In this document: piece after piece, positions 1-57,238 of the stretch
Numbering within the stretch: position 1 is the first letter of the stretch
Layout: each line of letters begins with the position of its first letter
NCBI GenBank assembly: GCA_001723645.1
Contig: MDLC01000015.1
Location: 1 to 57,238, forward strand
DNA length: 57,238 nucleotides
Origin: Candidatus Endobugula sertula
Lineage (GTDB): Bacteria; Pseudomonadota; Gammaproteobacteria; Pseudomonadales; Cellvibrionaceae
Direction of reading: 5' to 3'
Program-made: the position numbers and the translations under genes
Notes under the pieces: generated by a model
Database searches by the model: none
Told to the model about the DNA's origin: nothing
What the model saw: the letters and a program-made list of their open reading frames with translations, nothing else

Positions 1-16
1 AGAACATTCTGAATGC

Positions 17-817
17 TTAGGAAGAAAAAGCGATCATGTTTAATCGTTGGCGGTGATCATCTTCAGTGGAATACGCAGCGAGTATATTTCCATTGAGATT
101 AGGTGTAAACACACCATCATCAGTCTCGACAAATATATTTGCAATGCTCGTCTCTTCAATATAAGTATGAGTAGCAGCATCAAGCCATAGTATTGCATCA
201 TACTGATCTTTATTTATTAACGAATTAGGGAGATGGGTATGACTATAATTGGCCGCTGTTTTAGCCACTCCAACACCATTTGGCGCTGTACGCCCGTAAT
301 GCATTTCTACCAGTAAGTTTTGCCCTTCTTCTTTATAGGGCCTTATAAATGGTGCACACAAAACAATAAACTCATATGCATTTGATGGCATTGGGATGAT
401 ATGTCCGCGGGAGCCAAAGACAATAGGGCGCAAATATAATATGCTTGAACAGAATGGTTTATTCCACTGTTCTTCGATTTCAGAGACCAATTTAAGCGCC
501 CGATAAAATAATGACTTATCGGGTGAAGGCATACACAGTCTATTGCAAGAAGTAACTAACCGCTGATAATAACGTTCTGGTCAAAAAAAATAAATTTCTC
601 CATTCAATTTTGTAGCAAAACACCCCTCAAAAATACTTTGCCCATACTGTATTCCAGACGCACCCACATCAATCATTCGCCTTGAGCCTTCACTCAAACC
701 TTTACTTATCCATTTATTATTTTGATGAGTTGCACTATAAGAAAAAGGAGACCAACCTGGCATTGTATGAAACAATGTAGATTTTTCTTTCTTCGGTATT
801 TTTTCTTCTAACTCCAT
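17..817 (-). pseudogene. Fold-type IV (branched-chain/IlvE-like) aminotransferase, interrupted by an in-frame TGA
   Basis: Track ORFs 581..817 and 17..532 share one frame: ...GEIYFF-TGA-PERYYQRLVTSCNRLCMPSPDK... Motifs QSIFEGCFA, LYLRPIVFG, AKTAANY and EETSIANIF fit BCAT-type enzymes. The TGA (581-583) sits where the family has Arg (F-R-P). The C-terminus after GNIL diverges and is short. Confidence 0.75.
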
Positions 818-829
818 GTCTATACCCTC

Positions 830-1300
830 TTACATTACTTTTTTCCATAGGAAAATAAATGGTAAATTTTTCCACATAACTATTATCGCCAATCCTAAAA
901 ATACAGCCAAAGACCCGACTAGTCTTATCGTACTAAATTGTTCACCCAATAAAATTGTTGCCAAAGTCATAGAAAAAACGGGAACTAATAATGTAAAAGG
1001 AGACACTATAGCCACAGAATATTTTTTAAGCAATTTACCCCATATAGCAAATGCCCAAATTGTTCCACATAAACCAGTATAAAGAAGTACACTAAAGCCT
1101 TCCCAGCCCATATTTTTAACTGCAGAGAATTGATCCTCTTCAAATATTATAGACAGTATTAAGAGTGGTAATGGAGGAATAACGCTAGCCCAAACCATAA
1201 GCCTCATTTGATTTGATGGCTTTGCGCTTCTCATCAAAATTTGTGTAACTCCCCAAAAAAAAGTAGCAAGAAATGCCCAAAATATATCTACTATCTTCAT
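830..1300 (-). CDS. EamA-domain (DMT superfamily) membrane protein, single 5-TM domain (half-size or truncated)
   Basis: 156 aa with about five hydrophobic helices. FWG motif near the N-terminus and a LLGE..S....G tail, typical of EamA repeats. Usual family members have two such domains. Confidence 0.6.
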   Translation of the reverse strand: MKIVDIFWAFLATFFWGVTQILMRSAKPSNQMRLMVWASVIPPLPLLILSIIFEEDQFSAVKNMGWEGFSVLLYTGLCGTIWAFAIWGKLLKKYSVAIVSPFTLLVPVFSMTLATILLGEQFSTIRLVGSLAVFLGLAIIVMWKNLPFIFLWKKVM

Positions 1301-1326
1301 AATTAATCCTATTGAAATCTTATCTT

Positions 1327-2720
1327 TTATCTTCCAGTTATCAACTTATTAGCTTTTATATTTTCATTATCTAAAATCATTTTATGCGGATCGTAAAAAC
1401 GCAATATCTTTAAACCATCTGAAGATCCACTTAATGAGATTAAGTTACAAGGCTCGTTAGAATGATTAGTAAGCTTATTAATATTTTTATTAGAAAAGCC
1501 AGAAAATCTACTAAGAATAGGCAAATTTTCGAATTTATTTTCAGCAACCATTTCAAGCTCTTCTTTAATCTGTATTATCAAACATTGATCATCCTGATGA
1601 CGCCATGCGAGATATTCATCTAGTCGTTCCATTCCGTTAATAAAAGGGCTGGCTACCATCATATATAAGTTATCTTCCGACAAATCAAAATTGTCTCTGG
1701 CAAATTCCTCGCTTGCTTTTTTTCTATCAAGAATGTCGTCATCGGTTTTGTAAGGGTGCAGAGCGGTTTTTATCATGCTTTCGCTATATGATTTTTTATC
1801 CATTAACTTAGTTACTAATGCCAAGTACTCCTTAATTCCGCAGATATATCCTCTACCCTCAAAGTCAGCCAGCAGACCTCTTAAATGAGCCATAAGCATG
1901 GGATTTTGACAATCTGACTCTGTAAAATTAAATGCATCGTCCCTCAAAGAAAAGCCCAAGAAGTTTTCCATAAATTCTTTATGTGAATCATAGCTATATT
2001 CAGTTTCATCAAAAACCGTAAAATATTGCGGCAGATTAATATTTGCTTTAGCCAAACTAGAAAAAGAGTAAAAATCATTTTCAGCATAATCGCCTTCCAT
2101 GATACTATCATAATAAGCTGTATTTATTTCGCTCAATTTATCAAATAAACCACCCCAGCTTGTATTCTTTTTATCAATTTTTCCTAGACCAAAATCTTTA
2201 CTTACCTTTTGAACCCATGTCCAATACCCAAGAATTTCAGAACTTGAATCTCCCGTAATAACAAAATCTATTTCGCCCTGGTTTTCTATCACATATTTAG
2301 CTATCACATTCATCAAGCCAAGGTTGCAACCATTACAAAATGTCTCTCTTCCATTCTCTTGAGAAAGATGACCAGATATAAGTATTTCCTCTTTAAAATA
2401 CTGGACTAAATCACCTGAAATAGAGCCTTTTTTAACTCAACATAGTGACCACCTCGTACAGCAGTACGCACACTTATATCTGAAGACTCGCGAACTGAAA
2501 GTGACTCAAAAACATTTTCTATATTCTCAAAAACACCTTGAGGGACACCTGGGTGAATCATTATCACAACATGAAGATGAAAGCTTTCCCCGTACTTCTT
2601 TTTTAAGATAAGCTGCATCAATCTTACATAAGCCAGTGTCCATGCAGAGTCTTTTCCGCCACCAAATGGTAAGAGGATATGCGCTTTTTGAAGAGGGCGG
2701 AAATTTGTTAACGACAACAA
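1327..2720 (-). pseudogene. PP-loop (GGGKDS) ATP-pyrophosphatase superfamily protein, frameshifted in an A6 run
   Basis: ORF 2406..2720 carries LLPFGGGKDSAW (PP-loop). The frame of ORF 1327..2316 stays open upstream to 2436 (VKKGSISGDLVQYFKEE...FCNGCNLGLMNVIAKY). Adding one A to the coding-strand A6 run (plus-strand T6 at 2428-2433) fuses both into one ORF of about 465 aa. Confidence 0.6.
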
Positions 2721-2891
2721 TTATCTTACGATTTTTCCGCAAGTTCTTTTTGTTCAATACCAATGTTTTTACTTAATTGTAAGTAAGTATATTCATCCGT
2801 AATAGAAAAATTCATAGCAATAATATTGTTTAGTTAAAATTAGCTATATTTATAACAAATTATAAATATAGCTGAAAAATTACTTATTAGA

Positions 2892-3878
2892 TTAAAAAGT
2901 AAATGGGGATTCTACGCTACGATCAAAGAGACAAACATCGGCAATGTTACGCTTACCCGTTATAAATTTAATTAGACGCTGAATCCCTAATCCACCGCCA
3001 GCTGTTTTGGGGATATGATTCAGCTTCGCTAGGGATAAATAATTTTCATAAGGCTCGAAATCCATACCCAACTCCTCCATTCTACGAACAATACTATTGT
3101 ATTCATATTCACGCTCAGCGCCTGATAGACTTTCACCATACCCCTCTGGATAAATAAGATCAAAGTTACGATAGATGCCCACCGCATTCGGATCTTCTAA
3201 GTCGTAAAATTCCTTCTTGAAGCTTGTTACAAAAGCTGGCGCACTAGAACTATTGGTAACTTCCTGACATATTTCGTCTTCACTCCTACTGTCACCAATT
3301 GTTGTAATTCTCTCAAACGGCTCATCCCAATCTAGCAGCTCCCTACCTAACAACTGCAGTTCACTTTCACATTGGGCTTTTACAGCCTTAATGGTATGCT
3401 TAAATAGCATTTCGACAAAATCCATTACTTCATGCATGCTGGCATTTTGTATTTCCATGTCAAATTGAGAAAACTCTAATAAATGGTTTGAGCTTGATTT
3501 AACTTTCCTTTTTTCTAAACGAATATTTGGTGAAACTATATATAGTTTTTCAATACTTGGAGACATTAAGGCTAACTGCTTGTGAAAAATCATACTTGCT
3601 GTCAACTTCAGATTTTTTTCTTCGTACTTTATATCTGCCGAATAAACTGAATGATTCAGAGGATCTGTAATTGGAGATAGCAAAAGGGGCATAATTTGTT
3701 TAAATCCATGCTGATTGGCATAATTTTGCAGCTCAGATAAAACAACAGATTGAATATGTTGTATGGCTCCCACTTCATAGCCCATTTCACCTAAAAGCAA
3801 TTGCATGAATATAAGATTCCGGCTGTGACTATCAGACGGCAAAGTCGTTAGCACAACAATACCTTTATGTTTTTGCAT
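2892..3878 (-). CDS. Class II aminoacyl-tRNA-synthetase-like catalytic core (AsnA/AspRS/AsnRS type, no anticodon-binding domain) preceded by a ~40-aa B12-binding-domain fragment
   Basis: Motif-2-like NHLLEFSQFDMEI and motif-3-like GGGLGIQRLIKFITG. SPNIRLEK and GESLSGAEREYEY also fit AspRS/AsnRS cores. The N-terminus KGIVVLTTLPSDSHSRNLI..GYEV resembles the start of glutamate mutase S (DxHxxG region) and then stops. An alternative upstream ATG lies at 3908. Confidence 0.65.
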   Translation of the reverse strand: MQKHKGIVVLTTLPSDSHSRNLIFMQLLLGEMGYEVGAIQHIQSVVLSELQNYANQHGFKQIMPLLLSPITDPLNHSVYSADIKYEEKNLKLTASMIFHKQLALMSPSIEKLYIVSPNIRLEKRKVKSSSNHLLEFSQFDMEIQNASMHEVMDFVEMLFKHTIKAVKAQCESELQLLGRELLDWDEPFERITTIGDSRSEDEICQEVTNSSSAPAFVTSFKKEFYDLEDPNAVGIYRNFDLIYPEGYGESLSGAEREYEYNSIVRRMEELGMDFEPYENYLSLAKLNHIPKTAGGGLGIQRLIKFITGKRNIADVCLFDRSVESPFTF

Positions 3879-3888
3879 GAGAAATTCC

Positions 3889-5148
3889 CTATACCATATT
3901 GAAATCATATTTGAATTTATTAAATGAAAGCATATTCAGCAGATCGGAGGACGATAGCAGTTTCTTTTTTTTATAGATGGTGTTTTTAAGGTAATCTGGA
4001 AAGGGTATCTTCCCGACTTCCGCCCATTGAATACTGCCTGCATGGTCAACCCAAGAGCTTGCCAATTTTTTATTGTCATTGTGTAAACAGTACGGGATAT
4101 CTAAGTAACCTTTTTTAAAAGACAACTCTATCGCGCTGCCTATATCAGATGATGTATTCAATACGGCGCTAACAATTGATCTTGCCTGCTGAAAAATAAT
4201 TTCACTATTCCAATGAATTTTAGACTCTTCAACAAAACACTTCTTATTTTCTGCATTTGAAGCCCACTCTATGGCCATGACATTATCTTGTATTGATGGA
4301 ATACCATGCGCTTCTGATGCAGTTTTTACAATTAATCGAGGTATACCTGCCCGCTTTGCAATCCATGTACTATCCTCAATAATGGATTTTGCACCTGACT
4401 CTGTTGCAGGGAACATCCCCATAAATGTATACATAACTATATGCCAAGTAGTGGGCTGCAAAAATTCTTCTGCTAGTAACTGTAACGCAGCTAGAGCTCC
4501 TAAATCCTGCTCCAAATTTGACCCTTGCGCATAACTCAATGAAACTGAGGACACTCCATTGGCCTGCATAAACATGCATTCCAAAACTGTTATGGCAACA
4601 AGCATTGATGGAGGGCATAACTGACCAAGTAAACAACCGCCAAAAGACTCGATATGCAGAGGACGCGTACTTGTTGAGTTCTCACCGAATAACTGACAGC
4701 TTTCCGCCCAAGCTTTAACACTTGCTTTCAATGGCTCCCTACCATAAGGCATACAATATGATATTGGTCCTCCTTCAGTTGCATCTAAACCCATTTCTAA
4801 AATAGATTTAAAAATTTCTATTGGCTTTGCACAACCATGCCGAACCTGTATAGAAAAATCAGAATCAAAAATACCGTCAATAAGCGAGGCATTTTCATTT
4901 TTTTCAAAAGAAACTATGGGATAACCATTCAACTCTTTTTTCATTTCTACTGCTTCTTTTGCTGTAGAAAATTTTAACTGCCTTGTAAAGCTATCTATGG
5001 TTATAGTTCCTACGGTAGAGAACCCACAATGCTTAACTGCCAATAAGCCTGTCCTCATTTGCTCCGGCGATGAAAAAACCATCCTCGGCTGAAGCAAAAG
5101 GTGACCCTTCTCAATAGCCGCAGTTATAAAGTTATGAAAACTACTCAT
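3889..5148 (-). CDS. Methylaspartate (glutamate) mutase E-subunit-like protein
   Basis: Colinear blocks recalled from clostridial GlmE/MutE: QPRMV.., TIDSFTRQ, LNGYPIV, RHGCAKP, EGGPISYCMPYG, CPPSM, FMGMFP..ESGA, LIVKTASEAHGIPS. Confidence 0.75.
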   Translation of the reverse strand: MSSFHNFITAAIEKGHLLLQPRMVFSSPEQMRTGLLAVKHCGFSTVGTITIDSFTRQLKFSTAKEAVEMKKELNGYPIVSFEKNENASLIDGIFDSDFSIQVRHGCAKPIEIFKSILEMGLDATEGGPISYCMPYGREPLKASVKAWAESCQLFGENSTSTRPLHIESFGGCLLGQLCPPSMLVAITVLECMFMQANGVSSVSLSYAQGSNLEQDLGALAALQLLAEEFLQPTTWHIVMYTFMGMFPATESGAKSIIEDSTWIAKRAGIPRLIVKTASEAHGIPSIQDNVMAIEWASNAENKKCFVEESKIHWNSEIIFQQARSIVSAVLNTSSDIGSAIELSFKKGYLDIPYCLHNDNKKLASSWVDHAGSIQWAEVGKIPFPDYLKNTIYKKKKLLSSSDLLNMLSFNKFKYDFNMV

Positions 5149-5604
5149 TTGGTCAAGTCTCTTTTACTGAAGCATTCGTAAACGGGCTAATCCAGACAGT
5201 GCTTAATTCAGAATTCTTATTTTCTGATCACTACTAAAGCGATAAGCAGTTTTTTGGCGCAAAAATAATTTCTTTATGGTATAGCGCTATCAAGTAGTAA
5301 TCTTGCATTATTCTATTCCTTTTCGCTCAGGCGAAATTTGCTTGCTGTATCGATAAACCTTATTTGATATTTTATACCACACATACCAAAACATTCAGTC
5401 AACTATACTGTGAGCACTTGGATTCAAACTGTTATAGATCTTATCTTCTTTGGATAACAGCCAATTTCTACAAGCACTCTTAGCTAAAATATTCTAAATA
5501 CTGTACTCTGAAAATACTTTAATGTCTTCCACCTAAACCATGCTTTTATAAACTTAGAGCAGCAGAGCGCATTATAAACAGCCCCCCAATCGTACGATTG
5601 TTAA

Positions 5605-5754
5605 AGCTGAGAGTGTTTGTTTAAATCAGTTTTGAGAATCGTCCTGAGAGGAGCGATATCCTATCCACAACAAGTTACCTGCTCGCACGACCATTAGCTG
5701 GGAGCTATTTGTTTAAATCAGCTTTGGGAATCGCCCTGAGAGGAACAACATCCC
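5605..5754. repeat. Two tandem copies (91-bp period) of a ~57-bp element in the intergenic region upstream of the mutase-like operon
   Basis: Copy 1, starting at 5605: agctgagagtgtttgtttaaatcagttttgagaatcgtcctgagaggagcgatatcc. Copy 2, starting at 5696: agctgggagctatttgtttaaatcagctttgggaatcgccctgagaggaacaacatcc. Confidence 0.8.
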
Positions 5755-5991
5755 AAATACACCAATGATTTGAGAACATGCTAATACAATTATTTATCGT
5801 ATTACAACTTCTCTTTTATGGAAATTGATATACATCACAGAAAATAAAATTATTTTTGTTCACAATAACAATGCGGTAAACCCAATTTTATTATATAGAT
5901 GAAAAATTCTTTAATAATAAATAATGGCGATAAATTCAATGAAATATGCCCTGCTTTTTTTTGCTATTGCCTTATCGTCTTGGCTAATTGC

Positions 5992-6291
5992 TTATTCAAG
6001 TAATCCAATAATGTCTTTTGGGAGATAATCTTGCGGATTGTTATAACCAAGCGTGTAGCCACTCTTCTCATCAGGCCAATATTTTATATTATCTTTTTTG
6101 ATGGAATAGATAATTGTATTATGTAATCCTCACTCTACAAGTTCAACTTTATAGCCTGCTTGTATCAGCACTGATTGCACTTGTCATGTTTCAATTTGAC
6201 CATCACCATTATTAAGTCCAAATTTATTAAAGGCTTCTTCCCATTGCCATTCATAGGAGCCTCCACAATTATCACATTCTGATATGGGCAT
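5992..6291 (-). pseudogene. 100-codon reading frame with two internal TGA codons (unknown small protein)
   Basis: Hand translation: MPISECDNCGGSYEWQWEEAFNKFGLNNGDGQIET-TGA-QVQSVLIQAGYKVELVE-TGA-GLHNTIIYSIKKDNIKYWPDEKSGYTLGYNNPQDYLPKDIIGLLE-TAA. Apart from the two TGAs the frame is uninterrupted. Confidence 0.4.
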
Positions 6292-6618
6292 GATTTTATT
6301 CCTTTCCAAATTTGTAAGTAATGTCATGAACCATGTACATAACGATGATTGCTGACTGCATCCAGTTTTTTATCTGAAATCCGGCATGGTTGATTGGTGA
6401 CTTGTATCGTTCCATACTTCAAACGTACAACACGGACATAGGACGATTTAAAATTGGTCGGATCATGGTCAATAACAACCTCTATGATCTTTCCATTTTC
6501 ATTTCCATCAGGAGTTGATCGTAGTGTAATAAGTTTCATGTCTTTCCCTATTGTTTAAATGATGCGACATTGCATCTTTGAAACCCGCCCAATTAAACGG
6601 GTTTCTACAGATACCATC

Positions 6619-6795
6619 ACGTATCACTGGTTGTCGGCACTGTTGACGCATGGGTATTTCCAGCGCTCTTGGCGTATCAGGTAAGCGAATAATAGGTTCA
6701 AGATAGCGATGGTTAACGCTGCGAATCTCGCAGCGTAATGTTCCCCAGGAAGCGTGTATTTCTTCACAAGCAAAGCCTGTCATACTATTTGGCAT
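6619..6795 (-). pseudogene. yicC: yicC N-terminal remnant
   Basis: Within ORF 6508..6858, MPNSMTGFA...EIRSVNHRYLEPIIRLPD matches the YicC-family N-terminus. Similarity ends after about 60 aa. The position, divergent from rph, matches the enterobacterial yicC-rph arrangement. Confidence 0.6.
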
Positions 6796-6914
6796 AGAGA
6801 ACCATTCTGCAGGTTGGTATTTGAAAACCATTAACCACAAAATAATAACACAGCACATCGACTTTTTGCGGTAAACTAGGCGTTATTTTCCCCATTATTA
6901 TCCGTAGGTTTATT

Positions 6915-7643
6915 ATGCAGCGTCCCAGTGGTAGAACCGCAGATCAAACTCGCCCTATCCGTTTAACCAAAAACTTTACCAAACATGCCGAAGGCTCTGT
7001 TCTCGTTGAATTTGGTGATACCAAGGTTATTTGTAATGCCAGTATTGATAATAGTGTTCCCGGCTTTTTACGTGGGCAGGGTTCAGGGTGGATTACTGCA
7101 GAATACGGTATGTTGCCACGCTCAACAGGTTCACGTATGGGACGCGAGGCAACGAGGGGCAAACAAACTGGACGTACCATAGAGATACAACGCTTAATCG
7201 GTCGCTCACTACGTGCAGCAGTCAATCTCAATATTCTTGGTGAACGCACAATTACTATCGATTGTGATGTTATTCAGGCGGATGGAGGTACACGCACCGC
7301 TTCTATAACTGGTGCTAGTGTTGCTTTAGCAGACGCATTGCAACGCTTAGTAGCCAATGGTACGTTAAAGAGTAATCCGCTAGTCCGTATGGTTGCTTCC
7401 ATCTCCGTAGGTATCTATGAAAATGAAGCAGTATTAGACTTGGACTATCTGGAAGATTCTGCTGCTGATACCGATATGAATATTGTCATGGCCGATGATG
7501 GCGGGATGATTGAAATTCAGGGTACGGCAGAGGGGAAGCCATTTAGTGAAGCTGAATTTGCGCAAATGCTGGCTTTAGCGAAGAAAGGCATTCAAGAATT
7601 GCGGACGCATCAACAGGCCTGTCTTCATAGTATGTCTGGATGA
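6915..7643 (+). CDS. rph: Ribonuclease PH
   Basis: [36 protein letters not shown], and the [19 protein letters not shown] motifs. 242 aa. Confidence 0.95.
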
Positions 7644-7699
7644 GTGAATTTAACCGAACGTCAAACAACCGGGAATAAAGCATTATAAAAAAACGGGAC

Positions 7700-7951
7700 T
7701 TATATTCCCATATTTTTCAATATTTCCATCACTTCGCGAATAACACCTGCGGCTTGTGGGTGTTGCCACTCTATATCCTTCAATAACAGATCCAGCGTTT
7801 CTTTAAAATCAGAGCCGACAGGGATTTCTTCGCCGGAATAATAAGTATAGTTTTTTAAGCTATCCATCAGTTGCTGTTGTTGGGGACTGGTGAAATCATC
7901 ACCAAAGCGTTCATGCAAGCTGCTGATTAAGTTTTCGATAGACTCTGACAT
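7700..7951 (-). CDS. Small acidic hypothetical protein
   Basis: 83-aa ORF with an ATG start between conserved genes. No family recognised. Confidence 0.5.
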   Translation of the reverse strand: MSESIENLISSLHERFGDDFTSPQQQQLMDSLKNYTYYSGEEIPVGSDFKETLDLLLKDIEWQHPQAAGVIREVMEILKNMGI

Positions 7952-8032
7952 AATATATTCCTATTAAATAAGTAATCGTTATCAAATACACACAAGCATG
8001 TAGCAACTGCCTCTTTAGTCATCAGTGCGGCA

Positions 8033-8881
8033 TTAGCTCAATAGGGCCTTGGCATGATAACGCAAGTGCTCTTCAATAAAGCTAGCAATAAAAAAGTAAC
8101 TGTGATCATAGTTAGGTTGCAAGCGTAAAGTCAGAGGATAGTTTGCTTCATCACAGGCTTGTTTCAGTGCGGACGGCTGCAGTTGCTCTATTAAAAACTC
8201 ATCGGCTTCTCCTTGGTCTACTAACAAAGGGAGTTTGGTCGTTGCTGTGGCGCTACTGGAAACCAATAGAGACGCATCATATTGTTCCCAATTGCGTTTA
8301 TCGTTACCTAGATAAATACTAAAAATTTTTTCACCCCAGGGGCATTGTGTAGGGTGACAAATAGGGGAAAAGGCTGAGACGGAACCATAACGGTCTGGGT
8401 TTTTCAATGCGATAGTTAAGGCCCCATGTCCACCCATAGAATGACCACTAATACTGCAACGATCAGTCACAAGGAAATGTGTTTTAATTAGTTGTGGCAA
8501 CTCATCTAACACATAATCATACATATTGTAGTGTTGATTCCATGGTGCTTGCGTGGCATTTAGATAAAATCCAGCGCCAGAACCGAAATCATAACTATCA
8601 TGCTCGCCAGGCAAATCAGTTCCTCGTGGACTGGTGTCAGGGCAAACAATGGCAATTCCCAGCTCAGCAGCAACTCGCTGAGCGCCGGCTTTCTGCATAA
8701 AGTTTTCATCTGTACAGGTTAAGCCTGATAGCCAATACAAAACGGGTACAGATTGGGTTTCTGCTTGAGGGGGAAGGTAGATAGCAAAAATCATATCACA
8801 GTTCAAGCAATCAGAATGATGCATATAACGTTTAAGCCAACCATCAAAAACACGACGTTGAGACAATAAATTCATATTCAT
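8033..8881 (-). CDS. frmB: S-formylglutathione hydrolase (esterase D family)
   Basis: [18 protein letters not shown] and the HDHSYFFI tail. Adjacent to frmA. Confidence 0.9.
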
Positions 8882-8913
8882 AAACCTTTACAGTGGCTTA
8901 GTGAGAACAGTGC

Positions 8914-10035
<1,122 letters not shown>

Positions 10036-10165
10036 TTATTTGCAATAATTAACTTGGATGAGTTTAACAGAAATCGCTTATTTCTGAATGGTACGAACGA
10101 CTAACACTATCGGTAATGCGAGTGGCTCACTGAAAACCATAAGGGTTCCCTTGGTTTTCTGTGCC

Positions 10166-10807
10166 TTAAGTTGGCGCTAATATCTTCGCCATATCTTCTG
10201 TAAATACGGGCCACTCATGCAAGGTATCGCTCCAACCTTGCTGGCGTAATTTAGCTAATGCTTTTTCGGTATTTTCCTGCTTAAAAATATCTTTTTCTTC
10301 TGCGGTCAACGTGGTATTAATCGTTTCCAGACGAACCAATACGGTTTGGTCTAGTTGGTTAGCATCGTTATCACCAATAATCGTGTGTACAATAATATTG
10401 ACGTAGGTATTGTCAGATGGGGCTAGTGGCCAGCAACGTTCTACACGGACTCTGTCATTGAGTTCCTCAAGCATACGATGACATAAATAAGCCCGACACA
10501 GATAAGCATGAACACCAGATAACTTGCTGATCACAATGTGGTTATCAAGAAAACAATGAATTGCCGCTTTGATAAAGGGCGTGGTGTAGATGTCGATGCC
10601 GCTTTTTTCCGCTAATTCATGGAACGCTTGTAAATAGCTGGGAACACTGTCTATATAACGACGAATAAAAGCTGTTAATCTATGCATATCGTCAGGGCTT
10701 GAAGATAACATGGCATAATAGAGACTATCCGATTCTGTCGAGGCAGCTTGCATGGCTTTAATATCATCTGCCAGTTTAGCTACATGAACGAGTAAAGACG
10801 ATTCCAT
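10166..10807 (-). CDS. Hypothetical protein
   Basis: 213-aa ORF. No family recognised. Confidence 0.5.
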   Translation of the reverse strand: MESSLLVHVAKLADDIKAMQAASTESDSLYYAMLSSSPDDMHRLTAFIRRYIDSVPSYLQAFHELAEKSGIDIYTTPFIKAAIHCFLDNHIVISKLSGVHAYLCRAYLCHRMLEELNDRVRVERCWPLAPSDNTYVNIIVHTIIGDNDANQLDQTVLVRLETINTTLTAEEKDIFKQENTEKALAKLRQQGWSDTLHEWPVFTEDMAKILAPT

Positions 10808-11338
10808 GGATATCTCAACATTAATGCATAGGTTTGATCGTAATTAACATAGCATTGTTTTAAATATTAGGCCATTTTGCTGATTAAATATCAATCGTTA
10901 ATCGCTGAAATAGCCACAGAAAAGACAAACCTGTTGACTTTAAGGGGCTTTTGTGGCCCCCTACGCACTGGGGAACTTCATGAAGGTATGGGCTTTGGTC
11001 AATATTCCCTAAAGTTGTGGCAAGTTATTAGCCGTAGTTGTTGGTAGTACCGCCTACAATAGGGGCATCAGCATTAGCCGCTTTACTTCCTTACTTATTC
11101 AATAGGCAAACGGTTTATCACTGTTCTGTTGCGGAAGCATGATGCTAGATATTTTGATTTGGAGCTAAAGATTTTTGGTAATTTAGTAGGTAGTAGGTCA
11201 ATACGGATGAAGCGACTGTCGGTGGTGTATTGGATAGATTGTAAGAGTAGTACAAATCACGATTAACAGATTTAGCCACAACATATGTTAGTAAAGTAAG
11301 TAATAACAAATGCAACGCTACATTGGAGATCTTGGGAG

Positions 11339-12481
11339 ATGTTAAAAACAACAAGTCGGCTTGTTGCCTGGTTGTCTGTTCCTACGTTATTGCTGACCAG
11401 TGGTCATGTTTTAGCGGAAGAGAATGGGCGCTCTACAGTCAATATGCCACAGGGGGTAACCTCTACCAGTCAAGATATTTATGGGCTGCACATGGATATC
11501 TTTTGGTGGTGTGTAGGTATTGGTGTCGTCGTTTTTGGCGTCATGTTTTACTCGATGATTGTTCACCGTAAGGCCAATGGGGCTAAAGCGGCTAATTTCC
11601 ATGAGAGTACAATGCTGGAAATTGTGTGGACTGTCGTGCCATTCCTTATTTTGATTCTTATGGCTTGGCCAGCAACAAAATCGCTGGTAAAGCTTTATGA
11701 TACGTCTGAGTCTGATGTTGATATTGTAATCACTGGTTACCAGTGGTTCTGGAAGTACGAATATCTGGATCAGGGGGTCAGCTTTTTTAGCCGCCTAAGT
11801 ACTCCCGAAGAGCAGATTCGCAACCAAGCACCAAAGGGTGATAACTATCTACTAGAGGTTGATGAACCTTTACTCATCCCCACCAATAAAAAAGTTCGTT
11901 TCTTAGTGACATCCAATGATGTGATTCATTCTTGGTGGGTCCCTGATTTGGCGGTTAAGCGCGATGCAATTCCCGGTTATGTGAATGAAAGTTGGACTTA
12001 TGTGAATGAGCCAGGAACCTTCCGCGGTGTGTGTGCTGAATTGTGCGGTAAAGACCATGGATTTATGCCCGTTGTTGTTAAAGCGGTAGAAGAAGGCGAG
12101 TACAATACTTGGTTAGCTGATCGCCGAGCTCAAGCGGAAAAAGAAAAAGAGCTAGCCAACAAAACATTTACTTTTGATGAACTGATGGTTCAGGGTGAAC
12201 AAGTCTATGGCAAGGCCTGTGCGGCCTGTCATGGTGCCAACGGTGAAGGGGGGGTCGGTAAAGCGATTGCCGGTAGTCCTATTGCCACTGGCGATCTGTC
12301 TGGGCATCTAGACATAGTGATTAACGGTAGTCAGGTGAACCCTGCAATGGCCGCTTTCAGAGAGACGTTGTCTGAAGTGGATACTGCTGCTGTTATCACT
12401 TATCAGCGTAATGCGTTTGGTAATAGCACGGGTGATGCAGTGCAACCAATCGATATCCTCAAATTTAAGCAAGGCAATTAA
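11339..12481 (+). CDS. coxB: Cytochrome c oxidase subunit II with C-terminal cytochrome c domain
   Basis: Signal/TM N-terminus, the CuA site DVIHSWWVP...CAELCGKDHGFM, and a C-terminal CAACH heme-c motif. Confidence 0.95.
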   Translation: MLKTTSRLVAWLSVPTLLLTSGHVLAEENGRSTVNMPQGVTSTSQDIYGLHMDIFWWCVGIGVVVFGVMFYSMIVHRKANGAKAANFHESTMLEIVWTVVPFLILILMAWPATKSLVKLYDTSESDVDIVITGYQWFWKYEYLDQGVSFFSRLSTPEEQIRNQAPKGDNYLLEVDEPLLIPTNKKVRFLVTSNDVIHSWWVPDLAVKRDAIPGYVNESWTYVNEPGTFRGVCAELCGKDHGFMPVVVKAVEEGEYNTWLADRRAQAEKEKELANKTFTFDELMVQGEQVYGKACAACHGANGEGGVGKAIAGSPIATGDLSGHLDIVINGSQVNPAMAAFRETLSEVDTAAVITYQRNAFGNSTGDAVQPIDILKFKQGN

Positions 12482-12507
12482 GTCGCAAGAATAAGAGAGA
12501 GAATATT

Positions 12508-14058
12508 ATGGCCCACGGTCCTGCTAAAGGTTTTACACGGTGGTTATATACTACTAACCACAAAGACATTGGTTCAATGTATCTTTGGTTCAGTTTTGCA
12601 ATGTTTCTTTTGGGTGGTGTATTTGCCCTGGTGATTCGTGCAGAGTTATTTGAGCCAGGGTTACAGATTGTTGAGCCAGGATTTTTTAACCAAATGACAA
12701 CCATGCATGGTCTAGTTATGGTTTTTGGTGCGGTGATGCCAGCGTTTGTCGGTCTTGCTAACTGGATGATTCCCATGATGGTGGGTGCTCCTGATATGGC
12801 ACTGCCGAGGATGAATAACTGGAGTTTCTGGATTCTTCCATTTGCCTTTGCCATGATGGTGGCTACCTTGTTTATGGAAGGTGGTGGTCCTAACTTTGGT
12901 TGGACTTTCTACGCTCCGTTGTCTACGACTTATGCACCACCTAGTGTTACCTTCTTTATTTTTGCTGTGCACATTATGGGGGCCAGTTCGATCATGGGCT
13001 CCATTAATATTATTGCAACCATTTTAAATATGCGTGCCCCTGGCATGACCTTAATGAAAATGCCATTGTTTGTTTGGACTTGGTTGATTACAGCTTATCT
13101 ATTGATTGCGGTCATGCCAGTATTGGCGGGTGTGGTTACCATGATGTTGATGGATATTCACTTTGGTACGAGTTTCTTTGATGCGGCTGGTGGTGGTGAT
13201 CCAGTGTTATTCCAGCATGTTTTCTGGTTCTTTGGTCACCCTGAAGTATATATCATGATCTTACCTGCCTTTGGTATTGTGAGTGCCATTATTCCTACGT
13301 TCGCACGTAAGCCATTGTTTGGTTACTCTTCTATGGTATATGCAACCGCTTCCATTGCATTCTTAAGTTTTATCGTTTGGGCTCACCACATGTTTACGGT
13401 GGGGATGCCAATTGCAGGTGAGTTGTTCTTTATGTATGCCACCATGTTGATCGCTGTGCCTACGGGTGTGAAAGTATTTAACTGGGTTACAACTATGTTC
13501 CGTGGTGCCATGACATTCGAAACCCCCATGCTATTTTCTATTGCCTTTGTCATCTTATTTACCATTGGTGGTTTCTCTGGCTTAATGCTGGCGATTGCTC
13601 CAGCAGACTTCCAGTATCACGATACCTACTTTGTGGTGGCTCACTTCCATTATGTATTAGTGCCAGGAGCCATTTTCTCGATCACAGCGGGTGTGTACTA
13701 CTGGCTGCCTAAGTGGTGCGGCAATATGTATAACGAAACCATGGGTAAAACTCAGTTCTGGATGGCGTTTATTGGTTTGAACCTAACATTCTTCCCAATG
13801 CATTTTGTAGGCTTGGCGGGAATGCAACGCCGAGTACCAGATTACAACCAGTTTTTCGCAGACTTCAATATGATTTCTAGTTGTGGTGCCTTCTTGTTTG
13901 GCGCTGCACAAATCATGTTGCTCTATAATGTTATTTCAACAATTCGTGGTGGCAAAAAAGCAACCGATGAAGTGTGGGAAAATCCAGAAGGTTTGGAGTG
14001 GACCGTGGCATCGCCTGCCCCTTACCATACCTTTAGTACTCCGCCAGCAGTGAAATAG
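12508..14058 (+). CDS. coxA: Cytochrome c oxidase subunit I
   Basis: WLYTTNHKDIG, WFFGHPEVY and HHMF..G motifs. 516 aa. Confidence 0.97.
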   Translation: MAHGPAKGFTRWLYTTNHKDIGSMYLWFSFAMFLLGGVFALVIRAELFEPGLQIVEPGFFNQMTTMHGLVMVFGAVMPAFVGLANWMIPMMVGAPDMALPRMNNWSFWILPFAFAMMVATLFMEGGGPNFGWTFYAPLSTTYAPPSVTFFIFAVHIMGASSIMGSINIIATILNMRAPGMTLMKMPLFVWTWLITAYLLIAVMPVLAGVVTMMLMDIHFGTSFFDAAGGGDPVLFQHVFWFFGHPEVYIMILPAFGIVSAIIPTFARKPLFGYSSMVYATASIAFLSFIVWAHHMFTVGMPIAGELFFMYATMLIAVPTGVKVFNWVTTMFRGAMTFETPMLFSIAFVILFTIGGFSGLMLAIAPADFQYHDTYFVVAHFHYVLVPGAIFSITAGVYYWLPKWCGNMYNETMGKTQFWMAFIGLNLTFFPMHFVGLAGMQRRVPDYNQFFADFNMISSCGAFLFGAAQIMLLYNVISTIRGGKKATDEVWENPEGLEWTVASPAPYHTFSTPPAVK

Positions 14059-14131
14059 GTAAAATAGACAGTTAAATAAATAGTCATCAACAGTTATTTT
14101 TGCTGCTGATGACTACTTTGGGGCGTAGTTT

Positions 14132-14746
14132 ATGACTAAGCGTTTTTGGCAAGATAATTCAACACCTCTATTGTGCGTCAAGTTAGGTGCAATAGTCGTT
14201 ATGATGTTTGCCTTCGCTATTTTTATTATGCCCCCTTTGTATGATTTGTTTTGTGATATTACCGGTCTAAACGGAAAAACCGGAGGGCCTTTTGTTACGG
14301 GAAATGCAGAGAATGAGCTTGGTGTGGATACATCAAGAACGGTTAAAGTGCAATTTTTAGCAACCAATAATGAAAATATGCCGTGGGAGTTTCGCCCGCA
14401 GATAAAAACCATTACCGTACACCCTGGAGAGCCTACAGTAGTTAATTATCTTGCGGTCAATAATACCCGCTTTGACATGGTGGCTCAGGCAGTGCCTAGT
14501 TTAGTGCCATTTAAGGCAGCGAATTATTTTCATAAAACAGAGTGTTTTTGCTTTAATCAGCAGCCATTAGCTGCGGGTGAAAGTGCAGAGCTAGGTCTAA
14601 GTTTTATTGTTGATGTTGATATTCCTAAAAACATTAACACCATTACCTTATCTTACACTTTGTTTGATATTACAGAATCACAAAAGAAAAAAACGACACT
14701 CAATGTGATTAACAGTCATCAACAGCTGGCGGTAAATCAATTATGA
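14132..14746 (+). CDS. ctaG: Cytochrome c oxidase assembly protein CtaG/Cox11
   Basis: N-terminal TM helix, PLYDLFC and the CFCF copper motif. Position between coxA and coxC. Confidence 0.9.
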   Translation: MTKRFWQDNSTPLLCVKLGAIVVMMFAFAIFIMPPLYDLFCDITGLNGKTGGPFVTGNAENELGVDTSRTVKVQFLATNNENMPWEFRPQIKTITVHPGEPTVVNYLAVNNTRFDMVAQAVPSLVPFKAANYFHKTECFCFNQQPLAAGESAELGLSFIVDVDIPKNINTITLSYTLFDITESQKKKTTLNVINSHQQLAVNQL

Positions 14747-14784
14747 TTACCGTCAATAATGAATAAAAACAACGGAGAAATCCT

Positions 14785-15693
14785 ATGTCCGCCGAAGGCA
14801 ATTACTACGTTCCCGATCAGAGTAGGTTACCTATTTTTGCATCTTTAGGTTTATTTCTGACAGTCTATGGCGCGGCAACTAAACTGAATGGTGGCGGCTG
14901 GACGATCTTTATGTTGGGTGCGGTGGTCATGGCTGTTGTCCTATGGTCATGGTTTAGCACCGTCATCAGTGAAAATATTGCGGGCTTGAACAGTAACCAG
15001 CTTAAGAAATCCTACGTATGGGGCATGGGCTGGTTTATTTTTAGTGAGGTGATGTTCTTTGCGGCTTTCTTTGGCGCATTGTTTTATATCCGTAACTTTG
15101 CCTTACCCTGGTTAAGTGGTGAAGGTGATACATCGACAACCAACGCCATTTTATGGAGTGGTTTTGAAGCACAGTGGCCATTAATGGTCACACCAGATAT
15201 GGCGGCTAATGGTGATGCGGCAAAAGTCGTTGGTCCAGGTCAAAATATGAGTATTACCACGGCAGAATCGATTTGGAGTTGGTTACCACTGTGGAATACC
15301 ATTGTGTTATTAACATCGAGTGTGACAGTACACTTCGCTCACACAGCGTTAAAAAATAATAACAAGAAAGGCTTTAATATTTGGTTAGGCATAACGGTTG
15401 CCTTAGGTATTCTTTTCTTGGTCCTACAAGCAGAAGAATACATTCATGCCTACAGTGTTGACCTTACTTTAGATTCTGGTGTGTATGGCACTACCTTTTT
15501 TATGCTAACAGGTTTCCATGGTGCGCACGTGACCTTAGGAACCTTTATGTTATTAGTGATGTGGTTGCGTTCAGTATTAAAAGGTCATTTCAAACATGAA
15601 GACTGTTTTGGTTTTGAAGCGGCTAGTTGGTATTGGCACTTCGTTGACGTGGTGTGGGTTGGCTTATTTATCTTTGTTTATATCTTAGGATAA
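14785..15693 (+). CDS. coxC: Cytochrome c oxidase subunit III
   Basis: TGFHGAHV and WYWHFVDVVW motifs. 302 aa. Confidence 0.93.
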   Translation: MSAEGNYYVPDQSRLPIFASLGLFLTVYGAATKLNGGGWTIFMLGAVVMAVVLWSWFSTVISENIAGLNSNQLKKSYVWGMGWFIFSEVMFFAAFFGALFYIRNFALPWLSGEGDTSTTNAILWSGFEAQWPLMVTPDMAANGDAAKVVGPGQNMSITTAESIWSWLPLWNTIVLLTSSVTVHFAHTALKNNNKKGFNIWLGITVALGILFLVLQAEEYIHAYSVDLTLDSGVYGTTFFMLTGFHGAHVTLGTFMLLVMWLRSVLKGHFKHEDCFGFEAASWYWHFVDVVWVGLFIFVYILG

Positions 15694-15754
15694 TCAATAA
15701 GAGACACTATTTTTTAGCGTTTAACAGAGAGGGCTGTAGCCCTCTCTCAACGTC

Positions 15755-16009
15755 TTACTGATTATTTAACTGCTGTAGCTGTTCCTTCGTTAACTTTCTA
15801 TCCCAGGGTGCGCCACTTCCTAGTTGGCCTGTATACAAACCATAAAAAATGGTTGCCATTAACAATGATGCTAAGGTAATGCGAATACCTAAAGTATAGA
15901 GTGTACGCTTACTGGGAGAGTTCATGTCTTTTAATAAAAATACCAGCCCACTGGTTAAACTAATGAGTAAAGCGATAAATAATAAAACAACAATAATTTT
16001 TAATACCAC
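15755..16009 (-). CDS. Small two-TM membrane protein commonly found in proteobacterial cox clusters
   Basis: 84 aa with two hydrophobic helices. Same position and orientation as the small gene in Pseudomonas-type cox clusters (recalled synteny). Confidence 0.55.
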   Translation of the reverse strand: MVLKIIVVLLFIALLISLTSGLVFLLKDMNSPSKRTLYTLGIRITLASLLMATIFYGLYTGQLGSGAPWDRKLTKEQLQQLNNQ

Positions 16010-16036
16010 GATAAACTCCTAAATTAGGTTGTTAGA

Positions 16037-16786
16037 GTGCTGACTAATTTCCGTCTAGCTACGATGACACAACAATGGAAGTTGACATTGTTTGTGTTGT
16101 TTTTTTTGCCTCTGTTGCTGCGACTGGGTTTTTGGCAGTTGGAGAGAGCGGAAGAAAAACGGCAGTTGTGGATAGTGTATCAAGAACAGAAGCGCTTGCC
16201 AGCAGTACCATTGGATATTGATCAAAAACAAACCGTTACTCACTATCAAACGGTGATTGTTGAAGGCCATTATGATCGCCAACGCTATTGGTTGCTGGAT
16301 AATCAGCCACGTAATGGTCAAGTGGGCTATGAAGTGATTATGCCATTGCAAGTGGGTAAGCAATGGTTACTGGTTAACAGGGGCTGGGTAGCGGCTCCCG
16401 CTAGAAGAGATCAGTTGCCAGTATTGAAGACACCAGAAGGAAAGGTAACATTGCAGGGATATTTGCACCAACCTTCGCAAAATGCAGTGTTAAAACAGTT
16501 AGAAAGTGATTTACTCGTTGACTGGCCCAAGCGAGTATTGCAAATTAACCATTTTGCCGCACAGTCTGTGTTAAAGGCTGATGTGTATCCCACTCAATTA
16601 AGGATTAAAGACGATAGTCCTGGTGCTTTGATTACACAGTGGCCTGTGATGAGTACACAACCAGAAAAGCATCAGGGTTATGCGGTGCAATGGTTTACTA
16701 TGGCGCTGGTGTTGTTTTTGCTTTATGGTTGGGTGCTATTGTTTAGAACCGAAAGTAAAACATTAGAAAATAATAGAGAGAAATAA
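16037..16786 (+). CDS. SURF1-family cytochrome oxidase biogenesis protein
   Basis: N- and C-terminal TM helices, the GFWQL.R motif and YA.QWF near the C-terminus. GTG start. Confidence 0.85.
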   Translation: MLTNFRLATMTQQWKLTLFVLFFLPLLLRLGFWQLERAEEKRQLWIVYQEQKRLPAVPLDIDQKQTVTHYQTVIVEGHYDRQRYWLLDNQPRNGQVGYEVIMPLQVGKQWLLVNRGWVAAPARRDQLPVLKTPEGKVTLQGYLHQPSQNAVLKQLESDLLVDWPKRVLQINHFAAQSVLKADVYPTQLRIKDDSPGALITQWPVMSTQPEKHQGYAVQWFTMALVLFLLYGWVLLFRTESKTLENNREK

Positions 16787-16793
16787 ACCGACA

Positions 16794-17411
16794 ATGAATG
16801 ATTCACAAGATCCAGCATTAATAAAGCGTCATCGTTTTTATGGCGTGCTGATAGTGCTAATGATAGTAGCGCCTATGGTCATTGCTTACATCATGTTTCA
16901 GACGGGTTGGGGAGTCTCTGGCGGTACAACCAATAAAGGGCAGTTATTAACACCACCATTGGCCATTAAATCGCTCCCTTTAGTGGATGGATCAACTTAT
17001 CTTGAGGATTTAGTGAATGATCAATCGATCGGTAAAAAATGGCGTATCTTAGTTCCTGTGAAAGCAGATTGTAATGAAACGTGTAGGCGGCACTTGTATT
17101 TAACCCGACAAGTGCATATTCGTTTAGCAGAGAAGGCCTATCGTGTTGAAAGAATTTTTCTGGCGCTTGATACACTCCCTGAAAGTTTGAAACAAGAGCT
17201 AAATACAGAGCATCCCAATGTGCGTTGGGCAAAGTCCACTGCAAGCCATTTTGCTCAATGGTTAGTGCCAGCAGTGCTAGAAAATTCAGATCAATACTTT
17301 TATTTGGTAGATCAAACAGGTTTTATGATGATGCGCTATGATAGACATCATTCAGGACAAGACTTACTAGACGACGTAAAGAAGTTATTGAAGTTTACCT
17401 ATGATAAATGA
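16794..17411 (+). CDS. Membrane-anchored hypothetical protein of the cox cluster
   Basis: 205 aa with a single N-terminal TM helix. Sits between SURF1 and ctaA, as in other gammaproteobacterial cox clusters. Confidence 0.55.
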   Translation: MNDSQDPALIKRHRFYGVLIVLMIVAPMVIAYIMFQTGWGVSGGTTNKGQLLTPPLAIKSLPLVDGSTYLEDLVNDQSIGKKWRILVPVKADCNETCRRHLYLTRQVHIRLAEKAYRVERIFLALDTLPESLKQELNTEHPNVRWAKSTASHFAQWLVPAVLENSDQYFYLVDQTGFMMMRYDRHHSGQDLLDDVKKLLKFTYDK

Positions 17412-17474
17412 AGAGAGGTGTTAGATGTCTAGTGTGAAACGCATCGTATTGAATATCTCAGGTCTCACAAAGAT

Positions 17475-18524
17475 ATGTTATTTAGATCAACTCCAAAACA
17501 CACAGCACTTTTTCGCTTAACCCTGTCGGCTTTTCTATTAGCTATTGTGGTTGTCGTTTTAGGTGCCTTTACTCGCTTGGTGGATGCTGGCTTAGGTTGT
17601 CCTGACTGGCCGGGTTGTTATGGACATTTATTATGGCCTAATGAAAGCCATGAAATTGCTAAAGCCGAGGAGGCTTTTCCTTCCACTCCTGTTAAAACAG
17701 ACAAAACCTGGCCCGAGATGGTGCATCGGTATTTTGCAGGTGCGTTAGTGTTATTTATTCTTGCTATTTTTATTATTTCTTTACGCCAGAGTAAAGCAAT
17801 GGTTCTCATGGGGCTAGAGAGGTTACCTGTAAAATTACCGCTATTTTTGTTGTGCTTGGTTATGTTGCAAGCGGCATTTGGTATGTGGACAGTGACGTTG
17901 AAATTATGGCCTCAAGTGGTGACTGCACACTTGTTGGGCGGTTTTTCTACACTGTCGTTTTTATGGTTGCTTAATCAGCGGCTTGGAGGACAGCGTTGGG
18001 TGTTGATGGGTAGAGAGCTGGAGTTAATTCAAAAACTCAAACCTTTATTGTTACTGTCCTTGATCGTTGTGATTGTACAGATTGCACTAGGTGGTTGGGT
18101 CAGTTCTAATTATGCTGCACTAGCTTGCCCAGATTTTCCACAGTGCTTGGGGCAGTGGATTCCACCGATGGATGTACAAACTGGCTTTAATATTAGCCAA
18201 GATATTGGCCCGAATTATCTGGGAGGTCAATTGGATAACCATAGTCGTACAGCAATACATTTTTTCCATAGAATTGGAGCCTTAACAGTGCTTGTCGTAT
18301 TCTCAGCATTGAGTGCTATGTTGTGGCGAACTGGCGCTAAAGTTGTTCGGTCTTGGGCATTATTACTACTATGTGTTCTAGGGCTGCAACTCGTTTTAGG
18401 AATGAGTAATATTGTTTGGGCTCTGCCATTAGTTGTTGCGGTAGCTCATCATGCGGTAGGTGCTTTACTGCTGTTGGTTATGGTATCGATTTGTTACCGT
18501 GTATATACTGCAAGCATTAAGTAA
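17475..18524 (+). CDS. ctaA: Heme A synthase (COX15/CtaA)
   Basis: Multi-TM protein with GCPDWPGC and CPDFPQC motifs and conserved His in the TM helices. Confidence 0.85.
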   Translation: MLFRSTPKHTALFRLTLSAFLLAIVVVVLGAFTRLVDAGLGCPDWPGCYGHLLWPNESHEIAKAEEAFPSTPVKTDKTWPEMVHRYFAGALVLFILAIFIISLRQSKAMVLMGLERLPVKLPLFLLCLVMLQAAFGMWTVTLKLWPQVVTAHLLGGFSTLSFLWLLNQRLGGQRWVLMGRELELIQKLKPLLLLSLIVVIVQIALGGWVSSNYAALACPDFPQCLGQWIPPMDVQTGFNISQDIGPNYLGGQLDNHSRTAIHFFHRIGALTVLVVFSALSAMLWRTGAKVVRSWALLLLCVLGLQLVLGMSNIVWALPLVVAVAHHAVGALLLLVMVSICYRVYTASIK

Positions 18525-18560
18525 TCATTATTAGATGATAAAAAATTAAGAGCCATTACC

Positions 18561-19466
18561 ATGAGTGTTCATCAAGAAGTATTAGGCAAACCCTGTCCAT
18601 TATGGCGTGATTATTTGGAGCTTTGTAAGCCTAAGGTGGTTGCCTTGATGTTACTGACATCACTCATAGGCATGTTGCTCGCTGTGCCTGGTATGGTGCC
18701 TCTGGATATTCTCATTTTCGGCAATCTGGGTATTGCTTTGTGTGCAGGGAGTGCCGCAACCGTTAATCATTTAGTTGATCGTCGTATTGATATGAAAATG
18801 CAGCGCACTCACAATAGACCCGTTGCTAAAGGCCGTATTGAGTCGTATAACGCTTTAGTATTTGCCGTGGTCATCGGTGCAATAGGCATGGCAGTATTGT
18901 TTTTTTTCGTCAATGCCTTAACCGCTTGGTTAACTCTCGCATCTCTTATAGGTTATGCGCTGATTTATACGATGTTTTTAAAACGTGCCTCCCCGCAGAA
19001 TATTGTGATTGGTGGGTTGGCTGGTGCCACACCTCCTTTATTAGGCTGGACATCGGTGACGAATAATATCGATGCTTATGGTCTGTTATTGGTATTAATT
19101 ATCTTTGCTTGGACACCACCGCATTTCTGGGCTTTGGCTGTACATCGTAAAGATGACTATGCCAAAGCTGATATTCCTATGTTGCCAGTGACTCATGGTG
19201 AGCGCTACACCAAAATTCATATTCTACTCTATACCATCATTATGGTAATCATCTCTTTGCTACCTTATGTCATTGGTATGTTCCACTGGTTGTATTTATC
19301 AAGCGCCTTATTATTGGGGGCAGGCTTTATTTATTGGAGCCTGATGATGCTTTTCAATAAACATCCTAATGCACCAATGGAAACCTTTAAATATTCTATT
19401 ATCTATTTAATGGCCTTGTTTGCCATTATGCTATTGGATCACTATCTATTACCTATGAGCTTTTAA
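18561..19466 (+). CDS. cyoE: Protoheme IX farnesyltransferase (heme O synthase)
   Basis: UbiA-family motifs NH..DR.ID..M.RT..RP and [10 protein letters not shown]. Confidence 0.93.
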
Positions 19467-19487
19467 TAAACTGACGATTCCTATTTT

Positions 19488-19922
19488 ATGGATACACAAC
19501 AGAAAAATATTAAAAAAACAGTTTTTCTTCTTATTGTTGCCATGGTAACGATTCTGGCTTTGTTTTTACATAAAATAACAACACCACGATATCTATCGAA
19601 TATAGAGTTAAAAATTAATGGGTTAGTGATGCTTGAAGACAAACAGAAGCTGAATTTTGTCTCAGACAAGCTTAATGAATCTTGGATACTGATAGCGGCC
19701 GACAAAGAAGATAGGCAACGACTTGAAGCCTTGCTACAAATGCTTAAACCTTATTTAAGAAAAAAGGTAACCATTGTTGATCGATCTGAGGTTGTCGCGA
19801 CTTTCACCGATGATATTATCCCTGTTGTAAGGCCATCAGGTAAATACCTAGCCTATTTCAAGCCTCCTTATGAACAACATAAAATGTTACTCACATTGTC
19901 CTCACTACTCGCGCATCATTAA
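19488..19922 (+). CDS. Membrane-anchored protein at the SCO1/SenC position, lacking any cysteine
   Basis: 144 aa with an N-terminal TM helix. Occupies the slot of senC/SCO1 after ctaB, but has no CxxxC and no Cys at all. Confidence 0.45.
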   Translation: MDTQQKNIKKTVFLLIVAMVTILALFLHKITTPRYLSNIELKINGLVMLEDKQKLNFVSDKLNESWILIAADKEDRQRLEALLQMLKPYLRKKVTIVDRSEVVATFTDDIIPVVRPSGKYLAYFKPPYEQHKMLLTLSSLLAHH

Positions 19923-19939
19923 TCAAGTGTTGTTCATAT

Positions 19940-20734
19940 TCATAAAGCTCTGACTTTAGCACTAAACAATAATAGGCATACAAAGGCACTACTGGCACAA
20001 ACCACAATGGATGGGCCTGCAGGAGTGTCCCATAGTAATGAAGTGGTTAAGCCTCCTATCACCGATAGACAACCAAGAATACCTGACCATAGCACCATTT
20101 TTTCCGGTGAGTCAGCTAAATAACGTGCCGTAGCTGCTGGGATGATGAGTAGAGCAGTGATTAATAGAACGCCAACCATTTTAATCGATATAGCGATAGT
20201 TAAGGCTAACAACAGAAATAATAATAAGCGTATTTTATTAACCTGAATACCTTCAACGGCTGCCAGTGATTCGTTAACAGTTATAAATAACAAAAAGTGC
20301 CAATATCGCCAGATAGTAAAGCCAATGATGCTGCCTAGACCAATAATGAACACAACATCTGCAATCGTCGTAGATAGTAAGTCACCCAATAAGTAGGTGC
20401 TAAGGTCTACTCTCCCAGTATCAAATACACTGACTAAAATAAGTCCTAACGCAAGGCTTGAATGGGACAAAATACCTAATAGCGTATCGGTAGACAGCTG
20501 TTTTTGATTTTGCCAGCCGACTAACAATAGGGCAATGACGATACCACTAAGCACAATAGCAAGCTGAATATTAATTGTCAGTAATAAGCCAAAAGCGACG
20601 CCCAATAGTGACGAATGCGCTAATGTATCGCCAAAATACACTAATCGTTGCCAGACAATTAATGAACCTAAGGGTGCTGCGATGATAGCAACCCCGAGAC
20701 CTGCAATCAGAGCGGGTGCTAAAAACTCAATCAT
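19940..20734 (-). CDS. znuB: Zinc ABC transporter permease
   Basis: Multi-TM ABC-3 family protein. The likely start is MIEFLAPAL (20734), overlapping the znuC stop. The track ORF extends to 20782. Confidence 0.9.
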   Translation of the reverse strand: MIEFLAPALIAGLGVAIIAAPLGSLIVWQRLVYFGDTLAHSSLLGVAFGLLLTINIQLAIVLSGIVIALLLVGWQNQKQLSTDTLLGILSHSSLALGLILVSVFDTGRVDLSTYLLGDLLSTTIADVVFIIGLGSIIGFTIWRYWHFLLFITVNESLAAVEGIQVNKIRLLLFLLLALTIAISIKMVGVLLITALLIIPAATARYLADSPEKMVLWSGILGCLSVIGGLTTSLLWDTPAGPSIVVCASSAFVCLLLFSAKVRAL

Positions 20735-21524
20735 GGTGTTGGTCTTGATGTTTTTTATGAAGATAACCACCCTCTTTATCATTCACATCTAATACATCAC
20801 CATGTACATCATGGCTGTGGTCATGATGGTGGGTATAAATCGCCACATTGGTTCCGGTAGCGTGACCAAACATTTCTAGATAAGCTGGATGATTGGATAT
20901 CTTATCCGGGTGCCCATGACAGCAAATATGTTGATTAAGACAAATAACCCGGTCTGTTGCTGCCATCACAATATGTAAGTCGTGAGAGACCATTAAAACG
21001 CCACATTTCAACTCACTTCTAAGCTGGGCAATGAGATCATAGAGTTGGCTTTGGCCAGTGATATCCACTCCTTGTGCAGGTTCATCCAGAACCAATAGTT
21101 GTGGCTGTCGAAGTAAAGCCCGAGATAATAAAACCCGTTGGGTTTCTCCTCCTGATAAATGGTGCATGGAGGTTTTTTTTAATCCTTGAACACCGGTTTT
21201 TTCTAGAGCCTGTTCAATATGTAATGTGCCATGGTGGGTTAATGATAAGAAACGCTCTACGGTAAGAGGCATCTGAGGATTAAGCTGCAAACGTTGAGGC
21301 ATATAGCCAATAGTCAGCTCTGGTGAGCGGATTACCTTTCCCCTAGTCGGTTTGCGTAACCCCAACAGAATATTAAGTAAACTGCTTTTTCCTGCTCCAT
21401 TGGGGCCAATAATAGTGACTATTTCATTGGCTGATACCGTTAAATCAATGTCTTGCAGTAAAGTACGTTGTCGATCTCGAAGAGAGATTTCTTGAGCTTG
21501 TAACAGAGGTTCGGTAGATAACAT
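20727..21524 (-). CDS. znuC: Zinc ABC transporter ATPase with His-rich C-terminal tail
   Basis: Walker A GPNGAGKSS, signature LSGGETQR, Walker B LLVLDEP. C-terminal HHHDHSHDVHGD. Confidence 0.92.
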   Translation of the reverse strand: MLSTEPLLQAQEISLRDRQRTLLQDIDLTVSANEIVTIIGPNGAGKSSLLNILLGLRKPTRGKVIRSPELTIGYMPQRLQLNPQMPLTVERFLSLTHHGTLHIEQALEKTGVQGLKKTSMHHLSGGETQRVLLSRALLRQPQLLVLDEPAQGVDITGQSQLYDLIAQLRSELKCGVLMVSHDLHIVMAATDRVICLNQHICCHGHPDKISNHPAYLEMFGHATGTNVAIYTHHHDHSHDVHGDVLDVNDKEGGYLHKKHQDQHHD

Positions 21525-21531
21525 ATTTATT

Positions 21532-21996
21532 TTATAATTTTTGGCAGTTTTGGCATAGGCCTAATACCTCCAGCCATTGTTGTTGGATACGAAATCCAGT
21601 TTGAGTTCCGATATGACTTACTTGCTGGCGGAGAGAGTCATTATGACATTCTGTGGCAGTTTGACATTCGGTACAAATTAAAAAATAGCTGGGGTGCCTA
21701 GTTGAAGGGTCCGTGCAGCCAATAAAGGCATTTAAAGAATTGATACGGTGTATTAAACCGACGTTTAATAAAAAGTTGAGCGTTCTATAAACCGTTGGTG
21801 GTGCAATACAGCGTTCTGACACTTCCGCCAGCATTTCTATTAAATCATAGGCCCCTAAAGGCTGGTGACTTTTCCAAATAAGCTTCAGCAGTTGCTCGCG
21901 TAAAGGAGTCAGGCGTACATTCGCTTCCTGACAAGCTAACAGAGCATTACTGATGGCGGTATCGATACAATGCTGATGATTCTTGCATTGACTCAT
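21532..21996 (-). CDS. zur: Zinc uptake regulator (Fur family)
   Basis: Fur-like winged helix plus CxxC...CxxC pairs (CTECQ, CQNCQ). Divergent from znuA. Confidence 0.85.
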   Translation of the reverse strand: MSQCKNHQHCIDTAISNALLACQEANVRLTPLREQLLKLIWKSHQPLGAYDLIEMLAEVSERCIAPPTVYRTLNFLLNVGLIHRINSLNAFIGCTDPSTRHPSYFLICTECQTATECHNDSLRQQVSHIGTQTGFRIQQQWLEVLGLCQNCQKL

Positions 21997-22026
21997 GAAT
22001 CTGTCTTTTCTCTATTTACAAAAAAC

Positions 22027-22051
22027 ATTTTCGTTATAATATAACACTATT
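22027..22051. promoter_or_regulatory. Candidate Zur box in the zur-znuCB / znuA divergent promoter
   Basis: Perfect palindrome GTTATAATATAAC (22033-22045), matching the remembered Zur consensus core GTTATA-N-TATAAC. It lies between the divergent zinc genes. Confidence 0.6.
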
Positions 22052-22085
22052 GTTTTTTATGCATTACTTAACTCTGAGTTTCTCT

Positions 22086-22997
22086 ATGAACGTTCGTCGC
22101 TTCCTATTATGGCTTTTATTGTTTATGGCTTTATTTCCTGCTTTTGCCGAGCAGACGGGCGTTTCAACTCCAATCCCTGTCGCAGCCACAACCCCAACGA
22201 TAATAACCAGTATTCGACCTTTGGGCTTGTTGGCAAAGGCGGTTGTGGGACAATACGCTAAGGTCGATATATTGATGGAAACGTCTTTTTCGGCCCATCA
22301 TTACTCACTGACTGTATCAGATCGACAGAATATATTATCTGCAGATATTGTGCTATGGGTGGGAGATGCATTAGAAACCGTATTGAAAAAGCCTTTACAT
22401 CAACGCCAGAAAACGACTATTCAGGCGATGAAACTATCCGGGATAACATGGCCTGATCGTCAGGAACATCATCATGGCCCTGACGAGTATCACAGTGATC
22501 ATGACCCTCATATATGGCTAAATCCATTAAATAATATTGTCGTTATTGATGCCTTGCTTAAACAGTTGTCCCTAGATTTTCCGCAGTATGCTGATATGTA
22601 TCAGCACAATGCCAATACCTTAAAGCAAGGACTAGTGAATTTGGATAAACGGTTACAACACACTATGTTGCCTCTTCAAGAACGTAGCTTCATCGTAGCT
22701 CATCCGGCTTATTCTCACTTTGTTGAGCGATATAATCTACAACAATTAGCCTATATTACTTTGACCCCAGAGCGCATGGTGGGGGCAAGGCATCTTTATC
22801 GGTTACGTCAGCAATCACGCGTTCGATGTGTTTTTCAGGATTATGGTATTCAATCACCCAGTGTAAAAAAACTGGCTAAGGACCTCAGTGTCCCTTTATT
22901 AAGGCTTGATCCATTGGGCTTTAAAAGTGCTACGTTAATCCAGCTTATTGAACAGCTTGGAATCGATTTTCATCATTGTCTCGCAGAGACTAGGTAA
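22086..22997 (+). CDS. znuA: Periplasmic zinc-binding protein with His-rich loop
   Basis: Signal peptide MNVRRFLLWLLLFMALFPAFA, a His-rich loop RQEHHHGPDEYHSDHDPHIW, and HPAYSHF. The track ORF starts at an upstream TTG (22050). Confidence 0.9.
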   Translation: MNVRRFLLWLLLFMALFPAFAEQTGVSTPIPVAATTPTIITSIRPLGLLAKAVVGQYAKVDILMETSFSAHHYSLTVSDRQNILSADIVLWVGDALETVLKKPLHQRQKTTIQAMKLSGITWPDRQEHHHGPDEYHSDHDPHIWLNPLNNIVVIDALLKQLSLDFPQYADMYQHNANTLKQGLVNLDKRLQHTMLPLQERSFIVAHPAYSHFVERYNLQQLAYITLTPERMVGARHLYRLRQQSRVRCVFQDYGIQSPSVKKLAKDLSVPLLRLDPLGFKSATLIQLIEQLGIDFHHCLAETR

Positions 22998-23495
22998 TAC
23001 AATACGCTTGCTTTGTCGATAAACGCACTCAGTGCATTGTATCTGCAGTATCAAGTGATCTAAATGATCATTGAACTTTCGCAGAACACGAATAGGAGGA
23101 CGGGAAAACGGAAAAAAGCCCTGTACTTAATCTGCTTTATTTAAAGATAAAAGCGTAATCAAGTACAGGGAAAAGGGGTTCACTTAACCAATTAGCAATC
23201 ATGCTAATATGTTACCTATGGTAACAATAAATATATTTAGCAGCAATAGATTTCTTGGGTCTATAAATAATTTTGTGTAATCAGTCATGATTAAATAGAA
23301 ATAAAACTATAGCTATAACGTGAGATCTTAACAAGCGATCTGAATTGATCAAAGACGATATTTTTAGAGAAGAAAGACCCATTGAACTAGGGCTTGTCCA
23401 CACTCAATGACGGCCTAGTTTTATCCAAATGTTGATCTATACCTAGCCTTTTCTTTATGATCAACAGCCCTTTACCCATTTAAGAAGTATACCCT

Positions 23496-26201
23496 ATGAC
23501 CGCTCCCCTTATTCTTGTCGATGGTTCCTCTTATCTTTACCGTGCGTTTCATGCCATGTTTAAGGCAGACTTGCGCAATTCCCAGGGTGAGCCTACAGGA
23601 GCCATACGCACGGTTACCAGTATGTTACGGCGCCTACAGAAAGATTATCCCGATAGCGTGGTGGCTGTTATTTTTGATGCCAAAGGTAAGACATTTCGAG
23701 ATGATATTTTTCCCGAATATAAGGCTAATCGTCCATCAATGCCCGATGATTTAAAGTCACAGGTTGAACCAGTACATCAAATTATTCGCAATATGGGTTT
23801 ATCCCTGTTAGTGGTTGATGGCGTTGAAGCAGATGATGTGATTGGAACACTGGCTCATCAAGCAACACAACAAGGTATGAACGTGATTGTTTCTACTGGC
23901 GATAAAGATATGGCCCAACTGGTTAACGAGCATGTGATGTTGGTGAATACTATGACTGAAACGATGATGGATGTTGCTGGAGTCGAGGATAAATTCGGTA
24001 TTCCACCTGCGCTAATTATCGATTTTCTTGCATTAACGGGAGATAAAGTCGATAACATTCCTGGTGTTCCTGGTGTCGGAGAAAAAACAGCATTGGCTTT
24101 GCTGCGGAATATTGGTGGTATTGAGGCGATTTATCAAAATCTTGAGAGTATTCGTGAGCTGGATTTCCGTGGTGCAAAGACTATACATAAAAAACTCGAA
24201 GAGCACGAAGAGATGGTACGTCTCTCCTACACCCTAGCGACAATTAAAACGGATGTTGCTCTGGGTTTGGGTCCTAAGGATTTAGTGCAGGAAGAGGAAA
24301 ATGTTGAGGCTTTACGCGAGCTTTATGAGCGCTATGAATTTAAACCTTGGCTCCAGGAACTGAATGGTAATGATTTAGAAAAAGCGTCTAGCCCTATCGA
24401 TTATGACACTGTGCTGACCGAAGGTGCTTTACAGCAATGGATTAATCACTTGGAGCAGGCAGAGTTATTTGCTTTTGATACAGAAACGACCAGCCTGGAC
24501 TATATGGAAGCCCGTGTTGTGGGGGTTTCTTTTGCGGTTGAATCTGGCAAGGCCGCCTATGTACCATGTGGCCATGACTACCTGGATGCACCTGAGCAGC
24601 TGTCTTTAGATTACGTTTTAGAGAAATTGAAACCTTTGCTGGAAAACCCCAACAAAGCTAAAGTTGGACAAAATCTTAAATACGATCGCAATGTGTTGCT
24701 CAATCACGAAGTAGAGCTACAAGGGATCGCTTTCGACACCATGTTAGAATCCTATATTTATCACTCTACAGCTACCCGCCACGATATGGATAGCTTGGCG
24801 TGCTTTTATCTGGATAAATCGACGATCCATTTTGAAGATATTGCGGGGAAAGGAGCCAAGCAACTCACCTTTAACCAGATCCCCCTTGAACAGGCAGCTC
24901 CCTACGCTGCGGAAGACGCGGACATTACTTTGCAGTTGCATCAAACATTGTGGCCAAAATTACAGCAGAAAGCGAGTTTGGGGAATGTATTTAGATCGAT
25001 AGAGCTACCCCTGATACCCGTTATTTCCAGAATGGAACGTCAGGGAGCACTTATTGATGCAGCCCTGCTGGGTGAGCACAGCCTTGAACTTGATAATCGA
25101 TTAAATATCTTGCAAAAAACAGCCTTTGATTTGGCGGGAGAAGCATTTAATTTAAGTTCTCCCAAACAATTGGGGGCTATTTTATTTGAGAAGCTGGCAT
25201 TACCTGTTATTAAGAAAACGCCCAAAGGGGCACCCTCAACGGCAGAAGAAGTATTGCAAGAATTGGCCTTGGATTACCCTTTACCAAAAGTGTTGATTGA
25301 ATATCGTAGTTTAGCCAAATTGAAGTCCACTTATACCGATAAATTACCGCAAATGATTAAGCCCCAAACGGGAAGGATCCATACATCATACCATCAGGCG
25401 GTAACAGCGACCGGACGTTTATCGTCTTCAGACCCTAATTTACAAAATATCCCCATTCGCAATCCGGAGGGTCGACGTATTCGACAGGCTTTCATTGCAC
25501 CCGATGGGTATCAGATAGTCGCGGCTGATTATTCACAGATTGAATTGCGTATTATGGCTCATCTATCAGGGGATAAAGGGTTAACAGAGGCCTTTAATCA
25601 TGGGTTGGATGTCCATAGAGCGACTGCGGCGGAAGTGTTTGATGTGGCACTTGATCATGTAACAGATGAGCAGCGTCGCAGTGCAAAGGCCATCAACTTC
25701 GGATTAATTTATGGTATGTCGGCTTTTGGGCTTGGTAAACAATTGGGCTTAGGGCGCAATGATGCTCAGCAATATATCGACTTGTATTTTGAACGCTACC
25801 CTGGTGTAAAAGATTATATGGACTGCATTCGGCAGCAGGCGGCAAAACAGGGTTATGTAGAAACCTTAATGGGGCGCCGCTTATACTTGCCTGATATTAG
25901 TGCCAATAACAATGTGCGTAAACAGGCGACTGAGCGCACAGCCATTAACGCACCAATGCAGGGGACTGCTGCAGATATTATAAAAACAGCGATGATACGC
26001 GTGGATCAATGGTTGATGGCAGAAAAGGTGAATGCCTGTATGATTATGCAGGTTCACGATGAGTTAGTTCTTGAGGTGAAAACCTCTGATACTATGCGAG
26101 TGAGCCAACAGTTGGCTAAAATCATGTCTGAAGCGGTAACATTATCCGTTCCCCTTGTGGTTGATGTAGGTTTTGGAGATAATTGGGACCAAGCGCACTA
26201 A
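23496..26201 (+). CDS. polA: DNA polymerase I
   Basis: 5'-nuclease N-terminus ([16 protein letters not shown]), a 3'-5' exonuclease block ([11 protein letters not shown]), and polymerase motifs DYSQIELR and QVHDELV. 901 aa. Confidence 0.98.
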
Positions 26202-26393
26202 CTGTTAGCCGATTGACTTTTTTAAAGTTAACAGCTCCTATGTAAAAATAGTTCAAAAAAAATTGTATTTTTTTGAACTTCTGCAAAAAAGCATAGTCAT
26301 ACACTATGTCCTTAACCCCAACTGCTCTTCAGGCCCCTAAGCAAAAGAGCAAATATTAGCCACAACAACGTAGAATTTGTTATCTCTATGGCA

Positions 26394-26421
26394 CCCCAGC
26401 TTTTTAGCTGGGGTTTTCTTT
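26394..26421 (+). terminator. Rho-independent terminator not attached to any ORF (possible sRNA 3' end downstream of polA)
   Basis: ccccagc-ttttta-gctgggg followed by ttttcttt. Confidence 0.6.
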
Positions 26422-26663
26422 ATGTTCTCAATGTATTAGAGTCATTTATTAAGGTTAGTTCGAGTAAAAACATAGAAATAGGTAGACTACGTTAGATATC
26501 AAGGGATTCACGTATCATTACTTGTTTTGTGCAAAAAGCAGCCAAACTTCACGAATTTTGCTATTTATAGCGCCTTTACAGAAAAAAAATTTGACTTCTC
26601 ATGCCTGTAACTATATAAAAAGCGCTCTTCATACACTAACCAATAATATTAGGGGGCAAAATA

Positions 26664-27737
26664 ATGAAGAAAGCTCTTTTAGCATTAGCAGTTGCGGGTG
26701 CAGCTGTGTCGGCACAGGCTGACGTAAAACTATCGGGTCATGTACAAACGTCTTTTGGTGACATCGAAGAATTTGGTCAAACTGTTGATACAGCAACTGG
26801 TGCGGTTTCTAATACCAACGAAGAAAGTTTTTCTGTAAATAATACAGCCACGTCACAATCGCGATTCCGTATTACGTCTAGCAAAGAAGCTGGCGGTATT
26901 ACTTATGGTACTAATATAGAAGTTGGTTTGCGTGAAGGTGGTGGTACTAACTTACGTACTCGTAAGAACGAAGTAACCATGGCGGGTAGTTTTGGTAAGG
27001 TAAGTATTGGTCACGGTTCTGAATCATCTGATGGTGCTGTTGAAAGCTCATTCAGTTCTACGTGGGTAACCTGGGATGATCTCAGTAACTATGAAGTTGG
27101 TTATGCGGACCTTAGTACAACTACGAATGAATTCGGCATCTATGAAGTGATTGATGGTAATCGTACTAATCGTATTCGCTATGACTCTCCAAAAATTGCT
27201 GGCGTATTAACGTTCTCCGGTGATATACAGGATGATGATGATCTTGTTTTTGCTGCTCGTGCCGGAAATAGCAATTTCGCTGGTGCTTTGTATCATTTAG
27301 CAAGAGATGCTGATAATGCTGATGAGTTTGGTGGTTCTATCGCTATTAAATCGGGTATTTTTGTTGCGTCATACGGTTTTGCGGAGCGTGATGCTGCCAA
27401 TACTCCTGGTACGGCTGTAGCAGCAGGTGGTGCAGTGTCTGGGGCTGATGAGTCAGAAGCCGAATATAGTGTATTTAATATCGGTATTGAAACAGCCACC
27501 TATGGCTTAACCCTTGATATGCAAAACATTGAGTTAGATAACAATCGTGCTGATAATGTGGCTGGTGAAGTTTCTACTGTTGGTTTAAATTTTACTTACA
27601 AGCCAACCTCTGGTGTTACACTTTTTGCGGACATTCATAGGATTGAAGCGGACACTACTTCTGTAAATGCACAGCTTGCTGGTGTGAATGGTGTTAGTGG
27701 TAATGGTGCTACAGCCGGTGCTCGCATCACTTTCTAA
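26664..27737 (+). CDS. Outer-membrane porin (general Gram-negative porin family)
   Basis: Signal peptide MKKALLALAVAGAAVSAQA, beta-strand-like alternating pattern, and a C-terminal ...ARITF with terminal Phe. Confidence 0.8.
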   Translation: MKKALLALAVAGAAVSAQADVKLSGHVQTSFGDIEEFGQTVDTATGAVSNTNEESFSVNNTATSQSRFRITSSKEAGGITYGTNIEVGLREGGGTNLRTRKNEVTMAGSFGKVSIGHGSESSDGAVESSFSSTWVTWDDLSNYEVGYADLSTTTNEFGIYEVIDGNRTNRIRYDSPKIAGVLTFSGDIQDDDDLVFAARAGNSNFAGALYHLARDADNADEFGGSIAIKSGIFVASYGFAERDAANTPGTAVAAGGAVSGADESEAEYSVFNIGIETATYGLTLDMQNIELDNNRADNVAGEVSTVGLNFTYKPTSGVTLFADIHRIEADTTSVNAQLAGVNGVSGNGATAGARITF

Positions 27738-27786
27738 TTGTAAGTAGTTTTGATAACCAAAAGTTAGAGAGATATTATATAGAAAA

Positions 27787-27819
27787 AGCGCATCATTCTT
27801 TGAGTGGTGCGCTTTTTTG
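27787..27819 (+). terminator. Rho-independent terminator of the porin gene
   Basis: agcgcatca-ttctttgag-tggtgcgct (8 of 9 bp) followed by tttttg. Confidence 0.75.
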
Positions 27820-27915
27820 TCGATTACCGCTCAGGTTGCAGTGCTTATAAAAACCTATTACAATAGTCGGCCTTGGTAATACTCTCACTTAACAAACCAT
27901 TGCTGCTCTCTTTTT

Positions 27916-28272
27916 ATGCCATCTATTGTTGTATTTTTTTTAATCGTTATGACTTCTTTTATGATCGGTTGTTCCGGTGGCGTTGCTACCGATAATGAAT
28001 TAGCGGCACCTCAGGATCGAATCGCTCCTGGAGTTTTTACGGGCTCTAGTGGTGAGTTTTCGGTGACTAAGTATTTTAGTGATGAAGCCAAACGCAAGAA
28101 AAGCGGTGGGTATTATATTCTCGATCTTAAAGGTGCTCCTCCAATGTCTGAGGAAGAGTTTAAAGAGTTTGAAAGCTTCCGTGCATGGTTACGTTCAAAA
28201 GAAAAAGAATCTTCCGAATATAAAGAATACCAACAATGGCGAGCTACTCAGCAATCGTCTCCATCGAGCTAG
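27916..28272 (+). CDS. Small lipoprotein, function unknown
   Basis: Lipobox-like FMIGC after a hydrophobic N-terminus. 118 aa. Confidence 0.55.
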   Translation: MPSIVVFFLIVMTSFMIGCSGGVATDNELAAPQDRIAPGVFTGSSGEFSVTKYFSDEAKRKKSGGYYILDLKGAPPMSEEEFKEFESFRAWLRSKEKESSEYKEYQQWRATQQSSPSS

Positions 28273-28352
28273 TCTGCACATAATAGCTACAATGAAGCTT
28301 CAGCTTCTTTCTGTATAGAGGTCTATTATTTTAAGTGCTATTTATTGGCTTT

Positions 28353-28386
28353 TGGTCATAAAAGTGTCATATTTTGTGGCTATCAT
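28353..28386 (+). promoter_or_regulatory. Candidate Pho box upstream of pstC
   Basis: Repeats with 11-bp phasing: tGGTCATaaaa-gTGTCATattt-tGTGGCTatca. They resemble the remembered CTGTCAT-N4 repeat consensus. tataat lies at 28399-28404. Confidence 0.55.
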
Positions 28387-28449
28387 CTTCCCATTCTTTA
28401 TAATATAGATCCACTGCGTTACCCAGCGAGTCTTATTCTGGTATAAACG

Positions 28450-29862
28450 ATGAATTTTTCTACATTATTTACCTTTATTCTGCTGGGTGTGGCCGTTGTC
28501 TATTATCTGTGCCAGTATCGCTCTCTCAGCATTGCTAAACAAATGGGAGGACTTAAACACCTACACTCCTTACCAGTATTTTATGGTATGCAAGCTGCCA
28601 TATGGTGCGCTATTCCCTGTATCATTATTTTTACGTTATGGACAATTCTTGACGATTCAATAATCCGTCAACTTACCTTACAGTACTTGACCGAAGAGCA
28701 GCAGCGTCTTCCACAGGGGGAGCTGATATTATTACTAAGCTCTATTGAGAACATAGCTCAAGGTACATCACTCCAGCAAGACCCACAAATGTTGGCTATC
28801 GCTGAGCGAGTTAATGATTTCCAACGAATTAGTCAACTTGCGTTAACGGTTATTGTGCTTTGCGCCGTTATTATCCTAGGTTCCTGGCGTTGGATGCGAG
28901 TTAGCGCGGCTAACAACGCGCGTAATAGTGTTGAGCGTACTTTTATGGTGTCTTTGTTCGTCTGTTCAATGATCGCTATTATCACCACTATTGGTATTGT
29001 ATTTTCCGTTTTATTTGAGTCTATTCGTTTTTTCCAAATCATACCCATCCATGAGTTTGTTTTTGGCGCCCAATGGAGCCCTCAGTTGTCTATTCGTGAA
29101 GATCAGGTGGGCAGCTCAGGTGCATTTGGTGCTGTGCCCCTATTTACAGGGACATTGTTGATTTCGGCTATCGCCATGTTAGTTGCAGTACCTACTGGTT
29201 TAATGACAGCCATTTATTTATCGGAATATGCCAATGCTAAACTAAGAGGTATTGTTAAGCCATTATTAGAAATATTGGCAGGTATTCCTACGGTCGTTTA
29301 TGGTTTTTTTGCGGCTTTAACCATTGCGCCAATGATTAAAAATAGTTTGCATGGTTTTGACCTTTCTTTATTGGGTATAAGTTTGGGGGTGTTGGACGTT
29401 TCAGGGGAAAGTGCTTTGGCAGCGGGTTTGGTAATGGGAGTGATGATTATTCCATTTGTTTCTTCGCTTTCTGATGATGTCATTAATGCGGTTCCCCAGT
29501 CGTTGCGTGATGGTGCTTATGGTTTGGGCTCAACCCAATCGGAAACCGTTAAAAAAGTGGTTTTTCCCGCTGCTTTACCGGGTATCGTCGGCGCCATACT
29601 GTTGGCAGTATCCCGTGCTATTGGAGAAACTATGATTGTCGTGATGGCTGTCGGTACGGCAGCGAAGCTGACATTCAATCCGCTAGAGTCGGTAACCACG
29701 GTGACAGTGCAAATGACAACCTTGCTCATTGGTGACCATGAATTTGATAGTGCAAAAACGTTAGCTGCTTTTGCTTTGGGTCTGGTACTGTTTATCCTAA
29801 CGTTGGGACTTAACTTCATTGCGCTTCGCATCGTAAAAAAATATCGTGAGCAATATGACTAA
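28450..29862 (+). CDS. pstC: Phosphate ABC transporter permease PstC (long form)
   Basis: Multi-TM protein with the EAA-like motif RDGAYGLGSTQSETVKKVVFPAALPG. 470 aa. Confidence 0.92.
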   Translation: MNFSTLFTFILLGVAVVYYLCQYRSLSIAKQMGGLKHLHSLPVFYGMQAAIWCAIPCIIIFTLWTILDDSIIRQLTLQYLTEEQQRLPQGELILLLSSIENIAQGTSLQQDPQMLAIAERVNDFQRISQLALTVIVLCAVIILGSWRWMRVSAANNARNSVERTFMVSLFVCSMIAIITTIGIVFSVLFESIRFFQIIPIHEFVFGAQWSPQLSIREDQVGSSGAFGAVPLFTGTLLISAIAMLVAVPTGLMTAIYLSEYANAKLRGIVKPLLEILAGIPTVVYGFFAALTIAPMIKNSLHGFDLSLLGISLGVLDVSGESALAAGLVMGVMIIPFVSSLSDDVINAVPQSLRDGAYGLGSTQSETVKKVVFPAALPGIVGAILLAVSRAIGETMIVVMAVGTAAKLTFNPLESVTTVTVQMTTLLIGDHEFDSAKTLAAFALGLVLFILTLGLNFIALRIVKKYREQYD

Positions 29863-31147
29863 TCAAACAATAAAAACGATTGATCGCGTTAACTTAACGC
29901 TGAAAACACGCCATCGTGCAGAAAAGCGTTTCCGTTTATATGGTATGGTTTCTATTGCGTTTGGTTTACTTTGCTTATTGTTTTTATTTAGTAATATTAT
30001 TGGCAAAGGTATGCGAGGTTTTACTTATCACTATCTCATTTTATCGGTTGAACTTGATGCATCGGTTCTCGGTATTACCGATCCTAATGATTTAGATCAA
30101 ATCTTAGCAGCCAATTATTCAGGGCTTATTAAAAAAGCGGCGTATCGCTATTTTCAAGTGAATGAGCGCAAAGCTAAAAAGAAAGTGCGTAAATTGTTGG
30201 CCATTGATGGAACTGGATATCTGTTACAGAATAAACTCAAGCAAGGTAACGTGTCTGAATTATTGGGCACAAAAGTAACCATATTAGCTCTGGTTGATGA
30301 TAAAGTGGATTATTACCTGAAGCGTTTGGGGGAACCTGATGAGCCTGGAAAGCAAGCGTTTGATGATCAGCAGTTACGGTGGATAGACACTGCAAAAGAA
30401 GCCGGAGATCTTAAACACAAAATCAATTGGGCATTTTTTAGTACCGGCGACTCATCACACTCCGAAGAGGCGGGCATTCGTGGTGCGGTCATGGGATCAT
30501 TCTATCTGTTGTTGGTAACTTTTCTATTGTCGTTTCCGATTGGCATTGCCGCTGCCATTTATCTGGAGGAGTATGCGCCTACAAACAGATGGACTGATTT
30601 GATTGAGGTGAATATTAATAATCTGGCGGCGGTACCTTCTATTATTTTCGGTCTGCTTGGTTTAGCGATATTTTTATCGTTTTTTGGTTTTCCTCGCTCA
30701 ACACCTCTGGTAGGCGGTTTTGTATTAACACTGATGACTTTGCCGACAATTATTATTTCTAGTCGGGCAGCGATTAAAGCGGTTCCCCCTTCTATTCGTC
30801 AGGCAGCTTATGGAATAGGAGCCTCCAAGATGCAAGTGACGTTACACCATGTATTACCTTTGGCAATGCCGGGCATGTTAACGGGAACCATTATTGGTCT
30901 GGCTCAAGCGTTAGGTGAAAGCGCTCCACTATTAATGATTGGTATGGCAGCATTTATTCCAGAAGTTCCAAATGGTGTTAGCGATCCAGCAACGGCCCTA
31001 CCAATGCAGATTTTCCAATGGTTTAGGAATGCTGATGCTGGTTTTAATGAAAAAGCGTCAGCTGCCATTTTAGTATTATTGATGTTTTTAATTTCTATGA
31101 ATATATTGGCTGTTTGGGCGCGTCGCCGCCTTGAAAGGCGTTGGTAG
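29846..31147 (+). CDS. pstA: Phosphate ABC transporter permease PstA (long form)
   Basis: IRQAAYGIGASKMQVTLHHVLPLAMPG motif. GTG at 29846 or ATG at 29855. Overlaps the pstC stop. Confidence 0.92.
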   Translation: MSNMTNQTIKTIDRVNLTLKTRHRAEKRFRLYGMVSIAFGLLCLLFLFSNIIGKGMRGFTYHYLILSVELDASVLGITDPNDLDQILAANYSGLIKKAAYRYFQVNERKAKKKVRKLLAIDGTGYLLQNKLKQGNVSELLGTKVTILALVDDKVDYYLKRLGEPDEPGKQAFDDQQLRWIDTAKEAGDLKHKINWAFFSTGDSSHSEEAGIRGAVMGSFYLLLVTFLLSFPIGIAAAIYLEEYAPTNRWTDLIEVNINNLAAVPSIIFGLLGLAIFLSFFGFPRSTPLVGGFVLTLMTLPTIIISSRAAIKAVPPSIRQAAYGIGASKMQVTLHHVLPLAMPGMLTGTIIGLAQALGESAPLLMIGMAAFIPEVPNGVSDPATALPMQIFQWFRNADAGFNEKASAAILVLLMFLISMNILAVWARRRLERRW

Positions 31148-31230
31148 TCAGTAATAATTAAGCATTTATTTTGCAATATGACGAAAAGCGATAACGATAA
31201 TATTAGGCATGATTGATAAACGACATCACA

Positions 31231-32100
31231 ATGACAGAAATAAAGGGTGATATAGTGGTAGACCAAAAAACGACAATGACAACAAATAACAAGGTCGTGT
31301 TAGACGGTGATAACGATAAAACAGTCGGTGAGCCTTTTGTTGAAAATGCAAAAATGTCGATGCGTCACGTTAATGTATTTTATGGTGAAAAGCAGGCAAT
31401 TTTTGATGTTAATTTAGATATTGCCTCCAATCAAGTGGTTGCGATGATTGGTCCATCCGGGTGTGGTAAGTCGACGTTTTTACGTTGCTTAAACCGCATG
31501 AATGACACCATTAGTATTTGCCGTGTTGATGGAAAATTATTCTTGGAAGAACAAGACATTAACGACAAGAAAATGGATGTAGTGCCACTTCGTGCTCGTG
31601 TAGGAATGGTTTTTCAAAAACCGAATCCATTTCCAAAATCTATTTACGACAATGTAGCTTACGGGCCCCGTATCCACGGTCTAGCTGATCGTCGCTCCGA
31701 CTTGGATGAAATAGTGGAAACTAGTTTGCAAAAAGCAGGTTTATGGGATGAGGTCAAAGACCGTTTACACCAACCAGGAATCGGTCTATCAGGTGGCCAG
31801 CAGCAACGTTTATGTATTGCCCGAACCATTGCAGTGAGCCCAGAAGTTATTTTGATGGATGAACCCTGTTCGGCATTAGACCCTATTGCAACCGCAAAGA
31901 TTGAAGAACTCATTGATGAACTCAGCCAAAATTATACGATTGCCATCGTAACACACTCAATGCAACAGGCAGCTCGGGTTTCCCACAGAACAGCCTACTT
32001 TCATTTGGGTAAACTCATTGAAGTCAACGAAACTGAAAAAGTATTTACCAACCCAGATCACTCATTAACAGAAGCTTATATTACTGGACGTTTTGGTTGA
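31231..32100 (+). CDS. pstB: Phosphate ABC transporter ATPase
   Basis: Walker [35 protein letters not shown] and the AYITGRFG tail. The first ATG is 31231 (the track ORF starts at TTG 31213). Confidence 0.95.
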
Positions 32101-32135
32101 TTGCTGAAAATTTCTGGTAAGGCTTGGAGAAGACA

Positions 32136-32852
32136 ATGGATAAATTAAATATTAATCAACATATCTCACAACAATATAACTCAGCATTAGATGACTTAAA
32201 GACGGAATTTTTAGCTCTAGGTGGTATTGTCGAGCAACAAATTATTAAAGCAGTAAAGTCAATTACTGATGTGGATGTTGATTTAGCAGCAGAGGTGATG
32301 GCGGTAGAAAAAGAGGTTGATAAGCGTGAAATAGTATTGGATGACCTATGTACACAGATTATTGCTCGTCGTCAGCCAACTGCTTCTGACTTGCGTTTGG
32401 TCATGGCAATATCGAAAGCTACACGAGACCTAGAACGTATGGGGGATGAAGCGAATAAGATTGCTAAAATGGCGATTGCTATTTCAGAATCTGAAACACT
32501 CCCACATGGCTTTAGTGAGCTGCGTAATCTGGGTCGTCAAGTACAAGATGAAGTTAATATTACATTAACTGCATTTGCTCGTTATGATGTGGATATGGCT
32601 CTTCAGGTTGTTGACAAGGATGAAGAAATCGATCGCGAGTATGCTACGGCTATGCGTGAGTTGATTACTTATATGATGGAAGATCCACGCAATATCAGTC
32701 GTGCAATGAGTATTATATGGTCATTGCGCTCTTTAGAGCGTATTGGTGACCATGCTGGTAATATTTCAGAGCAAGTGATTTATTTGGTAAAAGGTTTGGA
32801 TATTCGTCACAAAACAGCAGACGAAGTAGCCGAACAGGTTAGCCAGGATTGA
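32136..32852 (+). CDS. phoU: Phosphate signalling regulator PhoU
   Basis: Two PhoU repeats with DLERMGDEA and SLERIGDHA motifs. ATG at 32136. Confidence 0.93.
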   Translation: MDKLNINQHISQQYNSALDDLKTEFLALGGIVEQQIIKAVKSITDVDVDLAAEVMAVEKEVDKREIVLDDLCTQIIARRQPTASDLRLVMAISKATRDLERMGDEANKIAKMAIAISESETLPHGFSELRNLGRQVQDEVNITLTAFARYDVDMALQVVDKDEEIDREYATAMRELITYMMEDPRNISRAMSIIWSLRSLERIGDHAGNISEQVIYLVKGLDIRHKTADEVAEQVSQD

Positions 32853-32936
32853 TAGGATCACCTGTTATTTTTCAAAAGGTATCTACCCTATCTTGCTATC
32901 GCTCCTGCTTCGGCGCAGTGTCAGTGGTCAACGGAG

Positions 32937-34193
32937 TTATTGTACACCCAGTGTTTTTAGTTTCTCCACAGCGGCTTTTCCTACATTTCCACCTGTCTGC
33001 GAGGCTTTTCGGTAGTAGTTGATAGCTGATGAGCGTTGATTATTTATGAGTGCAATTTCACCGAGATAATAGTTAGCAATACCAGTTTCCAGTAAACGGT
33101 TACTAGCAATTAAATCTTTTTGTGCAGCCTTGTATTGCTGATTCTGCTGGTGACTTAAACCGCGATAGAAAAAGGGAGCAAAATAACTCGGTTCGAGTTT
33201 TTCAGCACGATTGTAAGATTGTATTGCTCCATGATAATCTTTGGTTTCATTGAGTAAGCGACCAAGAGTAATATGAAAGCGTGCTTCATTGGATTGTTGT
33301 TTAATAGCGAGGCTAGTCAGTGTTTGTGCTTTAGCCCAGTCTTTCTTTTTTGCTACTTTTAAGGCATTAGCATGTAATTGATAGGCGGGTTGATCGTTTT
33401 TAAGCTGGCGAATGGCATTTTGGTAAGCGGCTTTATTGCGTTTTCCTTTAGGCAATTGCTTAGCGCGTTGCTGATTTTTGTTCACGCGTTCTGCAGAAGG
33501 AGGGTGACTGGCCAGTAGCCCATCAAGCCATCCCCCTTGTCCCCCCTTTTGAGAAAGTTTTAGAAAGGTTTGTTGTAACTCCACAGCCGCCTGAGGATCA
33601 TACCCTGCCTTCACCATATAATTAATACCATAGAAATCGGCTTCCAGCTCATCGTCTCGACCATACCGGGCATTGACGGCTGATGCTCCCAGTCCTGCGA
33701 GGGTGCCATAGAGGTTATTATCAGAGGTTTGAGAAATAATATCGACACCGAATTGTAGCAAACTATTGCGGGACAACTGATTGGCACCATGTCGAGCTGC
33801 TGCATGAACTATTTCGTGCCCAAGCACTGCAGCGAGCTGAGCTTCGTCTTCTAACAGCACCAGTAAACCACGGTTTATAGCAATTTTACCGCCCGGCAAG
33901 GCCCAAGCATTGGGTACATCATTATTGAGAACCACAAATTCATACGGTAATTCAGGACGATCACTGAGTTTGGCTAAGGTTTGTCCAACGCTATCAATAT
34001 ACGTGTTTAGTTCAGGGGCAATCATATACCGCCCGCCTTGGGACTGTTGGCTGGATTTATATTGTTGTGTTCCTATAGCTAACTCTTGTTGAGTACTAAC
34101 CAGAGAAAGCTCTCTTTTGCCGGTGACTGGGTTCATTTCACAGCCGGCAAACACAACAGTGCTTAATAGCGTAATAAATAATCTTTTATACAT
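32937..34193 (-). CDS. M48-family zinc metalloprotease lipoprotein with C-terminal TPR repeats
   Basis: Lipobox VFAGC, HEIVHAAARH (HExxH) and EADFYG. The C-terminal half is rich in TPR-like repeats. Confidence 0.85.
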   Translation of the reverse strand: MYKRLFITLLSTVVFAGCEMNPVTGKRELSLVSTQQELAIGTQQYKSSQQSQGGRYMIAPELNTYIDSVGQTLAKLSDRPELPYEFVVLNNDVPNAWALPGGKIAINRGLLVLLEDEAQLAAVLGHEIVHAAARHGANQLSRNSLLQFGVDIISQTSDNNLYGTLAGLGASAVNARYGRDDELEADFYGINYMVKAGYDPQAAVELQQTFLKLSQKGGQGGWLDGLLASHPPSAERVNKNQQRAKQLPKGKRNKAAYQNAIRQLKNDQPAYQLHANALKVAKKKDWAKAQTLTSLAIKQQSNEARFHITLGRLLNETKDYHGAIQSYNRAEKLEPSYFAPFFYRGLSHQQNQQYKAAQKDLIASNRLLETGIANYYLGEIALINNQRSSAINYYRKASQTGGNVGKAAVEKLKTLGVQ

Positions 34194-34311
34194 ATAAGAT
34201 CCCCTTCTTGTTGACGTATAATAATGCCTATTCTTGTCTTATGTCACAAGCTATTATAACCAAACGATCCGAATAGATGATTATCATCACCGTAAAAAAA
34301 CAATATTGAAT

Positions 34312-34797
34312 ATGGCTGCATTACAAGTTATTGAGTTATTCGCCGGAAACGATCCTCAGGGGCGAGCTATCGTTGAACGTTTATCCGTTCGACAAAACGA
34401 AGATAATAGCGTTCAATTAGTCAAATCTCCCGCTTTTATTCGGGGTCTTGCCAGTGGTGGTGATAAGATTCAGCTGGTTCCAGATACGAAAGAGTTTATT
34501 ATCAAACAACATAGTGGTAATTTGTGTATTCGCGTTTATGCGAAACAGGGCCTGGAAGCGATTAATGAGCAATTAACCCCAGAATTTGAAAAGCTCGGTG
34601 GTGAGTTGGATACCGAAACACCTCGCTTTCTTGTTTATAGTATCCATGTCAGCTGCGGGTTTAAAACCATTGAATTACTCTTAAATCGACATGTTGGCAA
34701 TAACCATCAAGCGATGTGGGCCTACGGTAATGTGTATGACCCTGTCGATGGTGTTACCCCTCTGAATTGGTGGAATAAAATTCTACAGCCAGAGTAG
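34312..34797 (+). CDS. Hypothetical protein
   Basis: ORF from the first in-frame ATG (MAALQVIELF...). No family recognised with confidence. Confidence 0.5.
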   Translation: MAALQVIELFAGNDPQGRAIVERLSVRQNEDNSVQLVKSPAFIRGLASGGDKIQLVPDTKEFIIKQHSGNLCIRVYAKQGLEAINEQLTPEFEKLGGELDTETPRFLVYSIHVSCGFKTIELLLNRHVGNNHQAMWAYGNVYDPVDGVTPLNWWNKILQPE

Positions 34798-34847
34798 TCG
34801 TCGCGTGCTAAACACTCAATATTTGATTCAGTAAACAGGTATATATT

Positions 34848-35621
34848 ATGTTAATGGTAATTTCTCCCGCTAAGAAGTTAGAGGTTGAAGGCCCGTCTGC
34901 AACCCAACAAAAATCTCAGGCAGCCTTATTGAATGATGCGCAAATACTGATCGATGAATTAAAACAATTGGCCCCCCAGGATATCTCATCGTTGATGAGC
35001 ATCAGTGATAAATTAGGTCTCTTAAATTATGATCGTTATCAAGCATGGCAATTACCATTCTCACTCGACAATGCAAAACAGGCAATACTTGCATTTAAAG
35101 GAGATGTTTATGTGGGTTTAGAGGCCGAGTCTTTTAGCGTTGATGATTATACCTTTGCCCAACAACATTTACGTATTCTATCAGGCCTTTATGGTGTATT
35201 ACGCCCATTGGACTTAATGCAGGCCTATCGTTTGGAAATGGGAACTCGGTTTGAAAATAGTCGTGGTAAAAACCTTTATGAATTCTGGGGGGAGAAGATT
35301 ACCGGAGAACTCAATAGGCAGCTAAAAAAGAATAAAAGTGATATCTTAATTAATTTGGCATCAACGGAATATTTTAAGTCAGTGAAACCTGCCTCCTTAC
35401 ATGCTGATATTGTTACTCCTCTTTTTAAAGATAAGAAAAGCGGTCAGTATAAAACCATTAGCTTCTACGCCAAGAAAGCAAGGGGCCTAATGGCGGCTTA
35501 TGCGATTCGTAATAAAATAACCGATGCTAGGAAGCTAAAGAAGTTTGATGTGCAAGGGTACTCTTATAATGCGGAGATGTCGAAAGAAAATGAATGGGTG
35601 TTTACCCGAGAGGAGATATAG
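34848..35621 (+). CDS. yaaA: Peroxide stress protein YaaA (UPF0246)
   Basis: N-terminal MLMVISPAKKL, SGLYGVLRPLDLMQAYRLEM and FYAKKARG motifs. Confidence 0.9.
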   Translation: MLMVISPAKKLEVEGPSATQQKSQAALLNDAQILIDELKQLAPQDISSLMSISDKLGLLNYDRYQAWQLPFSLDNAKQAILAFKGDVYVGLEAESFSVDDYTFAQQHLRILSGLYGVLRPLDLMQAYRLEMGTRFENSRGKNLYEFWGEKITGELNRQLKKNKSDILINLASTEYFKSVKPASLHADIVTPLFKDKKSGQYKTISFYAKKARGLMAAYAIRNKITDARKLKKFDVQGYSYNAEMSKENEWVFTREEI

Positions 35622-35637
35622 CGTTGTCGGCTCCAAC

Positions 35638-35730
35638 AAGAGTTATCCGTGTACGTTTGAGTTTTATAGTCTCGATCTCAACCCCATTGAGTATCAATGG
35701 GCACAGGCTAAAGCCATAAAACAACATTGA
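35638..35730 (+). mobile_element. IS630-family transposase C-terminal remnant
   Basis: ...FYSLDLNPIEYQWAQAKAIKQH* matches the conserved YSPDLNPIE..W..LK tail of IS630/Tc1-type transposases. No upstream catalytic domain is present. Confidence 0.55.
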
Positions 35731-36316
35731 TGCTCTATGGACGTCTCTATTCGCATGAAATATGACAAATGATAAGTGAATAGCTGGAGAAGCCTCCTTT
35801 TATTTTGCACAATAAATCCACTTTCTTTCGCTATCAAAAAACATAACGTAAAGTTAGTTAAACAATTTTAGCAACGCCATGATTTTTCAGTATATAGTCG
35901 TTTTATGGTTGCGCTTTAATTGGAAGTGTAATGTGATATAGTTCAGGTACTGGCATGTGGTATTCGTCGATAATACATCCCAGAAGCAGAGAGTGAATAA
36001 ACAGGTGAATACCAGTAAATAATAACAATAGTCATTCTGCATTCTATTTTTATGCAGACATTTGGCAGTAAACAGAGGTCCATCATGAAATTTGATGTTC
36101 TAACAGTCACCGCACTATTATTTATAGTGGGTGTTTTAATGAGTAGCTTAGGCATTACAGAAGATTTAGTCAGCCAAAGCAATATGGCTCCGCCATCGGC
36201 GCTACAGCAAGGCATTTCAACGCATTAAAACACCATAGAGCATCGTTAATAGGAAATGAATTAATAGTGCTTTATTCAACTCGCCGTTAAATTATCGTAA
36301 CGAGGGTCGATTAACA

Positions 36317-36862
36317 TTAATTAGTTACCACGCAATCCAGGGGTACATCCCAAGGTTCTGGAGTAATTTTACGCACTTGTTGAAAATAATAGGCCACCCC
36401 CATCATCAGTGCACGACGTTTAGAACCACCCCTTTCAAAGGTTTTATCATAGTAGCCCCCTCCCATACCAATACGGTGATTGTACTTATCAAAAGCAACT
36501 AATGGTGTTAGTACCAGATCCAAACTGCAGGCTGCAATAATACTGCCAGAGACTGGCTCTAAAATTCCATATTTATTAGACTCTAGTGGTGTGGTGGGCG
36601 TGTAGTTGACGAAAGCCAAACGCTCCTTTTCTATAACGGGCAAATAACAGGTTTTTCCTTGACTCCAGGCTTTTTTCAACAGAAAACCAAGACCAATTTC
36701 ACCTTCGTTAGCTAGGTAAAAAGCAATATGACGACTTTCTCGATAAATCTCAGTCTGTAATATGTTCATAGCCAACTCATAAGAGGCTCGTTTTTGAGCA
36801 CCCTGGCCTACAGCACAACGTCGCCGACGCATATTTTGTCGAATAGCATTAGCTGGCAACAC
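36317..36862 (-). CDS. ygfA: 5-formyltetrahydrofolate cyclo-ligase
   Basis: IRQ..R.RR N-terminus, a GMGGGYYD motif, and synteny downstream of ssrS. Confidence 0.88.
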   Translation of the reverse strand: MLPANAIRQNMRRRRCAVGQGAQKRASYELAMNILQTEIYRESRHIAFYLANEGEIGLGFLLKKAWSQGKTCYLPVIEKERLAFVNYTPTTPLESNKYGILEPVSGSIIAACSLDLVLTPLVAFDKYNHRIGMGGGYYDKTFERGGSKRRALMMGVAYYFQQVRKITPEPWDVPLDCVVTN

Positions 36863-36964
36863 AAAAACTACCCTTTGTCAATGATAAATCACACGTTTTT
36901 GAAAACACTCCTGATAAAGAATAATGAACTAGGCCGCTAGCCTTGTCCATATAGGAGATAAGAA

Positions 36965-37145
36965 ACAGGAAAGTATCCCAAGAATGCCGCTGTCATAATG
37001 GCCTTGAACCGTGAAGTTCAAGTGGTGGTCTCTGGCAAGCATTAGGCTTTCCGTAGTACGGACATGCACACCAACAAGCACGAGAAACCTCCGGAAGTTG
37101 TAATATCGGCTCAAGGACGATGACTGGCAAACACCTCAGGACTCA
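36965..37145 (-). ncRNA. ssrS: 6S RNA
   Basis: The minus strand contains blocks matching remembered E. coli 6S RNA: CCTTGAGCCGATATT, GTTGGTGTGCATG, GGAAAGCCTAA and CTTGAAC..GGTTCAAGG. The termini are complementary. The conserved zapA-ssrS-ygfA synteny holds. Ends are approximate. Confidence 0.85.
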
Positions 37146-37189
37146 TGACTATTATAGACAACTAACGCCAACAATAAAATGGAAGGCAT

Positions 37190-37471
37190 TTAAAGAGAGA
37201 GAATCTTTTCCACTCGATTGCACATGTCGTTAACCAGCTCTTGGTCCAGAGGTTCATTGCGCTGAGATAAATGTAACACCTCGTGGGCAAGATTCAATGC
37301 TGCCATTACCGCGATTCGCTCAACACCAATAACATTACCAGACTGGCGGATAGTTCTCATGCGATTATCAAGCTCAGTGGCCGCTTTCAACAAAGAATCA
37401 CGCTCTTCGCTGGGACAGGCAACTTGGTAATCTTTATCCAAAATATGTACAGAAAGAGTTTCTCTTGACAT
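37190..37471 (-). CDS. zapA: Cell division protein ZapA
   Basis: 93 aa. VHILDKDYQVACPSEERDSLLKAA..LD..M is typical of ZapA. Lies upstream of ssrS. Confidence 0.88.
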   Translation of the reverse strand: MSRETLSVHILDKDYQVACPSEERDSLLKAATELDNRMRTIRQSGNVIGVERIAVMAALNLAHEVLHLSQRNEPLDQELVNDMCNRVEKILSL

Positions 37472-37472
37472 A

Positions 37473-37694
37473 CTAATTCACCCCTTCTTTCAGACTTTTA
37501 AGGTGCTGAATCATGGATTCCACACGTTTACGCACTAACTCATTTTTTTCGATGAGGTGAGCGCGCTCATTCAGCCATTGCTGCTCACGCTTAAGTAGGG
37601 ACTGATTATCCTCATGCAACTGCGAGCAGTGCCTGATAAGTTCATCCAGTTTCTGAGAAAGGTCTTGTAAGTTATGCTCTGTCATAGGCGACAA
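37473..37694 (-). CDS. Small coiled-coil protein (ZapB-like / zapA-associated)
   Basis: 73 aa with a heptad-rich sequence. Immediately upstream of zapA, with a 1-nt gap. Confidence 0.55.
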   Translation of the reverse strand: MSPMTEHNLQDLSQKLDELIRHCSQLHEDNQSLLKREQQWLNERAHLIEKNELVRKRVESMIQHLKSLKEGVN

Positions 37695-38330
37695 TTAAAC
37701 GATGATCTTGAAAAAACTGCAAGTTATTCAACCAGAATCTTTTGCAACAAAAAGTTCGAGGTGTCATTTTTACCACCCAGTAGATAGAAATCAGGGTTCA
37801 ACAGGTTATCCCTGCCATTGTAATTCAATTGGCTGAAACATCAAATCGACGTTGACCATAGTTCTCACGATGTTGATCAAACACGTTTTTCAACATGGTG
37901 AATTCAATGGGTCATTGCAACACTTAAATGGTAAATGCCCATTATTTGAGATTGTCTACGTGTTCCCACCAAACCAAAAGAAATTTTACCATCGGTCATG
38001 TGGGCTTTATAGTCGCAGGGTAAATCACTCAGTGATGTTAGGATACGGATTCATTGCAAAAGACAGGAGGTATACAACCTAAACCAGTCACCAGAACGAA
38101 ATGGGACGAATTTCTGATCGATAGTTCTTTGGTAACGACTCAATCAGCAACTCCTTGTTTAAATTCTTCTGTATAGCATTGTTTACTACTCGTAGTTTCA
38201 CCTCATTAAGTGGTGTATTTTCTCTTAATTAAGAGTCTCGTGCTATTACAAAAGTGACTGACTCGCTATTATCTCACCTGACAAGCTGCCATAATATTAT
38301 ATATTGAAACATCGGTAACATGACGAAAAC

Positions 38331-38987
38331 ATGACAATAGTTAACTGGAACAAGATTGATACGGTTATGCTAGACATGGATGGCACACTGTTGGATCTGC
38401 ATTATGATACATACTTTTGGACGAATCATTTGCCTCAACGTTACGCTGAACTTAAACAGATTCCCGAAACCGAAGCAAGACATCGTTTAAATACTCATAT
38501 CCGTTCATTGAAAGGCACTTTAAACTGGTACTGCCTCGACTATTGGGCAACAGAGCTAGACATTAATATTCTCACCCTCAAAAGGGAGATCAAAGAACGC
38601 CCTTATACAAAGGAATTTTTGCAATTTTTGCAGGTCCAAAAAAAGCAGGTGGTATTAGTCACTAATGCCCATCCGGTTGGTCTTAATATAAAGCTGGGTG
38701 AAACGTGCATTGGAGATTATCTCGATCATATTATTTCATCTCATCAGTTTAGTGAACCCAAAGAAGCCCAGGCATTTTGGCATCACTTACGAAACCACTT
38801 CCCCTTCAATAGCCAACGCACTTTGTTTATTGATGACAATCTGACTATTCTAGAATCAGCTAAAGCCTATGGTATTGCTTATATACTGGGTATCCATCAA
38901 CCTGACAGTCAAATTGAGCGCCAACTTGAAGGGATACCTGCCATCTATCACTTTAATGAAATCATGCCCGATAAGGCTATCGACTAA
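38331..38987 (+). CDS. HAD-superfamily hydrolase (YrfG-like nucleotidase)
   Basis: Motif I MLDMDGTLLD, VLVTNAH and FIDDN. 218 aa. Confidence 0.8.
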   Translation: MTIVNWNKIDTVMLDMDGTLLDLHYDTYFWTNHLPQRYAELKQIPETEARHRLNTHIRSLKGTLNWYCLDYWATELDINILTLKREIKERPYTKEFLQFLQVQKKQVVLVTNAHPVGLNIKLGETCIGDYLDHIISSHQFSEPKEAQAFWHHLRNHFPFNSQRTLFIDDNLTILESAKAYGIAYILGIHQPDSQIERQLEGIPAIYHFNEIMPDKAID

Positions 38988-39161
38988 CGGGTTGTGCACC
39001 TCATGATTATGCTTTTCACTTGGTGCTTACGTAAGTATTGTGGCAAGCGATTTATTTTGTTACGAACTAATATGGATGCTCTCGCTAAAGACGTTGATTC
39101 ATCCCCCGATGATTACCAGTGGGAAAGGGCTGACCGCTTTAAAGTCGTTATCACTAAGGCG

Positions 39162-39326
39162 TTAAGACGACTTGAGATTAAAAACCAGTGCTCGAATGCC
39201 TACCTGAAATTGCACTTTCTTTAAATCTCGATAACGAACGTGTTTGTTGCGATGCGCAAACACATGTTCATAAGATGATCGCATCGCAGAAAACCAGCCA
39301 TCCTTACGACGATCTTTTCCTTTCAT
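39162..39326 (-). mobile_element. IS5/IS1182-type (DDE) transposase C-terminal remnant
   Basis: Hand translation ...MKGKDRRKDGWFSAMRSSYEHVFAHRNKHVRYRDLKKVQFQVGIRALVFNLKSS* fits the R..vEhvF...K.....RyRgL.K.......l.a...NL tail of these transposases. No catalytic domain lies upstream. Confidence 0.5.
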
Positions 39327-39440
39327 ATTGTTCTTTTGGGTCGTCGCGTTGTGGCAGCCTTTGTGCTTGAGTGCTCATAACCGTTCTCCTTTTTGTGTCG
39401 CTTTTTTGATACGGTAGAAAGTTGGATACTGCTTATTTAT

Positions 39441-40397
39441 CTATACGTTTATGCAATACCATTGAGGTGTTTTAATCGCCTGTAAATATCGCTTCGACTG
39501 CTTATCCCTTTGTAGAAACATGGGTGATTCATTCGTCACTTCAAAACCAAACTGTTTCGGTAAGCTGGTATACATTGACTTTGGCGGCAAGTCATAAATT
39601 TTTTTAATCTTTCGTCCTGTATCAAAGGTATGATAATAAATGATAGAAATTCCCAGTTCATTGCGAATAAAACGAATGGCTGCCGCTAATGATAATTCAG
39701 CCCAAAGCGTTTTATAAGGTTTTAGAATGACCTCTGCATATTCTTTAATATCTCCATATTCACAATGAATGCCATTAATCACATCGCCGGGTTTTGCCGT
39801 GTTTTCCTTGGAGAGATGTTTGTTTACGTGCTCCAGATCTCTATTGACGTCGCGTAACCAATCATTTTGCACCTCCTCAATTAATGCTTCCCCAGTAGAT
39901 AAATCTGCATCGATTCTTACCCATGACAAGGTTTTACGATAGCCCCTTCTAATAGGGTGACCTCTAAACTCAAATGGACCGTAGTTATCTGAAGGCTTTA
40001 ATAAGCGGTGATACTCCTGATTGTGCTTATTATCAAAATTAATTTGCAACACCAAATTCTGCTGATTTCTCGAAGTCTGGTCGTAGTCTCTGTCACCCTC
40101 CCCCCAGCGATCCAATGTTAGAGTAAAGGCCAGCGTGCCTTCATTCCAGTAAAGTGACACATCATCCTTGGTCAACATACCGTTACCACAACGTTTAGTA
40201 ATATTTTTCACTATAGGCTTGGTGGAAAAGCGTTGTAAAGGCGGCTTGTTTAACTCGCGTACTTGTAAGCTTTGCCTTTTGTTGTTTTCCATATACCAAT
40301 TAATCATATCTAAACAATAGCGGTCTTTAAGATAATAAAAGACTCTTCTTTCGTCACCTAAGCAATCGAGTATTTCGTCTAATTCTTTCTGTTTCAT
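39441..40397 (-). CDS. Uncharacterised protein, paralog A of the rtcB-prfH-linked gene
   Basis: 318 aa. Colinear with ORF 41581..42474: [104 protein letters not shown]. Confidence 0.7.
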   Translation of the reverse strand: MKQKELDEILDCLGDERRVFYYLKDRYCLDMINWYMENNKRQSLQVRELNKPPLQRFSTKPIVKNITKRCGNGMLTKDDVSLYWNEGTLAFTLTLDRWGEGDRDYDQTSRNQQNLVLQINFDNKHNQEYHRLLKPSDNYGPFEFRGHPIRRGYRKTLSWVRIDADLSTGEALIEEVQNDWLRDVNRDLEHVNKHLSKENTAKPGDVINGIHCEYGDIKEYAEVILKPYKTLWAELSLAAAIRFIRNELGISIIYYHTFDTGRKIKKIYDLPPKSMYTSLPKQFGFEVTNESPMFLQRDKQSKRYLQAIKTPQWYCINV

Positions 40398-40677
40398 AAT
40401 AGTACTTCTGATAGGAACATCTGATTAACCGATAAATATTTACTGAAGTATTTGTAAATGGGTCAATCTAGATAGTATTACATTCAATGTTTCACATTTT
40501 CTTATCGCTACTCAAGCGATAAGTCATTTTAGACAATTCTCACCTTTTAAACTGATAACAAATAGCGTTTAGTCAGTACTCAATTGGCTAAAGAGCACTT
40601 CATAAATACCGCCTGCGCATTTTTAGCCAAATTGTTATAGCGCACTTTCCGATATCCAAATGGTGACGTTCCATTAA

Positions 40678-41022
40678 ATGACAAAATTTACAAATGGTCG
40701 TCTCATCAGCGACTATCTCGCGCTGAGGCTTTGGGATAAAAAGGTTCAATGGTTTTACAAAGTGCTGACCAAGATAGAATCTCGTTCATTGGCTCCAGAA
40801 ACATCTCTTTGCGAGTCTTCTTACGACATTTTTCAAATTCTTGGTAAAATTGGCGGGCATAAAAAACACCGTAATTTAATGCGAATGATTTCAGAGCAAC
40901 AAAAAGCTATTGCTGAAATAAAAGCGGCGATGATTGCCGATGAGGATTTCGCGGAGAAATTCGCGGCTGAATTATTGGATGAACAAACCTATAAAAAAGT
41001 CATGTCTATCTTTGTACCGTGA
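40678..41022 (+). CDS. Hypothetical protein
   Basis: 114-aa ORF. Its stop overlaps the next ORF's start. No family recognised. Confidence 0.4.
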   Translation: MTKFTNGRLISDYLALRLWDKKVQWFYKVLTKIESRSLAPETSLCESSYDIFQILGKIGGHKKHRNLMRMISEQQKAIAEIKAAMIADEDFAEKFAAELLDEQTYKKVMSIFVP

Positions 41023-41255
41023 GAGGGCTTTTTGCTAACCCCCTTCATAGTGAACCAGAAGAATTAAAGGATCGGAGTTTGCCTGAAAGTCCTTTGGTGG
41101 AGGAGGATGATCCTGCCTTGGCACATTTGACCTATGAGAAAAAGGTCGAGGTGATTAAATCGTTATGGAAGATGATGTCATTGATGGTTGATATGGCGTG
41201 GGGCCTGGATAGTACACAACAATCTTTAACCGAAACCTTCCGTGGAACTGGGTAA
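41019..41255 (+). CDS. Hypothetical acidic protein
   Basis: 78-aa ORF, coupled to the preceding ORF. Confidence 0.35.
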   Translation: MRGLFANPLHSEPEELKDRSLPESPLVEEDDPALAHLTYEKKVEVIKSLWKMMSLMVDMAWGLDSTQQSLTETFRGTG

Positions 41256-41306
41256 GATTCTGGAAGTGTGGTACGACTAAAAGATAGCAAAAGGAGGGTA
41301 AAGAAT

Positions 41307-41390
41307 ATGGCAGAAGTCACAAAAGCATTAATTTATTGCCGTGTATCCAGTAAGAAGCAAAAGCAAGGGGACGGCTTGGAGTCAGGAACA
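41307..41390 (+). pseudogene. Serine recombinase N-terminal remnant
   Basis: A strong RBS aaggaggg precedes MAEVTKALIYCRVSSKKQKQGDGLES, which carries the catalytic-Ser motif Y.RVSS..Q of resolvase/large serine recombinases. Similarity ends after about 28 aa. Confidence 0.5.
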
Positions 41391-41580
41391 CCGCCGCCAG
41401 ACCTTACAAAAAATGAAAGCTTGTTATTGAGGAAAAAGCGGCGAATTCGGTCAAACCGCAGCGAGGTCGTGACGATACTTATATGTTCATGGCACCATAA
41501 GTTGGCCACCTTTTGACACCATAGATTGGCCGTTTTGTATAATATTTGTTCATTTGGTGCGTTTGTCTCCTGATCATACT

Positions 41581-42474
41581 CTAAATTGATAGGCGATACC
41601 ATTGGGTATTTTTAATAGCCTTTAGATATCTCCTAGCTTTTTTGTGTTGTTCTAAAAACCTAGGACTTTGACTGGTTACTTCAAATCCAAATTGCTTTGG
41701 TAACTTTGTGTACATAGATTTGGGCAGCAATCCGTAGATTTTCTTAATTTTTCGCCCTGTGTCAAAAGTATGATAATAGATGGTCGAAATACCCAGCTTG
41801 TTGCGGATAAATTGAATAGCCGCTAGTAGTGAGAGTTCCGCCCATAATCTCTTATAAGGCTCTAATATGACTTCAGCATAGTGTTTAAATTCATTATACT
41901 CACAGTCAATACCATGGATAATATCGCCGGGTTTTACTGTGTTTTTCCCAGCATAGCACCTTGTAACACGCTGCATATCCCAGGTAACTCTACGGATCCA
42001 ATCATTTTGTACCTCTTCAATTAATGCTTCTCCTGTCGTAGGATCAAAATCTATTCTTACCCAAGATAATGTTTTGCGGTTATTTTGCCTAATAGGATGC
42101 CCTCTATATTCAAATGGGCCATAGCTATCATAAGGTTTTAGTAAACTATGGTAGTGTTGGTTATGTTCATTGCCAAAATTGATTTGTAAAACCAGATTTT
42201 GCTGATTTCTAGGTGTTTGATCATAACCTCTTTCGCTGTCACCCCACCGATCAAGTGTTAATGTAAAAGTTAATACATCATTGGGCCAGTAAGATTTAAG
42301 ATTATCTATTGGTAAATAACCATTGCCGCATCGTTTGATAATGTTTTTAACAATCGGTTTTGCGGCAAATAACTCTAAATAATAGCGATCCTTAAAATAA
42401 TGAAAGCCCCTTCTTTCATTACCTAAGCAATACAGTACATCCTCTAAATATTTACTCGTTAAAATCTCTACCAT
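41581..42474 (-). CDS. Uncharacterised protein, third gene of the rtcB-prfH operon (paralog B)
   Basis: 297 aa. The start overlaps the prfH stop by 23 nt. Shares long identical blocks with 39441..40397 but lacks about 25 aa near the N-terminus. Confidence 0.75.
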
Positions 42475-43135
42475 AAAAAGTACGTATAGGTTTACCCCTT
42501 TGCACTTCGTAGTGCTGTGACCATCGTGAACGTTCGAGTGATTTATTTTCTAAATCGTTTTGATTTGCCAGCAATAGTTGCAAACGCTCTAATGCGATTT
42601 GCTTATTTCTATGCTGGGAACGGTCTGATTCAACACGCACTTTTAAACCAGTTGTGCGATGAGTGATACGAACCGCACTATTGGTCTTATTGACATGTTG
42701 ACCACCTGGCCCTTTTGACCGCATAGTCTCCATATCGACTTCCTTCACTAATTCGTTGAACGTCTTCATACTATTACTAGGCATTGATAATGTCGCAATA
42801 CCCACGAACCAGTTGATGCGTTTATGCTTAGGTCGATAAGGGCTTTCACCTTGCCATTTAATAGTTCCTTGCCATTTATGAGCAAACCCATCAACCCCTT
42901 TGCCTTCTAAGCGGATCAATATCGACAAAAATGCATCAGGCTCAATCAATGTCTGATTTCGCAATAACTTATCAAATGCTAAGCTCTCAACGATTTCAGC
43001 AGACAGATTTTCTCTGTATGCTTCATCCAATAGAACTCGACTGAGCTGAGCAATAACCCAGCCGCATTCTTTAGGGCCTTGACCAGCCGTCAGTTGTAGC
43101 CATACAACTGACGATTTTTTATGCTTTGTTTCCAT
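42452..43135 (-). CDS. prfH: Peptide chain release factor H (PrfH)
   Basis: 227 aa. The RF-like GGQ domain reads [20 protein letters not shown] without a codon-recognition domain of RF1/2 size. Lies 2 nt downstream of rtcB, as in known rtcB2-prfH pairs. Confidence 0.88.
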
Positions 43136-43137
43136 AT

Positions 43138-44373
43138 TTATGTTCTCCGTGTTTTATAGGTGAGTAATGGTTTAAAGGTTGCAACGATATCAACCATACC
43201 GGCTTCCGCTAAGTCGCTCACCACCTGACTAATATTTTTGTAGGCTTGTGGGGCCTCTTCATAAAGTAGATCTCTTTGCTTACAAATAACACGGCTACCT
43301 AGTGAAGTTTTCTCTAAGTCTTTTACCTTAAAACGCTTTTCTAAGCGGCCTCGAGCATCACTGCGTTTCCATTTTCGGCCTGCACCATGTGCTAGAGAAA
43401 AACCTCCAAGAGCCAATGCACTTAGCTCATTAACTCTAGGTTTAACAAGATAACTTAAACTACCTCGAGATCCAGGTATCATTACTAAGCCCTTATTCGT
43501 TGGGCTTGCACCTTTACGGTGTATCCAATAACGTCTTTCTGAATCGATGTCTGACTTTGCGGCTGATTTTGCAGAAAGCCCCATTAGCTCAGTCTCAACA
43601 CTTGATAAAGCTTCAACCATATTGTGGGTGACATCGAACAAATAGCGTTGCTTTGTCTTTAACTGCTGACAAAAACGTTCTGCAATAAGTTCTCGATTTG
43701 CTTCAGCCCAACGGATAGCGTAATTGTGACGTTTTTGATACTGTTCATACTGATATTCATCTTGTATGGTTTCTAATGATTTTGAACCTAGGTTATCAAC
43801 ATGATCGCGAAGTATTTTTTGCCCTAAACCTCTAGAGCCGCTATGTACGAGTAAAAACACATGCTTTTTATCAATACCTAATCCATCAAATACATCACTA
43901 TCAATAATCTCATGAATCTGTTGCAATTCAGCAAAGTGATTATCGCCACCTATTGTTCCTAACTTGTGATGCTCTGTTAATGAAAAATCACCTTCAATTA
44001 TTAGACTGCGATCGCCCAACCATTCTTCCCTATTGCCATTCCATAGTTCATCAAGCCCAACAAGTTGTTTTTCCCATTTGTCTAATTTGACCTTTCTGGT
44101 CGGAATATCTAATTGCCATAAACCCATGCCACAACCAATATCACTACCCACCATATGGGGGTAGATACAGTTTTCCGTTACAAAAGCGGCGCCAATGGGT
44201 TGCCCTTTTCCTGGGTGTAGATCTGGCATACCAATACCGATACGCATACCCGGTAATTCCATTGTTTTTTTCAGCTGCGTAATGGCAGCGTCTTCTAACC
44301 AATTTTTGTCAGAGCTAATAATGCTCGTTCGACGATCCTCAGCTGTTTCGATATTTTTAAATAAAGTACTCAT
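43138..44373 (-). CDS. rtcB: RNA 3'-phosphate/5'-OH ligase RtcB (PrfH-associated type)
   Basis: [35 protein letters not shown] and HGAGR motifs. 411 aa. Confidence 0.93.
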
Positions 44374-44486
44374 ACAATTTACTTGTTCTATTTTTTCCTA
44401 TATGTCATCTTTCGGCGCAAGTTCGCCCCTCCTGAATCATACATTCAAGTTAAAAAATGACAGGCAATAAGTCTTAACAGTTAATA

Positions 44487-44612
44487 GCGGTGCAAGGATG
44501 CGCCGCCACTGGTCGACAGACCAGTGCGAACCCCTTAAAAACAAGGAGCTTCACATAGCTTCGCCAGTTTTTAAGGGGTGACAGTTAAATAGGTTAGGAT
44601 GACCTATTTAAC
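44487..44612 (-). ncRNA. Candidate structured RNA / leader: four consecutive hairpins upstream of rtcB-prfH
   Basis: Four stems on the plus strand: gcggtgca/tgcgccgc (44487-44506, 7 of 8 bp), cactggtc/gaccagtg (44507-44526), ccccttaaaaac/gtttttaagggg (44531-44578, 12 bp) and gttaaataggt/acctatttaac (44584-44612, 11 bp). No ORF and no U-tract. Strand is not determined from sequence. Confidence 0.35.
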
Positions 44613-44725
44613 TATATAATTAGTAACTGCAATAAATTTTAAATATGCAAAGCTAAACTAAAGCTTCAATAAAGAGCCAGAGATTAAAAATGTTTGTCTG
44701 AATGGATATAGCAGTAAGAAAAAAT

Positions 44726-44938
44726 TTAGCTATAAGAAGCTTGGCGCCCGCCTTCCGGTACCTTTGTTCGCATTTTATGGACTTGTGAATAAGCATATCC
44801 CTTAAATTTCGCCCAGCAGCCTTTATGCAAGAATAATTGTCTTTTCTCTCTTACCATTTCGCCAACCGCTGTACTGTATAAAACACAGTTTCGAGGTACA
44901 AATAAAGAATCGATAATATATTGTGTTTTACTACCCAT
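44726..44938 (-). CDS. Small basic hypothetical protein downstream of cca
   Basis: 70-aa ORF. No family recognised. Confidence 0.3.
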   Translation of the reverse strand: MGSKTQYIIDSLFVPRNCVLYSTAVGEMVREKRQLFLHKGCWAKFKGYAYSQVHKMRTKVPEGGRQASYS

Positions 44939-44978
44939 TGTCTTTCATCCTGTTGAGTACTATTCCTCTAAAGTCTTT

Positions 44979-46241
44979 CTATTGAGGAGCTATCTTATAC
45001 TGTGCCATATACCGCTTAATACTACCCAAACGTAACCGACGAATTTTCTCTGCTAATTTAAGGCCTTCATAGCCTTCACTTAGTAATGGCTTGATATTGG
45101 TATCTATAGCAACCTGGTTGTATTCGATTAACAATTGAGATTGAGGGTAATCTCTTTGCTCTAATCCTAAACGACCCCTAGCATCCGCTTCACAGGCTTG
45201 CGCAAAGTAACGTACACGTTCTGGTCGCCTGAACCCATCTAGTGCTTCCAATAGCTTTAATACCGATTTGGGACGCATTTCTAATAACTTATGACAACGT
45301 AAATGATGCTCTGACACTAGTTTTGCCAAGGTGCGAAAGTCTTTCGGTACTTTATAACACTCACATACTTTCTCAACTAAAGGTACACCTTTAATTTCAT
45401 GGCGAATATGACGAGGCCACTCTTCTTCAGGGGTAAGACCTTTACCCAAATCATGCATTAGTGCAGCCCAGGTCACGATTAGATCATCAAAACGCTCTCT
45501 GGCAATGTCCACGACCATCATCACATGATCACCCGTATCCACTTCTGGGTGATGCTGTGGGGGTTGCGGAACACCAAATAAACAGTCTAATTCTGGCATT
45601 AAAACCTCCAATGCACCACAGGCACGGAGCACTCGGAAAAACTCACTGGGCCGAGGCTCGGTTAATGCTCGAGACATTTCCTTCCAAACACGTTCCGGTG
45701 TTAATTCAGCAAGCTCGCCATTGTTAACCAAGTGCTTCATTAATTCTAATGTATTGGGATGCACTTGAAAATCTAACGTGGCATAACGTGCAGCAAAACG
45801 GGCTACTCTTAATACTCTCAATGGGTCATCAGAGAATGATTCTGAAACATGTCGTAAGACTTTATTATTTAAATCGGCTCTACCGTTAAACGGATCAACA
45901 TATTTACCTTCTAATGTCAGCGCAATGGCATTAATCGTAAGGTCTCTCCGAGATAGATCTTCTTCAAGTGTAACCTCGGGGCTAAAATCACAAACAAAGC
46001 CAGTGTGCCCCTTACCTGATTTTCTTTCAGTACGAGCGAGAGCATATTCATCCTTAGTTTCTGGGTGTAAAAAACAGGGAAAGTCGTTACCTATTTGTTG
46101 ATAGCCTTGCTCTATAAGCATTTCTGGAGTCGCACCGATGACTACCCAGTCATGATCTGCAACTGGGCGACCTAATAGCTTATCGCGTACCGCTCCACCG
46201 ACTAAATAAGCCTGAACACCAGTATTCTGTATATTTTCCAT
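44979..46241 (-). CDS. cca: Multifunctional CCA-adding enzyme (class II nucleotidyltransferase with HD domain)
   Basis: YLVGGAVRDKLLGRP..D.DWVV, ARTERK and RDLTINA, plus a C-terminal HD-domain region (LMHDLGK). 420 aa, like E. coli Cca. Confidence 0.92.
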   Translation of the reverse strand: MENIQNTGVQAYLVGGAVRDKLLGRPVADHDWVVIGATPEMLIEQGYQQIGNDFPCFLHPETKDEYALARTERKSGKGHTGFVCDFSPEVTLEEDLSRRDLTINAIALTLEGKYVDPFNGRADLNNKVLRHVSESFSDDPLRVLRVARFAARYATLDFQVHPNTLELMKHLVNNGELAELTPERVWKEMSRALTEPRPSEFFRVLRACGALEVLMPELDCLFGVPQPPQHHPEVDTGDHVMMVVDIARERFDDLIVTWAALMHDLGKGLTPEEEWPRHIRHEIKGVPLVEKVCECYKVPKDFRTLAKLVSEHHLRCHKLLEMRPKSVLKLLEALDGFRRPERVRYFAQACEADARGRLGLEQRDYPQSQLLIEYNQVAIDTNIKPLLSEGYEGLKLAEKIRRLRLGSIKRYMAQYKIAPQ

Positions 46242-46987
46242 TATATTGTTACGACTAAGTTCTCATTAAAGTTTGGGTTATAGCTATCTGGATAACCTCT
46301 TGGATTACAAATAATACGGCAGTTACCTATGGAGTAATCATAACTTTGGTGCAAATGACCGTGAATCCAAAGATTTGGACTGTACTCCAAAATAAAATCA
46401 TCTAAATCAGATACATAGGCAGCGCTCGTCATATCGCTTGCCTTTTTCTCTGAAAGAGACATTCTACTAGGGCCGTGGTGACTTATAACAACATTTTTAT
46501 ACCCTTTATAAGTGGTTAGTTCACGTTCAAGCCAATGAAGTGAATGTTTATGGATAATAGCCGTATCTATCGACCTTAATTTTGAGTACTTGGGAGAAAC
46601 TCGAATCTTCTTGTAGTCATTCATTATCTGTTGACAGTGAAAACCTGCAATCCGAGGATCGCCAAAAAGCTCAAAATCTGTCCATAATGTACAGCCAAAG
46701 AAATTAATATTACCTAAAGTAACCAACTCTTTTTCTAAAATATGAATGTTTGTGTCTTTAGCCATCGCTTTCATTTCATGAATATATTTCGGATACGCTT
46801 TACCGTAAAATTCATGGTTGCCTAGTACATATAAGACGGGTTTATCAGGTATATTTTTTAATGCCCACTCTATTCCTTTTCCTTTTACATGGATATCACC
46901 AGCAAGAATGACAATGTCACACTCCGGCAAGGTTAGTTCCAAATTAGCAAACTCTATATGTAGATCACTTAATATTAATAACTTCAC
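46241..46987 (-). CDS. Calcineurin-like metallophosphoesterase
   Basis: LSDLHIE, AGDI, GNHEFY, HHGP and GHLH motifs. The stop overlaps the cca start (TAATG). Confidence 0.85.
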   Translation of the reverse strand: MKLLILSDLHIEFANLELTLPECDIVILAGDIHVKGKGIEWALKNIPDKPVLYVLGNHEFYGKAYPKYIHEMKAMAKDTNIHILEKELVTLGNINFFGCTLWTDFELFGDPRIAGFHCQQIMNDYKKIRVSPKYSKLRSIDTAIIHKHSLHWLERELTTYKGYKNVVISHHGPSRMSLSEKKASDMTSAAYVSDLDDFILEYSPNLWIHGHLHQSYDYSIGNCRIICNPRGYPDSYNPNFNENLVVTI

Positions 46988-47023
46988 GTTATACTTCTGA
47001 TAGTTTTTTCATATGTAAAGGGT

Positions 47024-47048
47024 AAAACCGCCAGCAAGCTGACGGTTA
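47024..47048 (-). terminator. Probable terminator after the SPFH gene
   Basis: aaccgccag-caag-ctgacggtt hairpin (8 of 9 bp), followed on the minus strand by a short TTTT run. Confidence 0.5.
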
Positions 47049-47052
47049 TCGG

Positions 47053-48207
47053 TTAAGCCTTTTTAGGGGCTAGAGTTACAAGCTCGTTAAGCACACCGCC
47101 TAAACCACCGTAAACAGAAATCTTATCGATTTGACCGGTAATTTTTTCGAGTGCTTCTAACTCTTTCAAGCGAAGCAATACTGGATTATTTTCCATCATC
47201 TTAGCAGTATTATGTAACGAACGCATAGCTTGAGTTTCCTCGCGGCGTTTGATCAAGTTAGCTTCAGCTTCTTTTTGTGCTTCAACCACTTGATTCAAGA
47301 TTTGCTTCATATCACCCGGCAAGATAATGTCTTTAACACCAACATTGACCAGCTCAATACCATAGTTAGCTAATTTTTCGCGAGTCGCTTGGGTAATCAC
47401 TGTGTTAAGTGTATCTTTATCTTCCAACAAAGTATCCAGTGATTGTGTACCCACCGCTTCACGCAGGCTTAACTGCAGCTCGCGATAGATAAAACCAGCA
47501 TAATCATTCACTTTTAAAGCGACGATTTCTGGATCTTTCACTTTATAGCTAGCGCTTAAGTTAATACGCAGGCTCACACGATCCTTTGTTAAAATTTTTT
47601 GACCACTTACCTCAACAGCTTGTAAGCGTAGATCTAATAGCTTAACACCAACAGAACGATTGTATTTCCAGAAGCCATAATTTCCAGGCTTTAAAATACT
47701 CTCGAGCTTACCATTAACGTTTAGAAGGCCGACGTGTTCATCTGGCACTTCTGCGTAAAGAATGGCATTAACTACTTCTCGGCTTTGACCTACTGTTAGG
47801 CCTCGACCTAGTAGATTAATCAACGACTTATCGATTTGGTAGTTCTCACTGATATCAATAATATCAACACGAACATCCTCTACATTTTTCCAAACGGTTA
47901 AAACAGAACCTGGTGCGAGCACACTAGCCAGCTTGTTATCTCGATACAGCAAACCGACTTCAGAGTCTTTAAGGTTAAACTGTTCAAGATAAGGTGCTAA
48001 TTTATCTGCATATTGAGTCATTAGGAACTGTGCTTTACGGTTCTTAAATAACACGTCGGTAATGTCATGAACGTCTACTGCCACTCGGCCTTGTGGGGTC
48101 GATACTCGGTGTCGACCTGGACCTAGTACACGTTTAAATTGATCACGCACATACAATAGAGCACGTTGATGATCAGCAATATCAATTGTCTTCCAGAAAA
48201 TCATCAT
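47053..48207 (-). CDS. SPFH/band-7 domain protein (slipin-like)
   Basis: 384 aa. A central SPFH-type region and a C-terminal coiled-coil QKEAEANLIKRREETQA. Confidence 0.85.
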   Translation of the reverse strand: MMIFWKTIDIADHQRALLYVRDQFKRVLGPGRHRVSTPQGRVAVDVHDITDVLFKNRKAQFLMTQYADKLAPYLEQFNLKDSEVGLLYRDNKLASVLAPGSVLTVWKNVEDVRVDIIDISENYQIDKSLINLLGRGLTVGQSREVVNAILYAEVPDEHVGLLNVNGKLESILKPGNYGFWKYNRSVGVKLLDLRLQAVEVSGQKILTKDRVSLRINLSASYKVKDPEIVALKVNDYAGFIYRELQLSLREAVGTQSLDTLLEDKDTLNTVITQATREKLANYGIELVNVGVKDIILPGDMKQILNQVVEAQKEAEANLIKRREETQAMRSLHNTAKMMENNPVLLRLKELEALEKITGQIDKISVYGGLGGVLNELVTLAPKKA

Positions 48208-48494
48208 TTTCTCCTTATAGCTGGCATCATAAAGATGCCTTTTATGAATAGGCGAGGCCCACTTGGTTTTAACGCGGTCGATAATTTGAATAGCCTAGGT
48301 CACTTATCTCAGCGGCTTGTTGCGCGGTTATCTTCACCCTGAAGAACAACATCCGTGTATGCTTTCCTTAGCGAATAACCGTGGTTCAAGCATAAAATAA
48401 TGACGTAAACGATTAACCCATCATCAACGGTATTAAAACCATTGCTAGCTAATCTATAGAAGCCTTAACCAGCAGTGAGCCTCTAGTGTTTTAT

Positions 48495-48541
48495 TGGTAA
48501 CAAACCAAGGGGATTCGAACCCCAGACTTTCGTCTTACCCA
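48495..48541 (-). other. tRNA 3'-half-like fragment (T-arm plus ..ACCA), no 5' half
   Basis: The minus strand reads TGGGTAAGACGAAAGTCTGGGGTTCGAATCCCCTTGGTTTGTTACCA. It directly abuts the CCA end of tRNA-Met. No complementary 5' acceptor strand was found. Confidence 0.45.
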
Positions 48542-48618
48542 TGGTGTTTTTGGCAGGATTCGAACCTGCTACCCATCGATTATGAATCGATTGCTCTACC
48601 CGTATGAGCTACAAAAAC
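48542..48618 (-). tRNA. tRNA with CAT anticodon (Met, or Ile if lysidine-modified), CCA encoded
   Basis: Hand fold: GTTTTTG TA GCTC ATACGGGTA GAGC A ATCGA TTCATAA TCGAT GGGTA GCAGG TTCGAAT CCTGC CAAAAAC A CCA. Confidence 0.85.
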
Positions 48619-48984
48619 CTATGCGTTGGAGGCATAGTTGTTTAGCGGGCTAGCGAATCGGTACACAGGACATTAAAAATGGCTGTGCCAGCCTGGCATA
48701 CGGAACCAGAGACACTGTTTCGTTAACTTGCGCATAAACATCGGTATGGAGTTAGACGCCAAAAAAGCGCCAAACTCCAAATACTTATCATCGAATATCG
48801 GAAACAACACTAAGGTGTTTGCCTTTTTCCTTATCGTACTCGGCAATTTCCATTTCTCCGTCAATTGGCGCTATTGTTACCAAATGATCAATTCGTGAAT
48901 ACATCTCTCCATGGTAGGCTTTTAGCTCGCCTTTTCCATTTTCATATCCTCATTGCTTATGAACTAAAGCCAATACAGTTTGGT

Positions 48985-49536
48985 TTAGCCACTCTTCCAT
49001 TTTCGTTGACTAGAAAATTGTTTAGTCAGATAGTCCATTTGATCGGCAATAATATGCCGATTAGTTAAATACAAATATTCAAAAGGATTCGGCGTAAACG
49101 GAACCGCTAATAAAAGCATATTTGCTTGTTCCGGTGTACGATTGCCTTTTGCATGATTGCAGCGCTTGCAGGCGGCCACGACATTTGTCCAACTATCGGC
49201 TCCACCTTGAGCACGCGGTACCACATGGTCACGGGTTAGTTCCTGTGCAAAAAATATTTGGCCGCAATATAAGCACACATAATTATCTCGACGAAATAAC
49301 ATAGCATTGCTAAATGAACGGACCTTCATACTTTTTCCGTGACCTTTAGTCGCAATCACTGGAGAAATATCAAGCATAGAACGTTCGCCATCGCGGTTGT
49401 AACCGCCCCGCATTAAGGCACCTTGTTCACCCATTTCCCACAGCACAAGTTTTTTGCTGTAAAGGGTTGTAGCAGCCTCCACTAATAGCCAATGCATCGG
49501 CATACCAGAGGGATTTAGGCGTAGTACTTTTTTCAT
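48985..49536 (-). CDS. HNH endonuclease
   Basis: CLYCG...TRDHVVPRAQGG..SW.NVVAACKRCNHAKGNRTP is a classic HNH-Cys4 motif. 183 aa. Confidence 0.88.
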   Translation of the reverse strand: MKKVLRLNPSGMPMHWLLVEAATTLYSKKLVLWEMGEQGALMRGGYNRDGERSMLDISPVIATKGHGKSMKVRSFSNAMLFRRDNYVCLYCGQIFFAQELTRDHVVPRAQGGADSWTNVVAACKRCNHAKGNRTPEQANMLLLAVPFTPNPFEYLYLTNRHIIADQMDYLTKQFSSQRKWKSG

Positions 49537-49578
49537 TACCTTGCGCCAAAAAATAAATCCATATGTGAATACACCAGC

Positions 49579-49875
49579 CTAATAGTATTTAATAAAGTTC
49601 ATACCATCAGCCGAGCGATAACCATTTGTTTCTAACAAATGGATCATCGCTTGTCGTTTTTGTAATTGCCTTTCTGTAACAACTACATAAAGCGGCATCA
49701 ATTGTTGATGGAGTGCCCATGTCAACAATTGGTGCCCATTTTCGCGACCAACTAAATAGTGATCCACATATAGCTGGGTTACACTATTTTTAAGCAATTG
49801 CTTTTTTGCTTTTCTTGCATCGTCACAGAAAACATCTGCGAAACGGTTTTGATTTTTGCTAACAGATAAACGCAT
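49579..49875 (-). CDS. Hypothetical protein inside the tRNA array
   Basis: 98-aa ORF, 33 nt downstream of tRNA-His. No family recognised. Confidence 0.45.
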   Translation of the reverse strand: MRLSVSKNQNRFADVFCDDARKAKKQLLKNSVTQLYVDHYLVGRENGHQLLTWALHQQLMPLYVVVTERQLQKRQAMIHLLETNGYRSADGMNFIKYY

Positions 49876-49908
49876 AATCCCTCCTGTGAGCTAGTGAGAA
49901 TATTTAGG

Positions 49909-49980
49909 GGTGACCGATGGGACTCGAACCCATATATACTTGAGCCACATTCAAGCGCATTACCGATCTGCCACGGCCAC
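49909..49980 (-). tRNA. tRNA-His (GTG), no encoded CCA (CCT) and no G-1
   Basis: Hand fold: GTGGCCG TG GCAG ATCGGTA ATGC G CTTGA ATGTGGC TCAAG TATAT ATGGG TTCGAGT CCCAT CGGTCAC C. Followed by CCT, and position -1 is T. Confidence 0.75.
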
Positions 49981-50011
49981 ACCTAAATATTCTGGGTAAT
50001 AAGAAATAATT

Positions 50012-50086
50012 TGGTCCGCCCGGTAGGATTTGAACCCACACCTGTCGGCTTAAAAGGCCGATGCGCTACCATTACGCCACGAACGG
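50012..50086 (-). tRNA. tRNA-Lys (TTT), CCA encoded
   Basis: Hand fold: CCGTTCG TG GCGT AATGGTA GCGC A TCGGC CTTTTAA GCCGA CAGGT GTGGG TTCAAAT CCTAC CGGGCGG A CCA. Confidence 0.85.
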
Positions 50087-50091
50087 AAAAT

Positions 50092-50170
50092 TGGCACCTG
50101 ACACAGGACTCGAACCTGCATCTCCCCGCTTCGTAGGCGGGTGCTCTAAATCCAATTGAGCTAATCAGGC
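50092..50170 (-). tRNA. tRNA-Arg (ACG), CCA encoded
   Basis: Hand fold: GCCTGAT TA GCTC AATTGGATTTA GAGC A CCCGC CTACGAA GCGGG GAGAT GCAGG TTCGAGT CCTGT GTCAGGT G CCA. Confidence 0.85.
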
Positions 50171-50176
50171 AAAATT

Positions 50177-50250
50177 TGGAGCCCAATACAGGACTCGAAC
50201 CTGTCTCTACTGCTTACAAGGCAGTTGCACAGCCGCTATGCCAATCGGGC
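50177..50250 (-). tRNA. tRNA-Thr (TGT), CCA encoded
   Basis: Hand fold: GCCCGAT TG GCAT AGCGGCT GTGC A ACTGC CTTGTAA GCAGT AGAG ACAGG TTCGAGT CCTGT ATTGGGC T CCA. Confidence 0.85.
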
Positions 50251-50290
50251 AAGTTAAGAAATTTTGTGAAATAAAAGACTGGAATCCTTT

Positions 50291-51487
50291 CTAGCCTTTT
50301 ACGTTGACGATTTGACGAAGCGTATGAACAACGTCAACAAGATCAGTTTGGTTATCCATAACATCATCAATTGGCTTATACGCCATGGGAATCTCATCGA
50401 TTACACCTTTGTCTTTACGGCATTCAATCCCCTCTGTTGCAGATACAAGATCACTTACAGAATAGGTTTTTGCAGCCGCAGTTCGACTTAGGCGACGTCC
50501 AGCGCCGTGAGAGCAAGAACAGAACGATTCTGATTCACCTTTACCACGAACAATAAAACTTTTATCGCCCATAGACCCAGGAATAATACCCAAATCATCT
50601 TTTCTTGCGCGGATAGCGCCTTTACGTGTAACCCATACGTTTTTACCAAAATGGTTTTCCTTTTCCACATAGTTATGATGACAATTGATGGCTTCTTGAG
50701 TGACCGCAAACGCTGGAAGATGTTTACGTAGCTCCATCATCACTGCATTCATCATATGTGTACGATTCAATGCAGCATAATCTTGCCCCCAAGATACTGC
50801 TTCGATGTAATCATCGTAATATTCTGATCCTTCAGATAGATAAGCCAAATCTTTATCGGGCAAATGGATCATCCATTTTTCCATTTCACGTTTCGCGATC
50901 TCGATAAAATGCATTCCAATTTTATTACCGATACCACGGCTTCCTGAATGCAGCATAATCCATACGTCTTGATTTTCATCCAAACACAACTCGATAAAGT
51001 GATTCCCTGAACCTAGCGTACCTAACTGCTTTGCAAAGGCATCATACTTAATACGTTTACTTATTTGAGGATGCTTCTCGAAGATAGTACTTAAACGCAT
51101 TGAAATATCATGGCCACCTGCAATTTTAGGGTCACGATGTTTTCCGCCTGCCCCCAAAGGCACAACAGATTCAATACGACTGCGAATAGCTTTCAAATTA
51201 TCAGGCAGATCTTTTGCCTTTAGCGATAGACGCACGGCATTCATACCACAACCAATATCCACGCCTACTGCAGCAGGGATAATCGCTTTATCGGTCGCGA
51301 TTACTGAACCCACAGTCGCTCCTTTACCCAAATGAACATCTGGCATTGCTGCTACATGTTTATAGACAAAGGGTAAATTCGCTACTCGGCTTAATTGTGC
51401 CTGTGTGTTGTAATCAATATCATCTGTCCAGATTTTTACAGGCACACGCTGATCTTTATGCGTTGCCAATACTTTTTTAATGGTCAT
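50291..51487 (-). CDS. rtcB: RNA ligase RtcB embedded in the tRNA array
   Basis: MPDVHLGKG, GVDIGCGM, GSGNHFIELC, HSGSRGIGN, HNY and HGAGR motifs. 398 aa. Lies 30 nt downstream of an oversized tRNA-like gene and 40 nt upstream of tRNA-Thr. Confidence 0.95.
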   Translation of the reverse strand: MTIKKVLATHKDQRVPVKIWTDDIDYNTQAQLSRVANLPFVYKHVAAMPDVHLGKGATVGSVIATDKAIIPAAVGVDIGCGMNAVRLSLKAKDLPDNLKAIRSRIESVVPLGAGGKHRDPKIAGGHDISMRLSTIFEKHPQISKRIKYDAFAKQLGTLGSGNHFIELCLDENQDVWIMLHSGSRGIGNKIGMHFIEIAKREMEKWMIHLPDKDLAYLSEGSEYYDDYIEAVSWGQDYAALNRTHMMNAVMMELRKHLPAFAVTQEAINCHHNYVEKENHFGKNVWVTRKGAIRARKDDLGIIPGSMGDKSFIVRGKGESESFCSCSHGAGRRLSRTAAAKTYSVSDLVSATEGIECRKDKGVIDEIPMAYKPIDDVMDNQTDLVDVVHTLRQIVNVKG

Positions 51488-51517
51488 AATTGCCTCCTTT
51501 AGTTATTTTATAATGAC

Positions 51518-51658
51518 TGGTTGGAGGTATAGGAATAACCTAAGCGCGTCCTGCGCTTAGCCTTTCAGATGCAAAGCAGTTCAAAATGCTCCCGGCATTT
51601 TGTCGAACCCATCTCGCCGGGGCAAAAACCCGGTGCTCAGCCACTAAGCCAACCTCCA
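51518..51658 (-). tRNA. Oversized (141 nt) tRNA-like gene with a 74-nt T-loop. The 7-nt anticodon loop reads TTTTTGC (UUU). CCA encoded.
   Basis: Hand fold: TGGAGGT TG GCT TAGTGGCTG AGC A CCGGG TTTTTGC CCCGG CGAG ATGGG [TTCGA CAAAATGC-CGGGA-GCATTTTG AACTGCTTTGCATCTGAAAGG CTAAGCGC-AGGAC-GCGCTTAG GTTATT] CCTAT ACCTCCA A CCA. Acceptor pairs 7/7 and T-stem 5/5. Confidence 0.6.
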
Positions 51659-51668
51659 GTTAAGTAAT

Positions 51669-51818
51669 TGGAGCGATGTATGGGAATCGAACCCATTTCC
51701 TCTGCTTGGACTGCTTTGCAGGAGCAAAAGCAGGACATCATGTAGTGGTGGTTGCGAAGCAATTGTGTATAGGGATATACACAACAACGCAGGTACCTCA
51801 CCATTCGGTTAACATCGC
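51669..51818 (-). tRNA. Oversized (150 nt) tRNA-like gene with an ~80-90 nt insertion in the anticodon arm. Anticodon undetermined. CCA encoded.
   Basis: 5' part: GCGATGT TA ACC GAATGGTGA GGT A CCTGC. 3' part: GCAGA GGAA ATGGG TTCGATT CCCAT ACATCGC T CCA. Acceptor pairs 7/7. The insert holds the hairpins TTGTGTATA-TCCC-TATACACAA and CTGCTTTTGC-TCCT-GCAAAGCAG. Confidence 0.55.
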
Positions 51819-51824
51819 ATAAAT

Positions 51825-51902
51825 TGGTCTGGGTGGTAGGGTTTGAACCTACGACCTTTGGGTTCCAAACCCAACACGCTAACCAAACTGCGCTACACCC
51901 AG
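51825..51902 (-). tRNA. tRNA-Pro (TGG), CCA encoded
   Basis: Hand fold: CTGGGTG TA GCGC AGTTTGGTTA GCGT G TTGGG TTTGGAA CCCAA AGGTC GTAGG TTCAAAC CCTAC CACCCAG A CCA. Confidence 0.9.
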
Positions 51903-51910
51903 AATAAATT

Positions 51911-52052
51911 TGGCGGTTCATACCACTTCCCATAAATAGAGAGGGAACCGGTGATCTCTCGGCTTATTCACATGAATGTAATGTATGCCGATTTTGCAGG
52001 AGCAAAAATCGGTGACAACCGAGCGCATTAAACCTGACTATGCTAATGAACC
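51911..52052 (-). tRNA. Oversized (142 nt) tRNA-Asp(GTC)-like gene with a 49-nt insertion after the anticodon loop and an expanded T-loop. CCA encoded.
   Basis: Hand fold: GGTTCAT TA GCAT AGTCAGGTTTA ATGC G CTCGG TTGTCAC [CGATTTTTGC-TCCT-GCAAAATCGG CATACATTACATTCATGTGAATAAG] CCGAG AGATC ACCGG [TTCCC TCTCTATTTAT GGGAA] GTGGT ATGAACC G CCA. Acceptor pairs 7/7. Confidence 0.6.
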
Positions 52053-52057
52053 TTAAT

Positions 52058-52133
52058 TGGTGGAGACCGTGGGAATCGAACCCACCACACAGTGCTTGCA
52101 AAGCATCGTCGCCCCCTTGATACATGGGCCCCC
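52058..52133 (-). tRNA. tRNA-Ala (TGC) with G3:U70, a poorly paired D-arm, CCA encoded
   Basis: Hand fold: GGGGGCC CA TGTATCAAGGGGGCGAC GATGC TTTGCAA GCACT GTGTG GTGGG TTCGATT CCCAC GGTCTCC A CCA. The G3-T70 wobble is present. No convincing D-stem. Confidence 0.7.
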
Positions 52134-52138
52134 AATTT

Positions 52139-52293
52139 TGGAGTGCGAGGCTGGGTGAAAGAAGTGTTGTTAGCAAAGCACTGCTTTGTACTTCTTGAAC
52201 GCCCAAAACTTATAATTTTTGGCCGGCCCGCTTGCGGCAAACCAGCGTATACGGAGGTTGCAGCTCCGCGCATCGTCTCTCTGCCACTCGCAC
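52139..52293 (-). tRNA. Oversized (155 nt) tRNA-Cys(GCA)-like gene with an 87-nt T-loop. U73, CCA encoded.
   Basis: Hand fold: GTGCGAG TG GCAG AGAGACG ATGC G CGGAG CTGCAAC CTCCG TATAC GCTGG [87 nt, including AAGAAGT..ACTTCTT and AAAGC-AGT-GCTTT hairpins] CCAGC CTCGCAC T CCA. Acceptor, anticodon and T stems all pair perfectly. Confidence 0.6.
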
Positions 52294-52310
52294 AAAATAG
52301 TTATTCAGAT

Positions 52311-52384
52311 TGGCAACAGCGTCAGGATTCGAACCTGGAATACCGGAGTCAAAGTCCAGTGTGTTACCGTTACACCACGCTGCT
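52311..52384 (-). tRNA. tRNA-Gln (TTG), G73, CCA encoded
   Basis: Hand fold: AGCAGCG TG GTGT AACGGTA ACAC A CTGGA CTTTGAC TCCGG TATT CCAGG TTCGAAT CCTGA CGCTGTT G CCA. One T-stem mismatch. Confidence 0.8.
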
Positions 52385-52392
52385 ATATTTTT

Positions 52393-52481
52393 TGGTCGTG
52401 AGGAGCGGGTTTGAACTCTCGCAGCACTCTTGTTACTGTGCGGATTAGCAATCCGCTGCCTTACCACTCGGCCACATTTCC
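52393..52481 (-). tRNA. tRNA-Ser(GCT)-like, probably defective (acceptor and T stems do not pair)
   Basis: Type II D-arm GCCGAGTGGTAAGGC, anticodon arm GCGGA TTGCTAA TCCGC, and a long variable arm. The 5' strand GGAAATG pairs at only 3 of 7 positions with CCTCACG, and the T-stem GAGAG/CCGCT is poor. Confidence 0.5.
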
Positions 52482-52487
52482 AATAAT

Positions 52488-52629
52488 TGGTTGCGGTGGC
52501 TGGAATAACCAAAGTACTTTCTGTACTTTGCTCTGCGAGTGCTTCGCTGCTCAAAATGCTCCAGGCATTTTGTCGAACCAACAAGTTCGGGCATATGAAA
52601 CCCGCGAGTAGCCATAGCTCAACACCGCT
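52488..52629 (-). tRNA. Oversized (142 nt) initiator-like tRNA (CAT) with the same 74-nt T-loop architecture as 51518..51658. CCA encoded.
   Basis: Hand fold: AGCGGTG TT GAGC TATGGCT A CTC G CGGGT TTCATAT GCCCG AACTT GTTGG [TTCGA CAAAATGC-CTGGA-GCATTTTG AGCAGCGAAGCACTCGCAGAG CAAAGTAC-AGAAA-GTACTTTG GTTATT] CCAGC CACCGCA A CCA. There is a 1:72 A-A mismatch, and the 3' end CCGCAACCA resembles remembered E. coli tRNA-fMet. Confidence 0.6.
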
Positions 52630-52640
52630 TCAAATAGTAG

Positions 52641-52715
52641 TAGGCCAAGGCGGATTCGAACCGCTCCTTATCCCGCTTATGAGGCGGGTGCATTCACCGA
52701 TTATGCTATTGGCCT
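52641..52715 (-). tRNA. tRNA with CAT anticodon (Met/Ile2 type), no CCA encoded
   Basis: Hand fold: AGGCCAA TA GCAT AATCGGTGA ATGC A CCCGC CTCATAA GCGGG ATAAGG AGCGG TTCGAAT CCGCC TTGGCCT A. Followed by CTA. Confidence 0.75.
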
Positions 52716-52725
52716 AATTTAAAAT

Positions 52726-52809
52726 TGGTGTAGGCAGATGGAGTTGAACCACCAAAGCTTTCGCGACCGGGTTACAACCGGCTAGAGTCACCACGTCTCT
52801 TCTGTGTAC
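52726..52809 (-). tRNA. tRNA-Tyr (GTA), type II, with two central acceptor mismatches. CCA encoded.
   Basis: Hand fold: GTACACA GA AGAG ACGTGGTGA CTCT A GCCGG TTGTAAC CCGGT CGCGAAAGCTTT GGTGG TTCAACT CCATC TGCCTAC A CCA. An alternative 5' strand GCAGGTA (to 52813) pairs 6/7 but leaves a 6-nt connector. Confidence 0.65.
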
Positions 52810-52818
52810 CTGCATAAT

Positions 52819-52895
52819 TGGCTCCGGCAGTTGGGATCGAACCAACGAACTCCTGATTAACAGTCAGGCGCATTACCACTCTGCTTCACACCGGA
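52819..52895 (-). tRNA. tRNA-Asn (GTT), CCA encoded
   Basis: Hand fold: TCCGGTG TGAAGCAGAGTGGTAATGC G CCTGA CTGTTAA TCAGG AGTTC GTTGG TTCGATC CCAAC TGCCGGA G CCA. The D-stem is shifted (GCA/TGC). Confidence 0.8.
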
Positions 52896-52902
52896 ATAAA
52901 AT

Positions 52903-52979
52903 TGGTACAGTGAGCTGGACTCGAACCAGCACTCTCCTGATCTTCAATCAAGCGCTCTACCAATTGGAGCTATCACTGC
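52903..52979 (-). tRNA. tRNA-Phe (GAA), CCA encoded
   Basis: Hand fold: GCAGTGA TA GCTC CAATTGGTA GAGC G CTTGA TTGAAGA TCAGG AGAGT GCTGG TTCGAGT CCAGC TCACTGT A CCA. Confidence 0.9.
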
Positions 52980-52987
52980 CGTTTTAT

Positions 52988-53173
52988 TTGGCACGCGGTG
53001 AAAGAAAAGTATCAAACCTCATCGAGGAGTGGAACGACAGCAATAAAATTGATCCTGAACGGCTAGAAGACCAGCTCACACCAGAGCGTTATAGGGCGCT
53101 ATTTGATACCCTCGTAGATTGGAATGACTATCTTGACAACCATGCACCGGATATCAAGGAGTTGTTGCTATGA
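52988..53173 (+). CDS. Small hypothetical protein upstream of mobC (start uncertain, TTG)
   Basis: The part of track ORF 52910..53173 that lies outside tRNA-Phe. Its stop overlaps the mobC-like start (ATGA). Confidence 0.3.
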   Translation: MARGERKVSNLIEEWNDSNKIDPERLEDQLTPERYRALFDTLVDWNDYLDNHAPDIKELLL

Positions 53174-53598
53174 ACAATTCTGCGAACCTCAAACAAGCGT
53201 TTGAAACCTCTAGCGCTCAAAATACCATCAAACCTAAAAAGCAGTATGCACGAACATTTTCTATGCGTCTTACGGATGGTGAACGTGATTTCTTAGACCA
53301 GCATAGCGGCTCTTTGTCATGGTCTGGCTATATCCGCAAGCGTGTCTTTGGTGAAAAAGCCGAAAAACGTCGCCCTGTAAAACGAGCTGTGCCAGATACG
53401 GCGCTACTAGCTCAAGTTCTCGCAGAGCTAGGCGCTTCCCGTTTATCTGCCAATATCAACCAACTGGCAAAACACGCCAATATGGGAACGCTGGACGTTT
53501 CGCCTGAAACTGAGCGCGAGATTGAAAGCGCCTGCCGTGAAATCCATACCCTGCGTATGCTGTTGATTGCTGCCTTGGGTGTTCAGCCAGAGGATTAG
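53170..53598 (+). CDS. MobC-like relaxosome accessory protein
   Basis: RHH-like N-terminal part (FSMRLTDGERDFL) and the ELGASRLSANINQLAKHANMG motif typical of MobC-family mobilisation proteins. Immediately upstream of the relaxase. Confidence 0.8.
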   Translation: MNNSANLKQAFETSSAQNTIKPKKQYARTFSMRLTDGERDFLDQHSGSLSWSGYIRKRVFGEKAEKRRPVKRAVPDTALLAQVLAELGASRLSANINQLAKHANMGTLDVSPETEREIESACREIHTLRMLLIAALGVQPED

Positions 53599-53600
53599 AG

Positions 53601-54734
53601 ATGATATTGCACGGCAATCAACGCGGCGGCGCTAAAGATATGGCGCTTCATCTTATGAAAGATGAAAACGAACATATTGAGGTGTACGAGATCAGAGGCT
53701 TTGCTTCTGAAAACCTCATAGGGGCTTTTAACGAAGCCTATGCCATTAGCCGCGCCACACGTTGTAAGCAATTCCTATACTCTCTAAGCTTAAACCCGCC
53801 ACCGGATGAGCAGGTATCTACTGAAAGCTTTAAAAAAGCCATTAATCAGGCTGAACAACGGCTAGGGCTGGATAATCAGCCCCGCGTTATTGTTTTCCAT
53901 GAAAAGCAGGGGCGTAGGCATTGCCATGTTGTCTGGTCACGAATTGATAGCTCTGAATTAAAGGCCATACGGCTTCCTTTTACCAAGTTGAAATTACGGG
54001 AGTTATCCCGCGAATTATTCCTAGAGCATGGCTGGGCTATGCCCGAAGGTTTGCGGGATTCCCACAACCGTGACCCGCGTAATTTTACCTTGGCAGAATG
54101 GCAGCAAGCCAAACGCACAGGCAAGAACCCCAAGCAGGTTAAGGCCGTATTCCAAGAATGCTGGAATATTAGCGATACACAAAGCGCTTTTGCCAATGCC
54201 CTAAAAGAGCATGGTTATATCTTGGCGCGTGGTGATCGGCGCGGCTTTGTTGCGGTGGATTTTAAAGGTGAAGCTTTCGCCGTGTCTAAATGGGTTGGCA
54301 TTAAAGCAAAAGACGTTAAAGCCAAACTCAACGAAGCGGATAAGTTGCTTCCATTTGCAGACGCTAAAGCACACATGGCAAATGCTATGGCGGCAACATT
54401 GCAAAAGGCTCAAGAGCAGCAAAATACCGCTATTCGTGAGCGCCAAAATCAGCTTGAGGCAAGACTTGAAGCCATGGCCATGCAACATAAGCAAGAACGC
54501 CAAAATCTGGAACAAACACAAGATATACGCCGTATTGAAGAAACCAAAACCCGCCAAGCCAGATACAGCAAAGGCTTACGAGGCCTATGGCAACGCCTGG
54601 ATAAGTTCAGGGAACAGGGGCAAAAGCATATCACTCAAGACATACAACAATACCGCGAAATCCAACAACATAAGCGGGATACGTTCAGCATGACAGACCC
54701 ACAAAAACATAGGGGTAGAGGGCTTGAGCGTTAA
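53601..54734 (+). CDS. Relaxase / mobilisation nuclease (MobA/VirD2-type)
   Basis: N-terminal relaxase domain with HCHVVWSRI (His-triad region), then a long Q/E-rich coiled-coil tail. 377 aa. Confidence 0.88.
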   Translation: MILHGNQRGGAKDMALHLMKDENEHIEVYEIRGFASENLIGAFNEAYAISRATRCKQFLYSLSLNPPPDEQVSTESFKKAINQAEQRLGLDNQPRVIVFHEKQGRRHCHVVWSRIDSSELKAIRLPFTKLKLRELSRELFLEHGWAMPEGLRDSHNRDPRNFTLAEWQQAKRTGKNPKQVKAVFQECWNISDTQSAFANALKEHGYILARGDRRGFVAVDFKGEAFAVSKWVGIKAKDVKAKLNEADKLLPFADAKAHMANAMAATLQKAQEQQNTAIRERQNQLEARLEAMAMQHKQERQNLEQTQDIRRIEETKTRQARYSKGLRGLWQRLDKFREQGQKHITQDIQQYREIQQHKRDTFSMTDPQKHRGRGLER

Positions 54735-54822
54735 TTAATTGGTTAAATTTGACTCAAACAGCAAAAAAGTTGTATGCTTAAACATATATGTGTTTATACG
54801 CTTATTTATAGAGGTAACTATC

Positions 54823-55059
54823 ATGACACGTTGGAGTCTTGTTGTTAATAACGAAACCGATCAAAGCTTACGTGCTTTTCTGGGTCAGAAAGGTGCGAAA
54901 AAAGGTGATTTATCCAAATTCGTAGAAGAAGCCGTACTGGATAAATTACTGGCTGAAACAGCAGAAATGATTAAAGAGCGTAATGCTGCCGATGATCAAA
55001 TGAATATTATGAGTACAGTAAATGAAGCATTAGAGGCTGTACGTGCGCATAGTTCTTGA
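54823..55059 (+). CDS. Ribbon-helix-helix antitoxin
   Basis: An RBS gaggt precedes ATG 54823. 78 aa with an MTRWSLVVNNETDQSLRAFL beta-strand start. Its end overlaps the PIN gene. Confidence 0.7.
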   Translation: MTRWSLVVNNETDQSLRAFLGQKGAKKGDLSKFVEEAVLDKLLAETAEMIKERNAADDQMNIMSTVNEALEAVRAHSS

Positions 55060-55459
55060 TACAGGCATTTTAGTTAGCGCATTAATCACCAAAGATACGC
55101 CGCCTGATTGGTTGTACCAATCATGGTGTAAACAAGCCTTTACGCTTGTCACCTCTGAAGAGCAACTGGAAGAAATAAAGCGTGTACTGTCTTATAAAAA
55201 GCTCGAACGTTTTATCAATCAGTCCGAAGCACAAATTCTGCTAGAAGCTCTCCACCGAAAAGCAGATATTGCAACAGACCTACCTTTTGTTGAACTATCA
55301 CCTGACCCTGATGATAACCGTATTATTGCCACGGCGCTGGCTGGGCAAGCGGATTATCTGGTATCAGGCGATAAGGCGGATTTATTGAGCCTTGGCATGG
55401 CTCATGATATTCCCATTCTTACTGCTCGGCAGATGGCAGAACGCTTGAAACTGGGTTAA
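55043..55459 (+). CDS. PIN-domain toxin
   Basis: IVLDTGILVSALI (the first acidic residue), D...D in DPDDNRIIATA and SGD. 138 aa, GTG start. Confidence 0.8.
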   Translation: MRIVLDTGILVSALITKDTPPDWLYQSWCKQAFTLVTSEEQLEEIKRVLSYKKLERFINQSEAQILLEALHRKADIATDLPFVELSPDPDDNRIIATALAGQADYLVSGDKADLLSLGMAHDIPILTARQMAERLKLG

Positions 55460-55475
55460 ATAACAAAGCCATTTA

Positions 55476-56027
55476 TCAATTGAAAAAGTCTCGAATGTCC
55501 ATAATTGCACCTTTCCCGTTAAGGTGCTGGCGCATTTGATTTAGCTTTTCATAAATTGTGACAGTATATATTCCGTTAAAGCTGCCATATATCTTATGGT
55601 CTTCCCCCGTTTCACAATATTTAGGGTTATCCAATGTGTGAAAAGTTCTACAGTGAAATGGCCTTACCTCATATATCGTACATTCGCCTTCATCACCAAG
55701 AAAAGGACAAGGGCTAGTATGTCCGGTAGAAGCAATTAATTGTCTGGGCTTTCTCTTTCGACGGGTCTCTTCCTCTATAAGTTTTGCTTCTAATTCAGTG
55801 ATCGTGACATCAATTTTGCAGCAGTGAGAACATCCTTTCGAGCAAACAGAGAAGGTTTTAACAAAGTCACCATAATCTTCTAAATATTTGTAAATATCTT
55901 TTAGCTTCAAAATAGCTCTTTTATTTTTAGATTGAAGTGTGCTCAGTAACTTCTTGCACTTAATAGCTAATTCATTAGGGATAGCAGGTAATACCGTTTC
56001 TTCACTTTTATCTTTAAACTTTATCAT
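55476..56027 (-). CDS. YkgJ-family cysteine-cluster (Zn/Fe-chelating) protein
   Basis: CSKGCSHCCK (CxxCxxCC) plus a second C-rich block CPFLGDEGECTIYEVRPFHCR. Confidence 0.8.
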   Translation of the reverse strand: MIKFKDKSEETVLPAIPNELAIKCKKLLSTLQSKNKRAILKLKDIYKYLEDYGDFVKTFSVCSKGCSHCCKIDVTITELEAKLIEEETRRKRKPRQLIASTGHTSPCPFLGDEGECTIYEVRPFHCRTFHTLDNPKYCETGEDHKIYGSFNGIYTVTIYEKLNQMRQHLNGKGAIMDIRDFFN

Positions 56028-56147
56028 TATACGACCTCTGATAACCTCTACGATTAAATCATGATGATATTGATGCCAAAAAAGTGGCTAGTTACACCTT
56101 AGCTGAGAGTAACAAAATAAGTGAACAAAGACGACGATAAGAGGAAC

Positions 56148-56336
56148 CTAAAATGAGGTATTAGGTACTTTTTTAATATAATCACGAACGGCGATGAGTA
56201 TAGGGCTTAGATCTTCGTCTTTGCTATGAATCATCTTCAAAACCGTATCCTCGCTATCGGCTAGATCACAAAGCATAGAGCCATACATTTTCATGTAGCT
56301 GCGGTATTTGCGTTTAAGCTGTGCTGGTGTTGTCAT
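56148..56336 (-). CDS. Small hypothetical protein downstream of the resolvase
   Basis: ORF from an internal ATG (MTTPAQLKRKY...). Overlaps the resolvase 3' end. Confidence 0.35.
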   Translation of the reverse strand: MTTPAQLKRKYRSYMKMYGSMLCDLADSEDTVLKMIHSKDEDLSPILIAVRDYIKKVPNTSF

Positions 56337-56925
56337 TGCTGGAAGTCCTTTTTTTCTGAGGGGTATATTCATTTAAGATGCGGCTGAGAGTGCGGGTAGA
56401 GATGCCAAATTCTTTGGCTATCTCTTTATGAGTGTATTGCTGTTGGGCTTTCATTTTGAGGAGTGCGCGGGTTTTACGCTGTGATAGTTTACGCCGCCGC
56501 CCAAGGTGTTTGCCGTTTTGTCGGGCGATTTCCAACCCTGCTTTGGTTCGCTCTGAAATAATATCGCGCTCAAGCTCTGCAAAGGCATTGCGGATGGTAT
56601 ACATGCACTTACCCATCGGGGTTGTTGTGTCGATAGCTTCCGTCAAACATTTAAACTCAAGGCCGCGTTGCTGAAATAAATCTAATACGTCTAGTGCGTT
56701 TCTAACCGAACGGAAGGCACGGTCAAATTTCCAAATCACCAGCACATCACCATACTGCATAGACGCAATAGCGCTGTCGAAGCCTGGGCGTGATTTAGCG
56801 ATAGCGGACACGCCCAAGTCTTCGAAGATATTATTCTGCTCACACCCTGCTAATATCAGGGCTTTGCGTTGTAGGTCTAAATTCTGTTCACTGGTGCTAA
56901 CCCGCGCATAACCAATCAAGGCCAT
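56314..56925 (-). CDS. Serine recombinase (resolvase/invertase family)
   Basis: MALIGYARVSTSEQNLDLQ (catalytic Ser), VWKFDRAFRS, and a C-terminal HTH HKEIAKEFGISTRTLSRIL. Confidence 0.92.
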   Translation of the reverse strand: MALIGYARVSTSEQNLDLQRKALILAGCEQNNIFEDLGVSAIAKSRPGFDSAIASMQYGDVLVIWKFDRAFRSVRNALDVLDLFQQRGLEFKCLTEAIDTTTPMGKCMYTIRNAFAELERDIISERTKAGLEIARQNGKHLGRRRKLSQRKTRALLKMKAQQQYTHKEIAKEFGISTRTLSRILNEYTPQKKRTSSNDNTSTA

Positions 56926-57238
56926 AAATCCTCCCATAAAATAATGTCTTCCCTATAACGGTAGACAAAACCGAACGTTTCTGTCTTATAGCCATAAGAT
57001 CACCCAGTCAATAAAAAAGAGAGAAAAAGGCGTTAAAAACGGGCGTAAACAGCCATTTTTTAAGCACAAAATAATCTTATGGAATTATGACGAAATCCTT
57101 CGATTGCGGCGGCTATTAATCTATTGATATTGCTTACTTTTTCTTGTTCTGTATGGGCAGATGCATATTCCACTCCAAGATGAACACCTTCTCCAATTGA
57201 AAATGATCACCCCCTGCGATTAAACGTGATCAGTCTCT

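What the first reader, a model, noticed from the sequence alone, without database searches (positions are those of the whole stretch)
51518..51658. tRNA-like gene whose T-loop is expanded to 74 nt by a three-hairpin module, with compensatory changes relative to a second copy
**Architecture.**
- The gene has a 7/7 acceptor stem, D-arm, anticodon arm, a 5/5 T-stem (ATGGG/CCTAT) and encoded CCA.
- Between the T-stem strands lie 74 nt: TTCGA + hairpin CAAAATGC-CGGGA-GCATTTTG + a 21-nt middle segment + hairpin CTAAGCGC-AGGAC-GCGCTTAG + GTTATT.
- Removing the module would leave a canonical T-loop, roughly TTCGA..TT.

**Comparison with 52488..52629.**
- That gene has exactly the same layout and the same 74-nt length.
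- Its T-stem is GTTGG/CCAGC.
- Its last hairpin is CAAAGTAC-AGAAA-GTACTTTG. Four of eight stem positions differ from copy 1, and all four differences are compensated.

**Interpretation.** This covariation argues for selection on the RNA structure rather than random decay. The module might be an intron-like element removed by cleavage and RtcB ligation, a protein-binding or decoy module, or part of a new class of tRNA-derived RNA.
Basis: partly seen in the sequence, partly recalled or inferred. Interest (0 to 1): 0.9.

Follow-up and report, generated by a model that had tools for sequence, protein, structure and literature searches.

The report
Mobile hairpin module splitting tRNA T-loops
Two ordinary tRNA genes (Lys and Met-type) in a spare tRNA gene cluster of a marine symbiont are each split in the T-loop by a 67-base, four-hairpin insert from an undescribed family of small, apparently mobile elements that land in tRNA loops; nothing found here shows that it is an intron spliced by the neighbouring RtcB ligase.

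Summary
51518-51658 and 52488-52629 (minus strand) are complete tRNA genes, Lys-UUU and a CAU type, each with exactly 67 extra bases between T-loop positions 58 and 59.

- **They are real tRNA genes.** Deleting the 67 bases restores tRNAs that ARAGORN detects. Intact orthologs sit at the same places in syntenic tRNA–RtcB clusters of related Cellvibrionaceae.
- **The insert is a family member.** It has four hairpins (P1, P2a, P2b, P3), all supported by covariation.
- **It recurs at other sites.** It is found in other tRNA genes at T-loops and anticodon loops, in both orientations. One antisense copy lies in the window's own tRNA-Gly.
- **It also occurs elsewhere.** It sits in leftover tRNA 3' fragments beside tRNA-Ser, Arg and Glu genes of marine Gamma- and Alphaproteobacteria, and occasionally outside any tRNA context.
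- **It appears mobile.** Near-identical genomes differ by filled versus empty sites, and there is no target duplication.

The best reading is a small mobile structured element acting at the DNA level, with the mobilising enzyme unknown. The RtcB link is not specific, and no ribozyme or bulge-helix-bulge signal exists. Splicing or an acquired protein-binding role (GGA loops like CsrA sites) is not excluded. No Rfam family matches.

The parts
51518..51658 (-). tRNA-Lys(UUU) gene interrupted in the T-loop (copy 1); lies 30 nt upstream of rtcB
   Evidence: Sequence. Removing 67 nt gives an ARAGORN tRNA-Lys call. It is 64/74 identical to intact orthologs L013 9896-9969 and L075 5894-5967, with compensatory changes at pairs 3:70 and 31:39.
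51603..51607 (-). UUCGA, T-loop positions 54-58, kept intact just 5' of the insert
   Evidence: Sequence. The same left flank is seen in nearly all family members.
51536..51602 (-). 67-nt inserted module of copy 1
   Evidence: Absent from orthologs L013, L075 and L076. Model R1 scores 95 bits. Its 3' part is present in L079.
51582..51602 (-). P1 hairpin CAAAAUGC-CGGGA-GCAUUUUG (GGA in the loop)
   Evidence: P1 covaries in the family: 4/8 pairs in A4 and 9/9 in A6.
51570..51578 (-). P2a mini-hairpin UGC-UUU-GCA
   Evidence: Family helix 2.
51561..51569 (-). P2b mini-hairpin UCU-GAA-AGG (GNA triloop)
   Evidence: Sequence. Family helix 3 has 4/4 pairs changed on both sides.
51540..51560 (-). P3 hairpin CUAAGCGC-AGGAC-GCGCUUAG (GGA in the loop), followed by GUUA, the end of the insert
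   Evidence: P3 has 8/8 and 7/7 pairs changed on both sides.
52488..52629 (-). tRNA(CAU) gene (Met, Ile2 or initiator type unresolved) interrupted in the T-loop (copy 2)
   Evidence: Sequence. Removing 67 nt gives an ARAGORN tRNA-Met call. It is 69/75 identical to intact orthologs L013 9125-9199 and L075 5072-5146.
52506..52572 (-). 67-nt inserted module of copy 2: P1 52552-52572, P2a 52540-52548, P2b 52531-52539, P3 52510-52530
   Evidence: R1 scores 94 bits. Hairpins. The P3 loop is AGAAA, so GGA is lost there.
51711..51786 (+). 76-nt module of the same family, antisense to its host tRNA-Gly(UCC) gene (51669-51818, minus strand), inserted after U33 of the anticodon loop
   Evidence: Model R2, which was not trained on it, scores 79 bits, E=3.8e-16, on the + strand. 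Removing it restores tRNA-Gly. Intact orthologs are L013 9814-9887 and L075 5812-5885.
50291..51487 (-). rtcB (RNA 3'-phosphate/5'-OH ligase). Context gene, not shown to act on the module
   Evidence: Pfam RtcB, 1.7e-129. Synteny is conserved in L013-L015, L075-L077 and L080.

Best explanation
Copies 1 and 2 are genuine tRNA genes, Lys-UUU and a CAU tRNA. They belong to an accessory, RtcB-linked tRNA array in the chromosome of Candidatus Endobugula sertula (Cellvibrionaceae).

**What is inserted.** Each gene has received a 67-nt insertion exactly between T-loop nucleotides A58 and N59. The insertions are independent. The insert belongs to a family of small (about 67-100 nt) structured elements with four hairpins:
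- P1 and P3 are terminal hairpins that look alike. In the gammaproteobacterial subfamily both carry GGA loops.
- P2a and P2b are mini-hairpins between them.

**What is shown.**
- Filled and empty orthologous sites exist.
- The same sites are hit recurrently by different module lineages.
- Both orientations occur.
- There is no target duplication.
- The hairpins covary.

**What is inferred.**
- The element moves at the DNA level, probably as a non-autonomous element mobilised in trans.
- It lands 3' of a short ...(G/C)A motif presented in 7-nt hairpin loops: TTCGA in T-loops, and TACGA, TTGGA or TTCCA in anticodon loops.
- It survives only where the target is dispensable. Such targets are redundant array tRNAs and leftover tRNA 3' fragments next to tRNA genes.
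- The hairpins are conserved because the element needs them to move, as the end hairpins of IS200/IS605-type single-strand elements are.
- The interrupted genes most likely no longer give working tRNAs and will decay, as copies shared between genomes appear to have done.
- RtcB is a neighbour because this array is part of an RNA-repair cluster, not because it splices the module.
For: **1. Orthology and clean insertion.**
- Syntenic arrays in L013, L075 and L076 (RtcB 91-92% amino-acid identity) carry uninterrupted Lys and CAU tRNAs at the same positions.
- Deleting exactly 67 nt restores detectable tRNAs.
- The closer relative L079 (RtcB 98%) shares the copy-1 insert.

**2. Presence/absence polymorphism elsewhere.**
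- tRNA-Phe is filled in L013, L075 and L076 but intact in the window.
- tRNA-Arg(ACG) is filled in L013 and L076 but intact in the window.
- tRNA-Leu(UAG) is filled in L014 and empty in L080. The alignable flanks of these two are near-identical, about 98% by eye, and the junction shares only a single A.

**3. Both orientations.**
- Window tRNA-Gly carries an antisense copy: R2, + strand, E=3.8e-16.
- tRNA-Pro in L075 and L076 carries antisense copies.
- In L012 one module is nested antisense inside another.

**4. The same site is hit by different lineages.** The tRNA-Lys T-loop is filled in the window and in L080 by different modules. The module closest to copy 1 sits in tRNA-His of L076.

**5. 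Wide distribution without a link to RtcB.**
- 12 genome loci in Cellvibrionaceae, Sediminihaliea, Dasania, Aliiglaciecola, Rickettsiales and Alphaproteobacteria MAGs (metagenome-assembled genomes).
- About 13 metagenome copies. These include L065 and L039, where the flanks show no T-arm-like sequence.
- L015 has the RtcB array and no module.

**6. Structure.** 94-96% of cells are paired, and 16/21 and 23/25 pairs change on both sides.

**7. Decay of hosts whose insertions are shared between genomes** (by my reading of the sequences).
- L076 tRNA-His, tRNA-Arg and tRNA-Pro have mismatched stems.
- tRNA-Phe in L075 and L076 has a second insertion in the D-loop.

**8. No known RNA family, ribozyme or intron model matches**.
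Against: - No transposase or recombinase is consistently adjacent, and none could be tied to the element. The mechanism is inferred from anatomy only.
- P1 begins 0-1 nt from the left junction. This is unlike IS608-type ends, from what I recall of them.
- Copy number per genome looks low, which is unlike typical MITEs.
- All of roughly 20 T-loop insertions are in the sense orientation, although TTCGAA reads the same on both strands. That could mean selection at the RNA level, through tolerance, processing or function.
- The insertion point 58/59 is, to my knowledge, the one place where the T-loop motif tolerates extra nucleotides.
- The copy-1, copy-2 and L014-Leu hosts are fully intact. Relative to orthologs they carry compensatory stem changes, as expected if they are still under selection. 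The changes could, however, predate the insertion.
- Orthologous tRNA-Phe modules show a G-C to G.U to A-U path in P3. This hints at structural constraint after insertion.
- L014 and L080 also differ inside the tRNA itself. Exchange of cassettes between arrays could therefore mimic transposition.
Confidence: 0.6

Rival explanations
1. Intron-like element. The module is transcribed within the pre-tRNA. An unknown endonuclease, or self-cleavage, cuts it out at GA|C and NA|N, leaving 2',3'-cyclic phosphate and 5'-OH ends. The adjacent RtcB then joins the exons to give a normal tRNA.
For: - rtcB starts 30 nt downstream of copy 1. The array also contains a cREC_REC-like small ORF (a Pfam domain named for cyclic-phosphate processing) and a CCA-adding/repair enzyme.
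- Removing 67 nt leaves a perfect T-loop, UUCGAUU.
- The host tRNAs of copies 1 and 2 and of L014-Leu are intact, with compensatory changes relative to orthologs.
- Both junctions follow an A, and all T-loop copies are in the sense orientation.
Against: - No ribozyme or group I model matches at E<=10.
- No bulge-helix-bulge can form, because P1 abuts the junction.
- No splicing endonuclease domain was found in the 30 ORFs scanned.
- Antisense copies exist in the same arrays.
- The RtcB array exists without modules in L015, and many modules lie in loci where I saw no RtcB.
- Hosts whose insertions are shared between genomes are decayed.
Confidence: 0.12
2. Acquired functional RNA. Whatever its origin, the sense-oriented T-loop module is kept because the tRNA body acts as a stable, processed scaffold. 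The scaffold displays two GGA-loop hairpins that bind a protein dimer, as units of CsrB/RsmZ-type sponges do for CsrA/RsmA, or that decoy a tRNA-directed nuclease.
For: - In the gammaproteobacterial subfamily, GGA lies in the P1 loop in 22/23 copies and in the P3 loop in about 21/23. The two motifs are 41-52 nt apart.
- 8/23 copies match the CsrA SELEX consensus RUACARGGAUGU with at most 2 mismatches, against 1.4% of shuffles. One match is perfect. The consensus string is quoted in the literature (e.g. PMC4347634).
- UUCGA (positions 54-58) is preserved, so the tRNA elbow could still form.
- Tandem units lie after tRNA genes between terminators in L004, L026 and L012.
Against: - The alphaproteobacterial and other 'long' modules lack GGA loops.
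- Copy 2 has lost GGA in P3.
- Antisense copies would display UCC loops instead.
- No CsrB or Rsm Rfam model matches.
- Scaffold tRNAs whose insertions are shared between genomes are decayed.
- No promoter-like site precedes the free-standing units.
- CsrA binding is untested.
Confidence: 0.15
3. No dedicated mobility. The module spreads only by homologous or illegitimate recombination and gene conversion between the nearly universal T-arm sequences (GGTTCGA...ATCC) of tRNA genes and of integrase-made tRNA 3' fragments. It starts from an ancestral small RNA gene or attachment-site arm.
For: - In L001-L012 and L026 the module sits in partial tRNA copies. These repeat the 3' end of the adjacent tRNA plus its terminator, often in tandem.
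- The window also holds a Ser/Met chimeric tRNA made by a T-loop-to-T-loop deletion.
- L014 and L080 differ within the tRNA as well as by the insert.
Against: - Insertions in the anticodon loops of Arg, Gly and Pro, in both orientations, share almost no flanking homology with T-arms.
- Some copies lie where the flanks show no T-arm-like sequence.
- Modules are nested within modules.
Confidence: 0.1

Closest known systems
Archaeal non-canonical tRNA introns (bulge-helix-bulge introns at T-loop and other positions, cut by EndA and joined by RtcB)
   Same: Short inserts (tens of nt) at several tRNA positions, including the T-loop around 58-60. Related inserts turn up at different positions of different tRNAs. 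An RtcB ligase is in the picture.
   Different: Bacterial host. No bulge-helix-bulge can be drawn and no EndA-type domain was found. Copies also occur antisense and outside tRNAs. The module has a conserved internal four-hairpin fold, which BHB introns do not need.
IS200/IS605-type single-strand elements and their miniature derivatives (PATEs), and REP elements
   Same: Two similar hairpins near both ends in the same orientation. Insertion 3' of a short specific sequence without target duplication. Clean empty sites. Small non-coding copies that would have to be mobilised in trans.
   Different: P1 starts 0-1 nt from the junction and P3 ends 3-4 nt from the other. IS608, as I recall, has about 19 and 10 nt. 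No Y1 transposase was linked. Two extra internal mini-hairpins are conserved. Copy number appears low. The target is presented in tRNA loops.
Group I introns in bacterial tRNA anticodon loops
   Same: They interrupt bacterial tRNA genes at precise loop positions and show presence/absence polymorphism.
   Different: The module is far too small (67 nt, against 200 nt or more). No catalytic core was detected. It uses T-loop sites and antisense orientations.
[quoted passage not shown] 2021, PMC8421152)
   Same: A long same-strand array of redundant tRNA genes with RNA-repair genes, including rtcB, beside it. Some array members are pseudogenes.
   Different: My term search of that paper found no hairpin inserts in tRNA loops. 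The array here also carries HNH, a Band-7 protein, cca and a PrfH-RtcB pair.
CsrB/RsmY/RsmZ sponge RNAs
   Same: Repeated hairpins with GGA in the loop, spaced for a CsrA dimer. P3 is close to the SELEX consensus. Tandem units occur after tRNA genes.
   Different: No Rfam match. The GGA loops are confined to one subfamily. The element sits inside tRNA genes and in both orientations.

Membership tests
Bona fide tRNA gene (host of the insert) | Cloverleaf with a 7-bp acceptor stem, D, anticodon and T arms, and a canonical T-loop | tested here: met
   After removing 67 nt, ARAGORN calls tRNA-Lys(ttt) and tRNA-Met(cat). As they stand, the genes are missed.
Bona fide tRNA gene (host of the insert) | Orthology to uninterrupted tRNA genes at the same position of syntenic arrays | tested here: met
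   64/74 and 69/75 identity to the L013 and L075 genes, in the same gene order next to rtcB.
Archaeal-type BHB tRNA intron | Bulge-helix-bulge motif spanning both splice sites | tested here: not met
   By inspection, P1 begins 0-1 nt after the 5' junction. No 4-bp helix can form between the 5' end of the insert and the 3' exon.
Archaeal-type BHB tRNA intron | Splicing endonuclease (EndA family) encoded in the genome | tested here: inconclusive
   None was found among 30 window ORFs scanned with Pfam. The rest of the genome was not available.
Any RNA-level intron | Always in the sense orientation of the host transcript | tested here: not met
   There are antisense copies in window tRNA-Gly and in tRNA-Pro of L075 and L076.
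Group I intron / small self-cleaving ribozymes | Match to the catalytic-core covariance models | tested here: not met
   Rfam 15 gave no such hit on 51450-53050 at E<=10, and none at the gathering threshold in the window or in L001-L012.
IS200/IS605-type miniature element | Similar subterminal hairpins at both ends, in the same orientation | tested here: met
   P1 and P3 share the pattern CAAA..C / 5-nt purine-rich loop in most copies.
IS200/IS605-type miniature element | Insertion 3' of a short specific sequence, no target duplication, and clean empty sites | tested here: met
   Filled and empty pairs were compared for Lys, CAU, Gly, Phe, Arg and Leu. The junction is ambiguous by one A only.
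IS200/IS605-type miniature element | Cognate Y1 (HUH) transposase present in the genome, and a guide/cleavage-site geometry like IS608 | not tested
   No transposase lies next to the copies. Whole genomes could not be scanned. The hairpin-to-junction distances (0-1 and 3-4 nt) differ from what I recall for IS608.
Classical MITE | Terminal inverted repeats and a target-site duplication | tested here: not met
   The ends are direct, hairpin-forming repeats, and no duplication is seen.
CsrB/Rsm-type CsrA sponge | Several GGA motifs in hairpin loops | tested here: met
   Copy 1 has two and copy 2 has one. In the subfamily the counts are 22/23 and about 21/23.
CsrB/Rsm-type CsrA sponge | Match to the CsrB, CsrC, RsmX, RsmY or RsmZ models, and demonstrated CsrA binding | tested here: not met
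   No Rfam hit. Binding cannot be tested with these tools.
Bacterial Y RNA (YrlA) with a tRNA-like domain | Match to RF02553 and a neighbouring Ro (rsr) gene | tested here: not met
   The best YrlA hit scores 16 bits against a gathering score of 69, and it lies on canonical tRNAs. No Ro/TROVE domain is in the cluster.
Integrase attachment-site remnant | Partial tRNA 3' copy repeating the end of an adjacent intact tRNA | tested here: not met
   Copies 1 and 2 are complete genes inside the array. The feature is met only for the free-standing units in L001-L012 and L026.

The most novel reading that the evidence does not exclude
Bacteria possess protein-dependent mini-introns in tRNA T-loops and anticodon loops. 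The four-hairpin module is recognised and cut out of the pre-tRNA by an unidentified endonuclease, and the array-encoded RtcB religates the exons. This would give bacterial RtcB a native splicing substrate. It would also explain why every T-loop copy is in the sense orientation and sits at the one structurally permissive T-loop position.
Probability: 0.1. Interest if true: 0.9.

Novelty: new variant of a known kind. Interest (0 to 1): 0.62.

Why it matters
- **A specific kind of small genetic parasite.** If the main reading holds, this is a 67-100-nt structured element that lands in tRNA loops. It persists in redundant tRNA arrays and in leftover tRNA fragments.
- **Annotation.** It explains 'missing' or 'tRNA-like' genes that ARAGORN and the Rfam tRNA model failed to call here, in these marine Proteobacteria. 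It also shows that accessory tRNA arrays turn over quickly.
- **A handle on mechanism.** It offers a way to find a mobilising enzyme that reads hairpin loops.
- **The minority readings.** They would bear on what bacterial RtcB is for, or would reveal tRNA-scaffolded protein sponges.
- **Testable.** Aurantivibrio infirmus, named as the source of the L014 copy and apparently a described species, carries one in tRNA-Leu. A near-identical genome with the empty site exists.

Tried and rejected
- **Phage origin.** The window instead encodes PolA, cytochrome oxidase, Pst and 6S RNA. A 98-aa ORF matches Ca. Endobugula sertula at 100% on a 57,238-bp contig.
- **No matches in mobile-element collections.** Nothing turned up in the phage, plasmid or viral collections.
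- **Known RNA families.** No ribozyme, group I intron, tmRNA, permuted tmRNA, Y RNA or Csr/Rsm model matches.
- **tmRNA-like reading.** The GGNUUCGAC motif suggested tmRNA. There is no 3' T-arm, no alanine-type acceptor and no ARAGORN tmRNA call.
- **Bulge-helix-bulge.** It cannot be drawn.
- **IS91-type target.** Placing the insertion after GTTC or CTTG needs extra mismatches on the right flank in tRNA-Gly and in copy 2.
- **Integrase next to the free-standing units.** None was found.
- **Promoters in front of the units.** None was found.
- **Choosing the functional strand by thermodynamics.** Both strands fold about equally well. The wobble versus A.C count is only 13 against 6.
- **GacA box upstream of the L003 and L006 units.** The match is poor.
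- **Pseudoknot between the P1 loop (GGA) and UCC of the T-arm.** Covariation cannot be tested because both sides are invariant. Copies with no T-arm-like flanks lack the UCC partner.
- **The 98-aa ORF after rtcB.** Only 7 close homologs were found, with a weak cREC_REC hit. I did not predict its structure.
Full report
**Where this is.** The window is bacterial chromosome, not phage. It encodes PolA, cytochrome c oxidase, the Pst transporter and a 6S RNA. A small ORF is 100% identical to a protein of Candidatus Endobugula sertula on a contig of exactly 57,238 bp.

From about 42 kb to 53 kb the minus strand carries an RNA-repair cluster:
- a PrfH + RtcB pair;
- a metallophosphoesterase;
- the CCA-adding/repair enzyme;
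- a Band-7 protein;
- an HNH protein;
- a 98-aa cREC_REC-like ORF;
- a second RtcB (50291-51487);
- about 18 tRNA genes on the same strand.

ARAGORN of the tRNA genes. The other slots hold tRNA-shaped genes with extra sequence, and two of these are the finding.

**The observation.** On the minus strand, 51658-51518 reads:
- acceptor UGGAGGU;
- D-arm;
- anticodon arm CCGGG-UUUUUGC-CCCGG;
- CGAG;
- T-stem AUGGG;
- UUCGA;
- 67 nt;
- UU;
- CCUAU;
- ACCUCCA-A-CCA.

The gene at 52629-52488 has the same plan with anticodon CAU. The 67 nt form four hairpins:
- P1, 8 bp, loop CNGGA;
- P2a and P2b, two 3-bp mini-hairpins;
- P3, 8 bp;
- a 3' tail GUUA.

P3 differs at three stem positions, not four, and all three are compensated. 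The 'middle segment' is two hairpins.

**They are real tRNA genes with an insertion.**
- Removing exactly 67 nt makes ARAGORN call tRNA-Lys(UUU) and tRNA-Met(CAU).
- The RtcB protein has close homologs in other Cellvibrionaceae.
- Their loci show the same order: tRNA array, rtcB, tRNAs, small ORF, HNH, tRNA, Band-7.
- In L013, L075 and L076 the tRNA-Lys next to rtcB is uninterrupted. In L013 and L075 the CAU tRNA is uninterrupted too. Identity to the window genes minus the insert is 64/74 and 69/75.
- rtcB DNA is about 83% identical between these genomes.
- A closer relative, L079 (RtcB 98%), shares the copy-1 insert. The insert is therefore real and postdates the split from the 91-92% relatives.

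**The insert is one of a family.** An exact-pattern scan built on P1 found 12 loci in reference genomes. A looser scan found about 13 true copies in metagenomes. I built two covariance models:
- R1 from five 'short' copies, which include copies 1 and 2;
- R2 from eight copies of a second P1 subtype, none of them from the window.

Together they recover about 40 copies. Pair counts on the model-fitted alignments were as follows.

| Alignment | Cells paired | In shuffles | Partners slid | Pairs changed on both sides |
|---|---|---|---|---|
| A4 (R1) | 94.4% | 75.2% | 35-44% | 16/21 |
| A6 (R2) | 95.6% | 68.7% | 35-47% | 23/25 |

- These alignments are fitted to the model, which favours the structure.
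- The P1 sequence in A4 is biased by my search pattern.
- P3, P2a and P2b carry no such bias. P1 also covaries in A6.
- No Rfam family matches any copy.

**Evidence that it moves, at the DNA level.** Different genomes have different array tRNAs filled.

| Host tRNA | Site | Orientation | Filled in | Intact or empty in |
|---|---|---|---|---|
| Lys(UUU) | T-loop | sense | window, L079 | L013, L075, L076 |
| Lys(UUU), a different module lineage | T-loop | sense | L080 | L013, L075, L076 |
| CAU | T-loop | sense | window | L013, L075 |
| Phe | T-loop | sense | L013, L075, L076 | window |
| His | T-loop | sense | L076 | window, L079 |
| Leu(UAG) | T-loop | sense | L014 | L080, L013 |
| Arg(ACG) | anticodon loop, after CUACGA | sense | L013, L076 | window |
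| Pro(UGG) | anticodon loop | antisense | L075, L076; a remnant in L013 | window |
| Gly(UCC) | anticodon loop, after U33 | antisense | window | L013, L075 |

- The tRNA-Gly copy was found by R2 on the + strand at 51711-51786, 79 bits, E=3.8e-16. Removing it restores tRNA-Gly.
- L014 and L080 have near-identical alignable flanks, about 98% by eye. They differ by a 73-nt filled versus empty site in which only a single A is ambiguous.
- Read in the module's own orientation, the left flank is always ...(G/C)A. It is TTCGA, TACGA, TTGGA, TTCCA or TTAGA in tRNA-type 7-nt loops. It is GCCGA, CACCA, CAGGA or TCTGA in the copies where the flanks show no T-arm-like sequence, or which are nested in another module.
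- No target duplication is seen.
- P1 and P3 resemble each other and point the same way.

This anatomy recalls miniature IS200/IS605-type single-strand elements. The distances from hairpin to junction are much shorter than I recall for IS608, and no transposase could be linked. The mobilising enzyme is unknown.

**The free-standing copies.** In L001-L012 and L026 the module lies just downstream of an intact tRNA-Ser, Arg or Glu gene, inside a partial tRNA copy. Reading along that partial copy:
- it begins at the T-stem 5' strand;
- it has a degenerate T-arm-like hairpin (GGG-AUGAGAA-CCC);
- GGUUCGA and the module follow;
- it ends with AAUCC plus the 3' end of the neighbouring tRNA and its terminator.

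It is often tandemly repeated: L004 x2, L026 x3, L009 x2, L001 x2. I read these as dispensable T-loops, either integrase scars or partial duplications. An element that targets T-loops can survive there, just as it can in redundant array tRNAs. A composite mobile unit is not excluded.

**Why not an intron spliced by RtcB.**
- The tRNA array-rtcB synteny exists without any module in L015.
- Most family members are in loci where I saw no rtcB.
- Antisense copies exist in the same arrays.
- No ribozyme or group I model matches.
- P1 abuts the junction, so a bulge-helix-bulge cannot form.
- No splicing endonuclease domain was found in the 30 ORFs scanned.
- Interrupted genes shared by several genomes show decay, by my reading. 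L013 tRNA-Phe has lost C56. tRNA-Phe in L075 and L076 has a second insertion. L076 tRNA-Arg, Pro and His have mismatched stems.

**What keeps the RNA-level readings alive.**
- All of roughly 20 T-loop copies are in the sense orientation, although TTCGAA is a palindrome.
- The site 58/59 leaves the five T-loop-motif nucleotides UUCGA intact. To my knowledge it is where T-loops tolerate extra nucleotides.
- Copies 1 and 2 and L014-Leu have fully paired stems. Copy 1 and L014-Leu also differ from orthologs by compensatory stem changes.
- In the gammaproteobacterial subfamily both terminal loops carry GGA, in 22/23 and about 21/23 copies, 41-52 nt apart.
- P3 approaches the CsrA SELEX consensus RUACARGGAUGU. 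8/23 copies are within two mismatches, against 1.4% of shuffles. The consensus string appears in the literature.
- The 'long' alphaproteobacterial copies lack GGA, so this cannot be the family's universal role.

**Verdict.**
- The structural-selection inference is right.
- The 'tRNA-like gene' is a real tRNA gene hit by a small structured element that appears mobile.
- The RtcB-intron mechanism is unsupported but not excluded, at about 0.1.
- I found no description of this element in Rfam or in the papers searched.
- I class it as a new variant of a known kind: a small non-autonomous insertion element, here with tRNA-loop targeting and a conserved four-hairpin fold.

Noticed in passing
window 51911-52052 (-): tRNA-Asp(GUC) gene with a roughly 49-nt insert after position 38. 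Its hairpin CCGAUUUUUGC-UCCU-GCAAAAUCGG is a P1-like hairpin in antisense (R2 partial hit at 51989-52011 +, E=0.018). The gene also has an abnormal 24-nt T-loop. The same 'type B' element sits in the D-loops of tRNA-Met (L077 2775-2900), tRNA-Leu(UAA) (L075 5240-5380) and tRNA-Phe (L076).
   Followed up: partly
window 52139-52293 (-): tRNA-Cys(GCA) gene with a roughly 80-nt T-loop insert of a different kind: no GGA loops, and not hit by R1 or R2. L075 5574-5648 is the intact ortholog.
   Followed up: partly
window 52406-52481 (-): Chimeric pseudo-tRNA. The 5' two-thirds is tRNA-Ser(GCU), fused in the T-arm to the 3' end of a tRNA-Met (...CCUCACGACCA). The three tRNA-Leu genes that lie between these two in L013 are missing, so this is a T-loop-to-T-loop deletion. 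Rfam tRNA scores only 30.5 bits.
   Followed up: partly
window 42452-44373 (-): PrfH (TIGR03072) next to an RtcB of the 'release_rtcB' type. This is a second RtcB paralog in the same cluster, distinct from the one inside the tRNA array.
   Followed up: partly
window 36971-37145 (-): 6S RNA, Rfam 87 bits.
   Followed up: no
window 48500-48545 (-): Orphan tRNA 3' fragment (T-arm plus ...UUACCA) immediately after tRNA-Met 48542-48618.
   Followed up: no
window 53170-56937: MobC/relaxase, an RHH-PIN toxin-antitoxin pair and a resolvase abut the 5' end of the tRNA array. The array lacks the Glu and Trp genes that begin it in L013, so a mobilisable element may have truncated it.
   Followed up: no
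window 44480-44615 (+): Intergenic run of hairpins with AGGA or AGGAU loops (GCGGUGCA-AGGA-UGCGCCGC; AGUUAAAUAGGUU-AGGAU-GACCUAUUUAACU) between rtcB and a small ORF. This may be another hairpin element.
   Followed up: no
L013 8100-8330: Two roughly 100-nt repeats upstream of the array. Each has a UGGA-loop hairpin and a P1-like hairpin, UCRAAAAUGC-AGGA-GCAAYUUUUYGA.
   Followed up: no
L012 1-1400 (Aliiglaciecola sp.): At least six modules are interleaved with tRNA-Glu and tRNA-Ala genes. One is nested antisense inside P1 of another (1203-1289 within 1181-1340). One is inserted in the loop of a degenerate T-arm (1093-1177).
   Followed up: partly
L075 10635-12416 (-): A 593-aa reverse transcriptase (RVT_1) lies next to the Band-7 gene of the syntenic cluster.
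   Followed up: no
L077 1927-2250: A tRNA-shaped gene (acceptor GGGCGUG/CACGUCC-ACCA) has both a T-loop module and a roughly 200-nt insertion in its 5' half that overlaps a called 85-aa ORF.
   Followed up: no
window 51617-51633 (-): The anticodon loop of copy 1 is UUUUUGC (U32, G37, C38) where all intact orthologs have CUUUUAA. The anticodon and U33 are kept.
   Followed up: partly

What the first reader, a model, noticed from the sequence alone, without database searches (positions are those of the whole stretch)
51669..51818. 150-nt tRNA-like gene whose insert shares a covarying hairpin with the Asp-like gene
**What pairs and what does not.**
- The acceptor pairs 7/7 (GCGATGT/ACATCGC) and the T-arm is canonical (ATGGG TTCGATT CCCAT).
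- About 90 nt separate the two anticodon-stem strands (CCTGC ... GCAGA).
- I could not assign an anticodon.

**Shared hairpin.**
- The insert contains CTGCTTTTGC-TCCT-GCAAAGCAG.
- It has the same TTTTGC-TCCT-GCAAA core and bulged T as the hairpin in 51911..52052.
- Its outer stem is compensated: CTGC/GCAG here against CCGA/TCGG there.

**Inference.** A common structured insert in two different tRNA bodies suggests a mobile or functional RNA module.
Basis: partly seen in the sequence, partly recalled or inferred. Interest (0 to 1): 0.7.

Follow-up and report, generated by a model that had tools for sequence, protein, structure and literature searches.

The report
Mobile hairpin element splitting tRNA-Gly gene
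The 150-nt "tRNA-like gene" is a glycine tRNA gene cut in its anticodon loop by a 76-nt copy of a previously undescribed family of tiny four-hairpin mobile elements that land almost only in the loops of tRNA genes in an RNA-repair island.

Summary
Window 51669-51818 (minus strand) has a 7/7 acceptor stem, a canonical T arm, an encoded CCA, and 83 nt between the two anticodon-stem strands.

It is a tRNA-Gly(UCC) gene. Sister genomes, whose adjacent RtcB is 91-92% identical, carry the same gene uninterrupted. The extra 76 nt (window 51710-51785) is one copy of a repeated element with four covarying hairpins: 18 of 26 pairs show compensatory changes and 0 of 500 shuffles reach the observed values.

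Copies sit in different tRNA genes in different strains and in both orientations. They always follow T-W-N-G|A in a loop (T-loop 57/58 or an anticodon loop) and make no target duplication. The copy in this gene is inverted and sits where the antisense strand reads TTGG|AAG, which points to insertion at the DNA level.

The hairpin shared with the Asp-like gene is the terminal hairpin module of two related element types. All five oversized genes here are tRNA genes (Met, Cys, Asp, Gly, Lys) carrying such inserts.

The host is an accessory tRNA array linked to RtcB and an HNH nuclease. The most likely outcome is gene inactivation. Excision at the RNA level with RtcB ligation is not excluded.

The parts
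51669..51818 (-). Gene D: tRNA-Gly(UCC) gene interrupted in the anticodon loop (150 nt, CCA encoded)
   Evidence: Exons align to the uninterrupted tRNA-Gly(tcc) at L291 4812-4885 and L289 4814-4887, with 5 differences in 74 nt including a compensated 4:69 pair. After a 76-nt deletion ARAGORN calls tRNA-Gly(tcc). The Rfam tRNA model does not match the unspliced gene.
51710..51785 (+). Type I insertion element, 76 nt, in its own 'AGGA-loop' orientation, which is antisense to the tRNA. It lies between tRNA positions 33/34 or 34/35 (1-nt ambiguity).
   Evidence: Pairwise alignment with the empty site. Scores 88.3 bits against model R1, which was built from the nine copies including this one. Alignment A1.
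51711..51733 (+).
   Evidence: The outer stem covaries among copies: CAATTTTGC/GCAAAAATTG, AACTTTGC/GCAAAAGTT, AAGTTTGT/ACAAACTT, CTGCTTTGC/GCAAAAGCAG.
51736..51750 (+). Hairpin H2 (catca-tgtag-tggtg)
   Evidence: A1 helix 2: 3 of 5 pairs have changes on both sides.
51752..51762 (+). Hairpin H3 (ttgc-gaa-gcaa)
   Evidence: A1 helix 3: 3 of 5 pairs have changes on both sides.
51763..51784 (+). Hairpin H4 (ttgtgtata-ggga-tatacacaa)
   Evidence: A1 helix 4: 7 of 7 pairs have changes on both sides and 100% of cells are paired.
51911..52052 (-). Gene C: tRNA-Asp(GUC) gene with two inserts
   Evidence: ARAGORN calls tRNA-Asp(gtc) only after deleting 49 nt in the anticodon loop plus about 14 nt in the T-loop.
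51963..52011 (-). Type II element (49 nt) in the anticodon loop of gene C; it carries the shared TCCT hairpin
   Evidence: Alignment A3 with 50-nt copies in the D-loops of L292 Thr and Ser, L291 and L290 Phe. The empty Thr site is in the window at 50177-50250.
51518..51658 (-). Gene E: tRNA-Lys(UUU) gene with a 67-nt type I' element at 51537-51603 in the T-loop (TTCG|ATT)
   Evidence: The uninterrupted orthologue lies directly upstream of rtcB in L289, L290 and L291. The same insert is present in the strain whose RtcB is 98% identical, L296. Alignment A4.
52488..52629 (-). Gene A: tRNA-Met(CAU) gene with a 67-nt type I' element at 52507-52573 in the T-loop
   Evidence: The empty site L291 4072-4146 reads GTTGG-TTCGATT-CCAAC, and removing the element restores TTCG+ATT. 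ARAGORN calls Met(cat) after a 65-68-nt deletion.
52139..52293 (-). Gene B: tRNA-Cys(GCA) gene with an 83-nt element of another type at 52155-52237 in the T-loop
   Evidence: Empty site at L291 4574-4648. The same element type sits in the T-loop of tRNA-Glu in L291, and L289 has the empty Glu site.
50291..51487 (-). rtcB (3'-phosphate/5'-OH RNA ligase), immediately downstream of genes D and E inside the array
   Evidence: Pfam RtcB, E = 1.7e-129.
48985..49536 (-). 183-aa HNH nuclease conserved next to these arrays
   Evidence: Pfam HNH_5/HNH. The HNH domain is closest to IscB/Cas9d HNH domains. The same gene is present in L289-L292. PMC8421152 reports an HNH gene linked to L-arrays.

Best explanation
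**What it is**
- The locus is a tRNA-Gly(UCC) gene in an accessory, island-borne tRNA array. The array is linked to RtcB, an HNH nuclease, a CCA-adding enzyme and PrfH/RtcB2.
- A 76-nt non-autonomous mobile DNA element has split the gene in its anticodon loop.

**The element family**
- Type I elements are four consecutive hairpins. The two terminal hairpins carry AGGA-type loops, and H1 has a conserved extrahelical base.
- Copies insert without target duplication, immediately 3' of T-W-N-G and 5' of A.
- Targets are the 7-nt loops of tRNA genes: T-loop 57|58, or anticodon loops whose sense or antisense strand offers that sequence.
- In gene D the antisense strand of the Gly anticodon loop (TTGG|AAG) supplies the target, so the element lies inverted.

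**Related element types**
- Types I' and II, plus a further type in the Cys gene, account for the other four oversized genes.
- The hairpin shared with the Asp gene is the terminal hairpin common to type I and type II.

**Inferred, not shown**
- Movement goes through a single-stranded DNA intermediate. An enzyme supplied in trans recognises the subterminal hairpins, in the manner of IS200/IS605 elements.
- The insert inactivates the tRNA. This is tolerated because array tRNAs duplicate housekeeping genes.
For: **Empty versus filled sites**
- Orthologues of D (Gly), E (Lys), A (Met) and B (Cys) are uninterrupted in L289 and L291. Conversely Phe, Arg(ACG), Tyr, Glu, Thr and Ser are interrupted there but intact in the window or in L292.
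- Removing the element restores the native loop exactly. In Met, TTCG+ATT is restored; in Gly, CT|TCCAA.

**Family and structure**
- Nine type I copies align end to end (A1).
- 94.9% of cells are paired, 18 of 26 pairs change on both sides, and 0 of 500 shuffles reach the observed values. Slid controls give 32-49% paired.

**Distribution**
All E < 0.01 matches lie in tRNA arrays.
- These include distant arrays: L041 and two copies in L085.
- The window has no copy outside the array.

**Target rule and orientation**
- Left flanks are TTCG, TTTG, TTCA, TACG, TTGG, TTAG and GTCG. Most elements start with AC(A).
- Inverted copies (D, L041, L085 336-418) sit where the opposite strand carries the motif.

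**Strand bias**
- G:U pairs outnumber A:C pairs 26 to 4 on the AGGA strand. One particular strand is the folded one.

**Decay of interrupted genes**
- The interrupted Arg copies have a broken 31:39 pair. L290 also loses G53:C61. L291 loses an acceptor nucleotide.
- Phe has acquired a second insert in L290 and L291.
- Gene C has two inserts.

**Context**
- L-arrays linked to HNH and rtcB are known. The Anabaena array contains pseudogenes (PMC8421152).
Against: - No transposase was found in the window or in the flanks of related loci.
- The hairpins begin only 2-5 nt from the element ends, unlike characterised IS200/IS605 ends. The 3' terminal tetranucleotide is not conserved.
- All four hairpins covary, including the two internal ones, which a transposase might not need.
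- The folded strand is the transcribed tRNA-sense strand in 10 of 13 copies. This also fits selection on the RNA.
- The exons of the five window genes are structurally intact. D and E even show compensated stem changes relative to their orthologues.
- The decay argument rests on few substitutions. Array segments have mosaic histories: tRNA identity between L289 and L291 ranges from 89% to 100%.
- Whole genomes could not be searched, so restriction of the elements to arrays is not proven.
Confidence: 0.7

Rival explanations
1. Mobile mini-intron. The element is transcribed within the pre-tRNA, cut out by a structure-specific RNase that leaves 2',3'-cyclic phosphate and 5'-OH ends, and the exons are joined by the co-transcribed RtcB. 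Insertion would then be nearly harmless. This would be a new, protein-dependent tRNA splicing pathway in bacteria.
For: - rtcB lies inside every array that carries these elements.
- Inserts are only in loops, never in stems, and removal restores perfect loops.
- The exons of A, B, D and E are intact, with compensated stem changes.
- All four hairpins are under structural selection, with a G:U bias on the strand that is usually the transcript.
- Several inserts per tRNA also occur in archaeal tRNAs (established knowledge).
- Cys, Asp and Gly are represented in this array only by interrupted genes.
Against: - D, L041 and one L085 copy are inverted, so their transcripts carry the complement: UCCU loops, and A:C where the other strand has G:U.
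- I found no bulge-helix-bulge motif at the junctions. Only a 4-bp CTGC/GCAG helix is present, without flanking helices (inspection).
- There is no EndA-like, HEPN or other obvious RNase in the island.
- No ribozyme or intron family matches at E <= 10.
- Older interrupted genes show stem defects and further insertions.
- RtcB is also linked to arrays and loci without inserts, for example L003 and L001.
Confidence: 0.15
2. Functional chimeric RNA. The 150-nt product is used as it is, as a tRNA-shaped scaffold carrying extra hairpins. It could act as a decoy or sponge for anticodon or T-loop nucleases, or as a Y-RNA-like partner of the repair proteins.
For: - The island is an RNA-repair and translation-stress island: RtcB, PrfH/RtcB2, a CCA-adding enzyme, SPFH and a phosphoesterase.
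- PMC8421152 speculates that array tRNAs may sponge toxin RNases.
- The acceptor, D and T arms of D are intact, so RNase P and the CCA enzyme could still act on it.
- The fold is significantly stable.
Against: - The same tRNA is uninterrupted in sister strains, and the insert sits in different tRNAs in each strain. No particular chimera is conserved.
- T-loop inserts would disrupt the tRNA elbow.
- There is no Rfam YrlA or Y RNA match at the locus.
- No Ro/TROVE gene was seen among the island ORFs scanned.
Confidence: 0.08
3. Scars of tyrosine-integrase integration. The inserts are what remains of genomic islands or phages that integrated in the anticodon loop or T-loop and were later deleted internally.
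For: - The anticodon loop and T-loop are the classical integrase crossover sublocations (established knowledge; PMC4383910 abstract).
- L288 shows a related hairpin next to a duplicated 3' end of tRNA-Phe.
Against: - There is no duplication of the loop or of the 3' tRNA segment at any of the sites compared.
- The inserts are full-length, homologous and structured units of constant size, not random remnants.
- D-loop sites are also used.
Confidence: 0.03

Closest known systems
IS200/IS605-family transposons and their miniature derivatives (PATEs)
   Same: - Subterminal hairpins at both ends, with an extrahelical base.
- Insertion 3' of a short specific sequence.
- No target-site duplication.
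- Orientation tied to the strand that carries the target.
- One strand is the structured one.
- Non-autonomous and very short.
   Different: - No TnpA or TnpB gene was seen.
- The hairpins lie almost at the element ends.
- Two extra internal hairpins covary.
- The 3' cleavage tetranucleotide is not conserved.
- The target must lie in a hairpin loop of a tRNA gene. I know of no IS200/IS605 element described with that specificity.
Classical bacterial MITEs (terminal inverted repeats plus target duplication)
   Same: - Small, non-coding, repeated and highly structured.
- Presence/absence polymorphism between strains.
- One neighbour array (L048 1021-1435) does hold a TIR-type insert in a tRNA-His T-loop.
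   Different: - No terminal inverted repeat between the two ends.
- No target-site duplication.
- Strict loop targeting.
Archaeal bulge-helix-bulge tRNA introns joined by RtcB
   Same: - Short inserts in anticodon, T and D loops.
- Sometimes several per tRNA.
- An RtcB ligase is encoded nearby.
   Different: - Bacterial host.
- No BHB motif and no EndA.
- Copies are homologous to each other and occur in both orientations.
Group I introns in bacterial tRNA anticodon loops
   Same: A mobile insert in the anticodon loop of a bacterial tRNA gene.
   Different: - 76 nt instead of 200 nt or more.
- No catalytic core and no Rfam match.
- T-loops and D-loops are also used.
Long tRNA arrays (L-arrays) such as the Anabaena trn operon (PMC8421152)
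   Same: - An accessory tRNA operon on a mobile island.
- Linked to an HNH gene and rtcB.
- The Anabaena array contains pseudogenes, and insertions and deletions are frequent between arrays.
   Different: That work does not describe loop-specific hairpin elements. Here they interrupt 5 of about 18 genes.

Membership tests
tRNA (Rfam RF00005) - gene D | Cloverleaf with acceptor, D, anticodon and T arms, and a 7-nt anticodon loop | tested here: met
   Met only after removing 76 nt. ARAGORN then calls tRNA-Gly(tcc), and 69 of 74 exon positions match the intact orthologue. The unspliced gene is not matched by RF00005.
tRNA-Gly identity | G1:C72, C2:G71, G3:C70, U73, C35, C36 (established identity set for bacterial tRNA-Gly) | tested here: met
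   GCG.../...CGC with discriminator T, and the anticodon TCC read directly from the sequence.
Group I intron | Conserved P3-P9 catalytic core, usually 200 nt or more | tested here: not met
   The insert is 76 nt. No Intron_gpI or any ribozyme match at E <= 10 in 48300-53100.
Archaeal-type BHB intron | Two 3-nt bulges separated by a 4-bp helix and flanked by helices, with the splice sites in the bulges | tested here: not met
   Manual threading of the junctions in D and C. CTGC/GCAG can form the 4-bp helix, but neither flanking helix exists. No program was run for this.
Archaeal-type BHB intron | A splicing endonuclease (EndA family) in the genome | not testable with these tools
   None among the island ORFs scanned. 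The rest of the genome is not available.
IS200/IS605-derived miniature element | Subterminal imperfect hairpins at both ends | tested here: met
   H1 and H4 both have AGGA/GGGA loops, and H1 has a conserved bulged base.
IS200/IS605-derived miniature element | Insertion 3' of a specific 4-5-nt sequence, without target duplication, in a fixed orientation relative to that sequence | tested here: met
   T-W-N-G|A at all type I and I' sites. Empty sites are restored exactly, with only a 1-nt 'A' ambiguity. Inverted copies use the opposite strand.
IS200/IS605-derived miniature element | A cognate Y1 HUH transposase (TnpA) in the same genome, and conserved cleavage tetranucleotides paired to guide sequences | not testable with these tools
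   No TnpA in the window or in the 11-kb flanks. The 3' terminal tetranucleotides vary: AACA, TGCA, CAAC, GGTT.
Classical MITE | Terminal inverted repeats and a target-site duplication | tested here: not met
   The ends ACAGC... and ...AACA are not inverted repeats, and there is no duplication at any compared site.
Integrase att scar in a tRNA gene | Direct repeat of the crossover segment or 3' tRNA part at both ends | tested here: not met
   No repeat at the Gly, Lys, Met, Cys, Thr or Glu sites.
Bacterial Y RNA (YrlA) | Ro-binding stem formed by the 5' and 3' ends plus an internal tRNA-like module, next to rsr | tested here: not met
   The ends of D form an acceptor stem with CCA. There is no YrlA match at the locus and no TROVE gene among the scanned ORFs.
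L-array tRNA operon (PMC8421152) | A dense run of many tRNA genes on an accessory element, with linked HNH and rtcB | tested here: met
   12 ARAGORN tRNAs, 1 Rfam-only Ser and 5 interrupted genes lie in 48.5-53.0 kb, with rtcB and HNH inside the array. MobC, relaxase and resolvase genes lie next to it.

The most novel reading that the evidence does not exclude
These elements may be a new class of bacterial tRNA intron. They would be selfish hairpin elements that spread at the DNA level into tRNA loops but are removed from the transcript by a structure-specific endonuclease and RtcB ligation. That would explain why they are confined to RtcB-linked tRNA arrays, and why all four hairpins and the host exons stay intact.
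Probability: 0.15. Interest if true: 0.9.

Novelty: new variant of a known kind. Interest (0 to 1): 0.6.

Why it matters
**Annotation.** The finding explains why tRNA finders miss about a quarter of the genes in this kind of array. Five of about 18 genes here are missed, and ARAGORN's intron mode mis-assigns one of them.

**Mobile elements.** It defines a compact element family (50-83 nt) whose targets are the loops of tRNA genes. I could not find this specificity described in the literature I searched.

**Reading the arrays.** Accessory tRNA arrays appear to be the places where insertions lethal elsewhere can persist. That matters when judging how many array tRNAs are functional under translational stress.

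**Bacterial RNA biology.** If the inserts turn out to be removed from the RNA with the help of the adjacent RtcB, bacteria would have a protein-dependent tRNA splicing pathway. That would address the long-standing question of what bacterial RtcB is for.

Tried and rejected
**Collection searches that found no relative**
- Phage and plasmid BLAST of the region and of the inserts returned only tRNA and RtcB matches.
- The viral-contig scan for the 15-mer gave 120 or more hits. All are chance or coding matches, with no extended element and no tRNA context.
- The metagenome scan with RtcB gave nothing closer than 68% identity. It did reveal other arrays with oversized genes.

**Readings and tests set aside**
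- ARAGORN's intron-mode reading, Asn(gtt) plus a 74-nt intron, is rejected in favour of Gly(UCC) on orthology.
- Ribozyme, group I intron and Y RNA were all checked: no Rfam match.
- The BHB motif was not found by hand.
- A substitution-rate test was tried. Interrupted Arg exons are 90% identical between L289 and L291, against 96.6% for intact tRNAs. It is inconclusive, because the neighbouring intact Thr is also 89% and the arrays are mosaic.

**Possible source of the enzyme**
- I looked for a transposase or RNase among unannotated island ORFs. There were no Pfam or NCBIfam hits for the 318-, 297- and 114-aa ORFs.

**A lead not resolved**
- L288, an enterobacterial tRNA-Phe locus, carries a related hairpin but an unclear architecture.

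Full report
**1. The observation**

On the minus strand, 51818-51669 reads:

GCGATGT-TA-ACC-GAATGGTGA-GGT-A-CCTGC-[83 nt]-GCAGA-GGAA-ATGGG-TTCGATT-CCCAT-ACATCGC-T-CCA.

- The acceptor stem pairs 7/7, the T arm is canonical and CCA is encoded.
- The hairpin CTGCTTTTGC-TCCT-GCAAAGCAG is at 51711-51733.
- The Asp-like gene has CCGATTTTTGC-TCCT-GCAAAATCGG at 51988-52012.
- The exact 15-mer core occurs only at these two places in the window.
- Default ARAGORN and Rfam do not call the locus.
- The RNA folds better than shuffles, z = -4.5.
- Two Logan assemblies are 100% identical over 52848-46291.

**2. Context**

The window holds a gammaproteobacterial chromosome segment (zapA, 6S RNA, 5-FTHF cyclo-ligase) followed by an island from about 39 kb to 57 kb. 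The island contains:

- PrfH and RtcB2;
- a CCA-adding enzyme, a phosphoesterase and an SPFH protein;
- an HNH nuclease and a small cREC-like protein;
- RtcB and a tRNA array;
- MobC, a relaxase, an RHH-PIN pair and a resolvase.

The array runs on the minus strand from 52979 to 48542. It has 12 ARAGORN tRNAs, one weak Ser and five oversized genes.

Arrays of this kind (L-arrays) linked to an HNH gene and rtcB, and induced by translational stress, are described in PMC8421152.

**3. Identity of the five oversized genes**

I deleted internal segments computationally and re-ran ARAGORN:

| Gene | Call after deletion | Segment removed |
|---|---|---|
| A | Met(cat) | 65-68 nt, T-loop |
| B | Cys(gca) | 78-83 nt, T-loop |
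| C | Asp(gtc) | 49 nt in the anticodon loop plus about 14 nt in the T-loop |
| D | Gly(tcc) | 76 nt; other spurious calls also appear |
| E | Lys(ttt) | ARAGORN accepts many deletion sizes; the element is 67 nt by comparison with the empty site |

ARAGORN's intron mode reads D as Asn(gtt) plus a 74-nt intron. Comparison with the intact orthologue (section 4) shows this to be wrong.

**4. Relatives decide the matter**

A protein search with RtcB found relatives at 91-98% identity. Their contigs (L289-L296) have the same synteny. Findings from blastn and pairwise alignment:

- **D.** Its exons equal the uninterrupted tRNA-Gly(tcc) of L291 (4812-4885) and L289 (4814-4887). The native loop is CCTGC-CTTCCAA-GCAGA. 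D has 76 extra nt between positions 33/34 or 34/35 and a C32-to-G change. The 4:69 pair changed G:C to A:U in a compensated way.
- **E.** It equals the uninterrupted tRNA-Lys directly upstream of rtcB in L289, L290 and L291.
- **A.** It equals an uninterrupted tRNA-Met (T-loop TTCGATT).
- **B.** It equals an uninterrupted tRNA-Cys.
- **The converse.** Phe, Arg(ACG), Tyr, Glu, Thr, Ser, His and others are interrupted in one or more relatives. They are intact in the window or in another relative.

**5. The element family**

Nine type I copies align over their whole length (A1). They come from the following sites:

- Gly anticodon loop (window);
- Phe T-loop, three copies;
- Tyr T-loop;
- Arg anticodon loop, three copies;
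- the T-loop of a large L292 gene.

RNAalifold predicts four hairpins. 18 of 26 pairs have compensatory changes. The counts on that structure are:

- 94.9% of cells are paired, against 82.4% in shuffles;
- 0 of 500 shuffles reach any of the measures;
- sliding the partners by 1-3 columns drops pairing to 32-49%.

- All matches with E < 0.01 lie in tRNA arrays.
- They include distant arrays: L041 (inverted copy in a Trp-like gene), L085 (two copies, one inverted) and L291 6612-6699.
- Two weak, rearranged matches lie in the array leader of L291 and L289.

Other types:

- **Type I'.** Genes A and E and L290 His; alignment A4.
- **Type II.** Gene C, plus 50-nt copies in the D-loops of L292 Thr and Ser, L291 and L290 Phe; alignment A3.
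- **Cys/Glu type.** Gene B and the L291 Glu gene.

**6. Insertion rule**

- For type I and I', the four nucleotides 5' of the element are TTCG, TTTG, TTCA, TACG, TTGG, TTAG or GTCG.
- Most elements begin with AC(A), and the next host nucleotide is A.
- In T-loops this is position 57|58. In tRNA-Arg(ACG) it is 36|37.
- In D the motif TTGG|AAG is on the antisense strand of the Gly anticodon loop, and the element is inverted accordingly.
- There is no target duplication, only a 1-nt ambiguity.
- This strand-coupled, sequence-specific and duplication-free pattern argues for insertion at the DNA level.
- It resembles IS200/IS605-type single-strand transposition, as do the subterminal hairpins and the extrahelical base. 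This comparison draws on established knowledge of that family, not on a test made here.
- G:U pairs outnumber A:C pairs 26 to 4 on the AGGA strand.
- No transposase was found.
- The array-linked HNH protein has an IscB/Cas9-like HNH domain. This is only a lead.

**7. Consequence for the tRNA**

Evidence for inactivation:

- Interrupted Arg genes shared by L289, L290 and L291 have a broken 31:39 pair.
- L290 also has a G53:A61 mismatch, and L291 has lost one acceptor nucleotide.
- Phe carries a second insert in L290 and L291, with loss of part of the anticodon arm in L291.
- Gene C has two inserts.

Evidence that keeps an RNA-level removal model alive:

- rtcB is always adjacent.
- The exons in the window are intact.
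- All four hairpins covary.
- The folded strand is usually the transcript.
- Cys, Asp and Gly exist in this array only as interrupted genes.

Evidence against that model:

- Some copies are inverted.
- I found no BHB motif, endonuclease or ribozyme (inspection).

The substitution-rate test was inconclusive.

**8. Comparison with what is known**

- The array context is known (PMC8421152).
- Small structured non-autonomous elements are a known kind.
- Loop-specific colonisation of tRNA genes by a four-hairpin element did not appear in the literature searches.
- I therefore file it as a new variant of a known kind.
- The untested intron reading is the most novel possibility left open.

Noticed in passing
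window 42452-44373 (-): A PrfH-like RF-1-domain protein (227 aa) sits directly downstream of a second, divergent RtcB (411 aa). This matches the RtcB2-PrfH ribosome-repair pair, so the island carries two RtcB systems.
   Followed up: partly
window 52406-52481 (-): tRNA-Ser(GCU)-like gene seen only by Rfam at 30.5 bits and missed by ARAGORN. By my reading its T stem does not pair, so it may be a decayed array member.
   Followed up: no
window 51620-51636 (-), gene E anticodon loop: The E anticodon loop reads TTTTTGC, whereas its intact Lys orthologues have CTTTTAA (C32U, A37G, A38C, with a compensated 31:39 change). TTTTTGC is also the first 7 nt of the type II hairpin strand. I have no explanation.
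   Followed up: no
L288 8279-8520 (IMG/VR contig, enterobacterial tRNA-Phe): After an intact tRNA-Phe and its terminator comes a 118-nt segment. It holds a type I'-like H1 (AAAAATGC-TCCCG-GCATTTTT) and an H4-like GCCACA-GGGA-TGTGGC. It is followed by a duplicated 17-nt tRNA 3' end plus terminator. This may be a relative of the family outside tRNA arrays. E. coli genomes lack the segment.
   Followed up: partly
L003 4741-4905; L290 3667-3813; L292 1509-1655: A small basic ORF is embedded in the arrays, for example ...NPVFGQRVVKAGKGKGSYTRV. From memory it resembles the alternative ribosome-rescue factor ArfA. I did not test this with a profile.
   Followed up: no
L001 5590-5660; L002 5010-5080; L003 3530-3640; L291 3010-3050: A conserved leader lies upstream of the arrays or of rtcB: a purine-rich segment followed by a terminator-like hairpin ending in GGGTTTTTTTATGCC. 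It may be an attenuator or other regulatory RNA for the operon.
   Followed up: no
L289 4626-4813; L290 4733-4889; L291 4649-4811: A Pro-like tRNA gene whose anticodon region is replaced by another insert (AAAATACATCCAAGTATTTT hairpin plus CCCTTCGGG). This is yet another element type in the same arrays.
   Followed up: no
L048 1021-1435: A tRNA-His-like gene in a Granulosicoccus MAG array carries an insert of about 230 nt in the T-loop. It is bounded by a perfect 22-bp inverted repeat (CTAGCCCGGACTATTCATGAAA), which makes it a classical TIR-type MITE unlike the hairpin elements.
   Followed up: no
L002 5922-5975: Directly after tRNA-Gln lies a 54-nt remnant homologous to gene B/tRNA-Cys. It has an acceptor-like CATGCG/CGCATG stem, the anticodon arm (GCA) and a T arm, but no D arm.
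   Followed up: no
window 52980-53170: The array starts abruptly with tRNA-Phe next to divergently oriented MobC and relaxase genes. Relatives have Glu and Trp (and Ile in L003) upstream of Phe. The window array therefore looks truncated at its 5' end and may lack its native promoter and leader.
   Followed up: no

What the first reader, a model, noticed from the sequence alone, without database searches (positions are those of the whole stretch)
51911..52052. tRNA-Asp(GTC)-like gene with a 49-nt insertion placed directly after an intact anticodon loop, plus an expanded T-loop
**Insertion beside the anticodon loop.**
- The anticodon stem strands CTCGG and CCGAG are 56 nt apart.
- The first 7 nt after CTCGG are TTGTCAC, a complete Asp-type anticodon loop.
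- They are followed by a 49-nt insert starting with the hairpin CCGATTTTTGC-TCCT-GCAAAATCGG.
- The hairpin's 5' arm (CCGA) duplicates the first 4 nt of the 3' stem strand CCGAG. It could therefore pair with the 5' stem strand in its place, giving mutually exclusive folds.

**T-loop.** The T-loop is also enlarged to 21 nt and contains a TTCCC/GGGAA stem.

**Assessment.** The position is close to, but not at, the canonical 37/38 intron site. The size is far below group I introns.
Basis: partly seen in the sequence, partly recalled or inferred. Interest (0 to 1): 0.75.

Follow-up and report, generated by a model that had tools for sequence, protein, structure and literature searches.

The report
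tRNA-Asp gene split by 49-nt repeat
A spare tRNA-Asp gene in a horizontally acquired tRNA and RNA-repair island is interrupted by one copy of a 49-base, two-hairpin repeat that also occurs at many non-tRNA sites in other bacteria, so it is most likely a disabled gene and not a new kind of tRNA intron.

Summary
On the minus strand, 52052..51911 is a tRNA-Asp(GTC)-like gene. A 49-nt insert lies between the anticodon loop and the 3' anticodon-stem strand, and the T loop is 21 nt long. ARAGORN calls a tRNA only after both the 49 nt and 15 nt of the T loop are removed.

The gene is not unique. It lies in an accessory tRNA array next to RtcB, an HNH endonuclease, a CCA-adding enzyme and RtcB2-PrfH. 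In that array, 6 of 13 genes upstream of RtcB are broken: five by small hairpin elements and one by a deletion that fuses two genes. Related Cellvibrionaceae arrays carry intact orthologues of four of the five element-interrupted genes.

The 49-nt insert belongs to a repeat family of fixed 49-nt length.
- A profile built only from metagenomic copies hits it at E=2e-9.
- I found 93 near-consensus metagenomic copies. None is in a tRNA and about 86 lie outside long ORFs.
- Some copies are tandem, some are nested in other repeats, and one sits in a group II intron.
- Related arrays hold five more tRNA-borne copies, four of them in D loops and each with an empty orthologous site.

No bulge-helix-bulge motif, ribozyme or Rfam family matches. 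Best reading: a DNA-level REP/MITE-like insertion into a redundant, decaying tRNA gene. RtcB-dependent splicing is not excluded but has no support.

The parts
51911..52052 (-). tRNA-Asp(GTC)-like gene 'C' (the finding), 142 nt with encoded CCA
   Evidence: Sequence. ARAGORN calls Asp(GTC) only after in-silico removal of both inserts. Coordinates.
52012..52052 (-). 5' part: acceptor 5' strand, D arm (GCAT/ATGC), anticodon stem 5' strand CTCGG and loop TTGTCAC
51963..52011 (-). 49-nt insert, a diverged copy of the 49-nt two-hairpin repeat family ('type 2'). The junction is ambiguous by about -2/+1 nt.
   Evidence: A profile of 34 distinct metagenomic units, with no window sequence in it, hits 52012..51971 at E=2e-9 and 32.9 bits, profile positions 2-43 of 49. 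The length is the same 49 nt as all other copies.
51988..52012 (-). Repeat hairpin 1: CCGATTTTTGC-TCCT-GCAAAATCGG, with a bulged T in the 5' arm. It is the reverse complement of the 'P1' hairpin of the type-1 element.
   Evidence: The family covaries at the stem foot: CAGA/TCTG, CAGG/CCTG, TCGA/TCGA, CCGG/CCGG.
51966..51979 (-). Repeat hairpin 2 (ACATTCA-TGAAT palindrome). It occupies the place of the consensus CGCCATCCATGGCG.
   Evidence: Alignment; fold.
51911..51962 (-). 3' part: anticodon stem 3' strand CCGAG, variable region AGAT, damaged T arm, acceptor 3' strand, GCCA
51930..51944 (-). Extra 15 nt in the T loop (CCTCTCTATTTATGG). It matches no repeat family. The T stem has lost the G53-C61 pair.
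   Evidence: removal needed for tRNA detection. (no similar sequence in any locus). Comparison with L067 tRNA-Asp ...CACCGGTTCAAATCCGGT.
52488..52629 (-). Gene 'A': tRNA(CAT) with a 67-nt type-1 element in the T loop after TTCGA (insert 52506-52572)
   Evidence: Intact orthologue at L081 9125-9199. Removal restores tRNA-Met(CAT).
52393..52481 (-). Chimeric tRNA-Ser(GCT) 5' part fused to the 3' end of a tRNA-Met. This is a deletion product whose acceptor strands do not pair.
   Evidence: Rfam gives only 30.5 bits. Comparison with L081 Ser 9204-9294 and Met 9550-9625.
52139..52293 (-). Gene 'B': tRNA-Cys(GCA) with an insert of about 81-83 nt ('type 3') in the T loop after TTTG
   Evidence: Intact orthologue at L083 9574-9648. 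The same element type sits in L083 tRNA-Glu. Removal restores Cys.
51669..51818 (-). Gene 'D': tRNA-Gly(TCC) with a complete 76-77-nt type-1 element in REVERSE orientation in the anticodon loop (insert about 51711-51787)
   Evidence: Intact orthologues at L081 9814-9887 and L083 9812-9885. The element aligns to type 1 on the + strand. Removal of 76 nt restores Gly(TCC).
51518..51658 (-). Gene 'E': tRNA-Lys(TTT)-like with a 67-nt type-1 element in the T loop. Its anticodon loop is TTTTTGC, with G37.
   Evidence: Intact orthologue at L081 9896-9969. Removal restores Lys(TTT). The same interrupted 3' end occurs in L282, whose RtcB is 98% identical.
50291..51487 (-). RtcB RNA ligase immediately downstream of the array
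   Evidence: Pfam PF01139, 433 bits. Homologues are 87-98% identical in uncultured Cellvibrionaceae.
48985..49536 (-). HNH endonuclease inside the tRNA island
   Evidence: Pfam HNH_5 and HNH. Conserved next to RtcB and tRNAs in L081, L082, L083, L086 and L278.
42452..44373 (-). RtcB2-PrfH pair at the far end of the island
   Evidence: NCBIfam TIGR03072 release_prfH, 209 bits against a cut-off of 166.65. PRK09588 and TIGR03073 release_rtcB also match.
53170..56937 (.). MobC/relaxase, RHH-PIN toxin-antitoxin pair and a resolvase flanking the array (mobile-island context)
   Evidence: Pfam.

Best explanation
The locus is a supernumerary tRNA-Asp(GTC) gene. It belongs to a horizontally acquired tRNA array, of the 'L-array' type, that is linked to RtcB, an HNH endonuclease, a CCA-adding enzyme and RtcB2-PrfH.

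The gene has been interrupted at the DNA level by one copy of a 49-nt, two-hairpin repeat with no terminal inverted repeats (REP/PATE/MITE-like). A second, unrelated 15-nt expansion and a mutation damage the T arm. It is most likely an inactivated gene in a decaying, redundant array, not an intron-containing functional gene.

Shown:
- The insert is a member of the repeat family.
- The family has a fixed 49-nt length.
- It occurs at many non-tRNA, mostly intergenic sites, in tandem, and nested in other repeats.
- Orthologous sites in related arrays are either filled or empty.
- Copies with a clear empty site insert right after a short GNWG-like motif, with no target duplication and in one orientation.
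- Four other genes of the same array are hit by other small hairpin elements, one of them in reverse orientation.

Inferred:
- Mobility is by a single-strand-DNA, hairpin-recognising mechanism of the HUH/Y1 type (IS200/IS605 or RAYT-like). No transposase was found.
- The gene no longer gives a working tRNA-Asp.
- RtcB is linked to the array for tRNA repair, not for splicing.
For: 1. Family membership. A profile built from 34 distinct metagenomic units hits 52012..51971 at E=2e-9. The insert has the family's exact 49-nt length.

2. The family is not tRNA-specific.
- 93 near-consensus copies were found, 88 in L093-L172 and 5 in L173-L177.
- None lies in a tRNA (run on the 88 copies of L093-L172).
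- About 86 of 93 lie outside ORFs of 150 aa or more.
- Perfect 49-nt tandem arrays exist.
- Some copies are nested in a roughly 100-nt repeat that also exists empty.
- One copy lies in a group II intron just upstream of the long ORF (the position of domain IV).

3. Filled and empty orthologous sites in related arrays.
- L278 Met and Thr, L083 Leu, L082 Phe and the L083 leader are filled. Orthologues in L081, L082, L083, L278 and the window are empty.
- Removing exactly 49 nt restores callable tRNAs.

4. The array is decaying. 6 of its 13 genes upstream of RtcB are disrupted. Intact orthologues exist elsewhere for A, B, D and E.
- Gene D holds a full type-1 element in reverse orientation after TTGGA, the reverse complement of its anticodon loop.
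- The orthologous interrupted Arg-ACG alleles each carry different structure-breaking changes.

5. Strand asymmetry. The family's hairpins pair better on the strand ANTISENSE to tRNA C: 27 G:T against 10 A:C. This argues against selection for structure in the tRNA transcript.

6. Gene C has a second lesion. The 15-nt T-loop expansion must also be removed for detection, and the G53-C61 pair is lost.

7. RtcB-linked arrays exist without these elements (L003, L067). In cyanobacteria rtcB is co-regulated with L-arrays and was proposed to act in tRNA repair (PMC8421152).
Against: - No transposase or RAYT was found near any copy. The mechanism is therefore an analogy.
- Gene C's own 5' flank (GTCA|C) does not match the GNWG motif seen at the other copies.
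- C is a diverged copy, and its second hairpin differs from the consensus.
- No orthologue of gene C was found, so an empty site for this particular insertion could not be shown.
- Apart from the T arm, C's stems are intact (acceptor 7/7, D 4/4, anticodon 5/5). This fits a recent insertion but also continued selection.
- All six tRNA-borne copies and the group II intron copy point the same way as the host RNA. An RNA-level process would also predict this.
- The adjacent RtcB is the right ligase for 2',3'-cyclic-phosphate/5'-OH exon ends.
Confidence: 0.72

Rival explanations
1. The 49-nt insert, and the other small inserts of the array, are true intervening sequences. The precursor is cut at both junctions by an unidentified endoribonuclease that leaves 2',3'-cyclic phosphate and 5'-OH ends. 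The adjacent RtcB joins the exons to give a working tRNA-Asp.
For: - RtcB lies directly downstream of the array, and a second RtcB lies in the island.
- The inserts sit in loops (anticodon, D, T), where the rest of the tRNA can still fold.
- The junction of C is compatible with 37/38.
- In-silico removal restores tRNAs.
- All six tRNA-borne 49-nt copies are co-oriented with the tRNA.
Against: - There is no bulge-helix-bulge motif. The predicted fold has a continuous 7-bp helix and a multiloop.
- No EndA-like protein was found among the island ORFs scanned, and no ribozyme or Rfam family matches.
- The same unit sits at many intergenic non-tRNA sites and in tandem.
- A sister element is inserted backwards in gene D.
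- C would need two separate excisions and would still lack the 53-61 pair.
- The hairpins are better on the antisense strand.
- RtcB-linked arrays occur without such inserts.
Confidence: 0.1
2. The small elements are functional RNA or protein-binding modules, not junk. On one strand their hairpin loops carry (A)NGGA motifs resembling CsrA/RsmA binding sites. Array transcripts, or antisense transcripts for the 49-nt unit, could then titrate an RNA-binding regulator or act as processing or stability signals. The interrupted 'tRNAs' would be scaffolds.
For: - Type-1 P4 loops read ACAAGGATGT, ACATGGATGT or CACGGATG. P1 loops read GC-AGGA-GC or GC-CNGGA-GC.
- The 49-nt unit's opposite strand has GCCAUGGAUGGC and UUUUGC-AGGA-GCAAAA.
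- Type 1 has four hairpins, and 19 of 23 pairs covary.
- G:U excess on the GGA strand is 16 against 6 for type 1 and 27 against 10 for the unit.
- The unit's core is very well conserved across unrelated genomic contexts.
Against: - The resemblance to the CsrA consensus is recalled from memory and was not tested.
- No CsrB/Rsm family hit was found in Rfam.
- In gene C the GGA strand is antisense to the tRNA.
- Dozens of copies in one metagenome, with nesting and filled/empty polymorphism, are typical of selfish repeats.
- Covariation in hairpins is equally expected for hairpins recognised on single-stranded DNA.
Confidence: 0.1
3. The locus is an assembly or chance artefact, i.e. not a real tRNA-derived gene.
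For: None beyond the failure of standard tRNA finders.
Against: - It has perfect acceptor, D and anticodon stems, an encoded CCA and in-register array spacing.
- Independent assemblies of related genomes show the same kinds of interrupted genes.
Confidence: 0.02

Closest known systems
REP elements / REPINs and IS200/IS605-derived palindrome-associated elements (PATEs), mobilised by HUH Y1 transposases (RAYT/TnpA)
   Same: - Very short (tens of nt) and built of imperfect hairpins with a bulged base.
- No terminal inverted repeats and no target-site duplication.
- Insertion in a fixed orientation right after a short specific motif (GNWG-like for the 49-nt unit, TTCGA-like for type 1).
- Mostly intergenic and multi-copy, with nesting and clustering.
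   Different: - No Y1 transposase or RAYT gene was found near any copy.
- The unit has two different hairpins and a strictly fixed 49-nt length.
- It forms head-to-tail tandem arrays.
- It repeatedly lands in loops of structured-RNA genes (tRNA D and anticodon loops, a group II intron).
- The mechanism is inferred, not shown.
MITEs that land in RNA or protein genes (e.g. Rickettsia palindromic elements, Correia elements)
   Same: Small non-autonomous repeats found inside genes as well as between them. Related strains show presence or absence at the same site.
   Different: Classical MITEs have terminal inverted repeats and target-site duplications. The 49-nt unit has neither.
Archaeal/eukaryal protein-spliced tRNA introns (bulge-helix-bulge motif, EndA/TSEN endonuclease, RtcB ligase)
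   Same: A short insert at or next to position 37/38. Other inserts of the array lie in D and T loops, as do non-canonical archaeal introns. An RtcB ligase is encoded next door.
   Different: - No bulge-helix-bulge motif.
- No splicing endonuclease found in the island.
- The host is a bacterium.
- The insert is a dispersed repeat also found outside tRNAs.
Bacterial group I introns in tRNA anticodon loops (tRNA-Leu UAA, tRNA-fMet, tRNA-Ile, tRNA-Arg)
   Same: A bacterial tRNA gene interrupted in the anticodon loop.
   Different: The insert is 49 nt, against more than 200 nt for group I introns. There is no group I core and no Rfam hit.
[quoted passage not shown] 2021, PMC8421152)
   Same: A supernumerary tRNA array on a mobile island, with neighbouring HNH and RtcB genes. 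Some members are pseudogenes. Spread is by horizontal transfer.
   Different: The described arrays are mainly cyanobacterial. That paper's main text contains none of 'interrupted', 'disrupted' or 'truncated', and its single use of 'insertion' refers to rearrangements among arrays, so it does not describe tRNA genes interrupted by small repeats. Here the host is a gammaproteobacterium (Cellvibrionaceae) and the island also carries RtcB2-PrfH and a CCA-adding enzyme.

Membership tests
tRNA gene (Asp, GTC) | Cloverleaf with a 7-bp acceptor stem, D arm, 5-bp anticodon stem with a 7-nt loop (U33, purine 37), and T arm with G53-C61 and a 7-nt T loop | tested here: not met
   The acceptor, D and anticodon arms and the loop TTGTCAC are intact. 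The anticodon arm is split by 49 nt. The T loop is 21 nt and position 53-61 is G:G. ARAGORN and Rfam do not call the gene as it stands. It is tRNA-derived, not a standard tRNA gene.
49-nt two-hairpin repeat family (defined here) | 49-nt unit: hairpin N4-5-TTTTGC-TCCT-GCAAAA-N4-5 with a bulged T, then CAT(T/A)C, then a second palindromic hairpin | tested here: met
   An independent profile hits at E=2e-9 and 32.9 bits, positions 2-43 of 49. The length is identical. The second hairpin is diverged.
49-nt two-hairpin repeat family (defined here) | Copies at unrelated, non-tRNA loci | tested here: met
   93 copies in L093-L177 with about 16 flank families. None is in a tRNA. Tandem and nested copies exist.
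Mobile DNA insertion (presence/absence polymorphism) | An empty orthologous site exists for this very insertion | tested here: inconclusive
   No orthologue of gene C exists in any fetched locus. Empty sites are shown for five other copies of the same family.
Classical MITE | Terminal inverted repeats and a target-site duplication | tested here: not met
   The unit's ends (GCAG... and ...GGTC/GCTT) are not inverted repeats. No duplication flanks any of the clean filled/empty pairs.
REP/PATE (HUH Y1 transposase-mobilised hairpin elements) | Hairpin-based element inserted 3' of a short specific motif, in a fixed orientation, without duplication | tested here: met
   The 5' flanks are GCAG|, GCTG|, GAAG|, GTAG-like and GCAG| for the unit. 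For type 1 they are TTCGA|, TACGA|, TTTGA| and TTGGA|. Gene C's own flank (GTCA|C) does not fit.
REP/PATE (HUH Y1 transposase-mobilised hairpin elements) | A cognate Y1 transposase or RAYT in the genome | not testable with these tools
   No recurrent transposase-like ORF occurs in 624 kb around the metagenomic copies. Whole source genomes could not be scanned.
Archaeal-type protein-spliced tRNA intron | Bulge-helix-bulge motif (two 3-nt bulges separated by a 4-bp helix) at the exon-intron junctions | tested here: not met
   The predicted structures give a continuous extended anticodon helix and a multiloop. At most 1 nt is unpaired on the 3' side.
Archaeal-type protein-spliced tRNA intron | Splicing endonuclease (EndA/TSEN family) available | tested here: inconclusive
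   None was found among the island ORFs scanned, 20 against Pfam and 10 against NCBIfam. The rest of the genome is unknown.
Archaeal-type protein-spliced tRNA intron | RtcB-type 3'-phosphate/5'-OH ligase available | tested here: met
   RtcB at 50291-51487 and RtcB2 at 43138-44373.
Group I self-splicing tRNA intron / small self-cleaving ribozymes | Match to the conserved catalytic core (Rfam covariance models) | tested here: not met
   There is no intron or ribozyme hit at E<=10 in 48000-53500. The only overlaps are sub-threshold tmRNA-clan matches (RF00023, 52058-52116, which lies on the adjacent tRNA-Ala; RF04321 tmRNA_permuted, 51920-52085, 14.4 bits).
L-array (long horizontally transferred tRNA array) | More than about 10 clustered supernumerary tRNA genes on a mobile element, with HNH and RtcB neighbours | tested here: met
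   12 canonical genes plus at least 6 disrupted ones lie in 48.5-53.0 kb, with HNH, two RtcB genes, a relaxase and a resolvase. The same synteny occurs in L081-L083, L086 and L278. Definition from PMC8421152.

The most novel reading that the evidence does not exclude
The small hairpin inserts in these RtcB-linked arrays, including the 49-nt unit in tRNA-Asp, are tolerated because the cell removes them at the RNA level: endonucleolytic excision followed by RtcB ligation. That would be a protein-dependent tRNA splicing pathway in bacteria, with mobile mini-introns that spread as DNA repeats but are neutralised by splicing, much as IStrons are.
Probability: 0.07. Interest if true: 0.9.

Novelty: new member of a known kind. 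Interest (0 to 1): 0.38.

Why it matters
For annotation, the locus should be labelled as a tRNA-Asp pseudogene or disrupted gene carrying a repeat insertion, not as an intron-containing tRNA.

More broadly, accessory RtcB-linked tRNA arrays in Cellvibrionaceae are heavily colonised by at least three families of miniature hairpin elements. These land with sequence specificity in tRNA loops: type 1 after the T-loop TTCGA, and the 49-nt unit mostly in the D loop.

The 49-nt unit appears to be an undescribed repeat. It has a strictly fixed length and occurs across many environmental proteobacterial contigs. No Rfam family, no literal literature match and no plasmid or phage copy was found.

Such elements explain part of the 'gaps' and pseudogenes in tRNA arrays, and they cause tRNA finders to under-count. 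They also offer a compact system for studying hairpin-guided insertion. If the low-probability splicing reading were true, it would be the first protein-dependent tRNA splicing pathway in bacteria.

Tried and rejected
- **Phage origin.** Rejected. The window is a gammaproteobacterial chromosome (PolA, COX1, Pst transporter, 6S RNA) with an inserted island.
- **Known RNA family, ribozyme or intron.** None found.
- **ARAGORN intron mode on gene C.** It fails unless the T-loop extra is also removed.
- **Orthologue of gene C, to show an empty site.** None in any locus.
- **Family for the 15-nt T-loop extra.** None.
- **The 49-nt unit in plasmids.** No match.
- **The 49-nt unit in viral contigs.** Only chance 16-mer matches. 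The one extended hit, in L203, looks like unrelated sequence.
- **Array region in plasmids.** Nothing relevant.
- **Literal sequence search of the literature.** No paper.
- **Transposase linked to the metagenomic copies.** The only ORFs that recur between loci look like ordinary metabolic, transport or signalling genes on overlapping contigs (judged from their sequences, not searched).
- **Orientation of metagenomic copies relative to neighbouring genes.** No clear bias, and many copies are not independent.
- **GC skew to infer replication direction.** Uninformative, because it follows gene orientation.
- **Promoter scan upstream of the array.** Nothing convincing.
- **The CCGA duplication as a designed switch.** Considered and set aside. 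The hairpin foot varies freely among family copies (CAGA, CAGG, TCGA, CCGG...), so its partial match to the anticodon stem here is most simply coincidence. The alternative fold is nevertheless predicted.
Full report
**1. Observation**

The feature lies on the minus strand. Read 5'->3' from 52052 to 51911 it is:

GGTTCAT-TA-GCAT-AGTCAGGTTTA-ATGC-G-CTCGG-TTGTCAC-[49 nt]-CCGAG-AGAT-C-ACCGG-TTCCCTCTCTATTTATGGGAA-GTGGT-ATGAACC-G-CCA.

- the 56-nt separation of CTCGG and CCGAG, made of the 7-nt loop plus the 49-nt insert;
- the Asp-type loop TTGTCAC;
- the hairpin CCGATTTTTGC-TCCT-GCAAAATCGG;
- the 21-nt T loop with TTCCC/GGGAA.

ARAGORN finds 12 ordinary tRNAs in the window and Rfam finds 11 at gathering score. 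Neither calls this gene. ARAGORN calls tRNA-Asp(GTC) only when the 49 nt and 15 nt of the T loop (CCTCTCTATTTATGG) are both deleted. Even then the T stem is ACCGG/GTGGT, with a G:G mismatch at the normally invariant 53-61 pair.

RNAfold gives an MFE of -44.4 kcal/mol, with z = -3.3 against shuffles. In that structure the insert's CCGA competes for the anticodon-stem strand. A cloverleaf-like centroid lies at -43.0 kcal/mol.

The junction is ambiguous because of repeated bases. Insertion at 36/37, 37/38, 38/39 or 39/40 all fit the sequence.

**2. Context**

The window is a gammaproteobacterial chromosome. It encodes PolA, cytochrome oxidase, a Pst transporter and 6S RNA. It carries an island from about 41.5 to 57 kb containing:
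- PrfH and RtcB2 (TIGR03072 and release_rtcB);
- a CCA-adding enzyme, a metallophosphatase and an SPFH protein;
- an HNH endonuclease and a second RtcB;
- about 18 tRNA or tRNA-like genes;
- MobC/relaxase, an RHH-PIN pair and a resolvase.

The RtcB next to the array is 87-98% identical to proteins of uncultured Cellvibrionaceae and Aurantivibrio.

This is the 'L-array' type of horizontally transferred tRNA array. In cyanobacteria such arrays are linked to and co-regulated with an HNH endonuclease and rtcB, and are induced by translational stress (PMC8421152). That paper's main text contains none of 'interrupted', 'disrupted' or 'truncated', so it does not describe interrupted tRNA genes.

**3. 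The gene is one of several broken genes**

Between the called tRNAs lie four more tRNA-like genes with inserts, and one chimera.

| Gene | Window coordinates | Identity | Disruption |
|---|---|---|---|
| A | 52629..52488 | CAT anticodon | 67-nt insert in the T loop after TTCGA |
| B | 52293..52139 | Cys-GCA | insert of about 81-83 nt in the T loop |
| D | 51818..51669 | Gly-TCC | 76-77-nt insert in the anticodon loop |
| E | 51658..51518 | Lys-TTT | 67-nt insert in the T loop |
| chimera | 52481..52393 | Ser-GCT 5' part | fused to the 3' end of a tRNA-Met |

In-silico removal restores ARAGORN calls for A, B, D and E.

Arrays from relatives were fetched through their RtcB: L081, L082, L083, L086 and L278. 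They carry intact orthologues of A, B, D and E. Conversely, they carry interrupted versions of genes that are intact in the window: Phe, Arg-ACG, His, Tyr, Leu, Glu, Pro, Met and Thr.

The inserts fall into families.

*Type 1* is 67-78 nt long.
- It has four hairpins, and 19 of its 23 pairs covary.
- It always follows TTCGA-like pentamers: the T-loop TTCGA, TTTGA or TTCAA, the Arg anticodon loop TACGA, or the His D-loop TTGA.
- In window gene D it is complete but REVERSED. It sits after TTGGA on the opposite strand, which is the reverse complement of the Gly anticodon loop.

Insertion governed by a DNA motif, whatever the tRNA's orientation, shows mobility at the DNA level. The orthologous interrupted Arg-ACG alleles of L081, L082 and L083 each carry different structure-breaking changes: position 39, C61 to A, and a base lost from the acceptor stem. 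This fits relaxed selection.

**4. What the 49-nt insert is**

Its first hairpin is the exact reverse complement of the type-1 P1 hairpin, including the bulged base. Four similar 49-nt inserts were found in related arrays:
- the L083 tRNA-Leu D loop;
- the L082 tRNA-Phe D loop;
- a non-tRNA site in the L083 array leader, nested in the loop of another hairpin;
- window gene C.

A scan of JGI metagenome contigs used a 25-base consensus pattern taken from the L083 copies. It returned 85 stretches, and I counted 93 copies in them (88 in L093-L172, 5 in L173-L177). More than 50 different contigs came from one metagenome (Ga0180009).

All copies are exactly 49 nt. The consensus is GCAGATTTTTGCTCCTGCAAAATCTGCATTCAyGCCATCCATGGCrmTy. 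The foot of hairpin 1 and the stem of hairpin 2 show clear covariation.

Where the metagenomic copies lie:
- None is in a tRNA.
- About 86 of 93 lie outside ORFs of 150 aa or more.
- They fall into about 16 flank families.
- Some form perfect head-to-tail 49-nt tandem arrays that run into contig ends.
- Many are nested in the loop of a roughly 100-nt repeat that also exists without the unit.
- One lies in a group II intron just upstream of the long ORF, the position of domain IV and its reverse-transcriptase ORF.

A profile built only from the 34 distinct metagenomic units hits the window once with significance. The hit is at 52012..51971, with E=2e-9 and 32.9 bits, covering profile positions 2-43 of 49. 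The finding's insert is therefore a somewhat diverged member of this family.

A closer relative, L278 (RtcB 93% identical), adds two near-consensus copies. Both lie in D loops (tRNA-Met and tRNA-Thr), both have empty orthologous sites elsewhere, and both are restored to callable tRNAs by removing exactly 49 nt.

Where the empty site is known, the unit follows GCAG, GCTG, GAAG or GTAG. There is no target duplication and the orientation is always the same.

No Rfam family, literal literature match, plasmid copy or genuine viral copy was found.

**5. Mechanism**

Shown:
- The insert is a copy of a dispersed repeat that is sometimes tandem.
- Insertion is site- and orientation-specific, without duplication.
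- The array is riddled with such elements and with deletions.

Inferred: the features point to the REP/PATE class, which is moved on single-stranded DNA by HUH Y1 transposases. Those features are tiny size, imperfect hairpins with a bulged base, no inverted termini, insertion right after a tetra- or pentanucleotide, and nesting. No such enzyme was found near any copy. This step is an analogy, which I rate at about 0.3.

Non-Watson-Crick positions in the hairpins are mostly A:C on the strand that is sense in tRNA C. That makes them G:T on the opposite strand (27 against 10). For type 1, the G:U-rich strand is the tRNA sense strand (16 against 6). In gene C, therefore, the better-paired strand is antisense to the tRNA. 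This argues against selection for RNA structure within the tRNA-Asp transcript. The counts are not phylogenetically independent.

**6. Rivals**

*RtcB-dependent splicing.* This is the attractive alternative, because the right ligase is adjacent and the inserts sit in loops. The evidence against it:
- there is no bulge-helix-bulge motif;
- no endonuclease candidate was found among the island ORFs scanned;
- a sister element is inserted backwards;
- the same unit occurs at many intergenic sites;
- gene C would need two excisions and would still lack the 53-61 pair;
- RtcB-linked arrays exist without these elements (L003, L067).

*A functional RNA module.* The loops of type 1, and of the opposite strand of the unit, read (A)NGGA. 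From memory, this resembles CsrA/RsmA sites. The idea is untested, and Rfam shows no Csr or Rsm match.

**7. Verdict**

The anatomical description is right.

The locus is best annotated as a tRNA-Asp(GTC) pseudogene or disrupted gene in an accessory tRNA array. The 49-nt repeat family and the loop-targeting type-1 element appear to be undescribed members of a known kind, miniature hairpin repeats. Interest is moderate to low for the locus itself and somewhat higher for the element families.

Noticed in passing
window 51518-51658, 51669-51818, 52139-52293, 52488-52629 (all minus strand): Four more tRNA genes of the same array are interrupted by small hairpin elements and missed by ARAGORN and Rfam: Lys-TTT, Gly-TCC, Cys-GCA and a CAT-anticodon tRNA. 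Intact orthologues exist in related arrays.
   Followed up: yes
window 51711-51787 (+ strand sense); L081 8752-8827 and 11373-11446; L082 8961-9034, 9215-9287, 11284-11357; L086 9549-9621; L041 3539-3612: 'Type 1' element, 67-78 nt, with four hairpins and 19 of 23 pairs covarying. It always inserts right after TTCGA-like pentamers (T loop, Arg anticodon loop, His D loop). It occurs once in reverse orientation, after the reverse complement of the Gly anticodon loop. Its P1 and P4 loops read AGGA, CNGGA or ANGGA.
   Followed up: partly
window 52393-52481 (minus): Chimeric gene: the 5' two-thirds of tRNA-Ser(GCT) is fused to the 3' end of a tRNA-Met. Relative to L081, the Leu, Leu, Leu and Met genes have apparently been deleted. 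Rfam gives only 30.5 bits.
   Followed up: partly
window about 48490-48545 (minus), just after tRNA-Met 48542-48618: A conserved tRNA-fragment-like piece (T arm plus 3' acceptor-like end with CCA: ...ggtaagacgaaagtctggggttcgaatccccttggtttgttacca). It recurs downstream of the same tRNA in L084, L086 and L087.
   Followed up: no
window 42452-44373 and 44979-46987 (minus): The island encodes RtcB2-PrfH (a putative ribosome/rRNA repair pair), a CCA-adding enzyme with an HD domain, and a metallophosphatase. Together they look like a translation-apparatus repair island attached to the tRNA array.
   Followed up: partly
window 36971-37145 (minus): 6S RNA (Rfam RF00013, 87 bits), just outside the island.
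   Followed up: no
L081 8130-8330; L083 8084-8132: The leader upstream of related arrays holds two tandem copies of a unit-like module in the opposite orientation (CCCTCCATGGATGGAGGG-TACATC-AAAAATGC-AGGA-GCAATTTTTT). In L083 a 49-nt unit is nested in the AGGA loop of one of them.
   Followed up: partly
L103, L120, L121 and many other Ga0180009 contigs (e.g. L120 about 9300-9700): A multi-copy intergenic repeat of about 100 nt. It has a long closing helix (GGTTCGGTGGCTCGATTGACAGG...CCTGTCAAGCGAGTCACCGAACC) and GGA-loop hairpins. It exists empty or filled with the 49-nt unit. It can also hold a second nested element with inverted ends CCAGCACCTAAAT.../...ATTTAGGTGCTGG flanked by a repeated TTCAC. 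No Rfam match.
   Followed up: partly
L161 1-123; L138 9376-9511; L121; L134: Perfect or near-perfect head-to-tail tandem arrays of the 49-nt unit (97-100% identity). They are cut off by contig ends, so their true length is unknown.
   Followed up: partly
L147 2360-2408 (minus): A 49-nt unit lies inside a group II intron, between the D1-D4 and D5 Rfam matches. It is just upstream of the ribosome-binding site of the intron's long ORF and has the same orientation as the intron.
   Followed up: partly
L083 about 8440-8540 (tRNA-Glu) and window 52155-52237: 'Type 3' element of about 83 nt (CCGCAAGCGG...TTTCAC), inserted in T loops after TTYG in two different tRNA genes of two genomes.
   Followed up: no
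L081 about 9700-9740; L082 about 9770-9850; L083 about 9690-9770: In three relatives the tRNA-Pro(TGG) orthologue has its anticodon region replaced by another small insert (aatcaaaatacatccaagtattttgcccttcgggttcttc). In L082 and L083 a reversed P1-like hairpin is added.
   Followed up: no

What the first reader, a model, noticed from the sequence alone, without database searches (positions are those of the whole stretch)
52139..52293. tRNA-Cys(GCA)-like gene with an 87-nt sequence between perfectly paired T-stem strands
**Cys-type features.**
- Acceptor GTGCGAG/CTCGCAC pairs 7/7.
- Anticodon arm CGGAG-CTGCAAC-CTCCG pairs perfectly.
- Position 73 is U, the Cys discriminator base.
- CCA is encoded.

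**The anomaly.**
- The T-stem GCTGG/CCAGC encloses 87 nt instead of 7.
- That region includes a 7-bp stem AAGAAGT/ACTTCTT around an AAAGC-AGT-GCTTT hairpin.
- It also contains an internal GGGCGTTCAAG that looks like a T-loop.

**Context.** This is the third distinct insertion layout in the same array.
Basis: partly seen in the sequence, partly recalled or inferred. Interest (0 to 1): 0.7.

Follow-up and report, generated by a model that had tools for sequence, protein, structure and literature searches.

The report
Mobile mini-element splits tRNA-Cys T-loop
A genuine cysteine tRNA gene, in a cluster of spare tRNA genes beside an RNA-joining enzyme in a bryozoan symbiont, has had its T-loop split by an 83-base folded mobile element that also sits at the same spot in a different tRNA in a related bacterium; whether the cell cuts it back out is unknown.

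Summary
Minus strand 52293-52139 is a true tRNA-Cys(GCA) gene. Its exons match uninterrupted tRNA-Cys genes in related RtcB-linked tRNA arrays, and 87 nt lie between the T-stem strands. The insert is an 83-nt element ("type C") that matches no Rfam family.

A 79%-identical copy sits at the same T-loop position (after nt 57) of a tRNA-Glu in a related genome, whose own tRNA-Cys is intact. So the element is mobile and T-loop-specific. Its helices are kept by compensatory changes. It pairs with both T-stem strands, replaces nt 58-60 with CAC, and brings A63.

Exact removal cannot rebuild a normal T-loop because A58 is lost. No splicing endonuclease or known ribozyme was found, and several interrupted orthologues in related arrays have decayed.

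My best reading (about 0.5) is a selfish DNA-level insertion that disables or cripples an accessory tRNA. The rival (about 0.3) is a new bacterial tRNA intron sealed by RtcB. It is kept alive by the constant RtcB + cREC linkage and by a re-matched T-stem pair (T51-A63).

The window's array holds four other oversized tRNA genes whose inserts belong to at least two other families.

The parts
52139..52293 (-). Whole interrupted tRNA-Cys(GCA) gene, 155 nt
   Evidence: Read directly. Exons are homologous to tRNA-Cys genes that ARAGORN calls in L209 and L003.
52238..52293 (-). Exon 1: acceptor 5' strand, D arm, anticodon arm, variable loop, T-stem 5' strand GCTGG and T-loop nt 54-57 (TTTG)
   Evidence: 87.5% identical over 56 nt to L209 tRNA-Cys. 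The host-specific U56 is retained.
52259..52261 (-). Anticodon GCA
   Evidence: Loop CTGCAAC between CGGAG and CTCCG.
52155..52237 (-). 83-nt 'type C' element, CCGCAAGCGG...CTTCTTTCAC
   Evidence: The nhmmer and covariance models hit only here (and the identical Logan contigs L081/L082) and at L209 4441-4522. Boundaries come from comparing interrupted and uninterrupted orthologues.
52222..52246 (-). H1: 10-bp helix between the T-arm 5' half (nt 49-57 plus the first element base) and element GCGGGCCGGC, with loop CGCAA
   Evidence: RNAalifold, kept in both copies through G-C/G-U switches. It is part of the minimum-free-energy fold.
52203..52222 (-). H2 hairpin CCAAAA...TTTTGG with the conserved loop core TTATAA
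   Evidence: one A-U to G-C compensatory pair between the two copies.
52194..52200 (-). GTTCAAG, identical in both copies and T-loop-like in sequence only
   Evidence: Invariant columns. No flanking stem.
52159..52196 (-). H3: 7-bp stem AAGAAGT/ACTTCTT enclosing H4
   Evidence: Two compensatory pairs (G-C to A-U, U-A to C-G) between the window and L209.
52175..52187 (-). H4 hairpin AAAGC-AGT-GCTTT
   Evidence: Conserved in both copies.
52153..52158 (-). Right junction TCAC-CC. CAC stands where T-loop nt 58-60 should be, and AC-CC can pair with element GG.CGT (52204-52199)
   Evidence: The right flank CACCCA is shared with L209 tRNA-Glu, against A(A/T)T-CCG in uninterrupted orthologues.
52139..52154 (-). 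Exon 2: T-stem 3' strand CCAGC (A63), acceptor 3' strand CTCGCAC, U73, CCA
50291..51487 (-). RtcB RNA ligase gene embedded in the array
   Evidence: Pfam PF01139, E = 1.7e-129. The same position is held in related arrays.
49579..49875 (-). 98-aa cREC-like (receiver-fold) protein, found beside the array RtcB in nearly every related locus where that flank was recovered
   Evidence: Weak Pfam cREC_REC hit. AlphaFold model with pLDDT 87.5. Best PDB folds are receiver domains. Synteny.

Best explanation
**Shown**

This is a real tRNA-Cys(GCA) gene. It belongs to an accessory tRNA array inside an RNA-repair and mobilisation island of 'Candidatus Endobugula sertula'. Its T-loop has been invaded by an 83-nt structured mobile element ('type C').
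- The element lands after T-loop nucleotide 57 (GGTTYG|).
- It puts CAC where nt 58-60 should be, and it brings A63.
- It occurs at the identical position in a different tRNA (Glu) in a related genome whose tRNA-Cys is intact.

**Inferred**
- The element spreads at the DNA level between the conserved T-loop sequences of tRNA genes. The route would be recombination or homing with co-conversion of the right flank, or a target-specific transposition.
- In the transcript, its 5' part pairs with the whole 5' half of the T-arm and an internal GG.CGU pairs with the 3' junction. The T-stem and cloverleaf are therefore out-competed.
- Exact removal cannot rebuild a normal T-loop because A58 is gone. 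No cleavage activity is recognisable.
- I therefore think this copy is most likely disabled or badly impaired. On this view it is a selfish insertion tolerated in a redundant, fast-turning-over tRNA array, not a programmed intron.
For: **Identity of the gene**
-.

**Mobility**
- The insert is 78.8% identical over 104 nt (E = 2e-18) to L209 4424-4525, which lies in the T-loop of tRNA-Glu(UUC).
- The L209 tRNA-Cys and the L210 tRNA-Glu are uninterrupted.

**Shared right flank**
- Both hosts carry CACCCA where uninterrupted orthologues have A(A/T)T-CCG.
- All five outgroup array tRNA-Cys genes have A58 and C51-G63.

**Structure under selection**
- Three compensatory pairs.
- Only 36 of 100,000 random substitution sets keep as many pairs as observed.

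**Cloverleaf disfavoured**
- The free-energy minimum beats the T-stem-enforced fold by 3.8 kcal/mol in the window and 10.4 kcal/mol in L209.

**No recognisable excision machinery**
- No Rfam ribozyme or intron match, even with lax filters.
- No EndA or transposase among the island ORFs scanned.
- The constant RtcB partner has a receiver fold, not an endonuclease fold.

**Decay of interrupted genes in related arrays (read)**
- L209 tRNA-Phe has lost its anticodon stem.
- L211 tRNA-Phe has a 6-nt anticodon loop.
- L209 tRNA-Arg(ACG) has an acceptor deletion.
- L209 tRNA-Glu has a C51.A63 mismatch.

**A sister family behaves like DNA**
- The 75-nt family always follows T(T/A)YRA|.
- Its one reversed copy follows TTGGA| on the antisense strand.

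**RtcB is linked to arrays that lack inserts**
- L003 and L251 have RtcB, so RtcB does not need the inserts to explain its presence.

**Host biology**
- The host is an uncultivated symbiont.
Against: - The window's Cys exons are flawless: acceptor 7/7, anticodon stem 5/5, T-stem 5/5.
- Position 51 is T and pairs with the element-linked A63, whereas five outgroups have C51-G63. That looks like selection for the T-stem around the insertion.
- RtcB and cREC, an enzyme pair suited to sealing 2',3'-cyclic-phosphate/5'-OH ends, sit in the array.
- The array holds no other Cys, Asp or Gly gene.
- Helices spanning the whole element are conserved, and its pairing to both flanks resembles substrate or guide helices of catalytic RNAs.
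- In H1 the G-U pairs form only on the tRNA-sense strand.
- Only two independent copies exist, so the inferences about selection are weak.
Confidence: 0.5

Rival explanations
1. It is a new kind of bacterial tRNA intron. The element is transcribed with the tRNA and folds through its exon-pairing helices (H1 with the 5' exon, GG.CGU with the 3' junction). It is cut at both junctions, either by itself or by an unidentified metal-independent RNase, leaving 2',3'-cyclic-phosphate and 5'-OH ends. The array-encoded RtcB, helped by cREC, joins the exons into a working tRNA-Cys with a slightly unusual T-loop.
For: - RtcB and a cREC protein accompany the array in nearly every related locus where that flank was recovered.
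- The exons are intact and the 51:63 pair has been re-matched.
- The element structure is conserved with compensatory changes and pairs with both junctions.
- The sister 75-nt family inserts cleanly at 58/59 and 37/38, so exact excision would restore perfect loops. It is almost always in the sense orientation.
- The array lacks any other Cys gene.
Against: - No ribozyme, group I or BHB signature (inspection).
- No endonuclease candidate in the window.
- A58 cannot be restored in a 7-nt loop.
- Interrupted orthologues decay.
- One 75-nt copy is reversed, which RNA-level insertion cannot produce.
- RtcB is also linked to arrays without inserts.
Confidence: 0.3
2. The RNA is not spliced but is used as it is. 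It would be a tRNA-derived chimeric RNA with an extra domain at the elbow, for example a decoy or sensor for tRNA-targeting toxins, working alongside the island's repair enzymes.
For: - The element's structure is conserved.
- The island is full of RNA-repair and toxin genes: RtcB, cREC, PrfH-RtcB2, a CCA-adding enzyme and a PIN/RHH pair.
- tRNA-like non-coding RNAs linked to RtcB operons (YrlA) are a known precedent; this is from the literature listing.
Against: - The same element sits in two unrelated tRNAs, and other families sit in many more. That fits parasitism better than a designed chimera.
- There is no conservation of a host-plus-insert combination.
Confidence: 0.1
3. It is the scar of a site-specific integration or excision at the tRNA gene (an att-site duplication), or it is an assembly artefact or chance stem pattern.
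For: - The element carries CCGGC, identical to the ancestral Cys T-stem 3' strand, so a partial T-arm duplication can be drawn.
- A resolvase and a relaxase lie nearby.
Against: - The same 83 nt, with compensatory changes, sit in a different tRNA of another genome.
- The tRNA 3' end is not duplicated.
- The sequence is identical in three independent assemblies.
- The exons have clear homologues.
Confidence: 0.05

Closest known systems
Non-canonical archaeal tRNA introns (Thermoproteales and relatives), including T-loop positions and 'intron transposition' between tRNA genes (from my own knowledge; reviews listed, PMC4090602 and PMC4033280)
   Same: - Short inserts (tens to about 100 nt) at T-loop, D-loop and 37/38 positions.
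- Several inserts can occur in one gene.
- Related insert sequences are shared between different tRNA genes.
- RtcB is the ligase.
   Different: - Those introns are defined by a bulge-helix-bulge motif cut by EndA. Here I could draw no such motif and the window has no EndA.
- The host here is a gammaproteobacterium.
- For type C, exact removal does not restore the T-loop.
Bacterial group I introns in tRNA genes
   Same: - An intervening sequence in a bacterial tRNA gene.
- It is mobile.
- A hairpin pairs the 5' exon end with an intron 'guide', which has the topology of P1.
   Different: - Group I introns are roughly 200 nt or more, sit in the anticodon loop, have a conserved P3-P9 core and are found by Rfam.
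- This element is 83 nt, sits in the T-loop and has no Rfam hit.
Small non-autonomous DNA elements: MITEs, and the palindrome-associated elements of the IS200/IS605 family (features from my own knowledge)
   Same: - Size under 100 nt, strong hairpins and no coding capacity.
- Copies lie in different genes.
- No target-site duplication.
- A fixed short target lies 5' of the element (TTYG| for type C; T(T/A)YRA| for the 75-nt family, including one antisense copy).
   Different: - No terminal inverted repeats.
- No transposase in the window.
- The hairpin starts 1 nt from the junction, which does not fit IS608-type geometry.
- The whole element, not just its ends, is structurally conserved.
- Type C replaces six host positions.
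[quoted passage not shown]
   Same: An accessory tRNA array, genomic linkage or co-regulation with RtcB and other RNA-processing genes, and rapid gain and loss of members.
   Different: A term search of that paper found no interrupted tRNA genes. There, RtcB is interpreted as a repair enzyme for cleaved tRNAs.

Membership tests
tRNA-Cys gene | Cloverleaf stems, anticodon GCA, U73 discriminator | tested here: met
   Acceptor 7/7, anticodon stem 5/5, T-stem 5/5, GCA, U73, CCA.
tRNA-Cys gene | Homology to recognised tRNA-Cys genes | tested here: met
   87.5% over 56 nt to L209 5574-5648 and 84% to L003 9360-9434, both called by ARAGORN.
tRNA-Cys gene | Seven-nucleotide T-loop with T54...A58, and detection by tRNA models | tested here: not met
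   87 nt lie between the T-stem strands and A58 is replaced. ARAGORN and RF00005 both miss the gene.
Group I intron | Conserved catalytic core of about 200 nt or more; match to the Rfam model | tested here: not met
   83 nt. No Rfam hit at E <= 10 on a 191-nt query.
Archaeal/eukaryal-type (BHB) tRNA intron | Bulge-helix-bulge motif (3-nt bulge, 4-bp helix, 3-nt bulge) spanning both splice sites | tested here: not met
   By inspection of the junctions and of the predicted folds, nt 54-57 have no 4-bp partner just upstream of the 3' junction.
Archaeal/eukaryal-type (BHB) tRNA intron | EndA-family splicing endonuclease in the genome | tested here: inconclusive
   None among the island ORFs scanned. 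The rest of the genome is not available here.
Archaeal/eukaryal-type (BHB) tRNA intron | RtcB-type ligase available | tested here: met
   RtcB lies inside the array, and a second RtcB sits with PrfH.
Known small self-cleaving ribozymes (hammerhead, twister, pistol, hatchet, HDV-like, hairpin) | Match to the family covariance model or conserved core | tested here: not met
   No such hit in the window array, the 191-nt target or the L209 copy at E <= 10.
Classical MITE | Terminal inverted repeats and a target-site duplication | tested here: not met
   The ends CCGCAAGCGG... and ...CTTCTTTCAC are not inverted repeats. The flanks GGTTTG and CCAGC are not duplicated.
IS200/IS605-type non-autonomous element | Fixed 4-5-nt target 5' of the left end, and no duplication | tested here: inconclusive
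   TTYG| in both copies and no duplication, but six host positions are altered on the right and only two copies exist.
IS200/IS605-type non-autonomous element | Y1 (TnpA) transposase in the genome | not testable with these tools
   None in the 57-kb window.
Integrase-mediated island insertion at a tRNA gene | Duplicated tRNA 3' segment at the far end of a large element with an integrase | tested here: not met
   The insert is 83 nt and the acceptor 3' strand is not duplicated.

The most novel reading that the evidence does not exclude
Type C, together with the sister families in these arrays, would be a new class of mobile bacterial tRNA intron that is neither group I nor BHB. It would recognise the T-arm through an internal guide helix, be released by self-cleavage or an unknown RNase that leaves cyclic-phosphate ends, and be sealed by the array's own RtcB/cREC pair. 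That would be the first RtcB-dependent tRNA splicing in Bacteria, possibly involving a new small ribozyme.
Probability: 0.25. Interest if true: 0.9.

Novelty: new variant of a known kind. Interest (0 to 1): 0.65.

Why it matters
- Bacteria are thought to have only self-splicing group I introns in tRNA genes. RtcB's natural substrates in bacteria are still debated.
- Here, tRNA arrays built around RtcB in several gammaproteobacteria are peppered with small, structurally conserved elements. They sit at the loop positions where archaeal tRNA introns occur.
- If the elements are excised, this gives RtcB a splicing role in bacteria and an easy experimental system.
- If they are not, they are an undescribed class of tRNA-loop-specific selfish DNA that shapes, and erodes, accessory tRNA arrays.
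- Either way, standard tRNA finders miss these genes, so array content is under-annotated.

Tried and rejected
**Known RNA families**
- Rfam at gathering and at permissive thresholds found nothing for the insert on either strand. This covered the array, the 191-nt target and the L209 copy.

**Annotated collections**
- Phage and plasmid searches with the array matched only rtcB. Searches with the insert alone found nothing meaningful.

**Viral contigs**
- Scans for the A-type and B-type motifs gave only chance hits. One of them was an ordinary tRNA-Phe with a duplicated 3' end (L088).
- Scans for the type-C and 75-nt left junctions gave zero hits.

**Metagenome contigs**
- A scan with a 23-base type-C pattern gave 16 chance matches and no tRNA context.

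**More type-C copies**
- nhmmer and a covariance model were run over about 1.5 Mb of RtcB-linked loci, including an unfiltered run.
- Only the window and L209 are solid.
- One 29.7-bit hit in a Marinobacter leader-like region (L050) is left open.

**Protein candidates for cleavage or mobility**
- The idea that the 98-aa RtcB partner is a splicing endonuclease was rejected, because it has a receiver fold.
- The idea that the HNH gene drives the inserts was rejected. HNH is present in arrays without inserts, and its similarity to IscB/Cas9 is limited to the HNH domain.

**BHB and hammerhead/HDV-like readings**
- Hand inspection of the junctions found no fit.

**Literature**
- Searches found no description of such elements.

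Full report
**1. The observation**

The tRNA array runs on the minus strand from about 53000 to 48500. On that strand, 52293..52139 reads:

GTGCGAG-TG-GCAG-AGAGACGA-TGC-G-CGGAG-CTGCAAC-CTCCG-TATAC-GCTGG-[87 nt]-CCAGC-CTCGCAC-T-CCA.

- ARAGORN finds 12 tRNAs in the window but not this one.
- The Rfam tRNA model also misses it, even at E <= 10.

It is nevertheless a real gene and not a chance pattern.
- Nucleotides 1-56 are 87.5% identical (E = 2e-12) to an uninterrupted tRNA-Cys(GCA) called by ARAGORN at L209 5574-5648. They are 84% identical to another at L003 9360-9434.
- The last 16 nt match the L209 gene at 15 of 16 positions.
- The same DNA occurs in two independent Logan assemblies.

**2. 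Source and setting**

- An exact protein match identifies the contig as 'Candidatus Endobugula sertula', the Bugula neritina symbiont.
- Roughly the last third of the window is an RNA-repair and mobility island. On the array strand, upstream to downstream, it holds:
  - resolvase, a PIN/RHH toxin pair, relaxase and MobC
  - the first part of the tRNA array
  - RtcB
  - further tRNA genes of the array
  - a 98-aa cREC-like protein
  - an HNH protein
  - a last array tRNA (tRNA-Met)
  - a Band_7 protein
  - a metallophosphatase
  - a CCA-adding enzyme
  - a second RtcB paired with PrfH
- The 98-aa protein models confidently (pLDDT 87.5) as a receiver fold. This fits the 'cyclic-phosphate-processing REC' proposal. 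It is not an endonuclease fold.
- Close RtcB homologues (79-98% identity) lie in the same array-RtcB-cREC-(HNH)-Band_7 arrangement in related Cellvibrionales genomes.

**3. What the insert is**

The decisive comparison is with L209, whose RtcB is 92% identical.
- There the orthologous tRNA-Cys is intact.
- The window's insert instead matches L209 4424-4525 (78.8% over 104 nt, E = 2e-18). That stretch lies in the T-loop of a tRNA-Glu(UUC).
- Aligning interrupted and uninterrupted orthologues fixes the boundaries.

| Gene | T-arm |
|---|---|
| L209 Cys, intact | GCCGG-TTTGATT-CCGGC |
| Window Cys, interrupted | GCTGG-TTTG[CCGC...TTTCAC]CCAGC |
| L210 Glu, intact | GTCGG-TTCGAAT-CCGTC |
| L209 Glu, interrupted | GTCGG-TTCG[CCGC...TTTCAC]CCATC |

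- The left junction follows nt 57, and the host-specific nt 56 is kept.
- On the right, both hosts carry CAC in place of nt 58-60 and A in place of G63.
- The element, or a co-converted flank, therefore brings CACCCA with it.
- The same element sits at the same position in two different tRNAs, while the orthologues are empty. The element is therefore mobile.

Searches for further copies:
- I found no other solid copy in about 1.5 Mb of RtcB-linked loci, in the viral or metagenome collections, or in plasmids and phages.
- One 29.7-bit covariance hit lies in a highly structured leader-like region of a Marinobacter MAG (L050). It shares CGTTC, a GAAGC/GCTTC hairpin and TCACCCA, but it is not in a tRNA. 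I leave it open.

**4. Structure**

RNAalifold on the two precursors gives these helices:
- **H1**: 10 bp between the entire 5' half of the T-arm (nt 49-57 plus the first element base) and element GCGG(G/A)CCGG(C/U), with loop CGCAA.
- **H2**: a hairpin with the conserved loop core UUAUAA.
- **Junction helix**: element GG.CGU paired with AC-CC at the 3' junction.
- **H3**: AAGAAGU/ACUUCUU, enclosing H4.
- **H4**: AAAGC/GCUUU (RNAalifold itself drew the overlapping 4-bp alternative AGCA/UGCU).

Support for this structure:
- Three pairs change on both sides and stay paired, and the host differences in H1 are absorbed by G-C/G-U switches.
- Only 36 of 100,000 random placements of the same number of substitutions keep as many pairs. 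The caveats are that there are only two sequences and that the structure was derived from them.
- The minimum-energy fold uses H1 rather than the T-stem. It is 3.8 kcal/mol (window) and 10.4 kcal/mol (L209) better than any fold with the acceptor and T-stems enforced.
- In H1 the G-U pairs form only on the tRNA-sense strand.
- The conserved GTTCAAG has no flanking stem.

**5. The wider phenomenon**

The window has four other oversized tRNA genes:

| Coordinates (minus strand) | Host tRNA | Insert |
|---|---|---|
| 52629-52488 | CAU anticodon (Met-type) | 67 nt in the T-loop at 58/59 |
| 51658-51518 | Lys(UUU) | same family, T-loop at 58/59 |
| 51818-51669 | Gly(UCC) | same family, reversed, in the anticodon loop |
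| 52052-51911 | Asp(GUC) | about 50 nt after the anticodon, plus an odd T-loop |

A profile of the '75-nt family' finds copies only in tRNA loops across the loci.
- Each copy follows GGTT(C/T)(G/A)A| at position 58/59, or CUACGA| at 37/38 of tRNA-Arg(ACG).
- A distant MAG (L041) also has one.
- The single reversed copy follows TTGGA| on the antisense strand.
- Insertion is clean, so exact removal would restore the loop.
- The terminal hairpins covary strongly: 14 of 15 pairs show double changes.

Other families:
- A 50-nt family occupies D-loops.
- Another type occupies Pro anticodon regions.
- An 86-nt type follows GGTTCG| in an L041 tRNA-Ser.

Literature searches found no description of such elements.

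**6. Mechanism: for and against splicing**

In favour:
- The RtcB + cREC pair is constant.
- The window's Cys exons are flawless.
- Position 51 is T and pairs with the element-linked A63. All five outgroup array tRNA-Cys genes have C51-G63.
- The array has no other Cys, Asp or Gly gene.
- The element pairs with both junctions.

Against:
- No ribozyme, group I or BHB signature (inspection).
- No EndA-like enzyme or other candidate nuclease. The HNH similarity to IscB/Cas9 is confined to the catalytic domain, and the gene does not track with the inserts.
- A58, present in every outgroup Cys T-loop, cannot be recovered in a 7-nt loop.
- Interrupted orthologues elsewhere have decayed.
  - L209 Phe has lost its anticodon stem, and L211 Phe has a 6-nt anticodon loop.
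  - L209 Arg has an acceptor deletion, and L209 Glu has a C51.A63 mismatch.
- The reversed 75-nt copy and the fixed short target point to movement at the DNA level.
- RtcB is also linked to arrays without inserts, where tRNA repair explains it.

I therefore favour a selfish, T-loop-targeting DNA insertion that disables or impairs this accessory tRNA (about 0.5). An RtcB-sealed intron is the main rival (about 0.3).

**7. Comparison with known systems**

- It works most like the non-canonical, transposing tRNA introns of Thermoproteales, or alternatively like a target-specific MITE. Features of those families are cited from my own knowledge.
- It fails the defining tests of group I introns, BHB introns, known ribozymes, classical MITEs and integrase att scars (see the membership table).
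- I rate it a new variant of a known kind. There is a real chance (about 0.25) that it is the first non-group-I, ligase-dependent tRNA intron system in Bacteria.

Noticed in passing
window 52629-52488 (-) and 51658-51518 (-): Two more T-loop-interrupted tRNA genes: one with a CAU anticodon (Met-type) and one tRNA-Lys(UUU). Each carries a 67-nt element inserted cleanly between nt 58 and 59 (GGTTCGA|CAAAATGCCNGGAGCATTTTGA...GGTTA|TT). Their orthologues in L209 and L210 are uninterrupted.
   Followed up: partly
window 51818-51669 (-): tRNA-Gly(UCC) has the same element family inserted in reverse orientation in the anticodon loop, after TTGGA on the antisense strand. Nucleotides 32-33 are lost. 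This argues that the family moves at the DNA level.
   Followed up: partly
window 52052-51911 (-): tRNA-Asp(GUC) carries a roughly 50-nt element (hairpin loop UGCUCCUGC) just after the anticodon, and it also has an abnormal 26-nt T-loop region. Relatives of this 50-nt element sit in the D-loops of tRNA-Thr, tRNA-Met and tRNA-Phe in L212 and L211. One copy is free-standing at about L209 4085-4140.
   Followed up: partly
75-nt and 50-nt families, e.g. L211 4853-5053: The hairpin loops of the two families are reverse complements (GCAGGAGC and GCUCCUGC). They could be the same DNA-binding site in opposite orientation, or kissing loops in RNA. L211 tRNA-Phe carries one of each, in its D-loop and T-loop.
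   Followed up: no
L041 3469-3630 and 5593-5767: A distant gammaproteobacterial MAG (RtcB 62% identical) also has T-loop-interrupted tRNAs. One has a 75-nt-family copy. The other is a tRNA-Ser(GCU) with a different 86-nt insert after GGTTCG|. The phenomenon is therefore not confined to one genus.
   Followed up: partly
L209 5655-5799, L210 5692-5801, L211 about 5740-5885: tRNA-Pro-like genes carry yet another insert type (AAAATACATCCAAGTATTTTGCCCTTCGGG...) in the anticodon region. I could not find the anticodon or the 3' strand of the anticodon stem.
   Followed up: no
L050 20865-21050 (-): This is a roughly 180-nt, very stable structure (z = -6.4) closed by a roughly 20-bp inverted repeat, upstream of an ORF in a Marinobacter MAG. 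It gives a 29.7-bit full-length match to the type-C model, sharing CGTTC, a GAAGC/GCTTC hairpin and TCACCCA. It could be a distant relative or a coincidence.
   Followed up: partly
window 52293-52139 and array tRNA-Cys genes in L003, L041, L067, L209, L251: All array tRNA-Cys genes lack the G18-G19 pair in the D-loop. Several have U56 (T-loop TTTGA..), so these accessory tRNAs have an unusual elbow.
   Followed up: no
L002 9927-9984: A tRNA-Cys remnant without a D-arm lies directly after tRNA-Gln and just upstream of rtcB. It has acceptor, anticodon arm (GCA) and T-arm only. It is an example of array decay.
   Followed up: no
window 52406-52481 (-): A tRNA-Ser(GCU)-like gene scores only 30.5 bits with Rfam and is missed by ARAGORN.
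   Followed up: no
window 42452-44373 (-), 44979-46241 (-), 46241-46987 (-), 47053-48207 (-): A PrfH plus second RtcB ribosome-repair pair, a CCA-adding enzyme, a metallophosphatase and a Band_7 protein lie next to the array, forming a large RNA-repair island.
   Followed up: partly
window about 48673-48960 (-): The 119-aa protein that is conserved between HNH and Band_7 in related arrays is truncated here. Only about the C-terminal 40 residues remain in frame.
   Followed up: no
window 53170-55459 (+) and 56314-56937 (-): MobC, a relaxase, an RHH/PIN (VapBC-type) toxin-antitoxin pair and a serine resolvase flank the array. In this genome the array therefore sits in a mobilisable element, whereas relatives have it next to ordinary chromosomal genes.
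   Followed up: no
window 36971-37145 (-) and 36317-36862 (-): 6S RNA (87 bits) lies next to 5-formyltetrahydrofolate cyclo-ligase. I recognise this from memory as the usual ssrS-ygfA pair. It suggests this part of the contig is core chromosome.
   Followed up: no
L243, L250, L251 (e.g. L243 4162-4302): A small ArfA (alternative ribosome-rescue factor) ORF is embedded in the tRNA arrays of several relatives.
   Followed up: no
75-nt family, central hairpin (e.g. L210 about 4790-4800): The motif GCGAAGC recurs in the third hairpin. From memory, d(GCGAAGC) is an unusually stable DNA mini-hairpin. That would hint at a single-stranded DNA stage.
   Followed up: no
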